Under the pieces are notes generated by a model. That model had not been told where the DNA came from, searched no databases, and was given only the letters and a program-made list of their open reading frames with translations. Source: an uncultured Gemmatimonadota bacterium (GTDB lineage: Bacteria > JAAXHH01). Taken from it: a stretch of DNA of 64,000 bases. A program made the position numbers and the translations under genes. The DNA is taken from NCBI GenBank assembly GCA_951812955.1, contig OX638340.1, forward strand, positions 2,912,001 to 2,976,000, given 5' to 3'. Below are positions 1-64,000 of this stretch, piece by piece (position 1 is the stretch's first letter; every line of letters starts with the position of its first letter).

Positions 1-96
1 ATGTCACCTCGCGACCTTTCCCGGAGATGACGCTGGGCTTCTCAGCGATCTTCTAGCTACTCCCTTCGTCCACATGACTATCTGAATCTAAAGCAA

Positions 97-1548
97 ATGG
101 ATCACCATATGAACAGAGCGGCCTCGGCGCTGATTATCGCCGGCGGCGCGGGCGTGCGCCTTCAAACGGTAACCGGCCAGGTTCCCAAACCCTTGATGAA
201 GCTTTGCGGCGTGCCACTGATCAAGCGGATCATTTTGACAGCGGCCAGGGCCGGCATTTCGCGTTTCGTGATCGTAACGGGGTACCAGGCGGACCTCTTT
301 CACGAGGTCCTTTCGGACGATCCCGGCCTGGACGGCTGCCGGATCGAGTGGGTGCATAACGAGCGGTGGCACCTGCCCAACGGGGTTTCCGCCCTGGCCG
401 CCCGTTCCCGCCTGGCGGAACCGTTCGCGCTGCTCATGGCGGATCACCTCTTCGAGCAAAGTACGTTGGAGCGTCTGCTCGAGGAACCGGTCGCCGATGG
501 GGAATGTCTGCTCGCCGTCGACCGGAAAATCGATAGCGTGTACGACCTGGACGACGCCACCAAGGTCGAGGTGCGCGGGGACGAAGTTGTTCGCATCGAT
601 AAAGCGCTGCAGGAGTTCAATGCGGTAGACACGGGCATGTTCCTTTGTACGCCGGCACTGTTCGATGCCCTCGATGCCGTGGACGGACCGGAGGGGTGCG
701 CGTTGAGCGACGGCGTCCGGGCGCTGGCGGAAGACGGGAGGATACACGCCTTCGACGTCGGCGATGGATTCTGGCAGGACGTGGATACGCCCGAAATGCT
801 GGCGCACGGCGAAAAGAACCTCCTGGAGCGCCTAGTAAAGCCCACGGATGGCTGGATCGCCCGGTACTTGAACCGGCCGGTTTCGACCCGTCTCAGCCGA
901 TGGCTGGTCCGGACGCCGATCACCCCCAACATGGTGACCCTGGTCACCTTCCTGACCGGCCTGGCCGGAGCGTGGTTCGTGATGGGCGGCACGTACTGGA
1001 CGGTACTTCTTGGCGCCTTTCTTTTCCAGGTTTCGTCCATCCTCGATGGATGCGACGGGGAGGTGGCGGTCCTGACCTTCCGCGAGTCGAAATACGGTTC
1101 ATGGCTCGACACGATCACGGACAACCTGACCTACCTGGCGTTTTTCTCCGCCGTTGTCTGGGCCTATGCGGGCGGTTCCGACGTAACGGCAATCCGGTAC
1201 CTCGGCCTGGTATCCGTCGCCGTGGTGACCGCGTCGATTCTCGCGATGTACTACTACCTGATGCAGACCGGGGGAAGCGGAAGTCTCGTAAGGTTCAACC
1301 GCGCCTTCGAAAGACACGCCGTCGGGCGGCGCCGCAACCTCTCCGCCAGGCTGCTCAATCTGTTTCGGATGATGTGCAAAAGGGATTTCTTTACCTTGTT
1401 GTTGCTGGTTTTTGCCGCAATCGGACTCCTGAACTGGATGTTCTGGACCGTAACGGCCGGCGGCCTGGCCATGGGTCTGGCCATATTCATTTCGACGGGG
1501 CGGCTGTTGGCGCGGGACCGGGCGGTTGAGCAGATGGAGCGCTCATGA
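97..1548 (+). CDS. Bifunctional nucleotidyltransferase / CDP-alcohol phosphatidyltransferase (same fusion order as IPCT-DIPPS enzymes)
   Basis: The N-terminus has the sugar/alcohol-phosphate nucleotidyltransferase signature IIAGGAGVRLQTVTGQVPKPLMKL. The C-terminal multi-TM half has the CDP-alcohol transferase motif DGCDGEVAV-x8-GSWLDTITD (DxxDGxxA(R>V)x8Gx3Dx3D). Its stop overlaps the next start (ATGA at 1545-1548). Confidence 0.8.
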   Translation: MDHHMNRAASALIIAGGAGVRLQTVTGQVPKPLMKLCGVPLIKRIILTAARAGISRFVIVTGYQADLFHEVLSDDPGLDGCRIEWVHNERWHLPNGVSALAARSRLAEPFALLMADHLFEQSTLERLLEEPVADGECLLAVDRKIDSVYDLDDATKVEVRGDEVVRIDKALQEFNAVDTGMFLCTPALFDALDAVDGPEGCALSDGVRALAEDGRIHAFDVGDGFWQDVDTPEMLAHGEKNLLERLVKPTDGWIARYLNRPVSTRLSRWLVRTPITPNMVTLVTFLTGLAGAWFVMGGTYWTVLLGAFLFQVSSILDGCDGEVAVLTFRESKYGSWLDTITDNLTYLAFFSAVVWAYAGGSDVTAIRYLGLVSVAVVTASILAMYYYLMQTGGSGSLVRFNRAFERHAVGRRRNLSARLLNLFRMMCKRDFFTLLLLVFAAIGLLNWMFWTVTAGGLAMGLAIFISTGRLLARDRAVEQMERS

Positions 1549-2318
1549 GCGGATTACTGTACCATGTACGGGGACTTTTTACCCTCCGGATCAGGAAGGA
1601 TCTCAACTTCCGCAGGGTCCAGGAAACGGTCCCGGCGCTGCGCTGGCTGAAGCCGCGCAGGGGCGAGCGGATTCTCGATATAGGCTGCGGAGAAGGGACC
1701 TATGATTACCGGGTCGCCATGCGAGGCGCCGAGGTATTCGGTTTAGATTTGAACCGGCACCAATTGCGGCGTGCCGCGTCCTATCACAAGACCCCTTCGA
1801 CGGGATTCTTCTGTGCCGATGCGGGCGCGTTCCCCGTTCGCTCGGGACAGTTCGACACGGTCATGAGCCTGTGCGTCTTCGAGCACCTGCCGGACGACCG
1901 ACAGACGCTGAGGGAGATGTGGCGCGTATTGCGGCCCGGGGGACGCATCCTGTTGACGCTGGACAGTCTGAGCCTCGGGGGGATCGGCGAGGCGTGGCGC
2001 GACGAGCACCGGGAACGTCACAGCGTCCTTCAATTCTATTCGCATCCGTCGGTCGGCTCGTTGCTGGAGGCGTGTGGGTTCAGACTGATAAGACACCGCT
2101 ACCTGCTTCGTTCGAAGCTGGACCTGGCGCTGATCCGGTTGAGCTATGCTACCGAGCGCATGCACGCGATCCCGGCGGCGCTGGTCCGATTGGGGCTGGT
2201 ATCGATCGGCCGGGCAGTGTCTGCGGTTTTTAACCTGTTCACGAAAAACCACGGGGGATGGACGCTGTTGATCGAAGCAGACAGGAAGACCCCCCGTCCG
2301 GCGAATTCCCCACCATGA
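1545..2318 (+). CDS. Class I SAM-dependent methyltransferase
   Basis: Motif I is ILDIGCGEGTY and the post-I acidic residue is in VFGLDLN. The LRPGGRILLT motif is also present. ATGA overlaps at both ends (1545-1548 and 2315-2318) indicate operon coupling. Confidence 0.8.
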   Translation: MSGLLYHVRGLFTLRIRKDLNFRRVQETVPALRWLKPRRGERILDIGCGEGTYDYRVAMRGAEVFGLDLNRHQLRRAASYHKTPSTGFFCADAGAFPVRSGQFDTVMSLCVFEHLPDDRQTLREMWRVLRPGGRILLTLDSLSLGGIGEAWRDEHRERHSVLQFYSHPSVGSLLEACGFRLIRHRYLLRSKLDLALIRLSYATERMHAIPAALVRLGLVSIGRAVSAVFNLFTKNHGGWTLLIEADRKTPRPANSPP

Positions 2319-3868
2319 AGCGTACCCTTGAGCAAACGGTTCCGGACCGGTCCGACACCGACGCATCGGCGATCGCCCGGGGCGCGGCCGTCAATTTCAT
2401 CGGAACGGTGGCGCGGCTTACCAAGTCCGTGTCGTTCATCGTCCTTACGCGGCTGTTCGGCGCCGAGATTTTCGGCCTGTACATGCTCGGATGGACCATC
2501 GTGGATCTCGTGGGAAAGGTGGCCCAGTTCTCGTTGGACAAGGGCTTGATCAATTTCATCCCGCGTATGCGCGAGGACGGGAAGAAGGACGCCATCCACC
2601 GAATCATCGCGCAGGCCCTGGGCGTGGGCCTGCTGCTGAGCGTTGGGGTCGGCGCCGCGCTATATGTCGGCGCGCCCGCGCTGGCCGAAGGGCTGCTCGA
2701 AAAGCCACGGCTCACCGGCATGCTGCGGTTGTTGGCGATCGGACTGCCGCTAATCGCCCTGACCCACATCATTTTGGGCGTCACCCGGGCTCACAAAGTC
2801 ATGAAGTACGACGCCATGGTCCGGGGCGCGGTCGAGCCGCTGGTGCTATTCGGGGCGGCCTGCGCCTTGTTCTACTGGGGCTGGCGCACCTACGGCATCG
2901 CCGCGGCCCACCTGGCCGCGCTGACCGGCGGCCTGCTGTTCGCCGTTTACGTGTTCACCAGGTTCTATTCCTGGCGTGCCTGTCTCGTCCACCTGCGCGA
3001 ACTGCGTTTCGTCACTCCGCTGACCCGATTCTCGCTGCCGGTAATGGGCTATGAACTGGTCTACATGGCCATGATACGTCTTGACGTGCTCATGGTCGGC
3101 TACTTCCTGCCGGCGGCGCAGGTGGGCATCTACGTGATCGCGGTCGAAATCGCCTTGCTGACCAAGAAGGTCCGCCAGTGGTTCGACCCGATTTTCAGTC
3201 CCATCGTCGCCGAACTGAATCACCGCAACGACCTGCCGCGGCTGGAGCGCAACCTCAGGCTGGTCACCCGGTGGGTCCTGACCATCGGCGTGGGGTTCCT
3301 CTGCGTCATAGCACTGATCGGCAATGAATTGCTGGGGCTGTTCGGTCCGGCATTCGTCACCGGGTTCATGGCGATGGTCGTCCTGGCCATGAGCCAGGTC
3401 GTATATGCCGCCATGGGTTCTGGCGATACCGTGCTCATCATGTCGGGCCGGCCCTATCTGAATCTCATCAACACGGTCGTGGTCGTAGCAGTGAATTTCG
3501 CCCTGAACCTGTGGCTGATACCATCCCTGGGCATCCTGGGCGCCGCCCTGGGAACGCTGGTATCCTTCGGCCTGCTGACACTAACGCGCCTGGTCGAGGT
3601 ATACCACCTGTTCCGGATCCATCCCCTGGACTGGCGCATTTTGAAGCCCTGCGCCGCAGCGGTCGTCGCCTTCGCATGCGCGTACATGGCGGGGGCCTAC
3701 GCGCCTGATGCCCCGTGGTTGCGCATGGCCGCGCTGCCTCTGATTTTCCTGGCCCCCTATCTCGGTGTGCTGTTCCTGATGGGTTTGGAAGAGGATGACC
3801 GGATCGTGCTCCGGCGCCTGCGGGGGCGGTGGGCACGAAGACGTGGGCACCGAGCTTCAGCGCCATGA
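2315..3868 (+). CDS. MOP-superfamily (Wzx-like) polysaccharide/lipid flippase
   Basis: The protein is highly hydrophobic with many predicted TM segments. Its N-terminal pattern (AARGAAVNFIGTVARLTKSVSFIVLTRLFGAEIFGLY) is typical of polysaccharide-biosynthesis flippases. I chose the start at the ATG overlapping the upstream stop, not the track start at 2258. Confidence 0.7.
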   Translation: MKRTLEQTVPDRSDTDASAIARGAAVNFIGTVARLTKSVSFIVLTRLFGAEIFGLYMLGWTIVDLVGKVAQFSLDKGLINFIPRMREDGKKDAIHRIIAQALGVGLLLSVGVGAALYVGAPALAEGLLEKPRLTGMLRLLAIGLPLIALTHIILGVTRAHKVMKYDAMVRGAVEPLVLFGAACALFYWGWRTYGIAAAHLAALTGGLLFAVYVFTRFYSWRACLVHLRELRFVTPLTRFSLPVMGYELVYMAMIRLDVLMVGYFLPAAQVGIYVIAVEIALLTKKVRQWFDPIFSPIVAELNHRNDLPRLERNLRLVTRWVLTIGVGFLCVIALIGNELLGLFGPAFVTGFMAMVVLAMSQVVYAAMGSGDTVLIMSGRPYLNLINTVVVVAVNFALNLWLIPSLGILGAALGTLVSFGLLTLTRLVEVYHLFRIHPLDWRILKPCAAAVVAFACAYMAGAYAPDAPWLRMAALPLIFLAPYLGVLFLMGLEEDDRIVLRRLRGRWARRRGHRASAP

Positions 3869-3940
3869 CGTTAGTGGTCCGGCGCCTGCGGGGCCTGTGC
3901 GGCCCGCCGCCTCTACCCGGTAAGAGGCCAAGCGCAAGCC

Positions 3941-5284
3941 GTGGGATGGAGGGGAGCGCGTACTTGGGACATCTGTCGACGGGGAGACTTGGTTATTTTG
4001 AATTACAGCGTGGTATTGTTCGCCGATACGGATGACATCACAGCCGGCGCCGGTCGATCGGTTTACGGCATTTCTCTGTTGGAACGGCACCTTCGGGTCT
4101 TTGCTTCCCTGGGGGCCCGGCGGGTAACCGTGGTCGGACCTGCACCCGGCCGGGGTTCGAAGGTCCGAGTCGACGGATTCGACGAACGCTGGTTCGCTGA
4201 GCTGCGCGCCGTCGACTGCGTGGGGGCCGAAGAAAGCCCTGCCCGCTGGCTGCCCGGGAAGGACGAAGTGGCCCTGGTGCTGGACGCCCACCACCTGTAT
4301 GACCCGCGTGTCCTGCGGGCCATGGTCGAAGGCGGCCCGAACCGTAAAGCCGCGGACTCGGCAGTCAGGGAATCCTGCAGGCTGCTGGTGGCCGACGCAG
4401 ACCTGCTCGCAAGCCTCACAGCGTGCTGGAACGGCTCCGAATCACTATGGTCATCGCTGGACTCGGCGCGGGAATCGACCTGCCCGGTATTCGATCTCCG
4501 CGAAATGGACCCCTATATCGTGGATCTGCGCCGAAGCCTGCCCCCCTGGTGGGTGGTCCTGGGTTCGGACCGGAAAGCGCGCCGGGCGGAGGCGCTTCTG
4601 ATCAATGCCGCACAGAAGGGAACGCTGGATTTTCCGGCGGAATTCATACATCCACCCCTGGAGAACCTGCTTACAAAGTGGATCTCGGCCGGAACCGTGA
4701 CGCCTAACCAGGTAACCACCCTCACCATATTGCTGGCCTTCCTGACCACCGGCCTGCTGGCCGTGGGGCAATCGGGCCCGGGTTACACGGCCGCCGGACT
4801 GATCATCGCCTTCATCGTCGGAGTACTGGACGGGGTCGACGGCAAGTTGGCCCGTGTTACGGTGCGATGCACGCGGTTCGGGGACCGATTTGAACACATC
4901 CTGGACGTGATCTGGGAGCTGACCTGGTACTGGGCCCTGGGGTGGATGCTCGGCGGCAGTGGCGATGTGGCGGGGCCTTTCGTGCTCGCTTCGGTAATCA
5001 CGCTCTTTTATCTGCTTGACAAGACGGCCACGGGGATGTTCAAGTCACGGCAGGGAATCGAACTGTTTGACTACGAGCCCATGGATCGCTTTTTTCGCCG
5101 TATCGGCGCCCGGCGCAACACGAACGTCCTGCTGCTGCTGGGTGGTACGGCGGCAGGTATGCTGGAGGAAGCGTTTACATGCGTGGCCATCTGGACGGTG
5201 ATTACGGCGGCGTTTCACTGGACGCGGGCGATCTGGGTGCTGTCGAAGCCGACATCGGCCGGCGATGTGAAACGGCTTCCTTAA
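3941..5284 (+). CDS. CDP-alcohol phosphatidyltransferase with a divergent N-terminal nucleotidyltransferase-like domain
   Basis: The C-terminal membrane domain has DGVDGKLARVTVRCTRFGDRFEHILD, i.e. DxxDGxxARx8G with the third Asp replaced by Glu. The roughly 220-aa N-terminal region resembles the partner gene's NTase domain but lacks the GxGxRL/PK signature. The true start is uncertain; alternative TTG codons lie at 3989 and 3998. Confidence 0.7.
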   Translation: MGWRGARTWDICRRGDLVILNYSVVLFADTDDITAGAGRSVYGISLLERHLRVFASLGARRVTVVGPAPGRGSKVRVDGFDERWFAELRAVDCVGAEESPARWLPGKDEVALVLDAHHLYDPRVLRAMVEGGPNRKAADSAVRESCRLLVADADLLASLTACWNGSESLWSSLDSARESTCPVFDLREMDPYIVDLRRSLPPWWVVLGSDRKARRAEALLINAAQKGTLDFPAEFIHPPLENLLTKWISAGTVTPNQVTTLTILLAFLTTGLLAVGQSGPGYTAAGLIIAFIVGVLDGVDGKLARVTVRCTRFGDRFEHILDVIWELTWYWALGWMLGGSGDVAGPFVLASVITLFYLLDKTATGMFKSRQGIELFDYEPMDRFFRRIGARRNTNVLLLLGGTAAGMLEEAFTCVAIWTVITAAFHWTRAIWVLSKPTSAGDVKRLP

Positions 5285-5426
5285 CGCCAGCCACGATTTC
5301 TCCCGGGCATGGGCCGGCCCATGCCCGTTAATTTGGATCAAAAAGTGGAATTGTGCGTCTAATATGCTTGATAATGAGCGAGTCGGCCATGGCTGTGCGT
5401 CGACGCTTGTGCTAAGCGGAGGCATC

Positions 5427-6803
5427 GTGTTTCGTTTCCTGGTCCACATCCTGGCGGTATCTCTGATCACGGGGCCGGCGGTCGCACAGGGATCGGACCG
5501 TCCCGTACAGGCCGTCCAATCCGTCCGGATGACGCTGGAGCAGTGCGTGGACAGGGCGTTGACGGTCAGTCCTGATATCGAGCAGGCGGCCCTTGCCGTC
5601 GAAGGCCTGGAAGCCAGGTTGAGCGAAGCGAAATTTGCGGGCATCGCACCCCGGTTGCAGTGGACCAACATCTTCGGTCCGGCGCCCGGCATAAAAGGCG
5701 ATACAGAACGGGTCGAGACCATCCGGAGCGACCTGTCCGACCTGGGCGTTTTTTCCCGCACGCAGATCGAATTGGTCCAGCCGCTGTATACCTTCGGGAA
5801 GCTCAGCAATGCGAAGAAGGCGGCCGGATACGGTCTCGAGGCGGGCGAGGCCGCCGTGGAATCCAGGAAGCACGACGTGGCCTTCCAGGTTAAGAAACTG
5901 TTCTACGGACTCGTGTTGGCCCGTGAACTCAGGGAAATCATTCTGGAAAGCGAAGAAAGCGTACGTGAAGCCCGGGAGCGCGTCAACGAGATGATCGAGG
6001 AGGATTCGGAAGATGTCGGCCAGAACGACCTGTTGAAAATCGATGTCTTCGAGTATGAAGTGCAACAGAGCCGGGCGCGGGCCGAGAAGTCGATCGAAAT
6101 AGGGAAGGCGGCGCTGAAATCGGTGCTTGAAATCGATCGCTCCAGCGATTTCGATATCGTCGACACGACCGCGGAACCCAGTACGGCAGACCTCGACGGA
6201 CTGGAATTCTACATCGAACAGGCGAAGAACCGGCGGTACGACATCCGGCAGCTCAGGGCCGGCGTGCTGGCCCGCCGCGCGCTGCTGAAGGTAGCCCGGA
6301 GCGACTACTACCCCCAGATCGCCCTTGCGGGGTCCATCCAGTGGGGTATCGCGCCCCACCGGCCGGAACTCGACAATCCGTTCCTCAGGGACGAGTTCAA
6401 TTTCCTGCGGGGGGGCGCGGTGATTACCTTGCGGCAGAACTTCAATTTCGGCCTGACCCGCGCGAAGTACCAGGCCAGGAAAGTGGAGCTGGAAGCGCTG
6501 GTGACCAGGGAATCACAGGCGATGAACGCGATCGAACTGCAGGTGGAATCGACCTACCGGGACGTGATCGAGGCCCGTACCAACGTCGTCAACAGCGACC
6601 GGGCGCTTCGCTCCGCCAGGGCATGGCTGACATCGGCAAAGCTGGGCTTCGACATCACGGGAGACAGTTCGGAATTGCTGGACGCCTTCACCGCGCACGC
6701 GAAAATGCAACATGCACACCGGCAGTCGCTTTTCCAGTACCGGGTTTCGCTGGCCGAACTCGATCACGTAACCGGTAACGGGATTTCAAATGTGCGGCGC
6801 TGA
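5427..6803 (+). CDS. TolC-family outer-membrane efflux protein
   Basis: There is a signal peptide (FLVHILAVSLITGPAVAQ). The TolC-type opening LTLEQCVDRALTVSPDIEQA and repeated coiled-coil halves are present. I chose the GTG start 5 nt after a GGAGG; the track ORF begins at 5364. Confidence 0.8.
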   Translation: MFRFLVHILAVSLITGPAVAQGSDRPVQAVQSVRMTLEQCVDRALTVSPDIEQAALAVEGLEARLSEAKFAGIAPRLQWTNIFGPAPGIKGDTERVETIRSDLSDLGVFSRTQIELVQPLYTFGKLSNAKKAAGYGLEAGEAAVESRKHDVAFQVKKLFYGLVLARELREIILESEESVREARERVNEMIEEDSEDVGQNDLLKIDVFEYEVQQSRARAEKSIEIGKAALKSVLEIDRSSDFDIVDTTAEPSTADLDGLEFYIEQAKNRRYDIRQLRAGVLARRALLKVARSDYYPQIALAGSIQWGIAPHRPELDNPFLRDEFNFLRGGAVITLRQNFNFGLTRAKYQARKVELEALVTRESQAMNAIELQVESTYRDVIEARTNVVNSDRALRSARAWLTSAKLGFDITGDSSELLDAFTAHAKMQHAHRQSLFQYRVSLAELDHVTGNGISNVRR

Positions 6804-6824
6804 CACACGGAACGGAGGATGGTC

Positions 6825-7655
6825 ATGAAGAATCGACGTGCGGGGGCGGGCAGGACGCTCAGTCTGGTGGCTGGCACCGTCCTGTTGCTCATTGCCACGT
6901 TCATCGATCCGTCTTCCGTCCTTCGCACGGACTCAGCGGATAAAGGAACGCCGCCCCGATTTTCCGTGCTGGGGATCGACTCTTTTGTTCCGGCAGCCGC
7001 GCGGGCGGATCATCCTCAACGCCGCGATGATCGTCGTGCGTCCGTCCTCATCGATGGCTTCGACAGTTCGGCCCCGGGCAGCTTCCCCCTGACCTGGAAG
7101 GCCTGGCGGGGAGACGATGACCTGGCTCGAAAAACGTATACGATCCGGGAGGAAAACGGAAACCGGTATCTCCACGCCGCCGACGACGGCTCATCCATCA
7201 TCATTCGCAAGCAGCTTAGCGAATGGGATGCGAACGAATACCCGGTGCTGTCATGGCGCTGGAGGGCGAAGGTCCTGCCCGAAGACGGAGATGAACGCAT
7301 CGGTTCCAGGAACGACAGTTCAGTGGCCGTGTACGTGGTCCTGGATCAGAACTTCATCGGCGTGCCCAAAACCCTGAAGTACGTCTGGAGTACCACCCTG
7401 CCGGTCGGCACCCATCACCGCCGCGACGGTATTGGCCGTCCCCACGTGATCGTGCTCGAAAGCGGTACGGAGAAGCTCGGGGAATGGGTCAAGGAGTCGG
7501 TCGACGTGTATGCGGACTATGTCCGGATCTTCGGGAAAAAGCCGCCCCGGAAAGCCGTAGGGATCGGTATTCTTACGGATGGCAACGCGACGGGAACGGA
7601 CTCGAAGGGGGATTACGACGACTTCATGGTTCATCGCCGGAACACCGGGTCCTGA
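6825..7655 (+). CDS. DUF3047-like secreted protein
   Basis: An N-terminal TM/signal segment is present. The pattern PVLSWRWRAKVLP...NDSSVAVYVVLD...LKYVWSTTLPVG...ILTDGNATG matches my recollection of the DUF3047 family. Confidence 0.6.
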   Translation: MKNRRAGAGRTLSLVAGTVLLLIATFIDPSSVLRTDSADKGTPPRFSVLGIDSFVPAAARADHPQRRDDRRASVLIDGFDSSAPGSFPLTWKAWRGDDDLARKTYTIREENGNRYLHAADDGSSIIIRKQLSEWDANEYPVLSWRWRAKVLPEDGDERIGSRNDSSVAVYVVLDQNFIGVPKTLKYVWSTTLPVGTHHRRDGIGRPHVIVLESGTEKLGEWVKESVDVYADYVRIFGKKPPRKAVGIGILTDGNATGTDSKGDYDDFMVHRRNTGS

Positions 7656-7690
7656 CCCGTCAATTCCGGCCGGAAGGTAGGAGGAAGAAA

Positions 7691-8290
7691 ATGCATGCTA
7701 TTTGCCGCGCACTCCGCCCCTTGGGACCACTTGTCGCCTGGGCGGCGGTGTCGTTGATCGCTTTCGGGAGTAACGCGCAGGAATACTCGCCCATCGAGAC
7801 CCTGAAACAGCGGGACGCCGCGTTACTCGGCCTGGATGGAGCCACCACCGAAGCGGCACGGGACAGTCTCGTGCGCCGGGCCGTCGTCGAGGGGTTCGAT
7901 TTCGTACGACACAGCCGTATCTCGCTCGGCAGGCACTGGCGGGAGAGGACGGACGCGGAACAAGAAGAATTCGTTTCGGTCCTGCGTAAGTGGACGGAAA
8001 ACCGGGCCCTCGACAAGTTGCGCAAGCGGTCGGACAGGACGACTTATGACGGAGAGGAGACCCGGGGCAGCAGGTCGCTGGTGAGAACCACGGTATGGTA
8101 CAAGGGTACCAAAACACTCGTCGACTACAAGATGGAGTTGCAGGAAGGGCACTGGCTCATTTACGACATGGTCATCGACGGGGCGAGCGTCGCGCTGGCC
8201 AACCGGGACGCATTCTACAAGAAGATCAGCAGGACCTCCTACGACGAATTGCTCGATACCCTACTCGCAAAAACCCTTGAAATAGAGTAG
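7691..8290 (+). CDS. MlaC/Ttg2D-like periplasmic phospholipid-binding protein
   Basis: There is a signal peptide (LVAWAAVSLIAFGSNAQ). The family-like block is LGRHWRERTDAEQEEFVSVL...WLIYDMVIDGASVALANRDAFYKKI. An RBS (GGTAGGAGGAAG) precedes the ATG at 7691. Confidence 0.7.
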   Translation: MHAICRALRPLGPLVAWAAVSLIAFGSNAQEYSPIETLKQRDAALLGLDGATTEAARDSLVRRAVVEGFDFVRHSRISLGRHWRERTDAEQEEFVSVLRKWTENRALDKLRKRSDRTTYDGEETRGSRSLVRTTVWYKGTKTLVDYKMELQEGHWLIYDMVIDGASVALANRDAFYKKISRTSYDELLDTLLAKTLEIE

Positions 8291-8370
8291 TATTTCTTGT
8301 ATATTTCCGGGTCTGTGAGATATACTCGTTTCAAGCGGTATATTCATGTCCTAAGTTTTTAGGAGACAGA

Positions 8371-9813
8371 ATGGCGAAGACGGTATACGACCGGTGTATC
8401 TTTTTCCTCGTCGACGGCGCCCGCGAAGACGTCATGCGGGAAATGACCGAGGCGGGCGAACTGCCTGCCCTGCGGCGCTACGTGCTGGACAGGGGAGACT
8501 ACCGAAAGGCGGTGACTTCGTTTCCGTCCACGACCGGTCCGGCCCATGTGCCCTTTCTGACCGGTTGTACGCCCGGTTCGTGCAATCTCCCCGGAATCCG
8601 CTGGTTCGACCGGTCCCAGCCCAATGGTCTCACCCATTTCCGCCAGGCGCGCAGTTACGTGGGTCCGGGAGGCCTGTATATCGACCAGGACCTCAAGGAT
8701 GAAGTCCACACCATCTTCGAGTACTTCGAGCGCCCGGCGGGGGTCTTCAGTTTTGTGAACAGGGGATTGGGCATATTCGAAAACCGGACGCTGCTGACCA
8801 GGGGCTGGTACTGGCTATACGCCCATTACTCCGGCCAGTGGCAGGCCGTGGACGACGCGGCCTGGCGGTACATCGACCGGGCCGTTGACCAGGGCGCCGA
8901 TTTCCTGTCGGTCGTATTCCCCGCGGTGGACGAATACTCGCATTACACCGATCCATTTTCGGACGCCACGTTGAACGCGTACCGGGAATTCGACCGGGGG
9001 CTCGGCAGGTTGGCGGAGCGGCTTCAACGGCAGGACAGACTGGACAGTACGCTTTTCGTGATCTCCAGCGATCATGGCCTGACCTCTACGCACACGCACT
9101 TCGAACTTTGGTCGTTTTTTGACGAATTGGGATTCAACACGCTGTATTATCCCCGGATCCTGCGCAACGGATGCGACGCGGCAACTATGGTCTCGGGCAA
9201 CGGCATGGCGCATATCTACCTCAAGAAAGGCGACTCCTGGGAAGAAAGGCCTTCCTACGAGGAGATCCGCACGCTGGGGGAAACGGACCCGATCGAAGCC
9301 CTGCTGGGGCAGGAGGCGATCGACCTTGTGGCGGCGGTCCAGGATGACTCGGTCATCGTCTGCGGGCGCCGGGGGATCAGTGAAATTAGGGAGACGCCCG
9401 AAGGCATCGCGTACCGGGTTATTGAGGGCCAGGATCCGTTCGGCTATGGAGGCATCCCGGCTGAAGCGTCCGATGAGCAATTGCTCTCCGCCACGTTCGA
9501 CACGGACTATCCCGACGCGCCTTACCAATTGCTGCGTGTCCTCGGTTCTCCGCGGTCGGGCGATTTGATCGTCAGTGCGCGAAAAGGCTACGATCTGAGA
9601 TACCGGTACGAGCATCCTGAGCACAAGTCGACCCATGGTTCACTGCATCGCGACCATATGCACGTTCCCTTGATGATGAATACGGAGATTGCGGCGGACC
9701 ACGTGCGCACCGTGGACCTCTTCCCCGCCATGCTGAACCTGACGGGGCGTTTGGTCGAAGGAACTATTGACGGCAGAGATTCTGTCACCGCCGCTTCGCG
9801 TGCGGTGGCGTAG
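8371..9813 (+). CDS. Alkaline-phosphatase-superfamily enzyme (type I phosphodiesterase/nucleotide pyrophosphatase-like)
   Basis: The N-terminal metal/nucleophile region is FFLVDGAREDV ... FPSTTGPAHVPFLTG. Later blocks SSDHGLT and HGSLHRDHMHVP are present. An RBS (AGGAGA) lies upstream. Confidence 0.75.
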   Translation: MAKTVYDRCIFFLVDGAREDVMREMTEAGELPALRRYVLDRGDYRKAVTSFPSTTGPAHVPFLTGCTPGSCNLPGIRWFDRSQPNGLTHFRQARSYVGPGGLYIDQDLKDEVHTIFEYFERPAGVFSFVNRGLGIFENRTLLTRGWYWLYAHYSGQWQAVDDAAWRYIDRAVDQGADFLSVVFPAVDEYSHYTDPFSDATLNAYREFDRGLGRLAERLQRQDRLDSTLFVISSDHGLTSTHTHFELWSFFDELGFNTLYYPRILRNGCDAATMVSGNGMAHIYLKKGDSWEERPSYEEIRTLGETDPIEALLGQEAIDLVAAVQDDSVIVCGRRGISEIRETPEGIAYRVIEGQDPFGYGGIPAEASDEQLLSATFDTDYPDAPYQLLRVLGSPRSGDLIVSARKGYDLRYRYEHPEHKSTHGSLHRDHMHVPLMMNTEIAADHVRTVDLFPAMLNLTGRLVEGTIDGRDSVTAASRAVA

Positions 9814-9822
9814 GAGTAATCC

Positions 9823-10914
9823 ATGTCCGAGCAGGTCCAGATTGCCCCGGCGCCGGAACCTGTCCCGCCGTCTCCCGCGCTGCCCGTACTGCAACCGGAC
9901 TCGGGCTATCTCGGGTACGACCGGGCGCTGTTGCGGCCCATGTCCCTCGGCACTAAGCTCCGAGCCTTGTTCAAGTACCTCTGGGTACGATTGAAGGGCG
10001 GACCGATGGCGGTGAACATGGAGGTGACCTATCTGTGCAACGCCACCTGCGATTTCTGTGATTACTGGAAGACGAAACGTTCAGGCAAGCTGGGCGATTA
10101 CGACTACATGGAGGCGCTCAGGAAGCTGAACCCCCTGACGGTCACGCTGACCGGCGGGGAACCCATGATCAACAAGCGACTGCCCGAGGCGGTCAGACGC
10201 ATCAAGGATGGCCTGGGATTCGTTTATATCGGCATGGTCACCCACGGATCTCTGCTGACCGTAGAAAAGGCCATGGCCCTGTGGGATGCCGGCGTGGACC
10301 ACATTTCGATCTCGTTGAACTATATCGGCCGCGAACATGACGAGGAACGGGGTATCGCGGGTTTGTACGAGCATATCTCCACGCTCGTTCCCCAGCTGAC
10401 GGCCCGAGGGGTCAACGTGATCTTCAACACGGTGATCATGCGTGAGAACCTGGACCACGTCGTACCCATCGCGCACCTGGCGCGTTCTATGGGCGCGAAG
10501 GTTTCCTACAGTTGCTACAGCGACTACAAGAATGGGAACGAAACCCACCTTGTGGATCCCGGTCACGAGGAGCAGTTGGAATCCGTGATCGAGGATCTGA
10601 TCTACCAGAAATCCCGATTGGGAAACATCGTCAATTCCGCCTGGTACTTGCGCCGGATCCCCGATTACTTCCAGGATGCGCTTCCAAGGTCCTGCACGGC
10701 AGCGGGCAAGTGGCTGGTGCAACTGACTCCCGACGGCAACGTAAAACCCTGTGCGGAACTGCCCGTAATGTCCGGGTATGCCGATTTCAAGCGGGTTTCA
10801 ACGAAGATCGACTGCAACCGGTGCTGGTACAGTTGCCGGGGTGAGACCGAATCTTCGTTGAAGCTTGTAAGGGTGCTGGAAGGCCTGGGCAGGGCCTGGC
10901 GCAGTAGCGCTTAA
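9823..10914 (+). CDS. Radical SAM enzyme with C-terminal Cys-rich (SPASM/twitch-like) region
   Basis: The CxxxCxxC cluster motif is CNATCDFCDYW, followed by the GGEP motif (LTGGEPMI). The C-terminal cysteines are C..(17)..PC and CNRCWYSC. Confidence 0.8.
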   Translation: MSEQVQIAPAPEPVPPSPALPVLQPDSGYLGYDRALLRPMSLGTKLRALFKYLWVRLKGGPMAVNMEVTYLCNATCDFCDYWKTKRSGKLGDYDYMEALRKLNPLTVTLTGGEPMINKRLPEAVRRIKDGLGFVYIGMVTHGSLLTVEKAMALWDAGVDHISISLNYIGREHDEERGIAGLYEHISTLVPQLTARGVNVIFNTVIMRENLDHVVPIAHLARSMGAKVSYSCYSDYKNGNETHLVDPGHEEQLESVIEDLIYQKSRLGNIVNSAWYLRRIPDYFQDALPRSCTAAGKWLVQLTPDGNVKPCAELPVMSGYADFKRVSTKIDCNRCWYSCRGETESSLKLVRVLEGLGRAWRSSA

Positions 10915-13900
10915 ACTACTACCGGCGCCAGTTCCCGGGCGAGGATCTTCCCGGTATGGGACAACAGGGACGCTGCGATATCCTCGGGCGTACCCGCGGC
11001 AACCACGTGACCGCCCCGGTCACCGCCTTCCGGACCTAGATCGACGATCCAGTCGGCCGTCTTGATGACGTCCAGGTTGTGTTCGATGACGAGCACGGTG
11101 TTCCCCTTGTCCACCAGCCTGTTGAGGACGTTCAGCAACTTGCGGATGTCGTCGAAGTGCAGCCCGGTGGTCGGCTCGTCCAGCAGGTAGACGGTCTTGC
11201 CGGTACCCGGCCGCGAGAGCTCCTTCGCCAGCTTGACGCGTTGCGCCTCGCCTCCCGAGAGCGTAATGGCCGACTGGCCGAGCTTGATGTAGTCGAGTCC
11301 CACGTCGTAAAGCGTCTGCAACATACGCCGGATGCGGGGCACGTTCTCGAAGTGCTCCAGGGCTTCGGCCACGGTCATCTCCAGCGTATCCGCGATCGTC
11401 TTACCCTTGTAGGTCACTTCCAGCGTCTCCTTCATGTAGCGCTTGCCGTCGCACACTTCGCAGGTCATCCACACGTCCGCCAGGAAATGCATCTCGATCT
11501 TGCGCACGCCGAGTCCCTGGCAGGCCTCGCACCGTCCAGCGGGCACGTTGAAGCTGAACCGTCGGGGTTCGTAGCCCCGCATCCGAGCCTCCACGGTCCG
11601 GGAGAAGAGCGACCGGATCGGCGCGAAGAGCCCGACGTAGGTGGATGGATCCGACCTGGGGGAATGGCCGATCGGGGTCTGGTCGATGTTTATGACCTTG
11701 TCCACGAACCGCAACCCCTTGATTTCATCGTGGGGTCCAGGGTTTACCTGGGCGCGGTGCAGGGTGGAGGCCAGCACAGGATGAAGGATGTCGTTGACGA
11801 GCGAGCTCTTTCCCGAACCGGACACCCCTGTGACGCAGATGAAAACGCCAAGGGGCAACGTCACGTCGATGTTCTTCAGGTTGTTCTGGCGCGCCCCGAG
11901 GATGCTAAGCCTGTTCCGGCCCGGCTTGCGGCGGTCCCGCGGCACTTCGATGCGAAGCCTGTTTCCCAGGTAACTGCCGGTGAGTGAAGTCTCGAGTTCC
12001 CTGAGGGCGGCGGGGGTGCCTTCGCCCACGATCCGGCCTCCGAACACCCCCGCTCCCGGTCCGAAATCCACCAGGTTGTCGGCATGCTCCAGCGTGTCGC
12101 GGTCGTGTTCGACCATGATCAGCGTATTGCCGAGATCGCGCAGGTTCTCCAGGGCATGGATCAGCCTGAGGTTGTCCCGCGGGTGAAGCCCGATCGTGGG
12201 TTCGTCCAGCACGTAGAGCACGCCGGTCAGCCCCGATCCGATCTGGCTGGCCAAACGGATTCGCTGTGCTTCGCCGCCCGATAGCGAGGGCGCCCGGCGG
12301 TCGAGGGTCAGGTATTCCAGCCCCACGTCGAGGAGGAAGCGCATGCGGTTTCTGATTTCCTTCATCACCTCGCCCACGACTTCCCGCTGCGGCGCCGAGA
12401 GTTTCAGGCCTTCGATGAAGTCCAGGGCACGGTCGGTGGACATGGCGCATAGCGCCGCAATGGACACGCCGTCGATCAGCACGGAAAGGCTTTCGGATCG
12501 GAGCCGTCCGCCTTCACATGCCGAGCAGGGCGTCGGCTGCAGGAGGCGGGCCAGTTCGGGAAAGCGGTTCGCGTAGCGGGCGACCAGTTCCACGGCCGGG
12601 AAGATGCCCCGGAACTGGAAGGACAGGCCGGGGACCCGTTGGTCCTCTATCCACCGGTCGCTGCCATAGAGCAACACCTGGAGCTGTTCTGCCGACAGCG
12701 CTTCAACGGGCGTCTCCAGGTTGAATCCCTGGGTGGACGCCACCAGTTCAAGCAGGTCGAGTATGGACCGTTCGCCCACCGTGCCTTCCTCCCAGATCGC
12801 AGCCGCGGCGTCCCTTATGGATTTCGAACGATCGGGAATCAACAGGTCGAGATCGATGCCGGGCTGGGTTCCGAGTCCCTCGCAATCGGGGCACATGCCC
12901 GCCCGGTGGTTGAATGAGAAGCTCTGGGGCGAGAGTTCGTCGTAACTGACTCCGCAGGCGGGACACGAATAGTACCGGCTGAAGCGGATATCGTGTGGAC
13001 CGGCGGAATCCGGTTCCTGCACCTCGGCGATCAGCAATCCCCCCGATAGGTCCAATGCCGTCTCCACCGAATCGGCCAGGCGCTGTCGGACGTCGCCCTG
13101 CATGACGATCCGGTCTACCACCACGCACAGTTCGTGGCGCCGCCGCCGGTCGATCTGAATGTCCTCTTCGAGCCGCCGCAACACGCCATCGATGCGTACC
13201 CGGATGAACCCGTTCCGGCGGGCCCTGTCCAGAAGGGCATCGTATCCCTCGGCGCCTTCGGGTTCCAGCGGCGCATGCAGCGTGGCGCGGGTCTGCTCCG
13301 GGAGGGTCATGATGCGGTCCACGATCTGGCTGGGCGTCTGCGCGCCGATGGGAACGCGGCAGGCGGGGCAGTGGGGCGCGCCGACCAGGGCGTAGAGTGC
13401 GCGCAGGTACTCGTAGATCTCCGTAATGGTGCCCACCGTGGAGCGTGGGTTCCGGCCCGGCGCCTTCTGTTCGATGGATATGGCCGGGGAAAGGCCGACG
13501 ATATGGTCCACCTTCGGCTTCTGCATCTGCTGGAGGAACTGGCGCGCGTAGGCTGAAAGGGATTCCACGTACCGTCTCTGGCCTTCCGCGTAGATCGTAT
13601 CGAGGGCCAGGGAAGTTTTCCCGGAGCCGGAAACGCCCGTGAACACGGTCATCCGGTCCCGGGGGACAGCCACGGTGAGGTCACGCAGGTTGTGCTCCCG
13701 CGCGCCGCGCACGGTGATCTCCCGTATGTGGCCGTCTCCTGCTGCGTCCTGCCTGACCGGTTTAGGAGCCACGGGGAGCGCCCGGGGCCGAAGCGCCTTC
13801 TCCAGGATCCGGCCCGTGGACGATCCGTCGACGCCCGCCACGGTCTCCGGCGTTCCCTCCGCGATGACGCGGCCGCCCGCGTCGCCGCCCTCCGGGCCCA

Positions 13901-16613
13901 GGTCGATGATCCAGTCGGCCGTCTTGATCACGTCGATGTTATGTTCGATGACAACGACGGTGTTGCCCTTGTCCACGAAGGCGTTCAGCACGGCGAGCAG
14001 ATGGGTGATGTCTTCGAAATGCAGGCCGGTCGTCGGTTCGTCCAGCACGTACATGGTCCGTCCCGTGCTTCGCTTGCACAGTTCACGGCCCAGCTTGATG
14101 CGCTGCGCCTCGCCCCCCGACAGCGTGGGCGCGGGCTGGCCCAGCTTGATATACCCCAGGCCTACGTCGTAGAGCGTCCTCAGCACCCGTGCGATGGACG
14201 GAACGTGCTCGAACAGTTCAAGCGCCTCCTGCACGTCCAGGTCGAGCACGTCGGCAATGGAGCGTCCCTTGTATTTCACCTCCAGGGTTTCCCGGTCGAA
14301 GCGCCTGCCTTCGCAAACGGGACAGGAGACCCACATATCCGCCAGGAAGTCCATCTCCACCCGCGTAGCCCCGTTGCCCTGGCAGGCTTCGCACCGGCCG
14401 CCCCGCACGTTGAAGCTGAACCGTCCCGGCCGGTAACCGCGCAACCTGGCTTCGGGGGTTTCGGCGAAGAGGGAGCGGATCGCGTCGAAGACCTTCGTGT
14501 AGGTTGCCGGATTCGATCTGGGCGTGCGGCCGATGGGGGCCTGGTCGATGTTGATCACCTTGTCCAGGTGCCCGACGCCCTTGAGGCCGTCATGTTCGCC
14601 CGGGTCCGTGCCGGCCTTGTTCAGCAGACGGGCCAGAGCCGCGTACAGGATGTCGTTGATCAGCGAGCTTTTACCGGAACCGGACACGCCCGTTACGCAC
14701 GTAAACCGTCCCACGGGCAGGCGCACGTCCAGGTTCTTGAGGTTGTTCTGACGGGCGCCCTGGATCATCAGCCACTTATCGGCCTCGCCGCGGCGCAAGG
14801 CCGGAATCGGGATCGTCTTCTTCCCGCACAGATACTGCCCGGTCAACGAAGCGGCGCTGGCTGCCACTATGCCGGGGCGGCCTTCGGCCACGATCTCGCC
14901 GCCGTTGACGCCGGCGCCCGGACCAAAATCCACGATGTGGTCGGAAGCCCACATGGTTTCTTCATCGTGCTCGACAATGATGACCGTATTGCCCTGGTCC
15001 CGCAACTGGCCCAGGGTATCCAAAAGCCGCCGGTTGTCCCTGGGATGCAGTCCGATACTCGGTTCGTCGAGCACGTACATCACGCCGACGAGCCCGCGGC
15101 CGATCTGGCTCGCGAGACGTATGCGCTGCGCCTCTCCGCCTGATAGCGTCGGCGCCGTGCGTTCCAGCGAAAGGTATTCGAGGCCCACGTTGAGGAGGAA
15201 GTCGAGCCGGGCGACTATTTCCTTGAGCGCTTCGTCGCCGATCTGGCGTTCGGCATCCGAAAGGGTCAGCTTCCGAAAGAAAGCGCGGATATCCAGTATC
15301 GGCAACCGGCACAGCGCGGCGATGGAGAGGCCGCCCAGGGTGACGGAAAGCGCTTCTGGCTTGAGGCGTTCTCCGCCGCAGCGATCGCATTGGCCTATGG
15401 CCATGTACCGTTCGATCTCGGTCTTGTGCCTGGGGGACTTGAGCGTATGGTACCGTTTTTCTAGGTCGGGAACGACCCCGTTGAACCGGTCCTTGTGCGA
15501 CCACTCGCCGCCCTTCCCGTTGTGGAAGGTGAAGGTGATTCGCTTGTATCCCAGGCCGTACAGCACCACCTTCCGCGCCTCTTCGTCCAACCGTTCCCAT
15601 GGCGTGTCCAGGCTGAAACCCACGTGTTGGGCTATCCCCTCGAAAAAGTGCCGTTTCCACTGGTTGGCGATGGTGCCGAGGGGTTCGATCGCCCCTTCGT
15701 TAATGGACTTCGCCGGATCGGGAATGATGAGCCTGGGTTCGATCCGCATCATGGTGCCCAGGCCGTGACAGTTCGGGCACATGCCCTGGGGGCTGTTGAA
15801 GGAGAACAGTTGCGGCGTGGGCTCCTCGTAACTCAGGTCACACGCGTTGCAGGCGTACCGCGTGCTGAAGAGCAGATCAGAAGTCCGGCCGTCCCCCTCC
15901 ATCTGGACCAACACGGAACCCTGGCTCAGGTGCAACGCGCCTTCCACCGCCTCGACCAGGCGGGTGCGGATGTCCTCCCGCACGACGAGCCTATCCGTCA
16001 CCACTTCGATCGTGTGCCGCATGTTTCGGTCCAGATCCGGATCCTCGGAGAGGTTGACGACGTCGCCGTTCACCCGGGCGCGCAGGTAGCCCTGCCGGCG
16101 CAGGTCCTCGAAGAGGTCCCGGTATTCGCCGCGGCGCCCCTGGATGACCGGCGCCAGTACGAGCAGCCGCGTTCCTTCGGGAAGCGCCAGGATCCGCGCG
16201 ACGATCTGTTCGAGGGTCTGCGCCCCTATCGACCCACCGCATTTCATGCAGTGAGGCGCCCCTACCCGGGCATACAGCACGCGCAGGAAGTCGTAGATCT
16301 CCGTGATCGTCCCGACGGTGGAACGGGGGTTCAGCCCGGCGGTTTTCTGTTCGATGGAGATGGCGGGCGCCAGTCCCGTGATCCGGTCGACGTCGGGTTT
16401 CTGCATCTGGCCGAGGAACTGTCTCGCGTAGGCCGATAGGGATTCGACGTAGCGCCGCTGGCCCTCCGCGTAAAGGGTATCGAAAGCCAGCGAAGACTTG
16501 CCGGATCCGGATACGCCGGTGAAGCAGATCAGTGCGTCTTTCGGCAGATCCAGGCTCACGTTCTTCAGGTTGTGAACGCGGGCCCCTTTGATTTGTATGG
16601 ATGTTGCGGCCAT
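10911..16613 (-). CDS. uvrA: Tandem-fused double UvrA (two complete excinuclease ABC subunit A units in one polypeptide)
   Basis: Four Walker A motifs (GVSGSGK[ST]S), four ABC signatures (LSGGEAQR) and four Walker B motifs (Y[VL]LDEP[ST]xGLH) are present. Zn-module cysteines occur in both halves. Each half is about 940 aa and collinear with canonical UvrA. The halves are joined by the linker RPRALPVAPKPVRQDAAGDGH (about 13728-13790). I chose the start at MAATSIQIKGARVHNL rather than the track start at 16667. Confidence 0.9.
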   Translation of the reverse strand: MAATSIQIKGARVHNLKNVSLDLPKDALICFTGVSGSGKSSLAFDTLYAEGQRRYVESLSAYARQFLGQMQKPDVDRITGLAPAISIEQKTAGLNPRSTVGTITEIYDFLRVLYARVGAPHCMKCGGSIGAQTLEQIVARILALPEGTRLLVLAPVIQGRRGEYRDLFEDLRRQGYLRARVNGDVVNLSEDPDLDRNMRHTIEVVTDRLVVREDIRTRLVEAVEGALHLSQGSVLVQMEGDGRTSDLLFSTRYACNACDLSYEEPTPQLFSFNSPQGMCPNCHGLGTMMRIEPRLIIPDPAKSINEGAIEPLGTIANQWKRHFFEGIAQHVGFSLDTPWERLDEEARKVVLYGLGYKRITFTFHNGKGGEWSHKDRFNGVVPDLEKRYHTLKSPRHKTEIERYMAIGQCDRCGGERLKPEALSVTLGGLSIAALCRLPILDIRAFFRKLTLSDAERQIGDEALKEIVARLDFLLNVGLEYLSLERTAPTLSGGEAQRIRLASQIGRGLVGVMYVLDEPSIGLHPRDNRRLLDTLGQLRDQGNTVIIVEHDEETMWASDHIVDFGPGAGVNGGEIVAEGRPGIVAASAASLTGQYLCGKKTIPIPALRRGEADKWLMIQGARQNNLKNLDVRLPVGRFTCVTGVSGSGKSSLINDILYAALARLLNKAGTDPGEHDGLKGVGHLDKVINIDQAPIGRTPRSNPATYTKVFDAIRSLFAETPEARLRGYRPGRFSFNVRGGRCEACQGNGATRVEMDFLADMWVSCPVCEGRRFDRETLEVKYKGRSIADVLDLDVQEALELFEHVPSIARVLRTLYDVGLGYIKLGQPAPTLSGGEAQRIKLGRELCKRSTGRTMYVLDEPTTGLHFEDITHLLAVLNAFVDKGNTVVVIEHNIDVIKTADWIIDLGPEGGDAGGRVIAEGTPETVAGVDGSSTGRILEKALRPRALPVAPKPVRQDAAGDGHIREITVRGAREHNLRDLTVAVPRDRMTVFTGVSGSGKTSLALDTIYAEGQRRYVESLSAYARQFLQQMQKPKVDHIVGLSPAISIEQKAPGRNPRSTVGTITEIYEYLRALYALVGAPHCPACRVPIGAQTPSQIVDRIMTLPEQTRATLHAPLEPEGAEGYDALLDRARRNGFIRVRIDGVLRRLEEDIQIDRRRRHELCVVVDRIVMQGDVRQRLADSVETALDLSGGLLIAEVQEPDSAGPHDIRFSRYYSCPACGVSYDELSPQSFSFNHRAGMCPDCEGLGTQPGIDLDLLIPDRSKSIRDAAAAIWEEGTVGERSILDLLELVASTQGFNLETPVEALSAEQLQVLLYGSDRWIEDQRVPGLSFQFRGIFPAVELVARYANRFPELARLLQPTPCSACEGGRLRSESLSVLIDGVSIAALCAMSTDRALDFIEGLKLSAPQREVVGEVMKEIRNRMRFLLDVGLEYLTLDRRAPSLSGGEAQRIRLASQIGSGLTGVLYVLDEPTIGLHPRDNLRLIHALENLRDLGNTLIMVEHDRDTLEHADNLVDFGPGAGVFGGRIVGEGTPAALRELETSLTGSYLGNRLRIEVPRDRRKPGRNRLSILGARQNNLKNIDVTLPLGVFICVTGVSGSGKSSLVNDILHPVLASTLHRAQVNPGPHDEIKGLRFVDKVINIDQTPIGHSPRSDPSTYVGLFAPIRSLFSRTVEARMRGYEPRRFSFNVPAGRCEACQGLGVRKIEMHFLADVWMTCEVCDGKRYMKETLEVTYKGKTIADTLEMTVAEALEHFENVPRIRRMLQTLYDVGLDYIKLGQSAITLSGGEAQRVKLAKELSRPGTGKTVYLLDEPTTGLHFDDIRKLLNVLNRLVDKGNTVLVIEHNLDVIKTADWIVDLGPEGGDRGGHVVAAGTPEDIAASLLSHTGKILARELAPVVV

Positions 16614-16844
16614 GGGAATCAAGCCGGATTCAGCGGGTCGTTGGATCAGGGCGAACGGCGGCGGCACAGCAAGCGAAAGATGCTATACGGGTGTTTAGAA
16701 ATCAAGGTATTTTCAAGGTGGACCGTGAATGGCGGAAAAGACGCTTGTTCTATGCCGTTACCGGAGTTAACGTGGTGTCGGCCGGTCCATCAGAATGCGG
16801 CGCGCCGGCCCGCCGCAGCCGATGTCGGAAACGGGACGATCATC

Positions 16845-17570
16845 ATGTCGAACGACTGGTATATCGAATACTTCGACGAAGACTACTACCATTTCGACCA
16901 CCACGAGGATACGGATCTCGAAGTGGACGGACTCGCGCGCCTGTTGGACCGCCGCGAGAGGAAAAGGATACTGGACATTGGCTGCGGCTACGGACGGGTC
17001 AGCACACCGTTGCGGAAACGCGGCTATCGGGTCGTGGGCTACGACCTGTCCCCCGCCCTGCTGAAACGGGCCCGTGAAGGGGATCCCGGGGGAATCTGGG
17101 TCAGGGGAGACATGCGTGAACTGCCCTTTGCCGGAGCATTCGACACGGCCATCAGCCTGTTTAATGCCTTCGGGTACTTCGAAGAAGAAGAAGAAAACTT
17201 CAGGGTCCTGAAGTCTGTTTCGGAGGCATTGCACCCCGGCGGGCTGTTCGTATGCCAACTCGTCAACCGGGACTACCTTGTCCGCCGGTTCGCCGCCCAG
17301 GAAGTCCACCGCCGGGGAGACCTGGTCATACTGGAAGAGCGCGATTTCGATGCGATCGCGAACAGGGTGCTAACCAGGACGACCGTGATCAGTGGCGCGG
17401 ACAGACGGGAGTACGCGTCTTCCATCCGTGTCTACACCGTGACCGAGCTGGACCTGCTCCTGGCCGCTGCCGGCATGACGATACGGGAAGTCCACGGCGG
17501 ACTCGATTTCAGACCCTACGACTGGGATACGAACCAGTTGGTCATCATCGCCGAAAGAACCGATCGGTAG
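16845..17570 (+). CDS. Class I SAM-dependent methyltransferase
   Basis: The motifs ILDIGCGYGRVSTPL and VVGYDLS and the block LHPGGLFV are present. I chose the start at MSNDWYIEYF. The upstream part of the track ORF (from 16572) overlaps the uvrA 5' end and looks non-coding. Confidence 0.75.
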   Translation: MSNDWYIEYFDEDYYHFDHHEDTDLEVDGLARLLDRRERKRILDIGCGYGRVSTPLRKRGYRVVGYDLSPALLKRAREGDPGGIWVRGDMRELPFAGAFDTAISLFNAFGYFEEEEENFRVLKSVSEALHPGGLFVCQLVNRDYLVRRFAAQEVHRRGDLVILEERDFDAIANRVLTRTTVISGADRREYASSIRVYTVTELDLLLAAAGMTIREVHGGLDFRPYDWDTNQLVIIAERTDR

Positions 17571-17680
17571 AGGATCCCGGGTGGCTCCGGTTTCCAATAA
17601 GCTTGACAAGACCCTGGTCCAATCTTAGGATTCAATGTCATTTCATTCTGTCTGAATACGGGAAAAACAAAGGATTCTAC

Positions 17681-18724
17681 ATGGCATCGGATCTGTTGCG
17701 CGTTGGCGTGATCGGATTGGGGTTCGGTCAATATCACATCCGTGGTTACCAGGCCTGTAACGGTGTGACGGTTGAGACGATCTGCAGCCGGACAACGGAA
17801 ACCGCGCAACGCGTGGCGAAGGACTACGGGATAGCCGAGACCCAGACGGATTACCGGGCGGTACTGGATCGCAAGGATATCGATGCCGTCAGTATCTGCA
17901 CGCCGGTGAACCTGCACAAGCAGATGGTCATCGAGGCCCTGGAATCCGGTAAACACGTCCTGTGCGAGAAACCGCTCGGGTTGAATACCGCGGAAGCCGG
18001 GGAAATGCTTGAAAGCGCGCGCCGGAGCGGCATGGTGCACATGACCAACTTCGGCTGGCGGTTCAATGGACCGGCCTTTCGCATGAAATCCCTGCTGGAC
18101 GAGGGTTACATCGGCAAGACCTACCATCTCAATGCCCGGTACATGATGGGTTACCGGGCAAGCCCCCGGAAGGAGCACAGCTGGCGTGAGCGGCGCATGG
18201 CGGCGGGACTCGGCGCCATGGGCGATCTCGGTGTACACCTGATCGATATGACACGGTGGTGGATCGGAGAATTCGAACGGGTATGTTCGCTGATGCACAC
18301 GCTCATCCCGGAACGTCCCGCGCCGGACTCATCCACCATGCGGGAGTCTGAACTGGAGGACGCCTGCGCTTTTATCTCACAGATGCAGGACGGGGTCCAG
18401 GCCGTTTTCCACGTGAGCCGTTGCGCCCTGAGCACGGACTACATCCACATAGATATCCACGGCAGCAATGGAGCCCTGCAGTTCCAGTTCCTGCGTGACA
18501 CCATGCAGGCCAGTCTGAAAGGCGGACAGGGCCTGCGAGGAAACATCCAGCCCCTGTCCGTGCCCGCCCGGAAGGGCGCGTTGTCTCCACAGCGACACTT
18601 TATCGACGCGATACGCTCCGGTGGGGAAGCCAATCCGAGTTTTCACGAAGGCTTCTGCGTGCAGCAGGTCGCTGACGCCATCACCGCTTCCGAGGAGAAA
18701 CAGGCATGGGTATCCCTCTTATGA
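17681..18724 (+). CDS. Gfo/Idh/MocA-family NAD(P)-dependent oxidoreductase
   Basis: The N-terminal Rossmann motif is LRVGVIGLGFGQYH and the EKP motif is VLCEKPL. The C-terminal alpha/beta domain is typical of the family. Confidence 0.85.
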   Translation: MASDLLRVGVIGLGFGQYHIRGYQACNGVTVETICSRTTETAQRVAKDYGIAETQTDYRAVLDRKDIDAVSICTPVNLHKQMVIEALESGKHVLCEKPLGLNTAEAGEMLESARRSGMVHMTNFGWRFNGPAFRMKSLLDEGYIGKTYHLNARYMMGYRASPRKEHSWRERRMAAGLGAMGDLGVHLIDMTRWWIGEFERVCSLMHTLIPERPAPDSSTMRESELEDACAFISQMQDGVQAVFHVSRCALSTDYIHIDIHGSNGALQFQFLRDTMQASLKGGQGLRGNIQPLSVPARKGALSPQRHFIDAIRSGGEANPSFHEGFCVQQVADAITASEEKQAWVSLL

Positions 18725-19626
18725 CATCGCGCTGGACAGCATTTAGGCGTTTTTCATTACTGCCGGTCCTTCTGGTCCTGTGCTGGATCCCTGGCTGTGC
18801 CGATCCCGATTCGGATACGGATTCCGCCGGCGCGGCCCGGGATGAAGCGCGCGTGATTGCGGAAGAGGTGATGGAGGCCATGGGTGGATTGGACAGCTGG
18901 CATGCCACCCGGTATATAGGGTTTTCCTTTTTCGGGTTTCGCACCCACTACTGGGATAAGGACACCGGCCGGTACCGCGTATCCTGGACCGACCGGGAAA
19001 GCGGCCAGTCTCACATCATCCTGATGAACCTGCAAACGGGCGATGGGAGCGTGTACGTGGACGGGGCGGAAGTCACCGACCCCGGGGAGCGGAATGGGTT
19101 TCTGGAGCGCGCACGGGGCGCGTGGATCAACGATACGTACTGGCTGCTGATGCCGTACAAGCTGCAGGATCCGGGCGTGGACCTGGCCTACGCGGGCGAG
19201 GAAGTCGTCGACGGGATAGTCTATGATACGTTACATCTCAGGTTCGATGAGGTGGGTAATACGCCCGGCGACGAATACTGGGCCTATATCAACCGGGACA
19301 CGCGCCTGATGGACAGATGGGTCTATCTCCTGCAGTTGCGGGAGGGACAGGACGAGCGAAGTCGCGGCGAATGGAAGTGGAACGACTGGCGCAAGTACGG
19401 CAAAATCCTGCTGTCCGCCGAGCGCGAAAGGATGGACGGCCAGAAACGCTCCCACGAAGACGTGGCCGTGTACGAACATGTGGCGGATCGGGTATTCACG
19501 TCTCCGGATCCGGTCACTCCTGATATGGTACTGGAACGAACCGATCCGGGCGATCCGGGCGCTTCTGAAGCCTCAGGTGCTTCAGGAGATACCGCCGACA
19601 CCCGGCCCGCCGGACGGTCAGAATGA
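18721..19626 (+). CDS. Hypothetical secreted lipoprotein
   Basis: There is a signal peptide with a lipobox-like LCWIPGCAD. I recognise no catalytic motif. The start overlaps the upstream stop (ATGA); an alternative start lies at 18706. Confidence 0.5.
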   Translation: MTSRWTAFRRFSLLPVLLVLCWIPGCADPDSDTDSAGAARDEARVIAEEVMEAMGGLDSWHATRYIGFSFFGFRTHYWDKDTGRYRVSWTDRESGQSHIILMNLQTGDGSVYVDGAEVTDPGERNGFLERARGAWINDTYWLLMPYKLQDPGVDLAYAGEEVVDGIVYDTLHLRFDEVGNTPGDEYWAYINRDTRLMDRWVYLLQLREGQDERSRGEWKWNDWRKYGKILLSAERERMDGQKRSHEDVAVYEHVADRVFTSPDPVTPDMVLERTDPGDPGASEASGASGDTADTRPAGRSE

Positions 19627-19636
19627 TGGAGCCTTC

Positions 19637-19981
19637 ATGTCCACTGTCCCTCCCGCGCCCGAACACGTGGCCCTCGACCATCCGGAGAAGGGCGCACTGA
19701 CCGTCTTCTGGAATGACGGCAGCGCGAGACAGTATGCGCTGGCCGATCTTCGAAAAGCCTGTCCCTGCGCCACCTGCCGAGATCTGCGCGATCAGTTGTC
19801 CTCCACTGGCGGGTTGACCCTGCTCGCCAACGAATCCCTGGATCCGAGCGTCGAGGTGATCGACATGAGTACCGTGGGCCGGTATGCGCTTCAGTTCACC
19901 TGGAAGGACGGTCACAATACCGGTATCTATACCTACGAGTTTCTCTATGGCGAAGGGCAGGATCTCGAAGCGCCGAGTTGA
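19637..19981 (+). CDS. DUF971 (gamma-butyrobetaine hydroxylase N-terminal-like) protein
   Basis: The pattern LTVFWNDGSARQYALADLRKACPCATC ... YALQFTWKDGHNTGIYTYEFL matches the DUF971 Zn-ribbon-like family. Confidence 0.65.
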   Translation: MSTVPPAPEHVALDHPEKGALTVFWNDGSARQYALADLRKACPCATCRDLRDQLSSTGGLTLLANESLDPSVEVIDMSTVGRYALQFTWKDGHNTGIYTYEFLYGEGQDLEAPS

Positions 19982-20051
19982 TGCCATGGATATGGATCCT
20001 TCCGTGTCTTGAAGCGCACGGAGGTCTATGGTCCGTGAAAGGTGGGATGTC

Positions 20052-21140
20052 ATGAAGGTCAAGGTTGGATTCCTGGGCGTTACCCATCCCCACTCCGGCC
20101 CCCATTTTCGCACCCTGGAGTTGTTGGACGGCGTGTCGGGAATCGTGGCATGGGACGAGGACGAAAATGCCCTGGGTACGTTGAAAAGCGAGGATCATGC
20201 CAAGCTGGAATCCACGGCGGCCACGTTCGATCAGATTATGGAACGGGAAGACATCCCCGTCGTCGTCTCGCTGGCGGCGAACGACCGTAATCCCGACTGG
20301 ATAATCCGGGCGGCAAGGGCGGGAAAGCACATACTTACCGAGAAACCGGTGGCGGCGAGCAGCCGTGACATGGCGCCAGCGCTCGATGCGGTGCGCAGCG
20401 CCGGCGTACACCTGGGGGTATACTACACCTGGCGGTCCAATCCCATTGTAAACGATATCCGTACGTTGATCGATGAGGGCGTTATTGGAAAGCTGATATC
20501 GGTCGAAGGGCGGATGGTCACTTCCCAGGTCCGATTCCGCGATCCCTCGCACTGGCTTTTCAAAAAAGGGATTTCGGGCGGCGGCATCCTGAGCTGGCTG
20601 GCCTGTCACTGGATCGACGCGATCCGGTACATTACCCGGAACGAAGTAGCGGCAGTCTCCGCCATGGTCGATACATTGAACGGACAGGCCATCGACGTCG
20701 AGGACACGGCCGGGATGATTATGCGTCTGGAAGGCGGCGCGATTGCCACGCTTCACGCGGGGTACCTCCTGCCGATCAGCACAGCCGGATACCTGTCCGG
20801 CAGCTACGACACCTACCTGAGTTTCAGGGGTCTCGAGGGCAATGTAACCTGGTATCCCACAGAGGAGGATCGACCGGTCGTCGTCGAGAGTACTTCGGGT
20901 GCCTGGAAAACGACCCCCCGCCGGGAGTTCAAGTACGTCATCGCGGAGACGGGCGCATACGGCGGCCAGTACGGACAGGATTTTGTCGACCGGTTCATCT
21001 CATCGGCCACTGGGGGAGATCCCCCGTCCGATGATGGGGAGAACGCCCTGCGCGTACTGCGGATCATAGAAGCCGCTTACCGGTCCAGCGAAACAGGACG
21101 CATGGTTTCCCTGGACCAGGACCGGTCCGGGGAGGATTAA
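20052..21140 (+). CDS. Gfo/Idh/MocA-family oxidoreductase
   Basis: MKVKVGFLGVTHPHSG opens the protein, ILTEKPV is the EKP motif, and the C-terminal domain fits the family. An RBS (AAGGTGGG) lies upstream. Confidence 0.85.
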   Translation: MKVKVGFLGVTHPHSGPHFRTLELLDGVSGIVAWDEDENALGTLKSEDHAKLESTAATFDQIMEREDIPVVVSLAANDRNPDWIIRAARAGKHILTEKPVAASSRDMAPALDAVRSAGVHLGVYYTWRSNPIVNDIRTLIDEGVIGKLISVEGRMVTSQVRFRDPSHWLFKKGISGGGILSWLACHWIDAIRYITRNEVAAVSAMVDTLNGQAIDVEDTAGMIMRLEGGAIATLHAGYLLPISTAGYLSGSYDTYLSFRGLEGNVTWYPTEEDRPVVVESTSGAWKTTPRREFKYVIAETGAYGGQYGQDFVDRFISSATGGDPPSDDGENALRVLRIIEAAYRSSETGRMVSLDQDRSGED

Positions 21141-21146
21141 GCGCCC

Positions 21147-21974
21147 ATGGATTCAATGAGTGGCAAGATCGTGGTGGTTACCGGCGCATCGACCGGTATC
21201 GGGCAGGCGGCGGCCGAGGCCTTTGCCCGCGATGGCGCAACGGTCGTCCTTGCGGCCCGTTCCGAAGGGAGGCTGGTCCGGATCGCCGCGGATATAGAGA
21301 ATGCGGGTGGGCGGGCGGTTCCCATGGCCGTGGACGTCACGGATCGGACCGCCGTGTTCGAAAAGATGAAAGAGGTCGCGGAAACCCTCGGAAGTATAGA
21401 CGTGCTGGTCAATAATGCGGGAATCGGCCTGCTGAGCCCGGTGGAGGGTATGGATCCGGAGGAACTGAAACGAATCTTCGAGGTGAATTTCTTCGGCCTG
21501 ATCTGGTGCACGCAGGCGGCGCTGCCCTACATGATCAGGCAGAAACGCGGCAGGATCGTCAACATCTCATCCGTCGCGGGCAAGCGGGCGCTGCCCCACA
21601 TATCTGCCTACTGTGCCAGTAAATTCGCCCTGCAGGCTTTCTCGGACAGCCTGCGCATGGAAACGGCCGAACATGGGATCACCGTTACGGTCGTGTGCCC
21701 GCCCCGGGTCGACACGACCTTCCACGACACGCCCCTGATGAGACAGAAGGGACAGCGGATGAGCGCTCCCTCGATCTCCGCCGAATATGTGGCGGCGGAG
21801 ATTGTACGTGCTACCCGCAAAGGAAGCCGGGAAGTCGTGGTATCCTTCTACGGCAAGTTCTTCGTATTCTTCCACTGGCTTTCGCCCCGCCTGCTGGACT
21901 TCATCATGAAACGTCTCTGGATGCGGCTTGCCATGAAAAAGACCAAAAAGGCGGGTACGGAAGACCAGGGATGA
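21147..21974 (+). CDS. Short-chain dehydrogenase/reductase (SDR)
   Basis: The motifs are TGASTGIG, NNAG and the catalytic YCASK. Confidence 0.9.
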   Translation: MDSMSGKIVVVTGASTGIGQAAAEAFARDGATVVLAARSEGRLVRIAADIENAGGRAVPMAVDVTDRTAVFEKMKEVAETLGSIDVLVNNAGIGLLSPVEGMDPEELKRIFEVNFFGLIWCTQAALPYMIRQKRGRIVNISSVAGKRALPHISAYCASKFALQAFSDSLRMETAEHGITVTVVCPPRVDTTFHDTPLMRQKGQRMSAPSISAEYVAAEIVRATRKGSREVVVSFYGKFFVFFHWLSPRLLDFIMKRLWMRLAMKKTKKAGTEDQG

Positions 21975-21986
21975 AGCCTGTTCCGG

Positions 21987-23408
21987 CTACCCGTTCACCG
22001 ATTTTGATATCTCCGCGACTGCGCCGAGGATCTTGTCCACCTCGGCCGCCGTGACCATGATATGCATCGAGGCGCGGTTGGCGTCCCAGTTTACCGCCAT
22101 GTGGGTCACGCTGCGGATGTAGATATTGTAATCTTCCCACAGTTTCGTATTCAGGTCCCGCGTGGGCACGCCCTTGATCCGGAAGGGAACCAGTCCCGCG
22201 TGCAGCCTCGGATCCTCGGAAGCGAATACCTCGACCCCGTCGATATTGCGGAGCCCGTTGGCCAGTTTGGTGGCCAGGTAGCGGATACGGGCCTCGATCC
22301 CCTCGGGGGTCAGGTGGTTGTGGAAGTCGAGCGCCGCGTTTACGGACACCCATTTCGGATAGCTGCTCGAACCCCGGCGTGTATACTTGCCCGCCGAAGC
22401 CATCCGCTCGAGAAAGCGCTCGTTCGTGGAGAGATCATTTCCGTACATGTCCTTGCCTGCGTAAGGCGTGGTCGAGATGACCGGCTCGATCCGGTCGAAC
22501 ATGTCCTCTTTAACGTAGAAGAAGCCGGACTGCATGGAGGCCAGCATCCACTTGTGCGACGGACCGGCGTACATGTCGCATCCCAGGTCGTGCATGTCGA
22601 GCTTGACCATGCCCGGCGGCTGCGCGCCGTCGACCAGCGTGATGACTCCCCTGGACCTGGCCATCTCGCAGATCTCCTTGACCGGCATGAACAACCCGTC
22701 CGTGTAATTCGTGTGGCAGAAGCTGAGCAATTTGGTCTTCGGCGTGATCGCGGCTTCGAAGGCCTTCAGAAGCTCGTCCGGAGAGTCCGGCGGATGAAGC
22801 TTCGGGTCCGACAGGTCGATGATCCCAACGTTCAGCTTGTCCCGGTGCGCGCGATTCAGCACGGGATTGGTTCCCGCGCCATGGTCGTGGTTGGTGTAGA
22901 GAATCTCGTCGCCGGGTTCGAGGACGGGGCCGAAAGTACCCGTGATCATTCCGTCCGTCGTGTTGTTCGCCAGGGCGAGTTCGTTGGGATTGCATCCAAC
23001 GTAATTTGCGAACTTGGCATAGAATGCGTCGGCGAATTCCTCGGTATAGAAATCCCTTCTGAAACTCACGTAATCATTGTTTATGCGGTTCAGCGCGTCG
23101 ATCTGCGCCATGTGTACGCTGCGTGGAGATGGTCCCCGGGTCCCGGTGTTCATGTACGCGATATCGGGGCGGATCAGGAACTGCTTGGTCACCAGTTTCC
23201 AGAATTTCTCGTCATCCGGTGCGGCGGCAGCGCCCATGTCGTTCATGGCTTCCGCGCCATGGGCCGGTTTCGTACCCAGCGAAAGAAGGGCGGAACCTGC
23301 CAGCGCACCGCCGAGAAAGCGTCCCAGAAAACCTCTGCGGCTTAGTGCCGCCAGTTCCTTGGGATTTTCGAATCTTGGATCGAAGTTGAAATCGGGCGAG
23401 GAGTACAT
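21987..23408 (-). CDS. Class V aminotransferase / cysteine-desulfurase-fold PLP enzyme with twin-arginine signal
   Basis: The Tat-like leader is LSRRGFLGRFLGGALAGSALLSLG...AHG. The PLP-lysine region is GPSHKWM. I chose the start at MYSSPDF, which has a GGAGG 7 nt upstream. Confidence 0.8.
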   Translation of the reverse strand: MYSSPDFNFDPRFENPKELAALSRRGFLGRFLGGALAGSALLSLGTKPAHGAEAMNDMGAAAAPDDEKFWKLVTKQFLIRPDIAYMNTGTRGPSPRSVHMAQIDALNRINNDYVSFRRDFYTEEFADAFYAKFANYVGCNPNELALANNTTDGMITGTFGPVLEPGDEILYTNHDHGAGTNPVLNRAHRDKLNVGIIDLSDPKLHPPDSPDELLKAFEAAITPKTKLLSFCHTNYTDGLFMPVKEICEMARSRGVITLVDGAQPPGMVKLDMHDLGCDMYAGPSHKWMLASMQSGFFYVKEDMFDRIEPVISTTPYAGKDMYGNDLSTNERFLERMASAGKYTRRGSSSYPKWVSVNAALDFHNHLTPEGIEARIRYLATKLANGLRNIDGVEVFASEDPRLHAGLVPFRIKGVPTRDLNTKLWEDYNIYIRSVTHMAVNWDANRASMHIMVTAAEVDKILGAVAEISKSVNG

Positions 23409-23579
23409 GGGAGTACCTCCGGTTCGGCAGCCTGTCACCGGGCAAGTGTACCACGGCACAGGTCGTGTGACCGCATCCGGTCGAAGTGGCTGTGATGCGA
23501 TGGGGAATGGTTACTTGAAAATATGTGCCATTGGGCGATTCGGGTCAACCTGTATTTAGCCAGAAGCCCAAGAATTCAC

Positions 23580-23607
23580 TTGACAAACCACCCCTTTTCC
23601 GTATATT
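23580..23607 (+). promoter_or_regulatory. Sigma70-type promoter of the cold-shock gene
   Basis: TTGACA (23580-23585), a 16-nt spacer, then TATATT (23602-23607). This implies a 5' UTR of about 140 nt. Confidence 0.5.
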
Positions 23608-23754
23608 TGCCACGAAGGTCCATATCTCTTCAATCTCTCCCCGACAATCCATGCGCAACCGCGAACCAGAGTATCTCGCCGACTTTGTCGGTGCCGTGTA
23701 TTCATTTGGATCGTCAGGGAAACCATTTCTTCCTAGAAGGGTAGGAGTGTCAGT

Positions 23755-23961
23755 ATGGAACGCGGCACGGTAAAGTGGTTTAACGAACGCAAGGGGTTCG
23801 GATTCATCGCGCGCGACGACGGAGACGACGTGTTCGTCCACTACTCGGCGATTGTCGCTCAGGGATTCAAGACGCTGAACGAAGGCGATGAAGTCACCTT
23901 CGAGATCACGGAAGGTCCCAAGGGACTCCAGGCCGCAAATGTAACCAAGGTGTCCAGTTAG
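23755..23961 (+). CDS. Cold-shock protein (CspA family)
   Basis: [18 protein letters not shown] (RNP1) and DVFVHYSAI (RNP2) are present in a 68-aa protein. An RBS (GGAG) lies upstream. Confidence 0.95.
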
Positions 23962-23994
23962 AGGACACCTTCCATAGTGCAGAACAGATCAGAT

Positions 23995-24038
23995 AGCCCG
24001 TGGGCCGATTGACACCGTCTCACGGGCTATTTTGTTTC
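23995..24038 (+). terminator. Rho-independent terminator after csp
   Basis: The stem AGCCCGTG (23995-24002) pairs with CACGGGCT (24021-24028) and is followed by ATTTTGTTT. Confidence 0.7.
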
Positions 24039-24129
24039 AAATACCGCAACCGCGACTGCAGACATCAGCATCCCGTCCGCGGCAGGCATCAGGAGCCGCC
24101 CGAATGTCGGGTGATAAGGAGTTCATCAA

Positions 24130-25032
24130 ATGCCCGGCGAAATCACGCCCTTACCGTTGACCGGTTTCTCTACGTCCTGCTTCGAGTTCCACTTCCCCCG
24201 CCTCAGCATTGGCATTGCCGAATACGACGAAGGCCCAACGGGATGTACGGTATTCATTTTCGACCAGGGCGCCGTCACCGCCGTCGACATACGGGGAGGC
24301 ATGCCCGGTGTCGTCGAATCTGAGTACCGGTTCCACCACGCCATTTGTTTCGCTGGCGGGTCGTTGCACGGACTTGAAGCTGTTTCCGGTGTGCGGTCCG
24401 TCCTGACCGCCAAAGAAACCCCCAGTAATCCACCACCGCTGCCCCTGGTCGCTGGCGCGATCATTTTCGACTGGTTTAAACGAAAGGGCTTCATCTACCC
24501 GGACAAGGCGCTCGGCGCGGCCGCTGCGGAAGCGGCGTCCAAGGGTCGTTTCTACAATGGCCGTCGCGGCGCGGGACGCTGGGCGGGCGTGGGGCAGGGC
24601 GGCGCATACAGGGAGATCGGACCGACGAAGATTGCCGTTTTCACCGTGGTGAACGCTCTGGGCGATATCGTCGACCGAGATGGCCGGGTGCGTACACGGG
24701 ATCACATCCATCCCTGTGAAAAACTCGAGGCCCGTCTCGCCAGGGGAGGGAGGTCATCAGCCGACCAGGTGGGACAACACACTACCCTGACGCTCGTCGT
24801 GACCAACCAGAAATGGGATCACGGCGAACTGAGCCAGATCGGAAGACAGGTTCACGCCTCCATGGCCCGCGCGATCCAACCCTTCCACACGATGCGGGAC
24901 GGGGACGTACTCTTTACGGCTACGACCGGCGAAGTGGAGAACAAGCGACTCAAGAGCTCGATGGACTTCGGGATGATCGCCTCGGAACTGGCGTGGGATG
25001 CCGTGCTAAACAGCCTGGGGGAAGAGGACTGA
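24130..25032 (+). CDS. P1/S58-family (DmpA-like) aminopeptidase
   Basis: The blocks are GPTGCTVFIF, AVDIRGG, HTTLTLVVTNQ (putative self-processing/nucleophile Thr) and DGDVLFTATTGE. Confidence 0.8.
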   Translation: MPGEITPLPLTGFSTSCFEFHFPRLSIGIAEYDEGPTGCTVFIFDQGAVTAVDIRGGMPGVVESEYRFHHAICFAGGSLHGLEAVSGVRSVLTAKETPSNPPPLPLVAGAIIFDWFKRKGFIYPDKALGAAAAEAASKGRFYNGRRGAGRWAGVGQGGAYREIGPTKIAVFTVVNALGDIVDRDGRVRTRDHIHPCEKLEARLARGGRSSADQVGQHTTLTLVVTNQKWDHGELSQIGRQVHASMARAIQPFHTMRDGDVLFTATTGEVENKRLKSSMDFGMIASELAWDAVLNSLGEED

Positions 25033-25075
25033 AGGGACGAGGGCGCCGGGATTGAAGATCAGGTCAAGCCGCTTT

Positions 25076-25165
25076 GGAGCGGACGCCGCTGGCACGGATC
25101 GAATCGGAGCGGACGCCGTTGACAAGGCTCCAATCGGGGCGACCGCCGCTGACAAGGCTCGAAAT
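25076..25165. repeat. 30-bp tandem repeat x3 in a convergent intergenic region
   Basis: The units are GGAGCGGACGCCGCTGGCACGGATCGAATC, GGAGCGGACGCCGTTGACAAGGCTCCAATC and GGGGCGACCGCCGCTGACAAGGCTCGAAAT. Confidence 0.8.
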
Positions 25166-25179
25166 TGACAACGCCTGGA

Positions 25180-27717
25180 TTACCGCGCGAGGTTTTCGTA
25201 GACCGCTTGCGCTTCACGGAACTGGCCGATCACGTGGTCTATCTCTTCCTGTGAGCGCCAGCCCGGGTGCGCTTCGGCCATTTCGATGAGCCGGTCGATC
25301 CACCGGACGAAATACCCGGCGGATTCCCGGTTGCGGATCGGATCATCTCCCACGTAGATCCGTATGGGTTGTGTCGTGGCCAGCGGAAAACGGTCGTCGA
25401 TGGGGTGGGTCCAGGGGGCACCTTCTGCCTGGAAGGTGTACCATCCGCTCTCACGAACCGTCCACTCTTCCTCGAAGACCGCACGCTTTCCGTCTTCGGC
25501 CAGGGGTATTTCCTTCACAATCTGCCCATTCCTGTAGACCAATACCTTCTCGAGCGGGACGATGCTGTGCATTTCGCCGGCGAGCGAGATCGCACCGCCC
25601 TCTTCAGGTAGATGGATGGTCTCGCCGGGTCCCATGCCGTTGATGGTAAACCCCAGGAGCGGTCCGTTGGTGGCAAAAGTCCGACCGGCCTTCAGTCCCG
25701 CCAGCCAGGCGTCCCAGGACAGGGATTCGTCGCCCAGGTGGACATAGGACCGGACCTGTCCCACGATTGCGGTCCGGTACATGCTGCTGATCGAATCCTC
25801 ACCGCCGGTCAGGACGATGTTGAAGTCGTTGTTGAGCAAATGGTGCCATACGCTGAGGACGGCATGGCCGGCCCCGGAGATCTCGAGTGCTTCCACGGTT
25901 CCCAGTGCCGCGTCGACGGGAAAAGCCTTGGCGCCGCCCAGCGTCGGGTTGTCTCCCCCCAGCGGATCCGCATCGCCGAAAAAGGGATGGACGTATCCGC
26001 GGAAGGCGCCCTGTTCTCCGGCCAGCCGCAACATGTCCGTGTTCGATGGGTAGAGGCTGTGTATTGCGGTTCCCTCGTAGCCGGACGCAAAGGGCGACAG
26101 CAGAAAGTCCGAAAGGTCGATGAAGTAGACGTGACCGTGAAAGGCCGGCCGGTATTCCTCGCCCACGTGCAGGATGCGGTCCGGCGTGGACAGGGCGTCC
26201 GGCCTGCCCGTGAAAAACTGGTAGTCCAGCACGCGGTTGTCCTTGTTTGCCACGAGTTCGTTGACCACGGCCTGATCTTCCGCGTCCGACATGTGCATCA
26301 GGTTCTCCAGGGTGTTATGCAGGTCGCCTGCGTAGTTCATATGCACGTGGGTGCTGCCGCTGTACCAGCCCCTGGAGGGCATGTCCACCATGCGTGAGAG
26401 CGTAAGGGCAACAGCGGTGGTCTTGCCTTCCTCGATCTCTACTGTAGTGCTCACGGGATGATATTCAAAGCCCCGCATGGCTTCCACCGTCAAGGGTCCG
26501 GACGGAACATCGAGGACGAACGAACCGGCACCATGAAAGAAATGCTCGCGGAGACGGCCGACGCGGTGGTAGGCGCCCTCCGGGGCATAGGATTTCCCGT
26601 CTTCGGCTTTTACATAGACACGGGCCGCGGTCGGCTTTCCCGTTTCACCGTCCAGCACGGTGACCGCAGCGCGACCGTGGGAACCGCGCCAGCGCTTTTC
26701 GTTGATCTTGACGTCAGTCAGTCTGCCTCCGACGGTTTCCATGACTCGCATCACGGGCAAACCGGGTTGATTTGAGATAAAGGCGATTTTGGAACCGTCC
26801 GGCGACCAGCGGGGGTAGAAGTCGTCCCATTCGCCGAAGGTGATTTTATATGGGTGCCCCCCGTCTGCCGGCAGGAGGTAGAGTTTCGTGTACTGGCCGC
26901 CGCTGTGGGAGGCATAGACAAAGCGTGAGCCGTCCGGAGACCAGTGCGGACGCGTCCGGTACAGGGTCTGTTCTTCGTGGACGATCCAAGCTTTGTCGAT
27001 ACCGTCCGGTTCGACCGGCATGCGCCATACGGCACCCGATCCAAGTGGGATGCCCCGGTTGCTGACGAACATGAGTTCCTTGCCGTCGGGCGACCAGTGC
27101 GGTTCGATGTGCAGGTCGTACGCGCCGAAATACAGGCGGCGCTTACCGTAGTCATTGTCCCGCGTCAGCTGAATCGGATCTCCGGAGGCGAGGCCGTCTT
27201 TCATGTCCTGAACGAAGATGTTGAAATAGCCGCCGGGTTCCGTGGACACGTAGGCCAGCCTGGAGCCATCGGGCGACCACGCAGGGTCGAGATACAGGTG
27301 GTCTCCGGTAGTCAGCGGCGTGGATGCTCCCGTTTCCACGTCCAGGACCATGAGATCGATCGTCCTGTTGTCGGTTTCAGCCGTGTATACGATCCACCTG
27401 CCGTTGGGCGACCAGGCCGGCGAGGAATCGTAGGTTTCGTTATCGGTAAGTTCGTATGCGATGTTTTCGCCCAGCCCGATACGCCATATGGAACCGTGCA
27501 GGCCAAAGGCCAGTTCGTTTCCTTCGGGCGACCACGCCGGCCGCCGGGGCGTAGTCGTCGAGGGCGGCGGCAGGTAGAAGTTGTGCATGTAGTTGCCGCC
27601 GGTCAGGGCGGCCTGGTACGCCGTGGGAGGGGGTTGCTGGGACACCGAGCGATCTGTCGCCGCCAGGCAGCAGAAGGCCAGCACCAGTCGCAGGGAACCG
27701 GGTAGTCTCGTCATCAT
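25180..27717 (-). CDS. Secreted PD40/TolB-like beta-propeller protein fused to a CehA/McbA-type (PHP-like) metallohydrolase domain
   Basis: A signal peptide is present. WSPDG/WSPNG repeats recur through the N-terminal half. The C-terminal half has GSTHVHMNY and later His/Asp-rich blocks. Confidence 0.7.
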   Translation of the reverse strand: MMTRLPGSLRLVLAFCCLAATDRSVSQQPPPTAYQAALTGGNYMHNFYLPPPSTTTPRRPAWSPEGNELAFGLHGSIWRIGLGENIAYELTDNETYDSSPAWSPNGRWIVYTAETDNRTIDLMVLDVETGASTPLTTGDHLYLDPAWSPDGSRLAYVSTEPGGYFNIFVQDMKDGLASGDPIQLTRDNDYGKRRLYFGAYDLHIEPHWSPDGKELMFVSNRGIPLGSGAVWRMPVEPDGIDKAWIVHEEQTLYRTRPHWSPDGSRFVYASHSGGQYTKLYLLPADGGHPYKITFGEWDDFYPRWSPDGSKIAFISNQPGLPVMRVMETVGGRLTDVKINEKRWRGSHGRAAVTVLDGETGKPTAARVYVKAEDGKSYAPEGAYHRVGRLREHFFHGAGSFVLDVPSGPLTVEAMRGFEYHPVSTTVEIEEGKTTAVALTLSRMVDMPSRGWYSGSTHVHMNYAGDLHNTLENLMHMSDAEDQAVVNELVANKDNRVLDYQFFTGRPDALSTPDRILHVGEEYRPAFHGHVYFIDLSDFLLSPFASGYEGTAIHSLYPSNTDMLRLAGEQGAFRGYVHPFFGDADPLGGDNPTLGGAKAFPVDAALGTVEALEISGAGHAVLSVWHHLLNNDFNIVLTGGEDSISSMYRTAIVGQVRSYVHLGDESLSWDAWLAGLKAGRTFATNGPLLGFTINGMGPGETIHLPEEGGAISLAGEMHSIVPLEKVLVYRNGQIVKEIPLAEDGKRAVFEEEWTVRESGWYTFQAEGAPWTHPIDDRFPLATTQPIRIYVGDDPIRNRESAGYFVRWIDRLIEMAEAHPGWRSQEEIDHVIGQFREAQAVYENLAR

Positions 27718-27854
27718 GTCACTCCGCGGTTATGTAGATGGCTTTCCATTCAAGTCCGCTCTTATGGGATGGGCAGCGAACGGTGGAATATTGAGGCTTT
27801 CGTACGCGAACCGCGTATCCATGTTGGACTTGCGGGTGGGACCTACGCCACGAA

Positions 27855-28664
27855 TCAGTTCCGTTCCAACGCTTTTTCGACTTCGGAATCCCAGGTGCCG
27901 TCCACGCGTATCCCATATTCGGCTACGCCCCCAGTGGCCCGTGGTCCGGTGATATAGGGCCGGTAGTCGCGGCCGTCCTCAATGAGGCGGTCCGGCGCGT
28001 AGTCCGCGCGGAGGAAGTGGAAGGCGATGCCGGCCCGGGCCTTATTCGTACTGTTATGACCCGTGCAGTGCGCGGTGCCATAGCAGAAGAACAGCGCGCC
28101 GCCTGCCTTCAGCTCGATGATATCCGCTTGTTCCTCCGGCGGGTAGCAGCGTATGTGGTGGTCGCTGTACTGGTCCCGGCTATGCTCGTAGGCTGTCCGG
28201 TAGCTGTCCGGGATCACCTGCATGGTGCCGTTTTCGACGTTCGCGTCGTGCACGGCAATCCAGACGGCCGTTCCCATAAGGGGATCGCTGATCTTGAAAT
28301 AGGCGTTGTCCTGGTGCCAGTGGGTGCCCATGCCGTCTCCGCCCGGTTTGAGGAAGACCTGGTCCAGTTGGAGAATATAGGGGTCTCCGATCAACTGGGA
28401 GATGGCGGCGATCACGTCGGGCTGGAACGGAAGGGCCCTGAACAGGTCGCTGTGGCTGAACATAGGGCACAACTGCAGGTTGCGCCGCGTCGTGGACTTC
28501 GTCTCTCCATCGCCCTCCGTGGCCACGTTGCGCAAGGCGCCTTCTTCCATGAGACGATCGATTTCGGCCTGAAGCGCCCGGGTATCCTCGTCGGAGAAGA
28601 ACCCGGGTTTAGCCACGTAGCCATGAGATTTGAAATGGTCGACTTCTTCCTTTGTCAATACCAT
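27855..28664 (-). CDS. Phytanoyl-CoA dioxygenase (PhyH) family Fe(II)/2-oxoglutarate oxygenase
   Basis: The blocks are FKSHGYVAKPGFFS, the HxD motif WHQDNAYF, and a distal His in GTAHCTGHN. Confidence 0.8.
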   Translation of the reverse strand: MVLTKEEVDHFKSHGYVAKPGFFSDEDTRALQAEIDRLMEEGALRNVATEGDGETKSTTRRNLQLCPMFSHSDLFRALPFQPDVIAAISQLIGDPYILQLDQVFLKPGGDGMGTHWHQDNAYFKISDPLMGTAVWIAVHDANVENGTMQVIPDSYRTAYEHSRDQYSDHHIRCYPPEEQADIIELKAGGALFFCYGTAHCTGHNSTNKARAGIAFHFLRADYAPDRLIEDGRDYRPYITGPRATGGVAEYGIRVDGTWDSEVEKALERN

Positions 28665-28796
28665 CGTCCTTCGTCCTTTGCCCGGTCCGGCCGGCCGGAA
28701 TGCCCAGGTTCATCCTGCACAAGGTCCGGCGTGGACCTGTTCATGCGCAGAGCCAGCCCATGGTGTCGGCGCCCGGCTCAACACGGTGCCGTCGTG

Positions 28797-31700
28797 TCAG
28801 AAGCTCATGCGAGCCAGCAGGCCGATTCGGTGATCGGACGCGCTGCCATGCCGCTCGAGTCGCATACCGGAGAGTTCCAGGGATGCGCCGCTGGCGCGAG
28901 AACCCGATTGGGAGAGTCTGGCGCCCAGCCGCATCCGCCGCCGGTCGTCTCCGAGGAGATACATTTCGCCGAAAGGCGTCATCAACATGCCAATGGACGG
29001 ATACGCGAGCCCGTAACCGACCTCGGCCTTGAACGCACGGGTGTTGTCCCGGCCGTTCACGGATGTACCGGCAAGCGGTCTGTCACGCCACATCATGCCC
29101 GAGTCTCCCGTACCGGCGCCAATACGCGGCGCGATGGACATGGATAGACCGGTCCCGCCCGCACCGGGATTGAGGTAGGCGGCAACGGAGAACCCGTTTT
29201 CGCTGTATCCATCGGCGGTGTGCACCGCCAGGAACCTGCCCTGCGCGTTTACGCCCACCCGGCCGCCTGACAGGCGCAAGCCTCCCGAGACCTCCAGACC
29301 CTGGCCCGTCTGGCCGGTGCCGCCGTCATAACGTCCGGCAACCTGGGCATAGGGCGTGATCGTGGTTCCGCCGGCAAGCGTCGACGTACGTGACCCTTCC
29401 AGGCCGATCCGGACCCGCTGCACGTCGCTTTCGATGTCGCTCAACGACGGGGATTCGCTGTCGGCGGTCGAAAGACGCAACAGGCCGGCGTCCCCGATTA
29501 CATCGAGACCCGTGCCGCCCGTCCCCGCCACCCGCATGCGCGTGCCCACCATGGCCATGCGCATGGAGAGATCGCTCGCAGCATCCTCCACATCGACTTC
29601 GCCGGTGCCGAGACCCACAATCGACCACACTTCCGTAAGACAGGTGCTGCTTGCCCATCGCAGGTATGGCAGCACACTGGTAAGGCGCGATTCCAGGCTG
29701 CCGCTCGCGACCGTTACGTCGTAATCGGACTGGCCCGCCGCGTGCGAAAGGGCAATACCCGCCATCCAGTTGCGCTCCGTGGCCACATCAAAACCGACGT
29801 AAGCCGTCTTCATGTCGCCATCGTAGCTGGTATTCACGTCGGGTTCGCCCTGGAAGTTCTGCAAATCGCCGGCGCCCCAGACAGACCATCGGAGACCTCC
29901 GTTGGCCGTGCCATCCTCCAGCGCGTACGAGAACGAACTCGTGCTCAACAGGTATCCGCTGTTAACGTAGCGCCGGTTTTCGCCGTCGTTCAACAGCGCC
30001 AGGTGTTTCGCCGAAACCTGGCGTCCGTGGCCGGTAAGTCTGGCCAGGGCCGCCACACTGGACGCGAATCCGTCTATCCTGCGACCTCCCACGGTGAATC
30101 CCTGTCCGCCCGTTCCATCGGAGAAGCGGCCGCCGATCGTTGAGGAGACGCTGGACAGCATGTTCCGGCCCATGGCGCTCAGGATGTTCTCGTAGACCAT
30201 CCGTTCCGCCGCGATGGCCGTAACCGTCACGCCGACGGTAAGGCTGGCCTCGCCGGCCGCGTTCCGGGCGGTGACCGTCACTGTGGCGGAACCCTTGCGA
30301 ACGCCTGTTACGGTCAGCGTGGCCGCCGACATAACGGCCGTTGCCACGCTGTTATCGGATGTGGACGCGGTTAAACTCAGATCTGTACCGCTGAACAGCG
30401 CACCCGCGTTGATTGTCTCGCTTTCACCCGAGTCCAGTGATACCGAAGGCGGACTGCCCACGATTGCCGGGGCATCGTAGGAGTCGGTTATTGTGACCGT
30501 CGCGGAATCCAGGTCCTGGCCATCGTAACTCGCCGTGACGATGATCGTCTCTCCTCCGGACTCGTACACATCGTCGTTGATGACCGTGATGGCAAGCTCG
30601 GAAGAACCTTCCGTGGCCTCGCCTGGAATCGTAATACTCAGGTTGCCACGGACGCTGTAGTCATCGCTGCTGGCCGTACCGGATAGCGCAAGCGGGATTA
30701 CCGTCGTGATCGGTATGGCCCCGCTCGTCTGCGTCGCCGTCACGTTCACGGTCTGCGTACCGCCGTCTTCGGACACAGCCTCGGGGGTAACAGAAAGCGT
30801 AATCTCCGGGACGTAGCCGGTCAGATCGAAATAGAATCCTGACCCGATTACGAGTTCCGTCCCGTCGACCATGACGGTTTCCGTGTAACTCACCTTGGGC
30901 GAGCCCGTATCTTCGTCGCCGTCCACAGCCGGGTTGTCGAAGTAATACTCTACATAACCTCCCCCGGCCTGCGCTGCCGCGATAAGCTCACGAGTGTAAT
31001 AGACCCCATTCAGGTCCTGGTCATCGAAAATGTTCATGTTCTCGATCGATGGGTTGGCACCGTTGAAAACGAGCAGGCCGTCTGTTTGCAGGAAAAAAAT
31101 GTAGATCTCACCCAGCCGCCAGTTTCCGTCCTCGACCCGGAAGGCCTCGACGACGTCACTGTGAAGATCGAATCCCACTTCATCGATGGCGCCTTTGTAG
31201 GCTGCTTTGGCCGCCTGGACAAATGACCTGAGGCTTGCCCGGTCCATCACGTCCGCCGCGGTTACGTCTCCAACAGGAAGAGGAGGTACGAGAACGTCCA
31301 GCACCGTGATCGTCGACGACCCGATATCCTCTCCCTCGTAAGTGGCCTTAACCACGATGGTCTCGCCGTCTTCCTCGGCTACGTCGTCGATCACATCGAA
31401 GGTAAGCGTCGTGGAAGCCGACGTGGCATCCCTTGGAATGATGATTTCGAGCGTTCCGTCCGAGGTATAGTCATCGCTTGTGGCCGTACCCTCGAGTGTC
31501 AGGTCGATGATCGTAGCCACCGGCACCGGGTCGTCGGTGAGCGTGGCCGTCACGGTCACCTCCTGGCCGTCTTCGCCTTCGACGAGGGTTTCACGGTCCA
31601 CCTCCAATGTGATCGCCGGGACGTCGTCCACGGGTCTTCGGTAAAAACCGGCGCCCACGACGAAGGTCTGGCCGGGATAAAAATCCGGATATTCAATAGT

Positions 31701-34700
31701 CTCAGCGTAACTCACCTTGGGCGAACCGAGCTCTTCGTCTCCCATGACCGACGGGTCGTCATAGTGGTACTCGACAAATCCACCGCCCCCAATCGCGACG
31801 TTGATGAGGTCTTCAATGAAGCGCTTGCCGTTCAAGTCTTCCAGGTCGATCCGAATGGCGCCTTCCTGCGTTATGTCCGCCCCGTGGAAGAACACGAACC
31901 CTTGCGTTGTCAGGACGAACAGGTAGATGGCGCCTTCCCTGAACGGTCCTCCTTCTTCCCTCAATGCGGCTTTCAGCCTCCCGACCTCCACGCCGCGCGT
32001 TTCGAAGGCCTCAAAAGTCCAGTCTACGGTGCCTCGCACGAAGGCCTTCAGCGTTTCCTTGTCCACCACGTCCTGCGCACGCACAGCTGGCGGATCCGGA
32101 AGCGTGACTTCTGAAACAGCATCGGGGATATCCATGTTGAAGCCGCCTACCAGGATGAAATCACCCACGCCGAACCCGGATGCGTACGAAGTGGCGTAGG
32201 CCACGCGGTTGGGATCGTCATTGGGATCGTTCGGATCATCCCAGGTGAATTCGACGAAACCCCCTCCTGAATTGGCCGCCGCGAGGATCTTCTGAACGAC
32301 TTTTTCTCCTTTGTCGTCTTCCAGGTCGCTAATGTCAATGCCGTCGCGGGTCGGGTCGTCGCCGTGGAAGAACATCTCGCCTGCAATCGTCAGGACCGAA
32401 AGGTACAGGTCTCCTTGTTTCCAATCGCCTTCGGAACGGAACGCGACACCCAGGGCCGGGAGTTCGTTGGCGTCGGTAATGCGTTCCAGGGAATCGGCCA
32501 CAGTTTCGACAAATCCCTTCAGCGTCTCGCGGTCTACTACTTCGCTGGCCACGATCGTTGTTTTTTCCTTCACCGTGATCGTCGCCGACCCGATATCCTC
32601 TCCCTCGTAAGTGGCCTTAACCACGATGGTCTCATTGGCGCCGTCGATCACATCATCCACCACGTCGAAGGTGAGCGTGGTGGAAGCCGCGGTGGCATTC
32701 CTTGGGATAATGACCTCCAGCGTTCCTTCCACGGTGTAGTCATCGGAAGTGGCCGTACCGTCAAGAGACAGGTTGATGATCGTCGCCACCGGCACCGGGT
32801 CATCGGTCAGCGTGGCAGTTACCGTCACTTCCTGGCCGTCACGGCCTTCGACTACGGATTCCGGATCCACGGCCAGCGTGATCTCCGGTACGTCGTCCAC
32901 AGGTCTTCGGTAGAAGCCTGCGCCTACGACGAAGGTCTGCCCGGGATAATAATGCGGGAATTCAACCGTTTCGGCATAACTCACCTTGGGCGAACCCAGC
33001 TCTTCATCACCCATAACCGAAGGATCGTCATAGAAGTACTCGACAAAACCACCACCTGCTACCGCGGTATTTATGAGATCTTCGATAAAGCGCTTGCCGT
33101 TCAGGTCTTCGAGATCGATCCGGATCGCACCTTCCTGCGTCATGTCCGCCCCGTGAAAGAACACGTACCCATTCGTTGTAAGAATAAACAGGTAGATGGA
33201 GCCTTCTCTAAATGGTCCGTCTTCTTGCCTCAAAACGGCTGTCAGTGTCCCGGCCTCGACACCATGCGTCTCGAAAGCGGTAAAGGACCATTCGATCGCG
33301 CTTTTCACGAAAGCCTTAAGACTCTCCTTGTCCACCACGTCCCGTGCCTGGACAGCGGGCAAATCGGGCAGCATACCCTCTTCCGGATCGGGAATGTCCA
33401 TGTTGAAGCCGCCCACCAGGATGAAATCACCCGACCCAACAAAACCGGATGTATATCGGACCGCGTAAGCCAGCCGGTTCGGATCATCATTGGGATCATT
33501 CGGATCATCCCAGGCAAAATCTACGAACGCTCCCTCGGCGTCCGCTGAGATGATATCCTGAACTACTTTATTGGCGTTGTCGTCTTCCACATCGCTTATA
33601 TCGAACCCGTCCCGGGTGGGATCGTCACCGTGGAAAATCAATACGCCTTCAGGGGTGAGCACCGAAAGGTACAGGTCTTCATGTTTCCAATCGCCTTCTT
33701 CTCGGAGGACACCCCACAATCGAGGGACCTCGTTGATATCGGTAACCCGTTCGAGAGAATCCGCCACCATGTCGACGAATGCCTTCAATGTCACATCATC
33801 CTCCACGTCAGCGGCCGTAATACGTCCAGTAGCGTCAAGAATCGACAGCGTGTCGGCCGCCACTTCCTCCAGGTCGTGGTTGGCAGTGACGATGATGGTT
33901 TCGCCGTCCGCTTCCGCTACTTCGTTGTCCGCCACGTCGAACGTCAGTTCCGTGGTCCCTTCCGTCATCTCGGCGGGTATCGTGACGACCATCTCGCCGG
34001 TTACTGTGTAGTCGGTGTTCTCCACGGCCGTGCCCGACAGGGTCAGCGGCATTCGAACCGATACGGGCAATGCACCATCGGCCCGGGTTTGCGTAGCCGT
34101 CACGGTCACGGTCGCGGTCTCGCCCTCGGTCAACACATCGGGGTCTGCGGCCAGCTCGATCGTACCCACATGATCTTCAAGTTCGTCGAAGTATAAACCG
34201 GAGCCAATGATGTAATCGTTGCCATGAAACACAAACTCTTCGGCGTAGCTCAACTTCGGCGAACCGGTATCTTCGTCTCCCATGACATCCGGATCGTCAT
34301 AGTGATATTCGACAAAACCGCCACCTGCCTGTGCCGCGGCGATGAGATCCTGGATGAAGTACTTCCCGTTTACGTCCTGTTCATCCCATGCAGACATGTT
34401 CTGCAGGCTGGCGTTGGCTCCATGGAAGAACCAGTCTCCCTCGGTGGTCAAAACGAACAGGTAGGTGTGTTCGTGCCTCCAGGGGCTGCCTTCCTGCCTG
34501 AAAATATCCAGGTTCGCTGACAAGATGTCGAAACCGTATTGTTCGAGGGCTGTCTGGTAAGTGGTGATGGATCCCTCTACGAACTTTACGAGGGTACCCC
34601 GGTCCATCACCTCGGAAGCCGTGACCTCCGGGTGGGGAAGCTCATCCGGATTTATCGTGGGTGTGGGAGGGCTCGAACCGGAAAGATTCTGGCGGAATCC

Positions 34701-35240
34701 GCCGACCATGATCACCTTCTGTCCGGTTATACCTGAAGTGTAGCTCACGGCATAGGCAGTTTTAGCGGTATCTTCGTCCCCCTGCTCGTCCGGATCATCC
34801 CAGTAGTAATCGACGAAGTCGCCACCCTCCACGTCCGCGGCCGTTAAGAGCGCTTGCACCACCTTTGTGCCCATCGCATCTTCGACATCAGAGATATTTG
34901 CTGTATTTACCGAGTGGTCATTGGCATGAAGCCATACAATACCGCCCGGCAAAAGGATGATGAGGAAGGTGGTGCCGTCATTCCAGTCTTCCTCGTCGCT
35001 GATTTTGTGGATCCATCCGCTGATATCGTTCGGATTGGTAACCGCTTCCGCATCGGCCTTCGCATACAGCACGAACTGCTTGAGGGTCGCGTCGTCCATT
35101 ACCTGGCCGGCCGTAATCGGTTCGACCTGGGCAGCAGCCGGCCCTGCTCCAATGAGTAGGCTTACCACACCCATCATTACCCCTAAAACCAGAGTTGATA
35201 ACATCAATCTATCAGAAATAGAGGAACTCATAATTGGCAT
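28797..35240 (-). CDS. Giant surface protein: 7 Cache-like + 4 Calx-beta-like modules, a Big_2 domain and an autotransporter beta-barrel
   Basis: There is a Sec signal (...LLIGAGPAAAQ). Modules of about 140 aa repeat with YLFVLTTxGxxFFHGA ... DxNGKxFIxDLIxxAxxGGGFVEYxYDDP ... SPKxSYAE ... VGxGFY, the single-Cache pattern. The Calx-beta-like pattern is VTVTATxT...LxGTAxxxDYT...TLTFDVxDDxxxExxETIVV. The Big_2-like region is SDNSVATAV...TVTGVRKGSATVTVTARN (about 30214-30480). The C-terminal barrel (about 28797-30200) ends ...LLARMSF. Confidence 0.85.
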   Translation of the reverse strand: MPIMSSSISDRLMLSTLVLGVMMGVVSLLIGAGPAAAQVEPITAGQVMDDATLKQFVLYAKADAEAVTNPNDISGWIHKISDEEDWNDGTTFLIILLPGGIVWLHANDHSVNTANISDVEDAMGTKVVQALLTAADVEGGDFVDYYWDDPDEQGDEDTAKTAYAVSYTSGITGQKVIMVGGFRQNLSGSSPPTPTINPDELPHPEVTASEVMDRGTLVKFVEGSITTYQTALEQYGFDILSANLDIFRQEGSPWRHEHTYLFVLTTEGDWFFHGANASLQNMSAWDEQDVNGKYFIQDLIAAAQAGGGFVEYHYDDPDVMGDEDTGSPKLSYAEEFVFHGNDYIIGSGLYFDELEDHVGTIELAADPDVLTEGETATVTVTATQTRADGALPVSVRMPLTLSGTAVENTDYTVTGEMVVTIPAEMTEGTTELTFDVADNEVAEADGETIIVTANHDLEEVAADTLSILDATGRITAADVEDDVTLKAFVDMVADSLERVTDINEVPRLWGVLREEGDWKHEDLYLSVLTPEGVLIFHGDDPTRDGFDISDVEDDNANKVVQDIISADAEGAFVDFAWDDPNDPNDDPNRLAYAVRYTSGFVGSGDFILVGGFNMDIPDPEEGMLPDLPAVQARDVVDKESLKAFVKSAIEWSFTAFETHGVEAGTLTAVLRQEDGPFREGSIYLFILTTNGYVFFHGADMTQEGAIRIDLEDLNGKRFIEDLINTAVAGGGFVEYFYDDPSVMGDEELGSPKVSYAETVEFPHYYPGQTFVVGAGFYRRPVDDVPEITLAVDPESVVEGRDGQEVTVTATLTDDPVPVATIINLSLDGTATSDDYTVEGTLEVIIPRNATAASTTLTFDVVDDVIDGANETIVVKATYEGEDIGSATITVKEKTTIVASEVVDRETLKGFVETVADSLERITDANELPALGVAFRSEGDWKQGDLYLSVLTIAGEMFFHGDDPTRDGIDISDLEDDKGEKVVQKILAAANSGGGFVEFTWDDPNDPNDDPNRVAYATSYASGFGVGDFILVGGFNMDIPDAVSEVTLPDPPAVRAQDVVDKETLKAFVRGTVDWTFEAFETRGVEVGRLKAALREEGGPFREGAIYLFVLTTQGFVFFHGADITQEGAIRIDLEDLNGKRFIEDLINVAIGGGGFVEYHYDDPSVMGDEELGSPKVSYAETIEYPDFYPGQTFVVGAGFYRRPVDDVPAITLEVDRETLVEGEDGQEVTVTATLTDDPVPVATIIDLTLEGTATSDDYTSDGTLEIIIPRDATSASTTLTFDVIDDVAEEDGETIVVKATYEGEDIGSSTITVLDVLVPPLPVGDVTAADVMDRASLRSFVQAAKAAYKGAIDEVGFDLHSDVVEAFRVEDGNWRLGEIYIFFLQTDGLLVFNGANPSIENMNIFDDQDLNGVYYTRELIAAAQAGGGYVEYYFDNPAVDGDEDTGSPKVSYTETVMVDGTELVIGSGFYFDLTGYVPEITLSVTPEAVSEDGGTQTVNVTATQTSGAIPITTVIPLALSGTASSDDYSVRGNLSITIPGEATEGSSELAITVINDDVYESGGETIIVTASYDGQDLDSATVTITDSYDAPAIVGSPPSVSLDSGESETINAGALFSGTDLSLTASTSDNSVATAVMSAATLTVTGVRKGSATVTVTARNAAGEASLTVGVTVTAIAAERMVYENILSAMGRNMLSSVSSTIGGRFSDGTGGQGFTVGGRRIDGFASSVAALARLTGHGRQVSAKHLALLNDGENRRYVNSGYLLSTSSFSYALEDGTANGGLRWSVWGAGDLQNFQGEPDVNTSYDGDMKTAYVGFDVATERNWMAGIALSHAAGQSDYDVTVASGSLESRLTSVLPYLRWASSTCLTEVWSIVGLGTGEVDVEDAASDLSMRMAMVGTRMRVAGTGGTGLDVIGDAGLLRLSTADSESPSLSDIESDVQRVRIGLEGSRTSTLAGGTTITPYAQVAGRYDGGTGQTGQGLEVSGGLRLSGGRVGVNAQGRFLAVHTADGYSENGFSVAAYLNPGAGGTGLSMSIAPRIGAGTGDSGMMWRDRPLAGTSVNGRDNTRAFKAEVGYGLAYPSIGMLMTPFGEMYLLGDDRRRMRLGARLSQSGSRASGASLELSGMRLERHGSASDHRIGLLARMSF
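31302..33794 (-). repeat. Intragenic tandem duplication, period 1269 bp (423 codons)
   Basis: Copy A spans about 31302-32525 and copy B about 32571-33794. They are collinear at an exact 1269-nt offset. For example, CACCGTGATCGTCG[A/C]CGACCCGATATCCTCTCCCTCGTAAGTGGCCTTAACCACGATGGTCTC occurs at 31302 and 32571. Each copy encodes Cache-A, Cache-B and Calx-beta. Confidence 0.85.
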
Positions 35241-35396
35241 CTCCCATCTTTGGATGGAATTTAAGATTCGAAAGTACGATTAAAGTCTGGTTTATGTAGC
35301 AATTGCAGTATGAAATTTCACTTTCTTTCTACGTCAAGTCAAAGTTCGACCTTCATTCAGATTCCATTAGATAGAAATGTAATTTTAATAACTGCT

Positions 35397-36798
35397 TCAA
35401 TCAGGTAACGCCTCGTTGCCGAACCGCTCGATGGCATCCAGGGTCTCCAGGACATCGTCCCATGAAGTGGTGTAGTTTACAATACAGAGTCTCAACGAGA
35501 ACTTCTCCCAGAGATTGGTAGAGGATATGAACGCACGGTCTTCCCAGAAGATGCGGACGAGGACCTTCTTGTTGATTGCGTCCAGGGCGGACTCGTCGAG
35601 GTCTGCATGACCGGGATTGACGCGGAAGCATACGATGCCCAGCGACCCTGGTAACAACATCTCCAAGGTATTGCTGTTCCTGATGTAATCCTCAGCTTGG
35701 GCAGCCAGTTCAAGTCCTTTGGAAACGGCTCGACGGAAGGCCGCCATGCCGAAGATCTGCACGGACATCCAAATCTTCAATGCCCGTACGGACCTGCTGA
35801 GTTGCAGACCTCGGTCGGAGAAATTCGGATGATTCGCCCCCCACACCGTGTCCTGCAGGATATCGTGCCGCACCGCGAAGGCGCGCTCCAGCGTACCGAG
35901 GTCCTTTACCATCAGGCACCCGGCTTCGTATGGCTGGTAAAACAACTTATGCGCGTCCAGGCCGATCGAATCGGCGCGCCCGATGCCTCGCAGAAGAGGT
36001 TTCCCCCGTTCGGTAATGACCGCGAAACCGCCGTAGGCGGCGTCGACGTGGAACCAGATGCCTTCCGCTTCGCATAGATCCGCCATCGTTTCAAGCGGGT
36101 CGATCGCGCCCGTGCTGCTCGCTCCGGCGTTGGCGCATACGGCGACCGGTTTATACCCTGCCGATCGATCCTGTTCTATCGCGTGCTTCAGCGCTTCCGA
36201 ATCAAGACGGTAGCGCGCGTCGGTCTGTATCAGCCGTGCGTTCTCGTCGGGAATGCCGATGATCCTGGCTGCCCGGACCAGTGCGCTGTGACTCTGGTCG
36301 CTCATGTACACGGTAGCGTTGTCGGGATTGCCTGCCGCTTCCCGCGCCGCGACCAGGGCTTCCAGACTGGCCGCAGATCCCCCGCTTGTCATGAGCCCTC
36401 CCGCGGTCTCCGGGTATTCAAGCCATCGCCTGAACCAGTCGATAACGACCAGTTCCATCTGGCTGGCCCCGCTAGAGGTCAACCAGGTGCACTGGTTCAC
36501 CTGGTGCGCGGACACCATGAAGTCGGCGAAGCACCCCGGGCCAGGTCGGCGAAGACGGCATGAACGCAAAAAAACGGGGATGGTCGTTACGGGCGCCGAG
36601 GGGCAGGATCTCCTTCGCCGCCCTTTCAAGGACCTCCGTCGCGGAGCTTCCCTGTTCGGGCGGTTCCTCCATGAGCTGGTCTTCGAGCTCCTTCTTGAAT
36701 TCACCGTCCCAGGCATGTTCTTCAGGGAGCTTCTTGATGCGTTCAACGATCAACTCCGCCGTCTTGTTGGCGAGTTCAAGCATGGTCTCGGGCGACAT
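35397..36798 (-). pseudogene. Group II PLP-dependent (aromatic-amino-acid/glutamate-type) decarboxylase, interrupted by a +1 frameshift
   Basis: The N-terminal 90 codons (MSPETMLEL...HPRFFAFMPSSPTWPGVL) are in one frame. The remainder (ADFMVSAHQVN...LDAHKLFYQPYEAG PLP-Lys motif...) is in another. The junction is at about 36528, where one extra base sits in CTT-C-GCC. The joined length would be about 466 aa. Confidence 0.7.
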
Positions 36799-37012
36799 CT
36801 GAAGGTCGCCGTTCGATTCAGCGGAAGTGCCTGTGCCATGCCCGCAGCCGGGTTTGGACGGATCGTGTGGAACGGCTATTTTGCCAGGATCGGATCGCAC
36901 GACGATAAATACCCGGGGATTTAGTGAAGCTGGTGTGAAGGTGTTAAAGGGTTGGTAAATCCAAGTATATATATACGAATTCTTGCCAAATAAAACATTT
37001 AAATATCTGTAC

Positions 37013-38260
37013 TTATTCCCACGAATCAAGGTACTCCTTCTGATCCGATGTCATCTTGTCACACGACAAGCCCATGCTTTCGAGTTTCATACCCGCGATA
37101 TCCCTGTCAATTTCTTCGGGAAGCACGTGAATACCCGGGGTCAGATCCTCGTGGCGTTTTACCAGGAACTCGGCGGCAAGCGCCTGGTTGGCGAAGGAAA
37201 GGTCCATCACGGCCGCCGGATGTCCCTCGCCCGCAACGAGATTGACCAAGCGTCCCTCTCCGAGAACGTGCAGTCTCCGGTTGTTTTCGAGCGTGTACTC
37301 CTCGACAAAAGGCCTTGCGGGACGTCGTGCTACCGCCAACTCGTCAAGTGCTTCCAGGTCGATCTCCACGTCGAAATGACCGGCGTTGGCCAGTACCGCG
37401 CCATCTTTCATGGCGGCCAGGTGGTCGCGGTTCACGACGCTTCGATTACCCGTCACGGTAATGAACAGGTCGCCCACTACGGCTGCTTCTTCCATCGGCA
37501 TGACGCGATATCCTTCCATGGCCGCTTCCAGCGCCGGAACGGGATCCACTTCCGTAATGACAACATGCCCACCCAGGCCCCGCACCCGCGAAGCCACGCC
37601 GCGGCCGCACCAGCCGTACCCGCACACCACAACGGTTTTGCCTGCAATCAGAAGGTTTGTTGCCCGTATGACACCGTCCAGCGCGCTCTGTCCCGTTCCA
37701 AAGCGGTTGTCGAACAGGTGCTTGGTTCTTGAATCGTTGACCGCAATCACCGGAAAGGTCAACGCTCCTTCGCGCGCCATGCTTCGCAATCGGCTTATTC
37801 CCGTCGTGGTCTCTTCCGTTCCTCCAATAACCCGTTCCAAGTGCTGTCGGTGACTAAGGTGTGCGGTCGTTACCAGGTCCGCCCCGTCGTCGAGCAGTAT
37901 ATCCGGTTTCGCCTCCAGCACGGTGTGCAGGTGTCTTCTGAAGGTGTCGGCGTCTTCACCCCTTTTTGCGAAAACTGGAATCTCGTGGTGCACGACCAGA
38001 CTGGCCGCTACATCGTCCTGGGTGCTCAGGGGATTGGAAGCGCATACGATCGGTTCCGCTCCACCCGCCTTTATCGCGGTGACCAGATTCGCCGTCTTGG
38101 TCGATATGTGCAGGCACACGCCTATACGCAGGTCTTCGAAAGGCTTTTCATGACAAAAACGGTCTTTAATGGACTGCAACACCGGCATCTGCCGGGCATC
38201 CCACTCCATTCGCGTTGCGCCGGCTTCAGCAAGATTCGGATCGCGGATATCAGGTTTCAT
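37013..38260 (-). CDS. ahcY: Adenosylhomocysteinase (S-adenosyl-L-homocysteine hydrolase), short ~415-aa type
   Basis: Blocks seen are EWDARQMPVL, the CLHISTKTANL-type block, SNPLSTQDDVAA, the NAD-binding VVCGYGWCGRG, and GHFDVEID. Confidence 0.95.
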   Translation of the reverse strand: MKPDIRDPNLAEAGATRMEWDARQMPVLQSIKDRFCHEKPFEDLRIGVCLHISTKTANLVTAIKAGGAEPIVCASNPLSTQDDVAASLVVHHEIPVFAKRGEDADTFRRHLHTVLEAKPDILLDDGADLVTTAHLSHRQHLERVIGGTEETTTGISRLRSMAREGALTFPVIAVNDSRTKHLFDNRFGTGQSALDGVIRATNLLIAGKTVVVCGYGWCGRGVASRVRGLGGHVVITEVDPVPALEAAMEGYRVMPMEEAAVVGDLFITVTGNRSVVNRDHLAAMKDGAVLANAGHFDVEIDLEALDELAVARRPARPFVEEYTLENNRRLHVLGEGRLVNLVAGEGHPAAVMDLSFANQALAAEFLVKRHEDLTPGIHVLPEEIDRDIAGMKLESMGLSCDKMTSDQKEYLDSWE

Positions 38261-38478
38261 GTTTTGGTTTCGTTATGGGTTGGTCAGCGATTGCCGCCGC
38301 ACGCAACCGCACCCACAAATCATGAAGTCGAGCGTATGGAAAAGTGTTACAACGGTTTAGGGAATATATGACTTCTGTTTTGAAACGCGTCAAGGTATAT
38401 GCAGCGGGTTGTAACGCTGGACCAGTTCCGCTCGGTGAATCAGAGATGCACACGCTTAAATGAATACCTTATATGATC

Positions 38479-38508
38479 TTGACATCCCCGGGCTGCGACG
38501 ACTAACAT
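38479..38508 (+). promoter_or_regulatory. Candidate sigma70-type promoter for the MATE gene
   Basis: TTGACA (38479-38484), an 18-nt spacer, then TAACAT (38503-38508). Confidence 0.35.
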
Positions 38509-38594
38509 GGTGGGGCAAATGCTCAGGTTAAATTACTGATTTTCCGGGTCTTACACTGACCGCTCTTCCAGCCCTCCGATAGTTCGGACACCCC

Positions 38595-39938
38595 ATGCTC
38601 GACCTCTCCAGAAAACGCATCAACCGCACCATCCTAACCCTTGCGTGGCCGGCCATTCTGGAAAACCTGATGCACACGTCGGTCTATATCGTCGACAGCA
38701 TCTTCATCGGCTCCCTGGGCACGCTGGCCTTCGCCGCCGTCGGCCAGAGTTCCATGATCCTCTTTACCGTGGTTTTCGTGTTCTACGGGGTCGGGGTGGC
38801 CACGGGCGCCGTCGTGGCGAGGAACCTGGGCCGCAACGACAAGAAGACCGCCGCCGAAGCCGCCGGGCAGGGGATCATTCTGGGCACGACCATCGGGCTC
38901 ATGGTGGCATCGCTGGGGTTGATGTTCGGCGAGGACCTGATGGTGTTTCTGGGGACCGAGCCCGACGTCGTTGCGCGGGCCCAGGAGTACATGCCCATCG
39001 TCTTCGCCTTCAGCGTGCTGAGATTGTTCATCTACACCAGCAGCGGCATCCTGCGGGCGGCCGGCGACACCAAGACGCCCATGTGGATCACGGGCATCAT
39101 GAACATATACAACATTCTCGCAGACTGGGTGCTGATCTTCGGAATCGGACCCTTCCCGGAACTGGGCATTACCGGCGCGGCCCTGGCTACGGGTACGGCC
39201 TATGCGCTGGGCGCCGCTTTGCTGGTATTCAAGCTGTTTCGCCGTCACGCGAAATTCAGGCTGCAGGGCAGCGACCTGGGGCGGATCAGACCGGATCAAA
39301 TGCGGACCATCTTTCGGATCGCCGTACCGAATCTCGGGGAACAGATGGTCATGCAAAGCGCTTATTTCTCGTTCATGTGGATCGTGACCAGCCTGGGCAC
39401 GACGGCCCTGACCGCGCATTTCATGACCATACGGGTGGAGATGGTGTCCTTCATGCCCGTATTCGGGCTTTCCATGGCCGTGGCCACCGTGGTCGGTCAA
39501 AGCCTGGGGGCGGAACGCCCGGAGATCGCGGAGCTCGCCGTGAAGAAAGCCGCTCGAATCGGCCTGCTCGCCATGAGTGCGCTCGGTCTCGTCTTCGTCG
39601 CCGTACCCGGTCTGCTCGTAGGTATCTACAGTCCGTCGCCGGAAGTGTATGAACTGGCCGTGCTCTGCGTGCGTATCGCCGCCCTCGAATTGCCGACATC
39701 GGCCCTGCTGATGATCTACACCGGCGCCATGCGAGGCGCGGGAGACACCGTGAGCCCCATGCTGATCAGCATCTTCGGGGCGATCTTCCTGCGGATCGGC
39801 ATGATGTACGTGTTGGTGATCGAGCTGGGATTGGGATTGCCGGGGGTATGGTACGGTACGGCGCTTGACTGGGGCATCCGCCTGGTGATCGCCTGGTTCC
39901 TTTTCCGTAGGGGACGCTGGAAAAGGATCGCGATCTAG
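38595..39938 (+). CDS. MATE-family efflux transporter
   Basis: The protein appears to have about 12 TM segments. Family-typical blocks are LAWPAILENL, ARNLGRND, RAAGDTKTPMW and MRGAGDTVSPM, the duplicated MATE half-motifs. Confidence 0.85.
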   Translation: MLDLSRKRINRTILTLAWPAILENLMHTSVYIVDSIFIGSLGTLAFAAVGQSSMILFTVVFVFYGVGVATGAVVARNLGRNDKKTAAEAAGQGIILGTTIGLMVASLGLMFGEDLMVFLGTEPDVVARAQEYMPIVFAFSVLRLFIYTSSGILRAAGDTKTPMWITGIMNIYNILADWVLIFGIGPFPELGITGAALATGTAYALGAALLVFKLFRRHAKFRLQGSDLGRIRPDQMRTIFRIAVPNLGEQMVMQSAYFSFMWIVTSLGTTALTAHFMTIRVEMVSFMPVFGLSMAVATVVGQSLGAERPEIAELAVKKAARIGLLAMSALGLVFVAVPGLLVGIYSPSPEVYELAVLCVRIAALELPTSALLMIYTGAMRGAGDTVSPMLISIFGAIFLRIGMMYVLVIELGLGLPGVWYGTALDWGIRLVIAWFLFRRGRWKRIAI

Positions 39939-39964
39939 TGGGCAGATCCCTGCCCGTATACGGT

Positions 39965-40041
39965 TTGACAGCGAGCAAGCGGGCGACTACCATTAGATGC
40001 CCGCTTGCCTGTCAACTAGATGTCCGATTGCCTGTCGACGC
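39965..40041. repeat. Intergenic hairpin plus a 23-bp direct repeat between the MATE gene and dtd
   Basis: The inverted repeat is TTGACAG-CGA-GCAAGCGGGC (39965-39984) against GCCCGCTTGC-CTGTCAA (39999-40015), giving 17 bp of pairing with a 3-nt bulge. The direct repeats are GATGCCCGCTTGCCTGTCAACTA (39996-40018) and GATGTCCGATTGCCTGTCGACGC (40019-40041). Confidence 0.5.
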
Positions 40042-40068
40042 ATGGCGTTTCCGGGAGATTCGTATCAA

Positions 40069-40512
40069 ATGAGAGTCGTATTACAGCGCGTCTCGAGCGC
40101 TTCGGTCACGATCGATGGCGCCGTAACCGGAGAAATCGGTCCCGGTCTCGTGCTGCTCCTCGGCATTGCCAGGGATGATGGGCCGGAGGACGTGGAGTAC
40201 GTCGTAAGCAAGTGTGTCGGACTGAGGATCTTCGGAGACGATCAGGGAAAGATGAATCGATCCCTGTTAGACGCGGGGGGCGAGGTACTGGCGATTTCGC
40301 AGTTTACTTTGTTCGGTGATACCCGCAAGGGTCGCAGGCCCAGTTTCGATGGCGCCGCGCCTCCGGAACACGCCGAACCGCTGTACGAACTGGCCGTTGA
40401 ACGCCTCAGGGAACATGGCCTACGGGTCGCTACCGGCCGTTTCGGCGCCTACATGGAAGTGTCGCTGGTCAACGACGGACCCGTGACCTTAACCGTCGAG
40501 TCCCGCCGATGA
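40069..40512 (+). CDS. dtd: D-aminoacyl-tRNA deacylase
   Basis: MRVVLQRV opens the protein, followed by the [17 protein letters not shown] and NDGPVTL motifs. I chose the start at the internal ATG of the track ORF. Confidence 0.9.
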
Positions 40513-41108
40513 AGCAGATCGTCCTGGCCTCCTCCTCACCCAGGCGGTCCGCCCTGCTCAGGCAGATTGGGATGACTTTCGAAGTGGTGCCGCCGGATGT
40601 CGACGAATCCCGGTTTTCCTTTGACGACGACCCTCCTGGCACGGTGGAAAGACTTGCCCTGGAGAAGGCTCGCAGCACGGCCCGCAGGGTCGACGCCCGT
40701 GGCCGCCTGGTGCTTGGCGCGGACACGGTGGTCCTATTCGAAGGCCAGGTGCTCGGAAAGCCGGTGGACGCGGATGATGCGTTCAGCATGCTGGGCAGGC
40801 TGACCGGCCGCACCCACCGGGTCCTGACCGGGTTTGCCCTGCTCGAGCCCGAAACGACGCGTTCCGTGACGGCGCACGAGTGGACGACCGTCTACATGCG
40901 TGACTGCACCCACCAGGATATTCGCGCATACGTGGATACCGGCGAGCCCCTGGACAAAGCGGGTTCCTATGGCGCCAACGCGCTGGGCGCCGGACTGATT
41001 ACCCGGGTCGAAGGCTGTTTCTATAACGTGATCGGCCTTCCCCTTTCCCGGCTGCTGATTGCGCTTGAAACCTTCGACGGCGCCGCGGCCGGCCGAAGGA
41101 CGGAATAA
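40509..41108 (+). CDS. maf: Maf-family nucleoside-triphosphate pyrophosphatase
   Basis: The blocks are [20 protein letters not shown] and NVIGLP. The start overlaps the dtd stop (ATGA). Confidence 0.9.
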
Positions 41109-41116
41109 CCTCGCCC

Positions 41117-41635
41117 ATGGCCGATTTCCGAGGACATGTATGGGGAGGCCTGGTAGCCACGCTCCTTTCTCTGGCGCTCTGTGTCGCCGGACTGTGGTGG
41201 ACGGAACTTCTCGGTCCCTACCTGACCCTGGAAGTTTGGCCCAGGGTGCTTCTGCTGCTTTCGATCGGATTGTTGTCGGCCTGTTTTCCGGACGTGGATA
41301 CCGAGAGCAAATCGCAGCGGCTGTTCTACCGTCTGTTGATTCTGCTCGATATCTGGTTTATCTTGATCGGGGACTACCGGACAGCGGCCCTGCTGGGTCT
41401 CGGCGCCATGCTTCCGCTGCTCGGCAAGCACAGGGGGTGGACCCATACCTGGCTGGCCATGTTGCTGGTGCCCGCGCTGTTCCTGCTCGTCCCCATGTAT
41501 CTGAGAGGAACTGTTGAGTCCTTTCCGATAGTCTGTTACGTTGTATCGGTTTCGGCCTATGCCAGCCACCTGGTGCTCGATGGATATATCGAACACACGG
41601 GCAGGCGTATCCGCCGCCTGGTCGGGGCAAACTGA
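41117..41635 (+). CDS. Membrane-bound metal-dependent hydrolase (YdjM/DUF457-like)
   Basis: It is a multi-TM protein with FPDVD and HRGWTHTW motifs and a C-terminal SHLVLDG. Confidence 0.55.
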   Translation: MADFRGHVWGGLVATLLSLALCVAGLWWTELLGPYLTLEVWPRVLLLLSIGLLSACFPDVDTESKSQRLFYRLLILLDIWFILIGDYRTAALLGLGAMLPLLGKHRGWTHTWLAMLLVPALFLLVPMYLRGTVESFPIVCYVVSVSAYASHLVLDGYIEHTGRRIRRLVGAN

Positions 41636-41664
41636 ACTGCGGTTGAAGTCATCCTGGAGGAATC

Positions 41665-41958
41665 ATGAAAAGCGCACTGGAAATCGCCATGGAAAAGACC
41701 GCCGGCGCACAGGAAGGCGGCAAGTTGACGGACGAGCAACGTACCGGGATCGCCGACCTGGAAAAGGAATACCAGGCCAAGATCGCGGAACAGGAGATCA
41801 TGAACGAATCGAAAATCAAGGCGTTGGCGGTTCAGACGCAGGGTCCCGAGTTTCAGGAGCAGGTACACGCCCTGCGGGAACAGTTGGTCCAGGAGCGGGA
41901 ACGTCTGGAAGAGGAAAAGAAGGCGAAAATACAGGCGGTTCGCGACCAGGCCTCCTAG
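41665..41958 (+). CDS. Hypothetical charged coiled-coil protein
   Basis: A strong RBS (GGAGG) lies 5 nt upstream. The composition is Glu/Lys/Gln-rich and heptad-like. I recognise no family. The antisense track ORF 41557..42303 is rejected. Confidence 0.5.
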   Translation: MKSALEIAMEKTAGAQEGGKLTDEQRTGIADLEKEYQAKIAEQEIMNESKIKALAVQTQGPEFQEQVHALREQLVQERERLEEEKKAKIQAVRDQAS

Positions 41959-42018
41959 GATTACCTCTCCCGGTACCGGGTGTTCTACGCACTCAACATG
42001 CGCATCGGAGAATTTGAC

Positions 42019-43011
42019 ATGGCAAAAAAGCGTTTGCGCATCGCCTTGATCGGATGCGGAGGCAATATGCGGGGCGCCCACGTGCCGCGCATCCAGGCCG
42101 ACGGCGGCGTCGAGCTTGCCGCGGTCGCGGATACTTCGGAAGAAGCCGCCCTGGCATTGCTGGACAGGTGGGGCAGCCCGGTGCCCTGCTACGCCGATTA
42201 CCGGGAGATGATCCAGGATCAAAAAATCGACGCGGTGATGGTCAGTTCGCCTCACGCCTTGCATTACGAGCAGGTGGACTACGCCCTGGATCAGAATCTG
42301 CACGCCCTCGTCGAGAAGCCGCTCACCATTTCATCGCGGCATACGCGCGCTCTAATCAAGAAAGCGAAGGAAGAGAACCGGATTCTCATGGTCAGCTACC
42401 AGCGCAATTTCATGGCGCCGCATGCCTACGCACGGGAGTTGATTCGAAAGGGCACGATCGGCGAAGTGCGCGGCGTCGTAGCCTACGTCACGCAGAACTG
42501 GGGCGGTACCCGCGGATGGAGACTGGACCCGGCCCTGTCCGGCGGCGGCATGTTTCTCGATACGGGCAGTCATCTCGTGGCTTCCACGCTGTGGATTACG
42601 GATCTCAAACCTCTTGAGGTGAGCGCTTTCCTGGATCTGGCGGGCAGGGACGTGGATATCAACATGGTCGTGGCGGTTCGGTTCGAGGGCGGCGCGTACG
42701 GCACGCTGAACACCTTTGGAAACGCTTCCCGGCATGACGAACGCATCGCGATCCATGGCAGCGAAGGCAGCCTGGTGTTCCACCTGCACCAGTGGCGCGT
42801 CCAATCGGTGCTCTTGAACGACCAGCCCCTGAGCATACCCAAAAGGATCCGGGAGGATACGCCGGACGCGGCGTTCTTTCGCACGATTCGAAACGGCGGG
42901 AAGGGATATGAACTCCCGCACTTCGCGCTCGCCGTATCCCAGGTCAGCGAGGCGGCATACCGTTCGGTGGAGGAAGGAAAGCCCGCCCAGGTCGCGGGAC
43001 GGACCGCCTGA
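42019..43011 (+). CDS. Gfo/Idh/MocA-family oxidoreductase
   Basis: The blocks are LRIALIGCGGNMRGAH and the EKP motif LVEKPL. Confidence 0.85.
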   Translation: MAKKRLRIALIGCGGNMRGAHVPRIQADGGVELAAVADTSEEAALALLDRWGSPVPCYADYREMIQDQKIDAVMVSSPHALHYEQVDYALDQNLHALVEKPLTISSRHTRALIKKAKEENRILMVSYQRNFMAPHAYARELIRKGTIGEVRGVVAYVTQNWGGTRGWRLDPALSGGGMFLDTGSHLVASTLWITDLKPLEVSAFLDLAGRDVDINMVVAVRFEGGAYGTLNTFGNASRHDERIAIHGSEGSLVFHLHQWRVQSVLLNDQPLSIPKRIREDTPDAAFFRTIRNGGKGYELPHFALAVSQVSEAAYRSVEEGKPAQVAGRTA

Positions 43012-43033
43012 GCAACGGAACCAGGAGAATCCC

Positions 43034-43825
43034 ATGAGCGAAAAGGGACGGTTGGCCGGCAAGAAGGCGGTCGTCACCGGAGCGGGACGTGGCATCGGCC
43101 AGGCCATCGCGCTGAGACTCGCACAGGAAGGCGCCCATGTCGCCGCCGTGGACATCGACCGCGACAGCGCGGAAGCGACGGCCGGCCTGATCCGGGACGG
43201 CGGAGGCGCCGCCGCAGCGTTGACGGTTGACCTGGTCCGCGTCGACCTCATCGAACCCATGATCGAAGAAGCCGTATCGACGTTGGGCAGGCTGGATATC
43301 CTGGTCAACAACGCGGGAAGGGTGGAGATCAAACCGTTTCTCGACGTAACCGAAACGGAATGGGACCAGATCATGGATCTCAATCTGAAAGGGACGTATT
43401 TCTGCATGCAGGCGGGGGCCCGCAGGATGATCCGGCAGGGGGACGGCGGTCGCATCATCAACATGTCCTCCATTTCGGGCAGGCACGGCCGGGCCGATTC
43501 GAGCGTGTACGCAGCCAGCAAGATGGGGATCATCAGCATCACGCAGTCCGCCGCGCTTGCCTTCGCGGATCACGGGATCCTGGTCAACGCACTGTGCCCG
43601 GGCGTCGTGGCCACGCCCATGTGGGACCACATCGACGAGGACCGTGCCCGCCTGTTCGGCTACGAGCGGGGAACGGCCCGTGCGCGGCTCGTGGAGAAGA
43701 TTCCCCTCAAACGAGTCGCCCAGACCGAGGAGATTGCCGCCGCGGCTGTCTTCATCGCTTCCGATGAAAACACGCTGATTACCGGTCAGGCGATTAATGT
43801 AGACGGCGGCATGGAAATGAACTGA
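43034..43825 (+). CDS. SDR-family oxidoreductase
   Basis: The motifs are TGAGRGIG, NNAG, YAASK and a PG block. I chose the start at MSEKGRLAGK. Confidence 0.9.
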   Translation: MSEKGRLAGKKAVVTGAGRGIGQAIALRLAQEGAHVAAVDIDRDSAEATAGLIRDGGGAAAALTVDLVRVDLIEPMIEEAVSTLGRLDILVNNAGRVEIKPFLDVTETEWDQIMDLNLKGTYFCMQAGARRMIRQGDGGRIINMSSISGRHGRADSSVYAASKMGIISITQSAALAFADHGILVNALCPGVVATPMWDHIDEDRARLFGYERGTARARLVEKIPLKRVAQTEEIAAAAVFIASDENTLITGQAINVDGGMEMN

Positions 43826-43878
43826 ATCCACGGGTGGCGCGTTAGAGCAAACCCAGACGCGGCCGTTCGGGATTGACC

Positions 43879-43907
43879 TTGACAGTGCTGAGCGTCCGCC
43901 GTATACT
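43879..43907 (+). promoter_or_regulatory. Near-consensus sigma70-type promoter upstream of kptA
   Basis: TTGACA (43879-43884), a 17-nt spacer, then TATACT (43902-43907). This lies about 70 nt upstream of the ATG. Confidence 0.55.
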
Positions 43908-43976
43908 CGGTAGGTTCCAGATCTAAAGGCTGATCCCACCACTTCGTACTGGCCAGGCACAGGAAAGACACTATCA

Positions 43977-44579
43977 ATGGATCCAATAAGACGCGAGAGA
44001 CTTTCCAAGCTCCTTTCCCTGATACTCCGGCATAAACCCGAAAGATTCTCCATATCCCTCGATGAAAGGGGATTCGCACTGATCGACGACATCGTCGAGG
44101 CCATCCAGGAGAAGTTCGATCATCTGTCGACGGATGAAATCCTTGAGATAGCCGACGGCGCCGAGAAGAGAAGGTTCGAAGTGGACGGGGACCGCATACG
44201 GGCGCGGTACGGACACAGTTTCCCCATCGATCTGGGGCTGCCTCCCGCGGACCCGCCCGAGTTTCTCTACTACGCGACGGTACCCGCGCGGGCCTCGGTC
44301 ATAACCAATGGCGGCCTGTCCCCGAGCGACCGCCAGTATGTCCATCTTTCCCTGTCCGAAGAAATCGCGACGCAGGTAGCCATGAACCAGACGGATTCGC
44401 CGGTTGTTTTCCGCATCAACGCCCGGCAGGCAACCGAGGCCGGCGTGAACTTCTACGATCGCTCGCCAGTCATCCTGACGTCGGGCGTGCCCTCGGAGTT
44501 TATCGACGTGCTGAAGGAAGCGGCGCCTCCTCCCGCCGTATTTGGCCGCCGCAGGCGGAAGGCTCCTCCGCGCAGATAG
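43977..44579 (+). CDS. kptA: RNA 2'-phosphotransferase (Tpt1/KptA family)
   Basis: LSKLLSLILRHKPERF..LDERGF opens the protein. The later blocks RFEVDGDRIRARYGHS and YVHLS follow the family R-H-R-R catalytic pattern. Confidence 0.85.
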   Translation: MDPIRRERLSKLLSLILRHKPERFSISLDERGFALIDDIVEAIQEKFDHLSTDEILEIADGAEKRRFEVDGDRIRARYGHSFPIDLGLPPADPPEFLYYATVPARASVITNGGLSPSDRQYVHLSLSEEIATQVAMNQTDSPVVFRINARQATEAGVNFYDRSPVILTSGVPSEFIDVLKEAAPPPAVFGRRRRKAPPRR

Positions 44580-44580
44580 C

Positions 44581-45696
44581 ATGCGCCGCCTCGTCCTCCC
44601 CTTACTGGGCCTGCTGCTTGCGATTAGCCTGCTATTGTTCGACCTGACCATCCTGTGGTCGGGCCGCACCGCCATACGTCCCGTGATGCAGAAAGGCGTC
44701 GCCCTGGGGGTATTCAAAGCCTCCAAGGGAATGTCCTACTACCAGTCCTCCCTGGAAGACATCGCGGCCCTGGGCGCATCCCACCTTTCCGTACCTGTTT
44801 TCATCCTGCAGGATTCCGTAGATTCCGTCACCCATTTCTCCCGCCCGTCGGACGGCGCCACGCGGGAACAGCACGAACGCGTCGTCCGGGAAGTCATCGA
44901 CTACGCCCACCGGATGGGCTTGAAGGTCCTGCTCACGCCCATCGTCAACCTGGATCGCCCCGGCAAGAATGAATGGCGCGGGACCATAGCTCCGCGAGAC
45001 GTAGACGCATGGTTTGAGAGTTACCGGGGTCAGATCCGTCATTACGCCCTGCTGGCGGCGGAAATGGACGTTGAGTATCTGAGCGTCGGTACCGAACTCG
45101 TATCGACCGAAAGGTTCACCGGGCAGTGGCGGGAGATCATCGCCGAGGTGCGTGGGGTCTTTCCGGGACAACTCACCTATTCCGCGAACTGGGACCGGAT
45201 CGACCAGGTCGCCTTCTGGGACGAACTCGACTACGTGGGGATATCGGCGTACTACGAGTTGTCGGAATCTGAGGACCCCACCGTGGAAGAACTGGTCTCC
45301 GCGTGGAGCCCGGTCAAGGCGGGGTTGTTGCGCTGGCAGGCCCGGTGGAACAAACCCCTGCTGTTCACCGAGATCGGTTACATGAGCCAGTCCGGGGTCG
45401 CCGGCCATCCCTGGAACTATGTGTCGGAGGCCCCCCTCGACCTGGAGGCTCAGCGGATATGCTACGAGGCGCTGCGGCTGGCCTGGGAAGGGGAGGAACG
45501 GTTTGCAGGCCTGTACCTGTGGATATGGGAACCGGACAAACGGGGTGAATTGGACCGGGGTTACAATTTCGCGGGGAAACCCGCGGAAACCGTCGTGCGC
45601 GACTGGTTCCACAGCCTGCCGGACAATGCCAACGTCCTCGATTACGCCGTCAACGGCATGGAGAGGTTTCTGCGTTCCCTGCGAACGGGACTGTGA
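44581..45696 (+). CDS. Secreted TIM-barrel glycoside hydrolase-like protein (GH5/GH113-like clan)
   Basis: An N-terminal signal/TM segment is present. YLSVGTELVS is a candidate acid/base Glu and LLFTEIGY is a candidate nucleophile Glu. The family assignment is tentative. Confidence 0.5.
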   Translation: MRRLVLPLLGLLLAISLLLFDLTILWSGRTAIRPVMQKGVALGVFKASKGMSYYQSSLEDIAALGASHLSVPVFILQDSVDSVTHFSRPSDGATREQHERVVREVIDYAHRMGLKVLLTPIVNLDRPGKNEWRGTIAPRDVDAWFESYRGQIRHYALLAAEMDVEYLSVGTELVSTERFTGQWREIIAEVRGVFPGQLTYSANWDRIDQVAFWDELDYVGISAYYELSESEDPTVEELVSAWSPVKAGLLRWQARWNKPLLFTEIGYMSQSGVAGHPWNYVSEAPLDLEAQRICYEALRLAWEGEERFAGLYLWIWEPDKRGELDRGYNFAGKPAETVVRDWFHSLPDNANVLDYAVNGMERFLRSLRTGL

Positions 45697-45758
45697 GGTA
45701 ACCGGCGCGCGCCGCTCTCGGACCGCCGCTCTCGGGACGCCTGGCCAGCCTGGACCGT

Positions 45759-47687
45759 CTAAACGGACACCGGCGCCTCGTGACCACCGTAGCCGAGTGC
45801 TTTCACGTCCCGATGCAGCCGATCGAGCACCCTGGTCCGTACCTCTTCGAACATCTCCCGGGTCAGGAAACTCACGCCGGGCAGGTCGCCCTTGGGCTGA
45901 CCCACGAAAACGTCGGACGGCAGATCGTATTCGGACTCCGTGATCCCCTGTTTCTGTTCGAGGGAAAACCCCAGGATGTGGGCCCGGTAGGTGGCGTCCA
46001 GCACCCGCTCGGCTGAGAAGGGCACGCCGAAAACGGACTCGATGCCTTCGCTGACCTGGTCCGGCGGGGCCATGGTGAACAAACATCCGCCATGCAGGTC
46101 CTTGTTGACCATCTTCCACCCTTCCTCGGTGATGTTGTGGACCCAGTAGTCCGCCGAATCGGGCTTGCAGTCCGGGTCCATCACGTATAGCAGGAAGGTG
46201 CGCATGGACATGTGGCCGCCGGCCACGGCGAAGGGGTAGCCCGGATTGGTCTGTCCCAGATAGGCGGAGAACTCGACCCCTTTGGCATGCATCGCGAAGC
46301 CCTCGCCACCGATCTCTTCGGCAATCACCCGGACACCCTTTCCGAATAGGGGTTCGCGGCCATAGGCGATATCCTCTTTAAGTCGGCGCGCACCTTCCGC
46401 GTCCCCGAAGGTTACGCCGCCCGCAACGGTGCCGTTACCACGGGAATTGTAGTCCATCAGGAAGGAGAGCACGACGTTGGCCGATATGGTATCGAACCCC
46501 AGGTCGTCGTCCAGCCGGGCGAGTTCCAGGTTGTCATGTGGATCCAGGATGCCGAGGTTGGCGCCGGACAGTTCCATGGGCTCGAACTCGAACCGGCCGA
46601 GGTAATCTCCATGGTTCCTCCGGGCCTTGCGCCAATCGGGATCCTTGCCGCCTTCCGGGATGTCGTAGAAGTCCTGGTGGCACGTTATCTGGCAGCCGTA
46701 GCAGCTCTTGTCGATGACGATGAAATCGTCCGATTCCCGCATGGTTTCCAGGTGTACCGGAACGGCCACGTTCTCGCCGGGCGGTTCGAAGTTCCGGTAG
46801 GGCAGCACGCCGAATCCATCGAGGATCTTGCTGTTCTTGCCCGTTCCGCCCAGTCCGTTCCGGTTGTGTGGATGGCGGTAACCCCGGCTCTGCTCGCCCC
46901 GCCCGATCTCGTTGTTGATGACCTTGAGCCGGTCGTCGCCCTTTCGGTAATAGTCCGTTTCCGACCTGGCCACAATGCCGATGATGTTCTTGGAACCGAG
47001 CACCGAGCCCATGCCGAGCCGGCCCGCGAACCGCCACTTGTCTTCCCCGCTCATCAACTGTTCCTGCGTCGATCCGACAATGGCCGCGTACCAGACCGTT
47101 TTCCAGTTTTCACCGGCCGGTCCGACGACGGCGAAATGGGCGTGGTATTCCTTGTCTTCATCGTTGTACTGCTCATCCAGATAGACCATCTTGTCCCGTA
47201 CCCGCGCGCCGACAAGATGTGCCGGGGCTTCGATCAGGGAAATATAGGGGCCGTCACTGGTCTGCTTTATAACCAGGAAGCTGGGACGATCCGCGCGGCC
47301 GGTGAGTATCAGGTCGCCGATGCCGGTATAGGAGAACTTGCGTCCGAAACTCCCGCTCATGGCCGACCAGACGGGCATGGGCTTTCCCGCCCGGGTACGT
47401 TTCAACGGGGAAAAACCCGAGAAATACGCCCGCAGCCCGGTCATGAACTGCGTGCCGGTGAAGCAGCCGGTGTTGATGACCAGCGGGGCATCCGGCGCGA
47501 AGGGATCGCTCACTTCATAGCCCGAGAGGATCTTGAACGACCGGCCGATGCCCCCGAGGAAGTCCATGTCGTCCTTGACCCGAAGGTCGTCGCTTCGGAC
47601 CTCGCGACCGGCGGACAGGTCGTATTCGATGCGGGTGTAGGTATAGTCGGTCACGTCTCCCGGCGTGCCGTTTCCAGGTTTCAGCAC
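45759..47687 (-). CDS. Aldehyde:ferredoxin oxidoreductase (AOR) family tungsto/molybdopterin enzyme
   Basis: An AOR N-domain pattern is present (GGIGRSFKIL...DPFAPDAPLVINTGCFTG). The blocks RFAGRLGMGSVLGSKNIIGIVA, the 4Fe-4S cysteines CYGCQITC, and GFDTIS also match. Confidence 0.8.
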   Translation of the reverse strand: MLKPGNGTPGDVTDYTYTRIEYDLSAGREVRSDDLRVKDDMDFLGGIGRSFKILSGYEVSDPFAPDAPLVINTGCFTGTQFMTGLRAYFSGFSPLKRTRAGKPMPVWSAMSGSFGRKFSYTGIGDLILTGRADRPSFLVIKQTSDGPYISLIEAPAHLVGARVRDKMVYLDEQYNDEDKEYHAHFAVVGPAGENWKTVWYAAIVGSTQEQLMSGEDKWRFAGRLGMGSVLGSKNIIGIVARSETDYYRKGDDRLKVINNEIGRGEQSRGYRHPHNRNGLGGTGKNSKILDGFGVLPYRNFEPPGENVAVPVHLETMRESDDFIVIDKSCYGCQITCHQDFYDIPEGGKDPDWRKARRNHGDYLGRFEFEPMELSGANLGILDPHDNLELARLDDDLGFDTISANVVLSFLMDYNSRGNGTVAGGVTFGDAEGARRLKEDIAYGREPLFGKGVRVIAEEIGGEGFAMHAKGVEFSAYLGQTNPGYPFAVAGGHMSMRTFLLYVMDPDCKPDSADYWVHNITEEGWKMVNKDLHGGCLFTMAPPDQVSEGIESVFGVPFSAERVLDATYRAHILGFSLEQKQGITESEYDLPSDVFVGQPKGDLPGVSFLTREMFEEVRTRVLDRLHRDVKALGYGGHEAPVSV

Positions 47688-47838
47688 GATATCCCCCTCG
47701 CTGTTGTACGGGTATCTGTTAACATCGTCATCGTTTTGGTATTCAAACGGGACCGCGCTGCATCACCACGCGGTCACGTATAATATATCAGGATTACGCA
47801 TACGAAAACAGCAATAATCCCTGCGGGGCAATGGGCGG

Positions 47839-47867
47839 TTGACAATTCCCCTGTATTTCATTAAAAA
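47839..47867 (+). promoter_or_regulatory. Candidate sigma70-type promoter for the PhyH gene
   Basis: TTGACA (47839-47844), a 17-nt spacer, then TAAAAA (47862-47867). Confidence 0.4.
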
Positions 47868-47987
47868 TAACTGAAATCCACCACCAGGAACCATACGCAG
47901 GCGTGATTCACGAAATACGCGGATAACTCGACACCCCGACCGCGCCAACCACACACCACTTCGAGCTACGCCAAGCCGAGGACATCG

Positions 47988-48911
47988 ATGACAGACCTTT
48001 CCCAGCAGACCGAACCCGCGATCGAGGTCCCCCGGATCGTGGACGATGAACAGATCCAGTTCTACGTGGATAACGGGTATCTCGTCGTGCCCGACTTGAT
48101 GACCGGCGACGAACTGCAGGAACTGAAGGACGACCTGGTCGACGTGGCCCGGGGAAAGTATCCCTGCAGGGGGCTTGACCCGCCGGCGCCCGATGACACC
48201 GACGACGACGTGTTGCAGCGCATCCTGTGTATCCACCAGCCCCACTTCGTCAGCCAGGTGATCGAGCAGTACGTGCGCCATCCGAAGATCTGCGGGGTGC
48301 TGAGCCAGATTACCGCGGCCCATCTGCCCTACTGGGACGGGAGCGTAAAGTGCATGCAGTCCATGTACTTCATCAAGCCGCCCCGGTTCCAGGGCCAGGC
48401 CTGGCACCAGGACGAGATCTTCATCCCCACGCGGGACCGGTCCCTGATCGGCGCGTGGATCGCCGTGGACGACGCCACGATCGAGAACGGTTGCCTGTAT
48501 GTCGTGCCCGGTTCACACCGGAACGGTTATCTCTATCCGCAGCGGCAGCACGAGAACCCCGACGAGTTCGACTTTGCGCCCGAGAGCTACGGATTCGACG
48601 AGTCCGTGGAAGTGCCGGTCGAAGTCCGCGCCGGAGCCCTGGTCTTCTTCAACGGCTATCTCCTGCATCGGTCCTACAAGAACCGCAGCGATCAGCCCCG
48701 CCGCGTGCTGGTGAACCACTACTGCAACGCGTGGAGCCTGCTGCCCTGGGGCATCGAAGAGGGCGAGCGTCCCGCCACGGCCGACCGTCGCACGATCGTT
48801 CCGGTTTCCGGCACCGACCCCTACGCCTGGAAGGGCTACGAACCCACGCAGGACACGATCTGGATACGCAACTGCAAGGCGGCGGATGATATGAAGGAGG
48901 AGGCGGAGTAG
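47988..48911 (+). CDS. Phytanoyl-CoA dioxygenase (PhyH) family oxygenase
   Basis: The blocks are FYVDNGYLVVPDL, the HxD motif WHQDEIFI, and a distal His in LLHRSYKN. Confidence 0.8.
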   Translation: MTDLSQQTEPAIEVPRIVDDEQIQFYVDNGYLVVPDLMTGDELQELKDDLVDVARGKYPCRGLDPPAPDDTDDDVLQRILCIHQPHFVSQVIEQYVRHPKICGVLSQITAAHLPYWDGSVKCMQSMYFIKPPRFQGQAWHQDEIFIPTRDRSLIGAWIAVDDATIENGCLYVVPGSHRNGYLYPQRQHENPDEFDFAPESYGFDESVEVPVEVRAGALVFFNGYLLHRSYKNRSDQPRRVLVNHYCNAWSLLPWGIEEGERPATADRRTIVPVSGTDPYAWKGYEPTQDTIWIRNCKAADDMKEEAE

Positions 48912-48995
48912 ACGGGGCCCGGCGAGAGATAGCTATTATCAAACTCGCACCGGGTAACGTCGTCGATTGCGAACCTGTAGACTTTAAGGGCGCCG

Positions 48996-49055
48996 TCGTT
49001 CGGCGTACTTTTGACCAGCGTCCTCTCAACCGGTGTTCTTTCGGCCGGCGTCCTC
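48996..49055 (-). repeat. 30-bp periodic repeat x2 related to the 25076-25165 repeat
   Basis: Read on the minus strand the units are GAGGACGCCGGCCGAAAGAACACCGGTTGA and GAGGACGCTGGTCAAAAGTACGCCGAACGA. The core GAG(C)GGACGC[CT]G-TGaCAAaG is shared with the 25.1-kb repeat. Confidence 0.4.
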
Positions 49056-49170
49056 GTATTCTCCTCTAACCCAGCCTGCGTGTCCATCCTGATCAGCCCG
49101 CAAATCCGTTGACGTAACGGCCTCTTCCCCTTAGCTTCCGCTTTGCTTGTAATACCTAAACGCCTTATCA

Positions 49171-50664
49171 ATGTATCATCCCGTTTCCCGCGGAGCCCCC
49201 GTGAACGTCATCTGCATCTGCCTGGACACCTTTCGCGCCGACATCATCGGCCCGGGCAGGAAGTTCAGCCACGCGCACACGCCCAATCTCGACGCTTTCC
49301 ACGGCGGCAGCATCCGGTTCAACCGAGCGTATGGCGAAGGGCAGCCCACGCTGCAGGTCCGCCGCGCGCTGTTCACCGGGATGCGCAGTTTCCCCTGGCG
49401 TTACAACTTCGACCGGCGCGGACACTGGCATCATGCTCCAGGCTGGCACAAGATTCCCCCGGAGCAGGACACGATCGCCGAGGTGCTGCTGGAACGAGGG
49501 TACCTGACGGCCCTCATCGCCGACACCTATCATATGTTCAAGCCCACCATGAACTTTGCCCGGGGATTCGCGCACCTGGATTTTGTGCGGGGGCAGGAAT
49601 CGGACAACTGGAAAAGCGGTGACCCCCGGCTGGTGGAGGCGCAGCTCGCCCGGCACGTCCGGTCGCCCGTGGACATGGCCCGGCACGTGGGACTTGTGAA
49701 CTACCTGCTCAACCAGCGACACCGGAGGGAAAAGGACGACTACCAGTGCGCCCGGGTATTCAATTCGGCCTGCGAGTGGCTGGCCGACAACCATACGGCG
49801 GGGCCCTTCTTCCTGTGGGTAGACAGCTTCGATCCCCACGAGCCATGGGATCCGCCGCCGGAATATGCGGACCGGTACTGCGAGCATGACGGCCTCGATT
49901 TCATCCAGCCCGGCCCCGCTTACAGTAGAGGCGGGCCAGGCGGGGGCGGCCCGGGCGGACCATCGGAAGCGGAACTCAGGCGCATCGAGGCGCTGTACCT
50001 CGGCGAGGTCACCCTCGTGGACGAGTATGTGGGCCGGTTGCTGAACGCGGCCGCGGACCTGAACCTGCTCGATGAGACCATGGTCGTGATTCTGTCGGAC
50101 CACGGCACACAACTGCTGGACCAGGGGAAGTTCGGCAAGGGGCCTGATGAACTGCATCCCTTCAATACCCAGCTCAACCTCATGATGCGGGTACCTGGCG
50201 GGCCCGCGGACCTCGACGTGGACGCCTTCGTGCAAAACCACGACCTCATGCCCACGCTGCTCGGACGGCTCGGGATGCGGGCGGAGTGGACGGACGGGGA
50301 GGACCTGTGGCCGTTGGTCACGGGCGAAAAGGCATCGGTTCGCGACCGCGTGGTGACCGGATGGGCGGGCTTTGTCACGGGGAACGCCGTGGGCAGGGCC
50401 AGCGTCCGAGACGATCGCTGGAACTACTGCACGGCGGTGGGGTACGAGGACGAGGCTGGCGATGAACTCTTCGACCTGGAGGCTGATCCGGAAGAGCGGC
50501 GAAACGTGGCCGGTCTCCATCCAGAGATCGTCGCGGATCGCCGTACCGACGTGGAGGCCGTGATCGGCCAGCCTCTCCCCGGACAGATGGTGGAGGTGTG
50601 CGATGCGGCCCCCGGGCCCATGTCGCACTGGCTGGGACAGTTGCTGAAGAAGAGACAGGGTTGA
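49171..50664 (+). CDS. Sulfatase-fold (alkaline phosphatase superfamily) hydrolase lacking the Cys/Ser-x-Pro-x-Arg formylglycine motif
   Basis: The N-terminal metal site is ICICLDTFRAD. The position of CxPxR reads GQPTLQVRRALFTG. Later blocks SDHG and PTLL are present. I see no signal peptide. Confidence 0.7.
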   Translation: MYHPVSRGAPVNVICICLDTFRADIIGPGRKFSHAHTPNLDAFHGGSIRFNRAYGEGQPTLQVRRALFTGMRSFPWRYNFDRRGHWHHAPGWHKIPPEQDTIAEVLLERGYLTALIADTYHMFKPTMNFARGFAHLDFVRGQESDNWKSGDPRLVEAQLARHVRSPVDMARHVGLVNYLLNQRHRREKDDYQCARVFNSACEWLADNHTAGPFFLWVDSFDPHEPWDPPPEYADRYCEHDGLDFIQPGPAYSRGGPGGGGPGGPSEAELRRIEALYLGEVTLVDEYVGRLLNAAADLNLLDETMVVILSDHGTQLLDQGKFGKGPDELHPFNTQLNLMMRVPGGPADLDVDAFVQNHDLMPTLLGRLGMRAEWTDGEDLWPLVTGEKASVRDRVVTGWAGFVTGNAVGRASVRDDRWNYCTAVGYEDEAGDELFDLEADPEERRNVAGLHPEIVADRRTDVEAVIGQPLPGQMVEVCDAAPGPMSHWLGQLLKKRQG

Positions 50665-50815
50665 ATCGTGGGTGGGCGGCGTGTAGGCGGCGTGTAAGCC
50701 GATCGCGCCCAACGCCGAAGCCATGCGCGCACCGAACCGCGCATAAACGATGGTCTGAAATAGCGGTCTGAAATAGCCATGAAGAAGAGTATGCAATCCA
50801 AACCTTTTATTGAGT

Positions 50816-50829
50816 TGTACAATTGTACA
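50816..50829. promoter_or_regulatory. Perfect 14-bp palindrome (candidate operator) upstream of an SDR gene
   Basis: TGTACAATTGTACA is its own reverse complement. It lies 36 nt upstream of the ATG at 50865. A perfect 13-bp tandem repeat, GGTCTGAAATAGC x2, sits at 50752-50777. Confidence 0.4.
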
Positions 50830-50864
50830 TCTGATGTGGTCTTCATGCAACAGGAGTATTCAGC

Positions 50865-51647
50865 ATGCGGTTAGCAGGCAGGGCGGCCATCGTGACCGGC
50901 GCGGGGGACGGGATAGGGCGCGGGATCGCGCTGGCGCTTGCCCGGGAAGGCGCTTCGGTGGCGGTGTGCGACGTGAACGCCGACACGGTGACGGAGACCG
51001 GACGGCTGGTCGCCGAGACGGGACGGCCCGTCCTGGCGGAATCTCTGGACATCACCGACCACGGCGGGGTCAGGTCCTTCGTAGAGAGGGCGGCGTCCCG
51101 GATGGGGCGGATCGACATCCTGGTTAATAACGCCGCCATCATGCCCGTGTCCCCCGTCGAAGAGCAGGACGAAGCGGTGATGGCCCGCATCCTCTCCGTC
51201 AACCTGCTGGCCCCCGCCGTCTTCAGCAAGTATTGTATCCCGCACATGCGAGCCGCGGGCGGCGGATCGATCATTCACATGGCGAGTGTCACGGGCCACA
51301 ATGGGCATCCGGGGGTCGCGGTCTACGGGGCGACGAAGGGTGGACTGATCGCGCTGGCCCGGGGACAGGCCATGGAACTCGCCGTGGACAGGATCAGGGT
51401 GAATACAGTCTCTCCCGGCACGGTGGATTCCCCCATGTTGCACAACTTCGTGAATGAGAACGCCGAGGATCCGGAAGCCGCGCTCAGGGCCTTCGATCGG
51501 CTGCACCCCATCGGCCGGATTGCCACCATCGAGGAGGTCGCCAACGTCTTCGTGTTCCTGGCGAGCGACGAATCCAGCGATATCACGGCGGCGGATATCC
51601 GCTGCGACGGCGGCTACGCGGTCCAGGGCCGGCAGCCGACGGAATAA
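50865..51647 (+). CDS. SDR-family oxidoreductase
   Basis: The motifs are TGAGDGIG, NNAA, YGATK and a PG block. Confidence 0.9.
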   Translation: MRLAGRAAIVTGAGDGIGRGIALALAREGASVAVCDVNADTVTETGRLVAETGRPVLAESLDITDHGGVRSFVERAASRMGRIDILVNNAAIMPVSPVEEQDEAVMARILSVNLLAPAVFSKYCIPHMRAAGGGSIIHMASVTGHNGHPGVAVYGATKGGLIALARGQAMELAVDRIRVNTVSPGTVDSPMLHNFVNENAEDPEAALRAFDRLHPIGRIATIEEVANVFVFLASDESSDITAADIRCDGGYAVQGRQPTE

Positions 51648-51720
51648 CGGCAAGGAGAAGATCCGCTCATCTGCGACGGCGGCTACGCGGTCCAGGGCCG
51701 GCAGCCGACGGAATGACGGC
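51597..51720 (+). repeat. 69-bp tandem duplication spanning the SDR stop codon
   Basis: A 44-nt perfect repeat, CTGCGACGGCGGCTACGCGGTCCAGGGCCGGCAGCCGACGGAAT, occurs at 51602-51645 and 51671-51714. The flanking ATCCGCT is also repeated. The offset is 69 nt, i.e. 23 codons, in frame. Confidence 0.85.
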
Positions 51721-51759
51721 TAGATTTCATCGGCCAGGAAACAGCTGCAAGGAGAACAT

Positions 51760-52743
51760 ATGTCAGTAGGAGTTTGCGCCTATTCATTCAATACGGGTCC
51801 CGACGCCTTCGAGCTCATGGACATGGCCGTCGAACACGGACTGGCCGGCGTGGAGTTCCCCCCGGACGACTGCTTGCCCGACCTGGCGCCGGCCACGCTG
51901 GAATCGGCCCGCGCCTGTGCGGAGGAACGCGGACTGTTCGTCGTGGCCGACGGCGGTCAGGTGGAGCGGGAGATGCTGGAGCGTCTCATCCCCGCGGCCT
52001 CCGGCCTCGGCGCGTCGACGTTGCGGGTGGTCATGAGCGGCGTACTCGGCGGGGACCGGCGTCCGCTGGCGGGACGGTGGAATGCCCATCTCGCGGATTG
52101 CAGGGATATTTTGCGCGAAGTCCTGCCGAAGGCGGAAGAGCATGGCGTGACCATCGCGGTGGAAAATCACTCCGACGCCACGTCCCACGACATGGCCTGG
52201 CTGTGCGAGGAATTGGACAGCCCGTACGTCGGCATTACGCTCGACGTGGGCAACGTGCTGGCGGTGTGTGAAGAACCCTTCGGGTACACGGAACGGCTGC
52301 TGCCCCATCTCCGTCATATCCACCTCAAGGACTATACGCTGCATCCTTCCAACGAGGGATTCCGCATAGCGCGATGCCCGCTGGGAGCAGGCGTGGTCGA
52401 CTATCCCGCCCTGCTGTCCCTGATCGACGGTTACCACGGCACGCGGGACCAGGGGGGCGGGATCGCGAAGACCATCGAACTGGGCGCCATATACGCCCGT
52501 CACGTGCGCATGCTCATGGCCGATTACTGGGCGGAGTATCCGGAACGGGACGTTAAAGAACTGTTGCCCTTTCTGCGGTTGTACTGGGCCCATGTTCGAC
52601 CGAAGGAAGAAGACTGGCGAACGCCCAGAGAGAAGGACGAACCGGTCGAGGTGCTGAAGGCATACGAGAATCGGCAATTCGAAGATAGCGTGTCCTATCT
52701 GAAGGAAATCGGGGCCGTCCAATCGAACTCCGTTACAACCTGA
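51760..52743 (+). CDS. Sugar phosphate isomerase/epimerase (xylose-isomerase-like TIM barrel)
   Basis: The family pattern includes AVENH, LDVGN, HIHLKD and a conserved Glu/His/Asp metal-ligand spacing. Confidence 0.75.
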   Translation: MSVGVCAYSFNTGPDAFELMDMAVEHGLAGVEFPPDDCLPDLAPATLESARACAEERGLFVVADGGQVEREMLERLIPAASGLGASTLRVVMSGVLGGDRRPLAGRWNAHLADCRDILREVLPKAEEHGVTIAVENHSDATSHDMAWLCEELDSPYVGITLDVGNVLAVCEEPFGYTERLLPHLRHIHLKDYTLHPSNEGFRIARCPLGAGVVDYPALLSLIDGYHGTRDQGGGIAKTIELGAIYARHVRMLMADYWAEYPERDVKELLPFLRLYWAHVRPKEEDWRTPREKDEPVEVLKAYENRQFEDSVSYLKEIGAVQSNSVTT

Positions 52744-52760
52744 ACAAGGCGGGTCGGCAA

Positions 52761-53855
52761 ATGAGCTTTTCCGTTAATTCCGGTGACCACCTTGAAACGA
52801 AGGCGGTCGAAATGAAGATGGAACGCCTCGACCAGTCCGACATGCATGGTTCCATCGGTTCGATACCCGACCAGGTGGAAGCGGCCTGGGGGGATATGAC
52901 GGGGCGCGTTTTCCCCGACGCCTGCCGCGACGTGGACCACGTCGTGGTAGCCGGGATGGGTGGATCGGCCCTGGGCGCGCATCTGATAATGGACGTATTC
53001 CGCGACAGGCTGTCCGTACCGGTGACCGTGGTTTCAGATTACCAGGCGCCCGCGTGGATCGACGAACGGACACTCATCGTGTTGTCCAGTTATTCCGGGG
53101 GCACGGAGGAGGTGCTGAACATGGCGCAGCAGGGCGCGTCCCGTAACATTCCCATGATCGCGCTGACTACCGGAGGCGAACTGGCGGCGCTCGCCGAAGG
53201 AAATCGCTGGCCGGCCGTAGTGTTCGGCAGCGAACTGAATACGTGCGGGCAGCCTCGGATCGGCCTGGGTTACGCGGTGACGTACCTACTCGGGATTTTC
53301 CGGCAACTGGGCTTCGTAGACCTCGCCGCGACGGAGATTACCCGGGCCATCATGCTGCTACGTGAGACGAATCAGGATTACAGGGAACCGGGAGAGGAAA
53401 ACCCCGCCTTCGAGCTGGCGCGATCGACGCAGGGCAAAACGGTGATGATCATGGCCTCCGAGCATCTCACCGGCAATGCCCACATCATGGCCAACCAGTG
53501 GAACGAGAATGCCAAGAACATGGCGGCGTGGTTCGCCATACCCGAGCTCAACCACCATCTGCTCGAAGGGATGACCTACCCCCGGGAAAACCAAAACGGG
53601 CTCGTCGCCGTGCTGGTCCAGTCCGACCTCTACGATCCGCGCAACCGCCGCCGACACGAGATCACCCGCGCCTTGCTCGAGGAACAGGAGATCGCCTGCC
53701 CGGTCATCAAGCCACGGGGAGATACGGCCCTGGAACAGGCTTTCGACCTGCTCCTGCTCGGCACCTATGCCAGTTTCTACCAGGCGGTCTTAAACGCAAC
53801 CGATCCATCCCCCATTCCCTGGGTCGATCAGTTCAAGCGTCGCATGGCCGGCTAA
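52761..53855 (+). CDS. Bifunctional phosphoglucose/phosphomannose isomerase (SIS-domain, archaeal/bacterial PGI-PMI type)
   Basis: The blocks are VVAGMGGSALG, SSYSGGTEE, GQPRIGLGY and ELNHHLLEG. The real start may be the internal Met at 52812 or 52818. Confidence 0.8.
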   Translation: MSFSVNSGDHLETKAVEMKMERLDQSDMHGSIGSIPDQVEAAWGDMTGRVFPDACRDVDHVVVAGMGGSALGAHLIMDVFRDRLSVPVTVVSDYQAPAWIDERTLIVLSSYSGGTEEVLNMAQQGASRNIPMIALTTGGELAALAEGNRWPAVVFGSELNTCGQPRIGLGYAVTYLLGIFRQLGFVDLAATEITRAIMLLRETNQDYREPGEENPAFELARSTQGKTVMIMASEHLTGNAHIMANQWNENAKNMAAWFAIPELNHHLLEGMTYPRENQNGLVAVLVQSDLYDPRNRRRHEITRALLEEQEIACPVIKPRGDTALEQAFDLLLLGTYASFYQAVLNATDPSPIPWVDQFKRRMAG

Positions 53856-53914
53856 AGGCACCACCCGCCACGATGTAGATCCCTTCCGGGTCACGCATCG
53901 AAAGACGGTACGGC

Positions 53915-56900
53915 ATGAGTGAAATCGTTACATACCTTGGTGGAAAGACGCTGCTGATTACCGGCGCCACGGGATTCCTCGCGAAAGCGGTCGTGGAAAA
54001 GATCCTGCGGTGCGCGCCGGAGGTCGGCCGCGTATACCTTGTCGTCAGGCCCCGCCGCAAGAAGGACGGCACTACGCTGTCGGCGGCGGAGCGCGTGGAG
54101 GATGAAATACTCCAGTCCGCCGCTTTCGCCCGTTTGCGCGAGATGCACGGCGACCGATTCGCACCATTCATGGCGGAGAAGGTTCATGCTGTCGAGGGGG
54201 ATCTGACCCTGGACCACCTGGGATTGGAGCCGGAACTGTACCGGCTTCTTTCCGAAGAGGTCAATGTCGTAATGACCTGTGCCGCTTCCGTTACCTTCGA
54301 CGAAGAAATCGACGCCGCCCTGCAGCTGAACGCTCTGGGCGCCAGGCGGATGATGGAATTCGCCAGAACGTGCAACCGCGCCATACTCGTCCACGTATCC
54401 ACGGCCTATGTCAATGGCCAGCTCAAGGGGCGCATCCCGGAAGTTCCACCACGGCCGGACTGGTCCATGGCCCAGGAAATGGGGATCAGCGACGCGCCAT
54501 TCGACCTGGAAAAGGAAATCCGGGGTATTTTGGCGAGGGCCGAAGAAATCCATGTTGCGTCACGATCGGCTGTCCAGCAGAAACGGTTCCGTAGGTCAGC
54601 CCTTCAACAGAACGCGCGGCCCACGCAGCGCTGGCTTGACGCCCAGATGGAGACCTTCCGTAAACGCTGGCTGAAGGAACAGCTTATCGAAGAAGGGATG
54701 CGCCGGGGACAGCAGTGGGGCTGGCACGACAGCTACACCTTGACGAAGGCCATGGGCGAACAACTGATCGTCAAGCATCGGGGCGAACTGCCCACGGTCA
54801 TCATTCGTCCGTCCATCGTGGAAAGCAGTCTCGTCGAGCCGGAACCGGGATGGATAGAAGGGCTCAAGGTCGCCGACCCGCTGATCGACGCGGTGAGCAA
54901 GGGCCGCCTGCCGGATTTTCCCGGCGATAAGGACATGATCGTGGACATCATCCCGGTGGACATGGTGGTAAACTCCATGCTGGCCGCCATGGAGCACACG
55001 GTCCGGGAGGGCGGAATCAGCGTGTACCACGTGTCTACGGGCGACCGGAATCCAATCCGATTCCAACAGGCCTTCGAACTTTCCTACGAGTACTTCCTGC
55101 AGCATCCACGCCTGAACCGGAACAACGAACCCATACCCATCCGGCGCTGGACCTATCCGACCCTCGCCCAGTTCAGACGGCGGTACAACCTGCGCTACGT
55201 CTATCCACTGAACACCGCGCTCTGGGTGTTCAACCGCTTCAGCCGCATCACCTTCCTGAATAACTGGAAGCGCAGAATAACCGTGCTGAAATCGGCGATC
55301 TCCCGCATGCTCTACTACGCTTCGATCTACAGTCCCTACACGTCCCTGGAATGCACCTTCGAAACCGGTCGGACGGTCGGCCTGCACGAACGGCTCGGGC
55401 CCGATGACCGGCTGCTGTTCAACGGCGACGTATCCAGAATACAATGGAAGACCTACTTCCAGGATATTCATATTCCAGGGTTGAAGCGCCACGTGTTGAA
55501 GACCGACGAACCCAGGCCCACGGTTACAGAAGAGGAGGAGGTTGCGGAGCGGTCGGGGTTTACCCAGGCGGAGGATGACCCCCTGCCCCACCTCGACACG
55601 TTGACGGATATATTGGCCAAGAGCGCGGATATGTACGGAGACAAGACCGCGATGCAGATGGAGCGTGAGGGGGTATGGGTCCGGTATTCTTTCAAGGACG
55701 TGCACGACCTGGCCGGCCACATGGGCTGGCAATGGCGGTCCGGCGGGCTGCACCCGGGCGACCGCGTCCTGCTGTTTTCGGAAAACAAGCCCGAATGGGG
55801 GATCGCCTGTTTTGCGGGTCTGGTGGCCGGAGCGGTGATCGTGCCCGTAGACCGGCGGTCATCGGCGCAGGAAGTGTGGCGCATTGCCCGGTTCACCGGT
55901 TCGAAGGCTGTCCTGTGTTCGGAAAGCGGTTTCGAGATGCTGAAAGCCTCGGAAGCACCGGACCTGGAGGTCGCTTTCTGGAATATCGACAACTACGGCC
56001 TCCCTTTCGATGCCTCGCGGCCGTCGGCGTCGCCGGTCGCCTTGAACGAGGAACCGCCCGCCTGGGCGCCGGTTCAACCCGATGCGCCGGCCGCCATCAT
56101 GTTTACACGGGGCATGGCTGCGGAGTCGCACGGCGTGGTGCTGTCCCATCGGAATTTCGTATCGAACCTGCTGTCTCTTGCCGAGATTCTGCGCGCCTAC
56201 CGGACCGACCATTTCCTCTCTCTGCTGCCCATGAGCCAGGCCCTCGAGTTCACCGGGGGATTCCTCATGCCCTTCTACGCGGGAGCGACCATTACCTATA
56301 CCGCTTCGGTACGTCCTCGATCCCTGGTCGCCCTGATGGTTGAATCCGAAATCAACTGCCTGATCGCGGCGCCCCGGATTTTCGGACTGATGCACCGGCC
56401 GCTGCAGCGTGCGGCCCGTGAATCGGATACGGACGTGGTTTCCCGCATGCGACTGCTGGTCAGCGGCGGCGGTACGCTCGCGTCGGATCTCTACCACGCC
56501 TACCGCGATTTCGGCCTCACCATACACGAGGGATACGGGCTCACGGAAGCGGCGCCGGTCGTGGCCGTGAACCCCATGGACCGAAGCAAACCGTCCTCCG
56601 TCGGCATCGCCCTTCCGGAGGTCGACGTGCGTATCGCAAATCCCGATGAGGATGGGAAGGGAGAAATCGTCGTGCGCGGGTCGAACGTCATGCTGGGATA
56701 TTTCGAGAACCCGTCGGCGACGGAGCATCGCATCCGCGACGGCTGGCTTCACACGGGGGACATCGGTTACATCGACCGGGACGGCTACTTGTACATCGCC
56801 GACCGCATGGAGCGCAGCCGCGGATCGAAGGATGTACCGGATGGTCGTCCGGGGAACGGCAAGTCCCGCAGCGCCACCGCCTTCTTCGACGTGGACGGAA

Positions 56901-57535
56901 CCATCGTCGACGCCACGATCGTACACTACTACGCCTTTTACAGGACCTGGGGTTATTCCGTTCCGAAGCGTCTGCTTTGGACCCTGGGCTTTCTGCCGAA
57001 GGTCGTCTATTACATGGTGCTGGACAAAATCAGCAGAAGCCGTTTCAACCAGGTCTTCTACAGGCAATACCGGGGATTCGAGCGCGGCGAGTGCGTATCC
57101 CGCAGCGAACGCCTCTTCAACGAAGTCATGCGGCCGCGCATGTTCACCGGCGCCGTCGAACGCATTCGGGAGCATCAGCAAAGAGGCGAGCGCGTGGTCC
57201 TGGTCACCGGATCCCTCGATTTTATCGTGGAACCCCTCGCGGAGTACACCAAGGCCGACGATCTCATCGCCCTGTCCATGAAGGAGGAGAACGGCCGGCT
57301 GACGGGAGAGCCGGAAGGGCCGCCGATCGGCGACGAGGAGAAGGCCCGTATCGTCCGGGATTACGCCGAACGGCGCGGCATCGACCTGGACCGAAGTTAC
57401 GCCTATGCCGACAGCAGATCGGACCGGCCCATGCTGGACCTGGTGGGACACGCCGTCGTGGTGAACCCGGGCGGGAAACTCAGAAAGGCTGCGGAAGCCG
57501 GCGGCTGGGAAGTCGTTAGCTGGACCCACGTATGA
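53915..57535 (+). CDS. Three-domain fusion: fatty acyl-CoA reductase (NAD_binding_4 + sterile domain), truncated adenylate-forming (ANL) domain, HAD-IB phosphatase
   Basis: The reductase part has LITGATGFLAK, YTLTKAMGE (YxxxK), and a C-terminal sterile-domain pattern ending ...WKTYFQDIHIPGLKRHVL. The ANL part (about 55590-56820) has GYGLTEA, GEIVVRGSNVMLGYF and WLHTGDIGYIDRDGYLYIADR. Its P-loop reads MFTRGMAAESHG and nothing follows the hinge. The HAD part (about 56875-57532) has FFDVDGT, VTGS and YADSRSD. Confidence 0.85.
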   Translation: MSEIVTYLGGKTLLITGATGFLAKAVVEKILRCAPEVGRVYLVVRPRRKKDGTTLSAAERVEDEILQSAAFARLREMHGDRFAPFMAEKVHAVEGDLTLDHLGLEPELYRLLSEEVNVVMTCAASVTFDEEIDAALQLNALGARRMMEFARTCNRAILVHVSTAYVNGQLKGRIPEVPPRPDWSMAQEMGISDAPFDLEKEIRGILARAEEIHVASRSAVQQKRFRRSALQQNARPTQRWLDAQMETFRKRWLKEQLIEEGMRRGQQWGWHDSYTLTKAMGEQLIVKHRGELPTVIIRPSIVESSLVEPEPGWIEGLKVADPLIDAVSKGRLPDFPGDKDMIVDIIPVDMVVNSMLAAMEHTVREGGISVYHVSTGDRNPIRFQQAFELSYEYFLQHPRLNRNNEPIPIRRWTYPTLAQFRRRYNLRYVYPLNTALWVFNRFSRITFLNNWKRRITVLKSAISRMLYYASIYSPYTSLECTFETGRTVGLHERLGPDDRLLFNGDVSRIQWKTYFQDIHIPGLKRHVLKTDEPRPTVTEEEEVAERSGFTQAEDDPLPHLDTLTDILAKSADMYGDKTAMQMEREGVWVRYSFKDVHDLAGHMGWQWRSGGLHPGDRVLLFSENKPEWGIACFAGLVAGAVIVPVDRRSSAQEVWRIARFTGSKAVLCSESGFEMLKASEAPDLEVAFWNIDNYGLPFDASRPSASPVALNEEPPAWAPVQPDAPAAIMFTRGMAAESHGVVLSHRNFVSNLLSLAEILRAYRTDHFLSLLPMSQALEFTGGFLMPFYAGATITYTASVRPRSLVALMVESEINCLIAAPRIFGLMHRPLQRAARESDTDVVSRMRLLVSGGGTLASDLYHAYRDFGLTIHEGYGLTEAAPVVAVNPMDRSKPSSVGIALPEVDVRIANPDEDGKGEIVVRGSNVMLGYFENPSATEHRIRDGWLHTGDIGYIDRDGYLYIADRMERSRGSKDVPDGRPGNGKSRSATAFFDVDGTIVDATIVHYYAFYRTWGYSVPKRLLWTLGFLPKVVYYMVLDKISRSRFNQVFYRQYRGFERGECVSRSERLFNEVMRPRMFTGAVERIREHQQRGERVVLVTGSLDFIVEPLAEYTKADDLIALSMKEENGRLTGEPEGPPIGDEEKARIVRDYAERRGIDLDRSYAYADSRSDRPMLDLVGHAVVVNPGGKLRKAAEAGGWEVVSWTHV

Positions 57536-58767
57536 AAGCGGTTCAATACATCAAAAGCGTACCCAGGTACCTGTTCGTACGGACGATCGGCCATCGCAGC
57601 CCCGTTTTGGCGACCGGCGCCCTGTCGTGCATACGCATGGTAGACGTCGATCCCCCGGTGCTTCCGACTCCGGCATGGGTGCGCATCAGACCGCGCTTGA
57701 CCGGCATATGCGGATCAGACCTCTCCACCATCAAGGCCGGCGGAAGCCCTTACTTTTCCCCCCTGATATCCTCGCCTTTTGTCCTTGGACACGAAGTGGT
57801 GGGCGAGGTCCTGGAGACCGGTCCCGAATCAGGGGGCGTGTCCCGGGGGGACCGCGTGGCCATCGAACCCGGTCTGTGCTGCCCTGTTCGGGGCATCGAC
57901 CCGCCGTGCCCGTCGTGCCGGGAGGGAGATTTCGGCCTGTGTGAGATGGTTATGCACGGCGATATTTCCCCTGGCATTCAGACGGGGTATTGCAGGGACA
58001 CGGGCGGCGGATGGAGCACATCCCTGGTCGCACACCCCTTCCAGGTCCATCCGGTGCCCGAGCGGCTGACCGATGAGGAAGCGGTCCTGATAGAACCATT
58101 CAGCTGTTGCCTGCACGCCGTGATGAAATCCTTTCCCTCCGATGATGAGACGGTGCTCGTAATCGGGTGCGGTGCGATCGGGTTGCTTACTATCGCATCC
58201 ATACGGGCCCTGGGAGCCAAATGCCGGATTCTCGCCGCCGCCCGTTATGGCCATCAGGAGACCCTGGCGGCTGAACTGGGCGCCGACCGGGTCATCGGCC
58301 GGGGCGACGGCCTATACGAAAGCTTGAGCGAGGTGACCGGGGCGGAAATCCATCGTCCGGAGATCGGGCGGCCCGTATTCATCGGCGGCGCAAACCGGAC
58401 CTTCGATTGTGTCGGTTCCTCCCGCTCCATCGACGACGCCCTTCGACTGACCGGATCCGGTGGATGCGTCACCGTCGTAGGCATGCCGGGTATACCTTCC
58501 GGCATCGACTGGACAGCCGTCTGGTACAAGGAATTGAAAGTCCAGGGCGCGTATGCGTACGGGACGGAAAAATATGAAAACCGATCCGTGCGGACCTTCG
58601 ACCTTGCCATGCGGTTGCTGGAGGAGGGCAAGGTCGATCTGAAACCCCTGTTAACGGACCTTTATCCTCTGAAGGACTACCGGAAGGCGATCGGCCGGGC
58701 GCTGAAAGCCGGAAGCCAGGGCGCGGTCAAGGTGGCCTTCGACCTGCGAGACGAACCGGCGCGGTAG
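57532..58767 (+). CDS. Zinc-dependent medium-chain alcohol dehydrogenase
   Basis: The blocks are GICGSDLS, GHEVVGEV, the structural-Zn cysteines CCPVRGIDPPCPSC, and the Rossmann motif VIGCGAIG. The start overlaps the upstream stop (ATGA). Confidence 0.85.
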   Translation: MKAVQYIKSVPRYLFVRTIGHRSPVLATGALSCIRMVDVDPPVLPTPAWVRIRPRLTGICGSDLSTIKAGGSPYFSPLISSPFVLGHEVVGEVLETGPESGGVSRGDRVAIEPGLCCPVRGIDPPCPSCREGDFGLCEMVMHGDISPGIQTGYCRDTGGGWSTSLVAHPFQVHPVPERLTDEEAVLIEPFSCCLHAVMKSFPSDDETVLVIGCGAIGLLTIASIRALGAKCRILAAARYGHQETLAAELGADRVIGRGDGLYESLSEVTGAEIHRPEIGRPVFIGGANRTFDCVGSSRSIDDALRLTGSGGCVTVVGMPGIPSGIDWTAVWYKELKVQGAYAYGTEKYENRSVRTFDLAMRLLEEGKVDLKPLLTDLYPLKDYRKAIGRALKAGSQGAVKVAFDLRDEPAR

Positions 58768-58805
58768 CCCGGATTCATTGAGAAAACGCAAAACGGAGTT
58801 CCCCC

Positions 58806-60491
58806 GTGCCCTACCTGAAGATTCTGCGCGCGGAAGTTCCGCAAGTGCATGTCCTCTCAAAGGATGTCACTACCCTGGGCCGTTCCGGGGAAGTCGATAT
58901 GCCCATCAGAGGGGACCGCGGTGTCTCCAAACTCCACGCGCGGATCGAAAGCGAGGCTGCGGGCTACGTGATCACGGACCTGGGCAGCCGGAACGGTACG
59001 TATGTCAACGATCATCCGGTCGCCGGGGAACCCGCCCCGCTGCTTTCAGGCGATCATATCAGGGTCGGACAGACTGTCCTGGTATTTGAAGGGGGAGAAC
59101 CGGATGGGACGCATTCCGCGGGCACGGGAACCGCGGATGCGGAGGCCGTGGCGAGTAAGGACGATCCGCAGGCGCCGGCGTCGCTGTTCCGGGCGGATCA
59201 ACTGCCCTATACGCAGGCTGGCCGCCCGCCCGTCCGTCAGCGTGCAGGCGCGGACAACCACCTGCTGAAGCTGACGGATCTGAGCAAGGCCGTCATGACG
59301 GTGCGCAGCGAAGCGGAACTGGGAGATCTCGTTACCCGGCGCCTGCTCGAGTGGCTGGAGGCCGACTGCTGTGCGATCGTCCATCCCCTGGACACCGAGG
59401 ATGGTTACGACCTCGAGATAAGGTCGCTGGTATCCCGTACCGGAAGAGAAGCCGGCGGCATCTCAATCAGCACCACCGCGGTGAAACAGGCCCTGGAAAA
59501 CCGGATGGCCTCCATCACCACGAATGCCCTGGGGGATGAACGGTTCAGGGACCAGCACAGCGTCATCCTCCGCGGGCTGGCGTCCATTCTGTGCGTACCC
59601 CTGTGGCATGAAGACCGGGTATTCGGTCTGCTGTACCTCGATTCATCGGATCCCGCCGCGCAGTTTACCGTGGATCACCTCGGTCTCGTCAGCGCGGCCG
59701 CCAACCTGGCCGCCATCAAGACCGACAACCTGCGCCTGTTCGACGCGGCCGTCGCCAAGAGCGCGCTGGACAAGGAACTGGCCCTGGCCGGGGAGATTCA
59801 GGCGGGCCTGCTGCCCGGAGAGCGCTACGTGTTCCAACGTCTTGCCTGCGCGGGAAAGCTCCAGTCCTGCGCGGCGATCGGTGGCGACTACTACGATTTT
59901 ATTCCTATTGGCGAGAACGTCCTGACGGTGACGATCGCCGACGTTACCGGACACGGTCCCTCCAGCGCGATGCTCATGGTCGCCTGCAAGACCATGCTGA
60001 CCACCCTCATAGAGATCCGGGTTCCCCTGACGGAACGGGTGACGCGGTTGAATGAATACATGGTCCACCACGCTGCATCCAACCAGTTCATTACTTTCTT
60101 CCACGCCGAAATCGACCTGGAGCACCGGTCGCTGAACTATTGCAACGCCGGCCACAATCCCCCCATGCTCCTGCCGCCCGGCGACGCGCCGCCTGCGAGA
60201 CTGCATTCCGCAGGCCCGCCGTTGGGGATCGTTTCCTGTCCCTTTGACCTGGAGACCGTGGATTTTCCGCCAGGGTCCAGGCTGGTCATGTACACGGACG
60301 GAATCACCGAGGCCTCAGACCCGGAAGGGGTGCTTTACGAGGAAGACCGGCTGGAATCGCTGCTGACAAGGTGTCGCCGGCAGGACGCGGACGCGTTGAA
60401 AAACAGCATCCTGGCGGAACTTCTGGAATTCACCGCGGGACGGGAACAGGATGACGACGTTACCCTGGCCGTAGTGGAATACACCACCTAG
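58806..60491 (+). CDS. FHA - GAF - PP2C/SpoIIE-family protein phosphatase
   Basis: The FHA part has TLGRSGEVDMPI...VSKLHARI...DLGSRNGTYVN. A GAF-like middle region contains GLLYLDS. The PP2C part has GGDYYDF, DVTGHG and YTDGITE. The start codon is GTG. Confidence 0.85.
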   Translation: MPYLKILRAEVPQVHVLSKDVTTLGRSGEVDMPIRGDRGVSKLHARIESEAAGYVITDLGSRNGTYVNDHPVAGEPAPLLSGDHIRVGQTVLVFEGGEPDGTHSAGTGTADAEAVASKDDPQAPASLFRADQLPYTQAGRPPVRQRAGADNHLLKLTDLSKAVMTVRSEAELGDLVTRRLLEWLEADCCAIVHPLDTEDGYDLEIRSLVSRTGREAGGISISTTAVKQALENRMASITTNALGDERFRDQHSVILRGLASILCVPLWHEDRVFGLLYLDSSDPAAQFTVDHLGLVSAAANLAAIKTDNLRLFDAAVAKSALDKELALAGEIQAGLLPGERYVFQRLACAGKLQSCAAIGGDYYDFIPIGENVLTVTIADVTGHGPSSAMLMVACKTMLTTLIEIRVPLTERVTRLNEYMVHHAASNQFITFFHAEIDLEHRSLNYCNAGHNPPMLLPPGDAPPARLHSAGPPLGIVSCPFDLETVDFPPGSRLVMYTDGITEASDPEGVLYEEDRLESLLTRCRRQDADALKNSILAELLEFTAGREQDDDVTLAVVEYTT

Positions 60492-60589
60492 CCAGACCTC
60501 CGGGTGAACGCCGCCCGCGGCGTGACCCGCGGTTCCGACCCGCATGTCCTCCGCCCGCCTCAGAACAGTCGCCCGGCCAAGGCGCCAGT

Positions 60590-61642
60590 CTATATCCAAC
60601 CGTGATCGATGCTTACCGGCGTGCCGGACTGCTGATGCGTCCACTGTCCCCCGCTGGCCAGCGGTACCTCCCGGCCGGAAATGGACGACTGTTCGGCGGC
60701 GAACAGGATCTCCATGACGTGACGGCCCCATTCACCGGGCGTGGGCGGTTCGATGTCCTTGCGGATGGACTCGACAAACCCCTTCCACTCGTTGTACATG
60801 GGATGGGGCGGGTCGTCGAAGGGCACGTCCTCCCACTTGTTGTCCTTGCCGACCCTGACGTACTTCTCGCCCGATTCGCTGAAGCGCAGCGAGCCGTTCG
60901 CGCAGATCACCTGGCATTCGTGGTTGGGCCCGCCGTCGGCGTAACCCACGGCCACCGCCACGCCCGCCGTGCCGTTCTTGTACCGGATGAAGGCCGTGGA
61001 GGAGTCGTCCGCGGCCTGGTAGTGCGCCCGGTTGCCAATGGAGGCGGAGACCGATATTGCCTGGGAAGCCATGACCCAGGAGAGGCGGTCCACCACGTGG
61101 ACGCCGTTGGTCATCCACATGCCGCCGCCGTGGAACCTGCTGCGGTACTGGGGCCTGCGGCCGCCGTGCCCCCACTGCTTGGACATGTAGCATACTGCCG
61201 TGATAGCAGGGCCAAGCGCTCCGGAGTCCAGGATTTCCTTCGCCTTGACGCTGGTGCCGTAGAAATGCTGCGTCAGGCCCACCATGAGCTTGACGCGATT
61301 GGCCGCGGCTGCGGCGATCATGTCGTCGCACTGGTCCAGGCTGATTGCCATGGGTTTCTCCACCAGGACGTGCTTGCCGGCGTTGCAGGCGTCCACGGTA
61401 AGGCGGTGGTGAAGCTGGTGGCCAAGGACGATGGCCACGGCTTCGACCTCGTCGTCCGCCAACAGCTCCGTGTGGGTTTCGTAACCCCTGGGGATATCGT
61501 ACTTTTCCATGTATTCACGTCGCTTTTCTTCGAGCAGGTCCGCGACCGCGACGATCTCCACGCCAACCTGGTTGGTGATGGCCTCGCAGTGCGGACGGGC
61601 GATGCCGCCCAGGCCGATTATACCGACGCGCAGATTAGACAC
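60590..61642 (-). CDS. Gfo/Idh/MocA-family oxidoreductase
   Basis: The blocks are LRVGIIGLGGIARPH and the EKP motif VLVEKPM. Confidence 0.85.
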   Translation of the reverse strand: MSNLRVGIIGLGGIARPHCEAITNQVGVEIVAVADLLEEKRREYMEKYDIPRGYETHTELLADDEVEAVAIVLGHQLHHRLTVDACNAGKHVLVEKPMAISLDQCDDMIAAAAANRVKLMVGLTQHFYGTSVKAKEILDSGALGPAITAVCYMSKQWGHGGRRPQYRSRFHGGGMWMTNGVHVVDRLSWVMASQAISVSASIGNRAHYQAADDSSTAFIRYKNGTAGVAVAVGYADGGPNHECQVICANGSLRFSESGEKYVRVGKDNKWEDVPFDDPPHPMYNEWKGFVESIRKDIEPPTPGEWGRHVMEILFAAEQSSISGREVPLASGGQWTHQQSGTPVSIDHGWI

Positions 61643-62180
61643 AGGTAACGCTCCTTTGATGGGTGCATGGAAGTGGGCTGGCGGGGGTGGTTCAGATCAC
61701 GCCACCGCCGCGATCATATTCTGCTATCAGCTTCCTTCGGAATCTGTACGCTACTATCTGAATATAAAAGACGGCAGATCTTCTGCAGGCAATGGATTTA
61801 ACAACGCGAAACTTCAACATACCATCGCCCATCAGCATCGCCTTATACCGGTCACAGGTTGTTTCAGTCCGGATTATCGGCCTGAGTTCAAATATTCTGT
61901 ATAGATGAAGGTCATGTCATTATATTAGCGATCGTCTGTCAGCGCAGACATCATCTGCGCTGTAGTAAAGTGATCAGTAATACACCCCCGCCAAGAATTT
62001 CTCGTAGCGTGCATTTTATTCCACATATCATCAATTACGCCCGCGATCCCAGGTCTGTGTTCAAAGCCTTGCCGGGTTCAGTCGCAATGGCGTTTGCAAC
62101 AATAGAGCTTGTTAAGTAAGAAGCACCTGTTTTTCTGGTTGGATAACACGTGGATCTATGGAACAGAATGGAATCTCAGG

Positions 62181-64000
62181 ATGGTTAATCTAGTACAGTC
62201 GTTTACGAGCCAGTGGAAGCAGGCGACGTTTGCCAGTGTGATCATGACATTGATCCTCATTCCTTATAGCTTCGCACTCTCGGCACTGATATTCCACGGT
62301 CCGCTTCAATCATTCACCTTGCCCGGGACCGGCCTACTGATATACGGCGCATTGATCTCCTGCTTATTGTTTGCCCTGGCCGGCAGCCACCGTGGTGTGC
62401 TCGCCGGGCCACACGAAATCGCCGCCGCGGCGTTCGCAACGATGAGCGCCGCCGTTGGAGTGAGTATGGTGAACGCGCCTGCCGAAGCGACTTTCATGAC
62501 CATGATCACTCTGTTCATACTCACCAGTGTGATTACAGGCCTGATCTTCTTTGGGATCGGTATCAGCCGGCTGTCCTACTTGCTGCGTTTCATCCCCTAT
62601 CCGGTTGCGGCCGGGTGTTTCGCCGGTTTCGGCTGGATTCTCTGCGTGGCCGCCCTGTCTATGATGAGTTCGATGTCACTTGAATGGCATACACTTCCTC
62701 GCCTTTTCGATGCCGATACAGTTTGGAAATGGATACCTGGTATCGCATTCGGAGTCATTCTATTGGTTGTCACGCGACGCGGAAACGCCATTCCCGTTCT
62801 AATTTGGAGTTTCCTGATCCTCACCGGAGTTTTTCATCTGGTTCTTTACGTTTTTGGCATTTCGATTGAAACGGCCAAGTCGGCCAATCTCCTTTGGTCC
62901 GGAAGCGGCGTTACCGGCGGCTTATGGCCCGTGTTCGGCCTTGATGATTTCAGCCTCGTGGACTGGAACGTGGTTGGGGAGCAGATTCCAGCGGTCATGG
63001 TCGTTGTATTGCTCATGGTACTGTGCTTGCTATTGAATTCGAACATAATGGAGGTGGCCTCCGGCGAGGAAATCAATCTTGACAAGGAATTCCGCGTGGC
63101 CGGCGCGGCGGGCATAATTGCCGGGGCGGGAGGCAGTCTCCCGGGGATACACTTCCCGGTATTGTCATCGACATCGCAAAAGCTGGGCGCCGACACGCCG
63201 TGGACGGGAGTCCTGACCTCACTGTGGTTAGGGTTGACCCTGATCTTCGGCAGCGCGGTACTGGAACTGATCCCGATATCATTAACAGGTGGGTTGCTGT
63301 TCTTCATTGGCGTTGACCTGCTGAACAACTGGTTGATTAAAGTCCGCCGGAGGGTCAGTGGAATCGAACACGGCGTCATCATCCTCATGGCACTGGGTAT
63401 TGTCGTCTTCGGATTTGTCGAAGGCATAGGCATCGGGATGCTTGCCAGCCTTTGTCCTTTGGCCGTTCATCTCCTACGGCTGGAACCGGTTGTGTCGTTG
63501 GAGACTGGAACGGACCATCGCAGCGCCAGGGTCAGGTCCGTACCCGACCGGGGCATTCTCCTTGCGCATGCTGAGCGGATCAAGATCGTCCGGTTGTGCG
63601 GCTATATGTACTTCGTCATAAATTACCGGTTGATGAATCACCTTAAGAAACTTATGGGACAGTCGCCTTCTCCGAAGTTCATCGTGCTCGACTGCTCGGA
63701 GGTCAAGTGGTTCGATGCATCTGCGATCAGTACGTTATGCATGTTTCTCTATACCACCGGATCCAGCGGGGTACGGGTCTTGTTTGCAGCCCCTCCAGCT
63801 CAGCTTCAGTCAAGTCTGGCTCATGATCTTCCAGACGCGTTGCGGAGCAGGATCTGGTTTGAAAAGAATCTGGACCATGCGCTGGAACGATGTGAAGACG
63901 CAATCATCGCGTCTGAAATCCGAAAACACGACGTTTCTTCGGAGGACGACCGGACAAACCTGCTGGATCTCGTGGGCGATGTAATGGAAGACCATCTTGA
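62181..64000 (+). CDS. SulP (SLC26) family anion transporter with C-terminal STAS domain, 3'-partial at the window edge
   Basis: I translated this by hand from the ATG at 62181. The frame stays open to the window end, so it is absent from the ORF track. The multi-TM core includes FIPYPVAAGCFAGFGW, EQIPAVMVVVL and GGLLFFIGVDL. It is followed by a STAS-like block, IKIVRLCGYMYFVINYRL...FIVLDCSEVKWFDASAIS. Confidence 0.8.
   Translation, partial: MVNLVQSFTSQWKQATFASVIMTLILIPYSFALSALIFHGPLQSFTLPGTGLLIYGALISCLLFALAGSHRGVLAGPHEIAAAAFATMSAAVGVSMVNAPAEATFMTMITLFILTSVITGLIFFGIGISRLSYLLRFIPYPVAAGCFAGFGWILCVAALSMMSSMSLEWHTLPRLFDADTVWKWIPGIAFGVILLVVTRRGNAIPVLIWSFLILTGVFHLVLYVFGISIETAKSANLLWSGSGVTGGLWPVFGLDDFSLVDWNVVGEQIPAVMVVVLLMVLCLLLNSNIMEVASGEEINLDKEFRVAGAAGIIAGAGGSLPGIHFPVLSSTSQKLGADTPWTGVLTSLWLGLTLIFGSAVLELIPISLTGGLLFFIGVDLLNNWLIKVRRRVSGIEHGVIILMALGIVVFGFVEGIGIGMLASLCPLAVHLLRLEPVVSLETGTDHRSARVRSVPDRGILLAHAERIKIVRLCGYMYFVINYRLMNHLKKLMGQSPSPKFIVLDCSEVKWFDASAISTLCMFLYTTGSSGVRVLFAAPPAQLQSSLAHDLPDALRSRIWFEKNLDHALERCEDAIIASEIRKHDVSSEDDRTNLLDLVGDVMEDHL

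Follow-up and report, generated by a model that had tools for sequence, protein, structure and literature searches.

The window, by which we mean the whole 64-kb stretch of DNA that was analysed, contains a 1206-aa open reading frame and, overlapping it by ATGA (57532-57535), a dehydrogenase gene whose start is the ATG of GTATGA. The product of the first gene has four parts: a FAR-type reductase that includes the Sterile domain, the N-terminal subdomain alone of an ANL enzyme, a disordered linker and, last, a phosphatase of HAD-IB type. The features are as follows.

53915..57535, + strand: fused ORF, truncated ElbD orthologue joined to an ElbB-type HAD; 1206 aa, ATG start (translation, Pfam, L110 alignment)
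53957..54979, + strand: FAR Rossmann domain (NAD_binding_4, aa 15-355; Pfam E=9.5e-67; 7eoz match)
53960-53986, + strand: TGATGFLAK, within the FAR Rossmann domain
54395-54412, + strand: VSTAYV, within the FAR Rossmann domain
54734-54748, + strand: YTLTK, within the FAR Rossmann domain
55280..55501, + strand: Sterile domain at the FAR C-terminus, aa 456-529 (PF03015 at 44.9 bits, cutoff 35.4; aligned to 7eoz)
55526..55609, + strand: acidic FAR/ANL linker (TEEEEVAERSGF...LPHLDTLTD), the boundary at which relatives are cut
55607..56806, + strand: ANL N-terminal subdomain relic, aa 565-964, apparently catalytically degenerate (Pfam, AF2/Foldseek, invariant-position loss, dN/dS)
56102..56134, + strand: degenerate A3 P-loop FTRGMAAESHG (aligns to YTSGSTGRPKG of 8wev)
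56225..56251, + strand: A4 motif LPMSQALEF, with Gln in place of the family-invariant His (opposite PLFHA in the 8wev alignment)
56531..56551, + strand: A5 motif GYGLTEA, retained (motif comparison across relatives)
56750..56761, + strand: A7 motif HTGD, retained (motif comparison across relatives)
56807..56878, + strand: deletion/fusion junction and linker, aa 965-988 (DRMERSRGSKDVPDGRPGNGKSRSAT), hypervariable among orthologues, low pLDDT
56876..57532, + strand: HAD-IB phosphatase domain (ElbB-type), aa 988-1206 (PF12710, TIGR01490, identity to standalone HADs)
57532..58767, + strand: Zn-dependent MDR dehydrogenase, polyol-dehydrogenase type, 411 aa (Pfam ADH_N and ADH_zinc_N)
58806..60491, + strand: FHA-GAF-PP2C(SpoIIE) phosphatase (Pfam; conserved neighbour within Latescibacterota only)

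The first-pass annotation had described a three-part ORF at 53915 with a Zn-ADH overlapping it by ATGA, and translation, Pfam searches and motif positions bear this out. Besides NAD_binding_4, Pfam matched AMP-binding (aa 568-930, E=3e-62, with a model that covers the N-subdomain only) and HAD (PF12710, aa 989-1174, E=1e-39). TGATGFLAK lies at aa 16-24 and YTLTK at aa 274-278 of the reductase; FTRGMAAESHG (aa 730-740), GYGLTEA (aa 873-879) and HTGD (aa 946-949) precede the hinge YIADRMER (aa 960-967); and FFDVDGT (aa 990-996), LVTGS (aa 1096-1100) and YADSRSD (aa 1164-1170) mark the phosphatase. Both halves of the FAR module align with a solved plant structure, the fatty acyl-CoA reductase 7eoz (E=1.9e-89), and the module, which keeps 62 of 63 family-invariant positions, is intact. 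The phosphatase domain scores 145 bits against NCBIfam TIGR01490 (HAD-IB; cutoff 98.3), has HAD motifs I-IV intact (FFDVDGT, LVTGS, EEKAR, YADSRSD) and is 49%, 46% and 64% identical to the standalone HADs encoded directly 3' of full-length elbD at loci L018, L022 and L110, respectively.

The ANL part between them is of a different character. The HMMER alignment to feruloyl-CoA synthetase 8wev places FTRGMAAESHG opposite YTSGSTGRPKG, so that the P-loop is truly degenerate, as had been proposed. The full-length ElbD-family members scanned typically read FT.GT.V[DE][PA][KR]G, and nearly all of them keep the Thr and the basic residue, for which the fusion protein has Met and His. A second lesion, H775Q in motif A4, is common to the fusion clade and P0029 at a position where His is at least 95% conserved among 93 full-length ElbDs; in all, the relic has lost the family residue at 9 of 72 invariant positions. 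Everything past the ANL hinge is absent, including the A10 Lys, and a Pfam search of the 1206-aa protein returned no match to AMP-binding_C, in agreement with the earlier report of a missing C-subdomain. Having neither the P-loop Thr and basic residue, nor the A4 His, nor the C-subdomain with its A10 Lys, the relic would be incapable of adenylation. It is nonetheless predicted to fold: AF2 gives the ANL N-subdomain a pLDDT of ~90, with Foldseek TM-scores of 0.86-0.87 against N-domain-only FadD13, and predicts folded ANL and HAD domains on either side of a linker with pLDDT below 50 at aa 967-984.

A relative-rate excess was found in the ANL part only (+0.057, versus -0.005 in the FAR). The relic is under purifying selection, its dN/dS of 0.12-0.19 (~0.15) over about 400 aa lying slightly above the FAR and HAD values, and selection of this strength indicates that the relic does something. 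These values are compatible with the non-catalytic scaffold suggested at first pass, and a purely structural role is our default assumption. The relic might alternatively have been exapted to a new function, as a pseudo-adenylation domain that is more than a spacer, still binds an acyl chain, acyl-AMP or AMP and serves as a delivery, membrane-docking or regulatory domain for the FAR and/or the HAD. The confidently predicted fold and a dN/dS near that of the FAR and HAD would suit such a role, as would the retention of A5 GYGLTEA and A7 TGD by nearly all fusion-clade members and a degenerate P-loop that is itself nearly invariant, FTRGMAAESHG being shared without change by 20 of the 22 fusion-clade clusters (P0021 and P0022 depart from it at one or two positions each). 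We nevertheless consider exaptation unlikely: in P0022, of the same clade, A5 has become GYGLAEA and the P-loop is further eroded, and FAR, HAD and ADH are kept without the relic in P0027, L030, L055/L057 and L076. The deletion of the relic from P0027 and L030 argues that the core function can do without it.

The origin of the fusion can be read from its relatives. At the closest full-length locus, L110, an ElbD of 1429 aa (P0024) is followed by a HAD of 234 aa, a small insert, a Zn-ADH and an FHA-GAF-SpoIIE gene; residues 1-969 of this ElbD are 68% identical to aa 1-964 of the fusion protein, and the HAD, ADH and FHA-GAF-PP2C identities are 64%, 74% and 59%. Upstream synteny is shared with L111 (P0032), which reads SDR, TIM, PGI, ElbD, HAD. 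By sequence, the ORF is the Latescibacterota orthologue, in a sponge- and coral-associated lineage, of ElbD, the multidomain elb ether-lipid enzyme, from which, relative to L110, residues ~970-1429 (A8-A10, ACP and AGPAT; about 460 aa) have been deleted. The published ElbD order is FAR-ACS-ACP-AGPAT (PMC9131029), with which the Pfam order of the 93 full-length relatives (FAR, AMP-binding, PP-binding, Acyltransferase) agrees. The initial statement that in ether-lipid enzymes the ligase precedes the reductase, and that the order here is reversed, was thus mistaken for ElbD; since ElbD is itself FAR-first, this order is inherited and not new. A de novo three-part invention was ruled out by the elbD orthologue with its internal deletion and by the adjacent elbB-type HAD at L110 and L111. 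Of the supposed novelty of the arrangement, what stands is the truncated, HAD-fused form, the domain order and parts having come from elbD and elbB. A cut-down ElbD fused to the adjoining phosphatase is a variant of an ether-lipid system already known, not a new kind of system.

An internal deletion took out all of elbD from the ANL hinge onward (A8-A10, ACP, AGPAT) and so brought the truncated gene up against the following operon member, the ElbB-type HAD-IB phosphatase; subsequent loss of the stop codon between them produced the in-frame fusion. In our reading the ANL relic is retained as a folded, selected, non-catalytic spacer between two active domains. A split state is found at L025, where a FAR-ANL protein of 998 aa ends past the hinge and a single in-frame TAG, at the homologous junction, separates the truncated elbD from the HAD ORF. 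P0028 is a FAR-ANL protein without ACP or AT. The junction linker varies greatly in length and sequence across orthologues and contains LDR repeats. In P0027 (L026) the relic has been deleted in frame to leave a FAR-HAD of 798 aa, followed by the ADH, the HAD being joined just past LPHKTALTD. L030 has separate FAR, HAD and ADH genes without the relic, and its standalone FAR terminates at the FAR/ANL boundary with ...TEEEEVAERSGFAQTDTDSTTSH*.

Premature stops in two orthologous copies (L013 and L015) and a related contig of chimeric appearance (L020) could be taken as signs of a frameshift, an assembly error or a pseudogene in decay. However, the same architecture was present in 22 protein clusters (76-98% identity) and in 15 species-representative genomes, in 13 of which, independent at species level and from differing assemblers and sources, the ORF is uninterrupted; purifying selection acts at the codon level in every domain (dN/dS 0.04-0.30). 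Given this recurrence and the low dN/dS throughout, the artefact explanation, sequencing error included, is effectively refuted. One related protein, P0023, has both the degenerate P-loop and a complete C-terminal half. Were it genuine, the odd P-loop would be compatible with a complete enzyme, but its origin is most likely chimeric or recombinant.

An active ligase divided between two genes would require that the non-canonical P-loop suffice and that a C-subdomain-ACP-AGPAT half be supplied in trans. Split elbD genes have been reported from Poribacteria and Acidobacteria, although those natural splits fall between the FAR and the A domain, not within the A domain (bioRxiv 10.64898/2026.06.23.733905). 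P0121-P0123 are proteins of partial ANL, ANL_C, ACP and AT, but P0121 is half of a frameshifted complete elbD on a contig of 70% GC, unlike the present genome. The P-loop is already unusual throughout the ElbD family; against this, the fusion protein has neither the Thr and basic residue that nearly all scanned full-length members keep, nor the A4 His. No complementing ANL_C-ACP-AT-type gene was found in the 64-kb window. Taken together, these points make a split ligase very improbable.

The dehydrogenase has its catalytic Cys/His/Glu, its four structural Cys and GCGAIG, its metal and cofactor motifs being intact, and it is 74% and 51% identical to the ADHs downstream of elbD-HAD at L110 and L018. 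Its nearest relatives are threonine, xylitol and sorbitol dehydrogenases; on this evidence it is a polyol-dehydrogenase-type MDR, whose identity as a fatty alcohol dehydrogenase is not demonstrable. The FHA-GAF-PP2C gene beyond it is syntenic in L001-L017, L027 and L110 and missing from the module in other phyla; it is a conserved neighbour whose pathway membership is putative.

The proposed tie between Zn-ADH and fusion gene is borne out by gene linkage, HAD followed by ADH recurring beside elbD in other phyla. Among 80 HAD-anchored metagenome loci, the AT end of elbD lies directly 5' of the HAD in 33, the Myxococcus gene order occurs in 11, and a FAR without any ANL lies directly 5' of the HAD in four; an ADH is directly 3' in 21 of the 27 assessable elbD-HAD loci. 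The order elbD, HAD, Zn-ADH is thus recurrent across many metagenome loci, and the four loci without any ANL include independent single-ORF FAR-HAD fusions at L055/L057 (754 aa) and L076 (777 aa). These relatives suggest a core of reductase, phosphatase and alcohol dehydrogenase that survives loss of the rest of the pathway.

We infer a working unit of FAR, HAD and translationally coupled Zn-ADH. The FAR would convert an acyl thioester (acyl-CoA or acyl-ACP, assumed to be supplied in trans) to a fatty aldehyde or alcohol; the ADH, probably NADPH-dependent, would complete aldehyde reduction or reduce a keto intermediate such as alkyl-DHAP; and the HAD would dephosphorylate a lipid intermediate derived from glycerol phosphate. 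The steps of acylation and ether-bond formation (e.g. AGPS) are assumed to come from elsewhere in the genome; published surveys record elbD and agps matches in many Latescibacterota MAGs. A role in fatty aldehyde or alcohol and phospholipid-intermediate metabolism, as first suggested, is reasonable. We regard the reading as a whole, a truncated ElbD fused to a HAD with a dead ANL spacer, acting with the Zn-ADH, as probable. It is rather unlikely that the module is not an ether-lipid device here and instead makes free fatty alcohols, wax-ester precursors or another reduced lipid, or else acts on a non-lipid phosphorylated polyol. The acyltransferase and ACP of the ElbD scheme are gone, the neighbours are of carbohydrate type (PGI/PMI, sugar-phosphate TIM barrel, SDR, sulfatase), the ADH is of polyol affinity, and a cultured Pontiella with elbD produced no ether lipids (PMC11868695). 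Nevertheless, the module is orthologous to elbD-elbB, adjoins PlsC-like acyltransferase, DAG-kinase-like and CDP-alcohol phosphatidyltransferase genes in other phyla, and belongs to symbionts that abound in sponges where bacterial-type alkyl glycerol ethers are found.

Orthology to M. xanthus ElbD (MXAN_1528, UniProt Q1DC43), for which ligase and ACP are the activities shown (PMC9131029), was traced by way of the full-length ElbDs that Latescibacterota carry at this locus. Both proteins begin with a FAR (NAD_binding_4 and Sterile) followed by the ANL, and both are associated with a HAD, in M. xanthus the HAD-like phosphohydrolase ElbB of the elb operon; the fusion differs in its mutated P-loop and A4 His, in the loss of the ANL C-subdomain, ACP and AGPAT, in the fused HAD, and in its 3' neighbour, a Zn-ADH in place of the ElbE epimerase-family protein. 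Its phosphatase, a domain of an ElbD-derived polypeptide whereas ElbB is a separate protein, shares all four intact motifs with ElbB-type HADs and is 46-64% identical to standalone HADs directly 3' of elbD and 38-44% identical to HADs upstream of elbD in Myxococcus-order clusters. FARAT (FAR-GNPAT; MXAN_1675, Tetrahymena, Discoba) likewise joins a FAR covalently to a downstream ether-lipid enzyme (PMC13012113), although its partner is an acyltransferase and not a phosphatase beyond a dead ANL half. Alcohol-forming FARs of plants and animals (7eoz) have the NAD(P)-binding and Ser/Tyr/Lys motifs in common with the fusion, whose FAR sits in a multidomain bacterial protein. Carboxylic acid reductases (A-PCP-R) are likewise built from an ANL domain and a thioester reductase, but in the opposite order, with a required carrier domain and an active adenylation domain, none of which applies to the fusion; the two are unrelated by descent.

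The reading frame at the centre of this locus joins a fatty acyl reductase (FAR) module to the N-terminal part of an adenylate-forming (ANL) domain and to a HAD-IB domain, and is followed by a Zn alcohol dehydrogenase (Zn-ADH) gene whose start lies inside GTATGA.

Features of the fusion locus
53915..57535, + strand: fusion ORF, intact, ATG start, 1206 aa
aa 15-355 of the fusion ORF: NAD_binding_4 (PF07993), Pfam E=9.5e-67
aa 456-529 of the fusion ORF: Sterile (PF03015), Pfam
aa 568-930 of the fusion ORF: AMP-binding, Pfam E=3e-62
aa 989-1174 of the fusion ORF: HAD (PF12710), Pfam E=1e-39
57532..58767, + strand: Zn-ADH ORF, 411 aa, Pfam ADH_N and ADH_zinc_N

Every motif cited in the first-pass annotation was located where it had been placed, as was the ATGA overlap between the two genes, and the domain HMM search recovered FAR, Sterile, AMP-binding and HAD modules with no Pfam match to AMP-binding_C in the fusion ORF. 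NCBIfam assigned the C-terminus to TIGR01490 (HAD-IB; 145 bits against a cutoff of 98.3), while the central part gave matches to numerous acyl-CoA ligase models, none of which came near its cutoff and all of which stopped near model position ~400 of ~500. When aligned by HMMER to 8wev, a solved feruloyl-CoA synthetase, the protein loses homology at the hinge, where ...YIADRME faces ...HVVDRLK; ANL homology is left at aa ~964, the linker and HAD domain follow, and everything from the A8 hinge onward, including the A10 Lys, is absent. The same alignment sets FTRGMAAESHG opposite YTSGSTGRPKG, such that the A3 loop (TRGMAAESHG opposite TSGSTGRPKG) departs from the canonical [ST][ST]G[ST][ST]GxPKG, and PMSQA opposite PLFHA in the A4 region. 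A5 (GYGLTEA) and A7 (HTGD) are retained. Alignments, motif positions and gene overlap thus confirm the original observation of a degenerate P-loop and a missing C-terminal ANL subdomain.

The same architecture occurs in other genomes. Twenty-two protein clusters (76-98% identity, 1191-1246 aa) share the FAR, AMP-binding and HAD composition, and the gene occupies a fully syntenic locus in 15 species-representative MAGs, several of them sponge/coral bins; their records name Latescibacterota or, in some cases, Gemmatimonadetes. NCBI annotates the orthologues solely as "HAD-IB family hydrolase". Sequencing error or frameshift, which had been named as a possible source of the missing subdomain, is countered by uninterrupted copies in 13 of the 15 MAGs and by purifying selection in all parts of the protein: dN/dS, estimated by Nei-Gojobori for nine pairs, was 0.09-0.20 for the FAR, 0.10-0.30 for the middle/Sterile part, 0.12-0.19 (~0.15) for the ANL part and 0.04-0.19 for the HAD. 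In the orthologues at loci L013 and L015 (start at locus position 10001) the first stops come after 701 and 275 codons and homology runs to the end; these interruptions could be either pseudogenes or long-read frameshift errors.

Next after the 22 fusion clusters come ~95 homologues of 1350-1575 aa, with identities from 79% down to 39% over the first ~80% of the query. Carrying NAD_binding_4, Sterile, AMP-binding, AMP-binding_C, PP-binding and PF01553 acyltransferase domains, they have, judged by domain content, the architecture of ElbD. In Myxococcus xanthus, ElbD runs from an N-terminal FAR1-like domain through an acyl-CoA synthetase and an ACP to an AGPAT-like acyltransferase, and ElbB of the elb operon is a HAD-like phosphohydrolase (PMC9131029; PMC13012113). 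The need for elbD in alkyl/vinyl ether lipid formation has been demonstrated for M. xanthus only, where the demonstrated activities of ElbD are those of the ligase and ACP only (PMC9131029). The likeness to M. xanthus ElbD and ElbB is drawn here through these published descriptions and the sequences of elbD-type relatives. Since ElbD places its FAR first, FAR before ligase is the norm of the family, and the earlier statement of a ligase-first order in ether-lipid enzymes is incorrect for the one that is relevant here (PMC9131029). The arrangement had also been suggested to be new. This stands for the FAR-ANL(N)-HAD combination, no description of which, or of a FAR-HAD protein, was found in the literature searched, and does not stand for the FAR-first order. 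Two known systems differ from the fusion: CAR (A-PCP-R) has an active A domain, a carrier and a terminal reductase, whereas the fusion ORF has an N-terminal reductase, no carrier and an incomplete A domain; FARAT joins a FAR to an acyltransferase (PMC13012113), whereas the partner in the window is a HAD.

Compared with ElbD, the fusion ORF retains the FAR module (PF07993 and PF03015), with 62 of 63 family-invariant positions kept. In place of a complete ANL domain with the P-loop FT.GT.V[DE][PA][KR]G it has the N-subdomain alone, with FTRGMAAESHG and the A4 His replaced by Gln. ACP and AGPAT are both missing: PF00550 and PF01553 have no match in the fusion ORF, and neither a sequence homologous to ACP nor an AGPAT/GNPAT-like acyltransferase was found within the 64-kb window.

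Descent from full-length elbD is evident at locus L110, which encodes the closest full-length ElbD (P0024, 1429 aa), a 234-aa HAD overlapping the elbD stop, a 130-aa insert, a Zn-ADH of 410 aa, an FHA-GAF-SpoIIE protein and an FGGY kinase. Residues 1-964 of the fusion ORF are 68% identical to residues 1-969 of this ElbD, and the separate HAD shares 64% identity with the C-terminal portion of the ORF; the neighbours are likewise conserved, at 74% identity for the Zn-ADH and 59% for the FHA-GAF-PP2C protein of the window. L111, from an NCBI Latescibacteria MAG, has the same upstream SDR, TIM barrel and PGI genes as the window, followed by an ElbD of 1460 aa and a HAD. From these one-to-one matches, the fusion ORF corresponds to the orthologous elbD minus residues ~970-1429, joined in frame to the next gene, and we read it as an elbD orthologue that has undergone deletion and fusion to the HAD. 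The L110 insert (6385-6777), which lies between HAD and Zn-ADH, is a bAvd/23S_rRNA_IVP-family gene and is missing from the window. Upstream of the fusion, window positions 47988-53855 encode a PhyH dioxygenase, a sulfatase, an SDR, a sugar-phosphate TIM barrel and a bifunctional PGI/PMI; the SDR-to-PGI stretch is syntenic with elbD across Latescibacterota, including L111 and the loci L025 and L028. A promoter/terminator scan of 50600-61800 gave a site count no higher than in shuffled sequence.

The split state is kept at L025, where the FAR-ANLn protein (P0029) ends 14 residues past the hinge (...YITGRVRDMIGTDG, then the stop). This TAG and the HAD ORF, which begins two codons downstream (the stop, then DRMVSEKPSSTDIAAFFDVDGT), share one reading frame. 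At a locus of this type a single stop-codon change would suffice to pass from split to fused. P0029 already possesses the P-loop Thr-to-Met and A4 His-to-Gln replacements common to the fusion clade. In that clade the junction varies extremely in both length and composition and contains LDR repeats, and aa 967-984 of the fusion ORF are predicted by AlphaFold to be disordered (pLDDT < 50), flanked by two confidently folded domains.

An apparent full-length ElbD with a degenerate P-loop, P0023 at locus L020, was considered as the ancestral full-length state. This reading was rejected, as P0023 nests in the fusion clade to aa ~887 and thereafter groups with P0034, and its downstream genes are those of L109, a canonical Myxococcus-like elb cluster. 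The breakpoint falls near locus nt 12660, exactly at the conserved GYGLTEAAPV; the window-type side has 91.6% nucleotide identity to locus L004, and the C-terminal half and downstream genes beyond it are those of an L109-type canonical elb cluster. Given the clade switch and the L109-type downstream genes, P0023 appears to be a chimeric assembly or an inter-lineage recombinant. L109, found with the C-terminal half of P0023, was in turn rejected as a second elbD of the same genomes: at 70% GC, it resembles the window in tetranucleotide composition no more closely than unrelated phyla do, in a comparison that does not discriminate among GC-rich contigs. It probably comes from another organism.

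The P-loop of the full-length members scanned is itself non-canonical, typically FT.GT.V[DE][PA][KR]G, with the Thr and the basic residue kept in nearly all. Within the fusion clade FTRGMAAESHG is near-invariant; P0022 reads FPRGMASESHG and has GYGLAEA at A5.

Replacements in the fusion clade at invariant positions (>=95% conserved in 93 full-length ElbDs)
Region, conserved positions, replaced in fusion clade
FAR, 63, 1
Middle/Sterile, 20, 2
ANL N-subdomain, 72, 9

Among the nine ANL replacements are T734M (P-loop) and H775Q (A4). By outgroup distance, the fusion clade carries an excess of +0.057 substitutions per site over its full-length sister in the ANL part, against -0.005 in the FAR. The AF2 model of the relic reaches Foldseek TM scores of 0.86-0.87 to N-domain-only FadD13 structures, which is evidence of fold and not of an ATP pocket; the model (pTM 0.68) gives no confident ANLn-HAD packing. 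In ANL enzymes both half-reactions need the A10 Lys and rotation of the C-subdomain. With A8-A10 wholly absent, adenylation and thioester formation by the relic are therefore very unlikely. The relic is not in ongoing decay, having a dN/dS of ~0.15 and keeping the ANL N-domain fold. By default it would be read as a structural spacer, and exaptation for binding is possible. It provides a tidy example of a half-domain, in all likelihood catalytically dead, held under purifying selection after deletion and fusion.

The HAD domain keeps all four catalytic motifs, FFDVDGT (I, DxDxT), LVTGS (II, T/S), EEKAR (III, K) and YADSRSD (IV, DxxxD), all invariant in alignment with elbD-adjacent HADs. It is 46-64% identical to standalone HADs directly 3' of full-length elbD at L018 (a Phycisphaerae MAG), L022 and L110, and its nearest solved structures are 3fvv, which is uncharacterised, and SerB. 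We know of no characterised member of this ElbB-type HAD-IB subfamily. A HAD-anchored scan of metagenome contigs yielded 80 loci. ElbD-derived sequence adjoins the HAD in 49 of them, and in 33 the acyltransferase end of a full elbD lies directly 5'; four have a FAR directly 5' and no ANL, and one is of the window type. Zn-ADH lies directly 3' in 21 of 27 assessable elbD-HAD loci, often followed by a DAG-kinase-like gene, and is found in none of the 11 loci (of the 80) with the Myxococcus order of HAD, one gene, elbD. These counts identify elbD, HAD and Zn-ADH as a widespread operon type, no description of which was found in the literature searched, and the FAR/HAD/ADH trio appears to be the part that survives reduction. 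In L109 the gene in the ElbC position between HAD and elbD (6180-7778) has a Lar_N domain (PF09861, LarA-like N-terminal), and a HAD/elbD gap of similar size is seen in the Myxococcus-order loci L073, L075, L078, L086, L091, L094, L098 and L100.

Against a plant fatty acyl-CoA reductase of solved structure, the FAR module aligns with E=1.9e-89. The Zn-ADH has GICGSD, LGHEVVG, IEPFSC, a Cys-rich loop at aa 116-137 and GCGAIG, corresponding to the catalytic Cys/His/Glu, the structural Cys4 and GxGxxG. Its nearest relatives are the dehydrogenases for threonine, xylitol and sorbitol and an NADP(H)-dependent ketose reductase, and it fell below the cutoff of every NCBIfam equivalog (L-threonine 3-DH, idonate 5-DH, IolM and others; the best scores were 128 of a required 380, 117 of 469 and 108 of 450). 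At the end of the first NAD-binding strand, aa 233-238 read ILAAAR, which is without an acidic residue and stands opposite VVCTAR of the ketose reductase 1e3j, a weak hint that the enzyme uses NADPH.

Reduction has gone to different lengths among the relatives, at this locus or a related one. P0028, from two assemblies, is a FAR-ANL(N+C) protein without ACP or acyltransferase. P0027 at L026 is a FAR-HAD of 798 aa from which the entire ANL relic has been deleted in frame, with the ADH next in an ATGA-type overlap. L030 has three genes, FAR (561 aa), HAD and ADH (75%, 65% and 70% identity), and its FAR ends in the same acidic linker, TEEEEVAERSGF. In distant lineages, single-ORF FAR-HAD proteins with a downstream ADH occur in L055 and L057 (754 aa; FAR 38% identical) and, at 777 aa, in L076. 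The resulting series runs from full ElbD/HAD/ADH through truncated ElbD/HAD and FAR-deadANL-HAD/ADH to FAR-HAD/ADH and separate FAR/HAD/ADH. At the level of gene content it shows reductase, phosphatase and Zn-ADH persisting together, with ligase, carrier and acyltransferase open to loss, and it records repeated fusion of FAR and HAD. The locus and its relatives thereby form a natural dissection of the elb system and offer concrete candidates for the core of the pathway.

Repeated FAR-HAD fusion argues that both activities belong to one pathway and may act on consecutive intermediates. We propose that the FAR would convert acyl-CoA or acyl-ACP to an aldehyde or alcohol, the fusion protein serving as supplier of a reduced fatty chain. 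With no ligase, ACP or acyltransferase left in the protein, its thioester substrate would come from the cellular pool. The translationally coupled ADH could finish the aldehyde reduction, or reduce a keto-phosphate intermediate such as alkyl-DHAP, and the HAD could remove phosphate from a lipid intermediate derived from glycerol-phosphate. Ether bond formation and acylation would fall to enzymes encoded elsewhere in the genome; published surveys report AGPS homologues in many Latescibacterota MAGs. A bolder proposal, which we consider improbable, is that FAR, ElbB-type HAD and polyol-type Zn-ADH are the true core of an AGPS-independent route to alkyl glycerol ethers, in which FAR and HAD share a possibly channelled intermediate and the dead ANL half is exapted as a lipid-binding or docking bridge. 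A shared intermediate would explain the at least three independent FAR-HAD fusions, and the deletion series would then mark out the smallest set of enzymes needed to make ether lipids.

Surveys of sponge symbionts describe some clusters of elbD and elbB alone and report elbD matches in Latescibacterota (bioRxiv 10.64898/2026.06.23.733905). Published work infers ether-lipid producers from such matches, and a caveat applies: among the matches in Latescibacterota MAGs from sponge symbionts and marine sources are versions very unlikely to activate or load fatty acids.

Elsewhere in the window, a 1918-aa ORF (10911-16667, - strand) carries UvrA interaction and DNA-binding domains in duplicate, together with ABC ATPase modules, and resembles a double UvrA-like protein formed by tandem duplication. 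A 2147-aa ORF (28797-35240, - strand) combines seven Cache (sCache_2/dCache_2) repeats, Big_2 and an autotransporter beta-domain; such ligand-sensing modules would be an unusual autotransporter passenger. The gene at 97-1548 (+ strand) encodes a nucleotidyltransferase-CDP-alcohol phosphatidyltransferase fusion of IPCT/DIPPS-like architecture, and a second CDP-alcohol phosphatidyltransferase gene lies 2.4 kb downstream (3941-5284, + strand). Their products may perform head-group or inositol-phosphate chemistry; both genes are 50 kb from the elb-derived locus.
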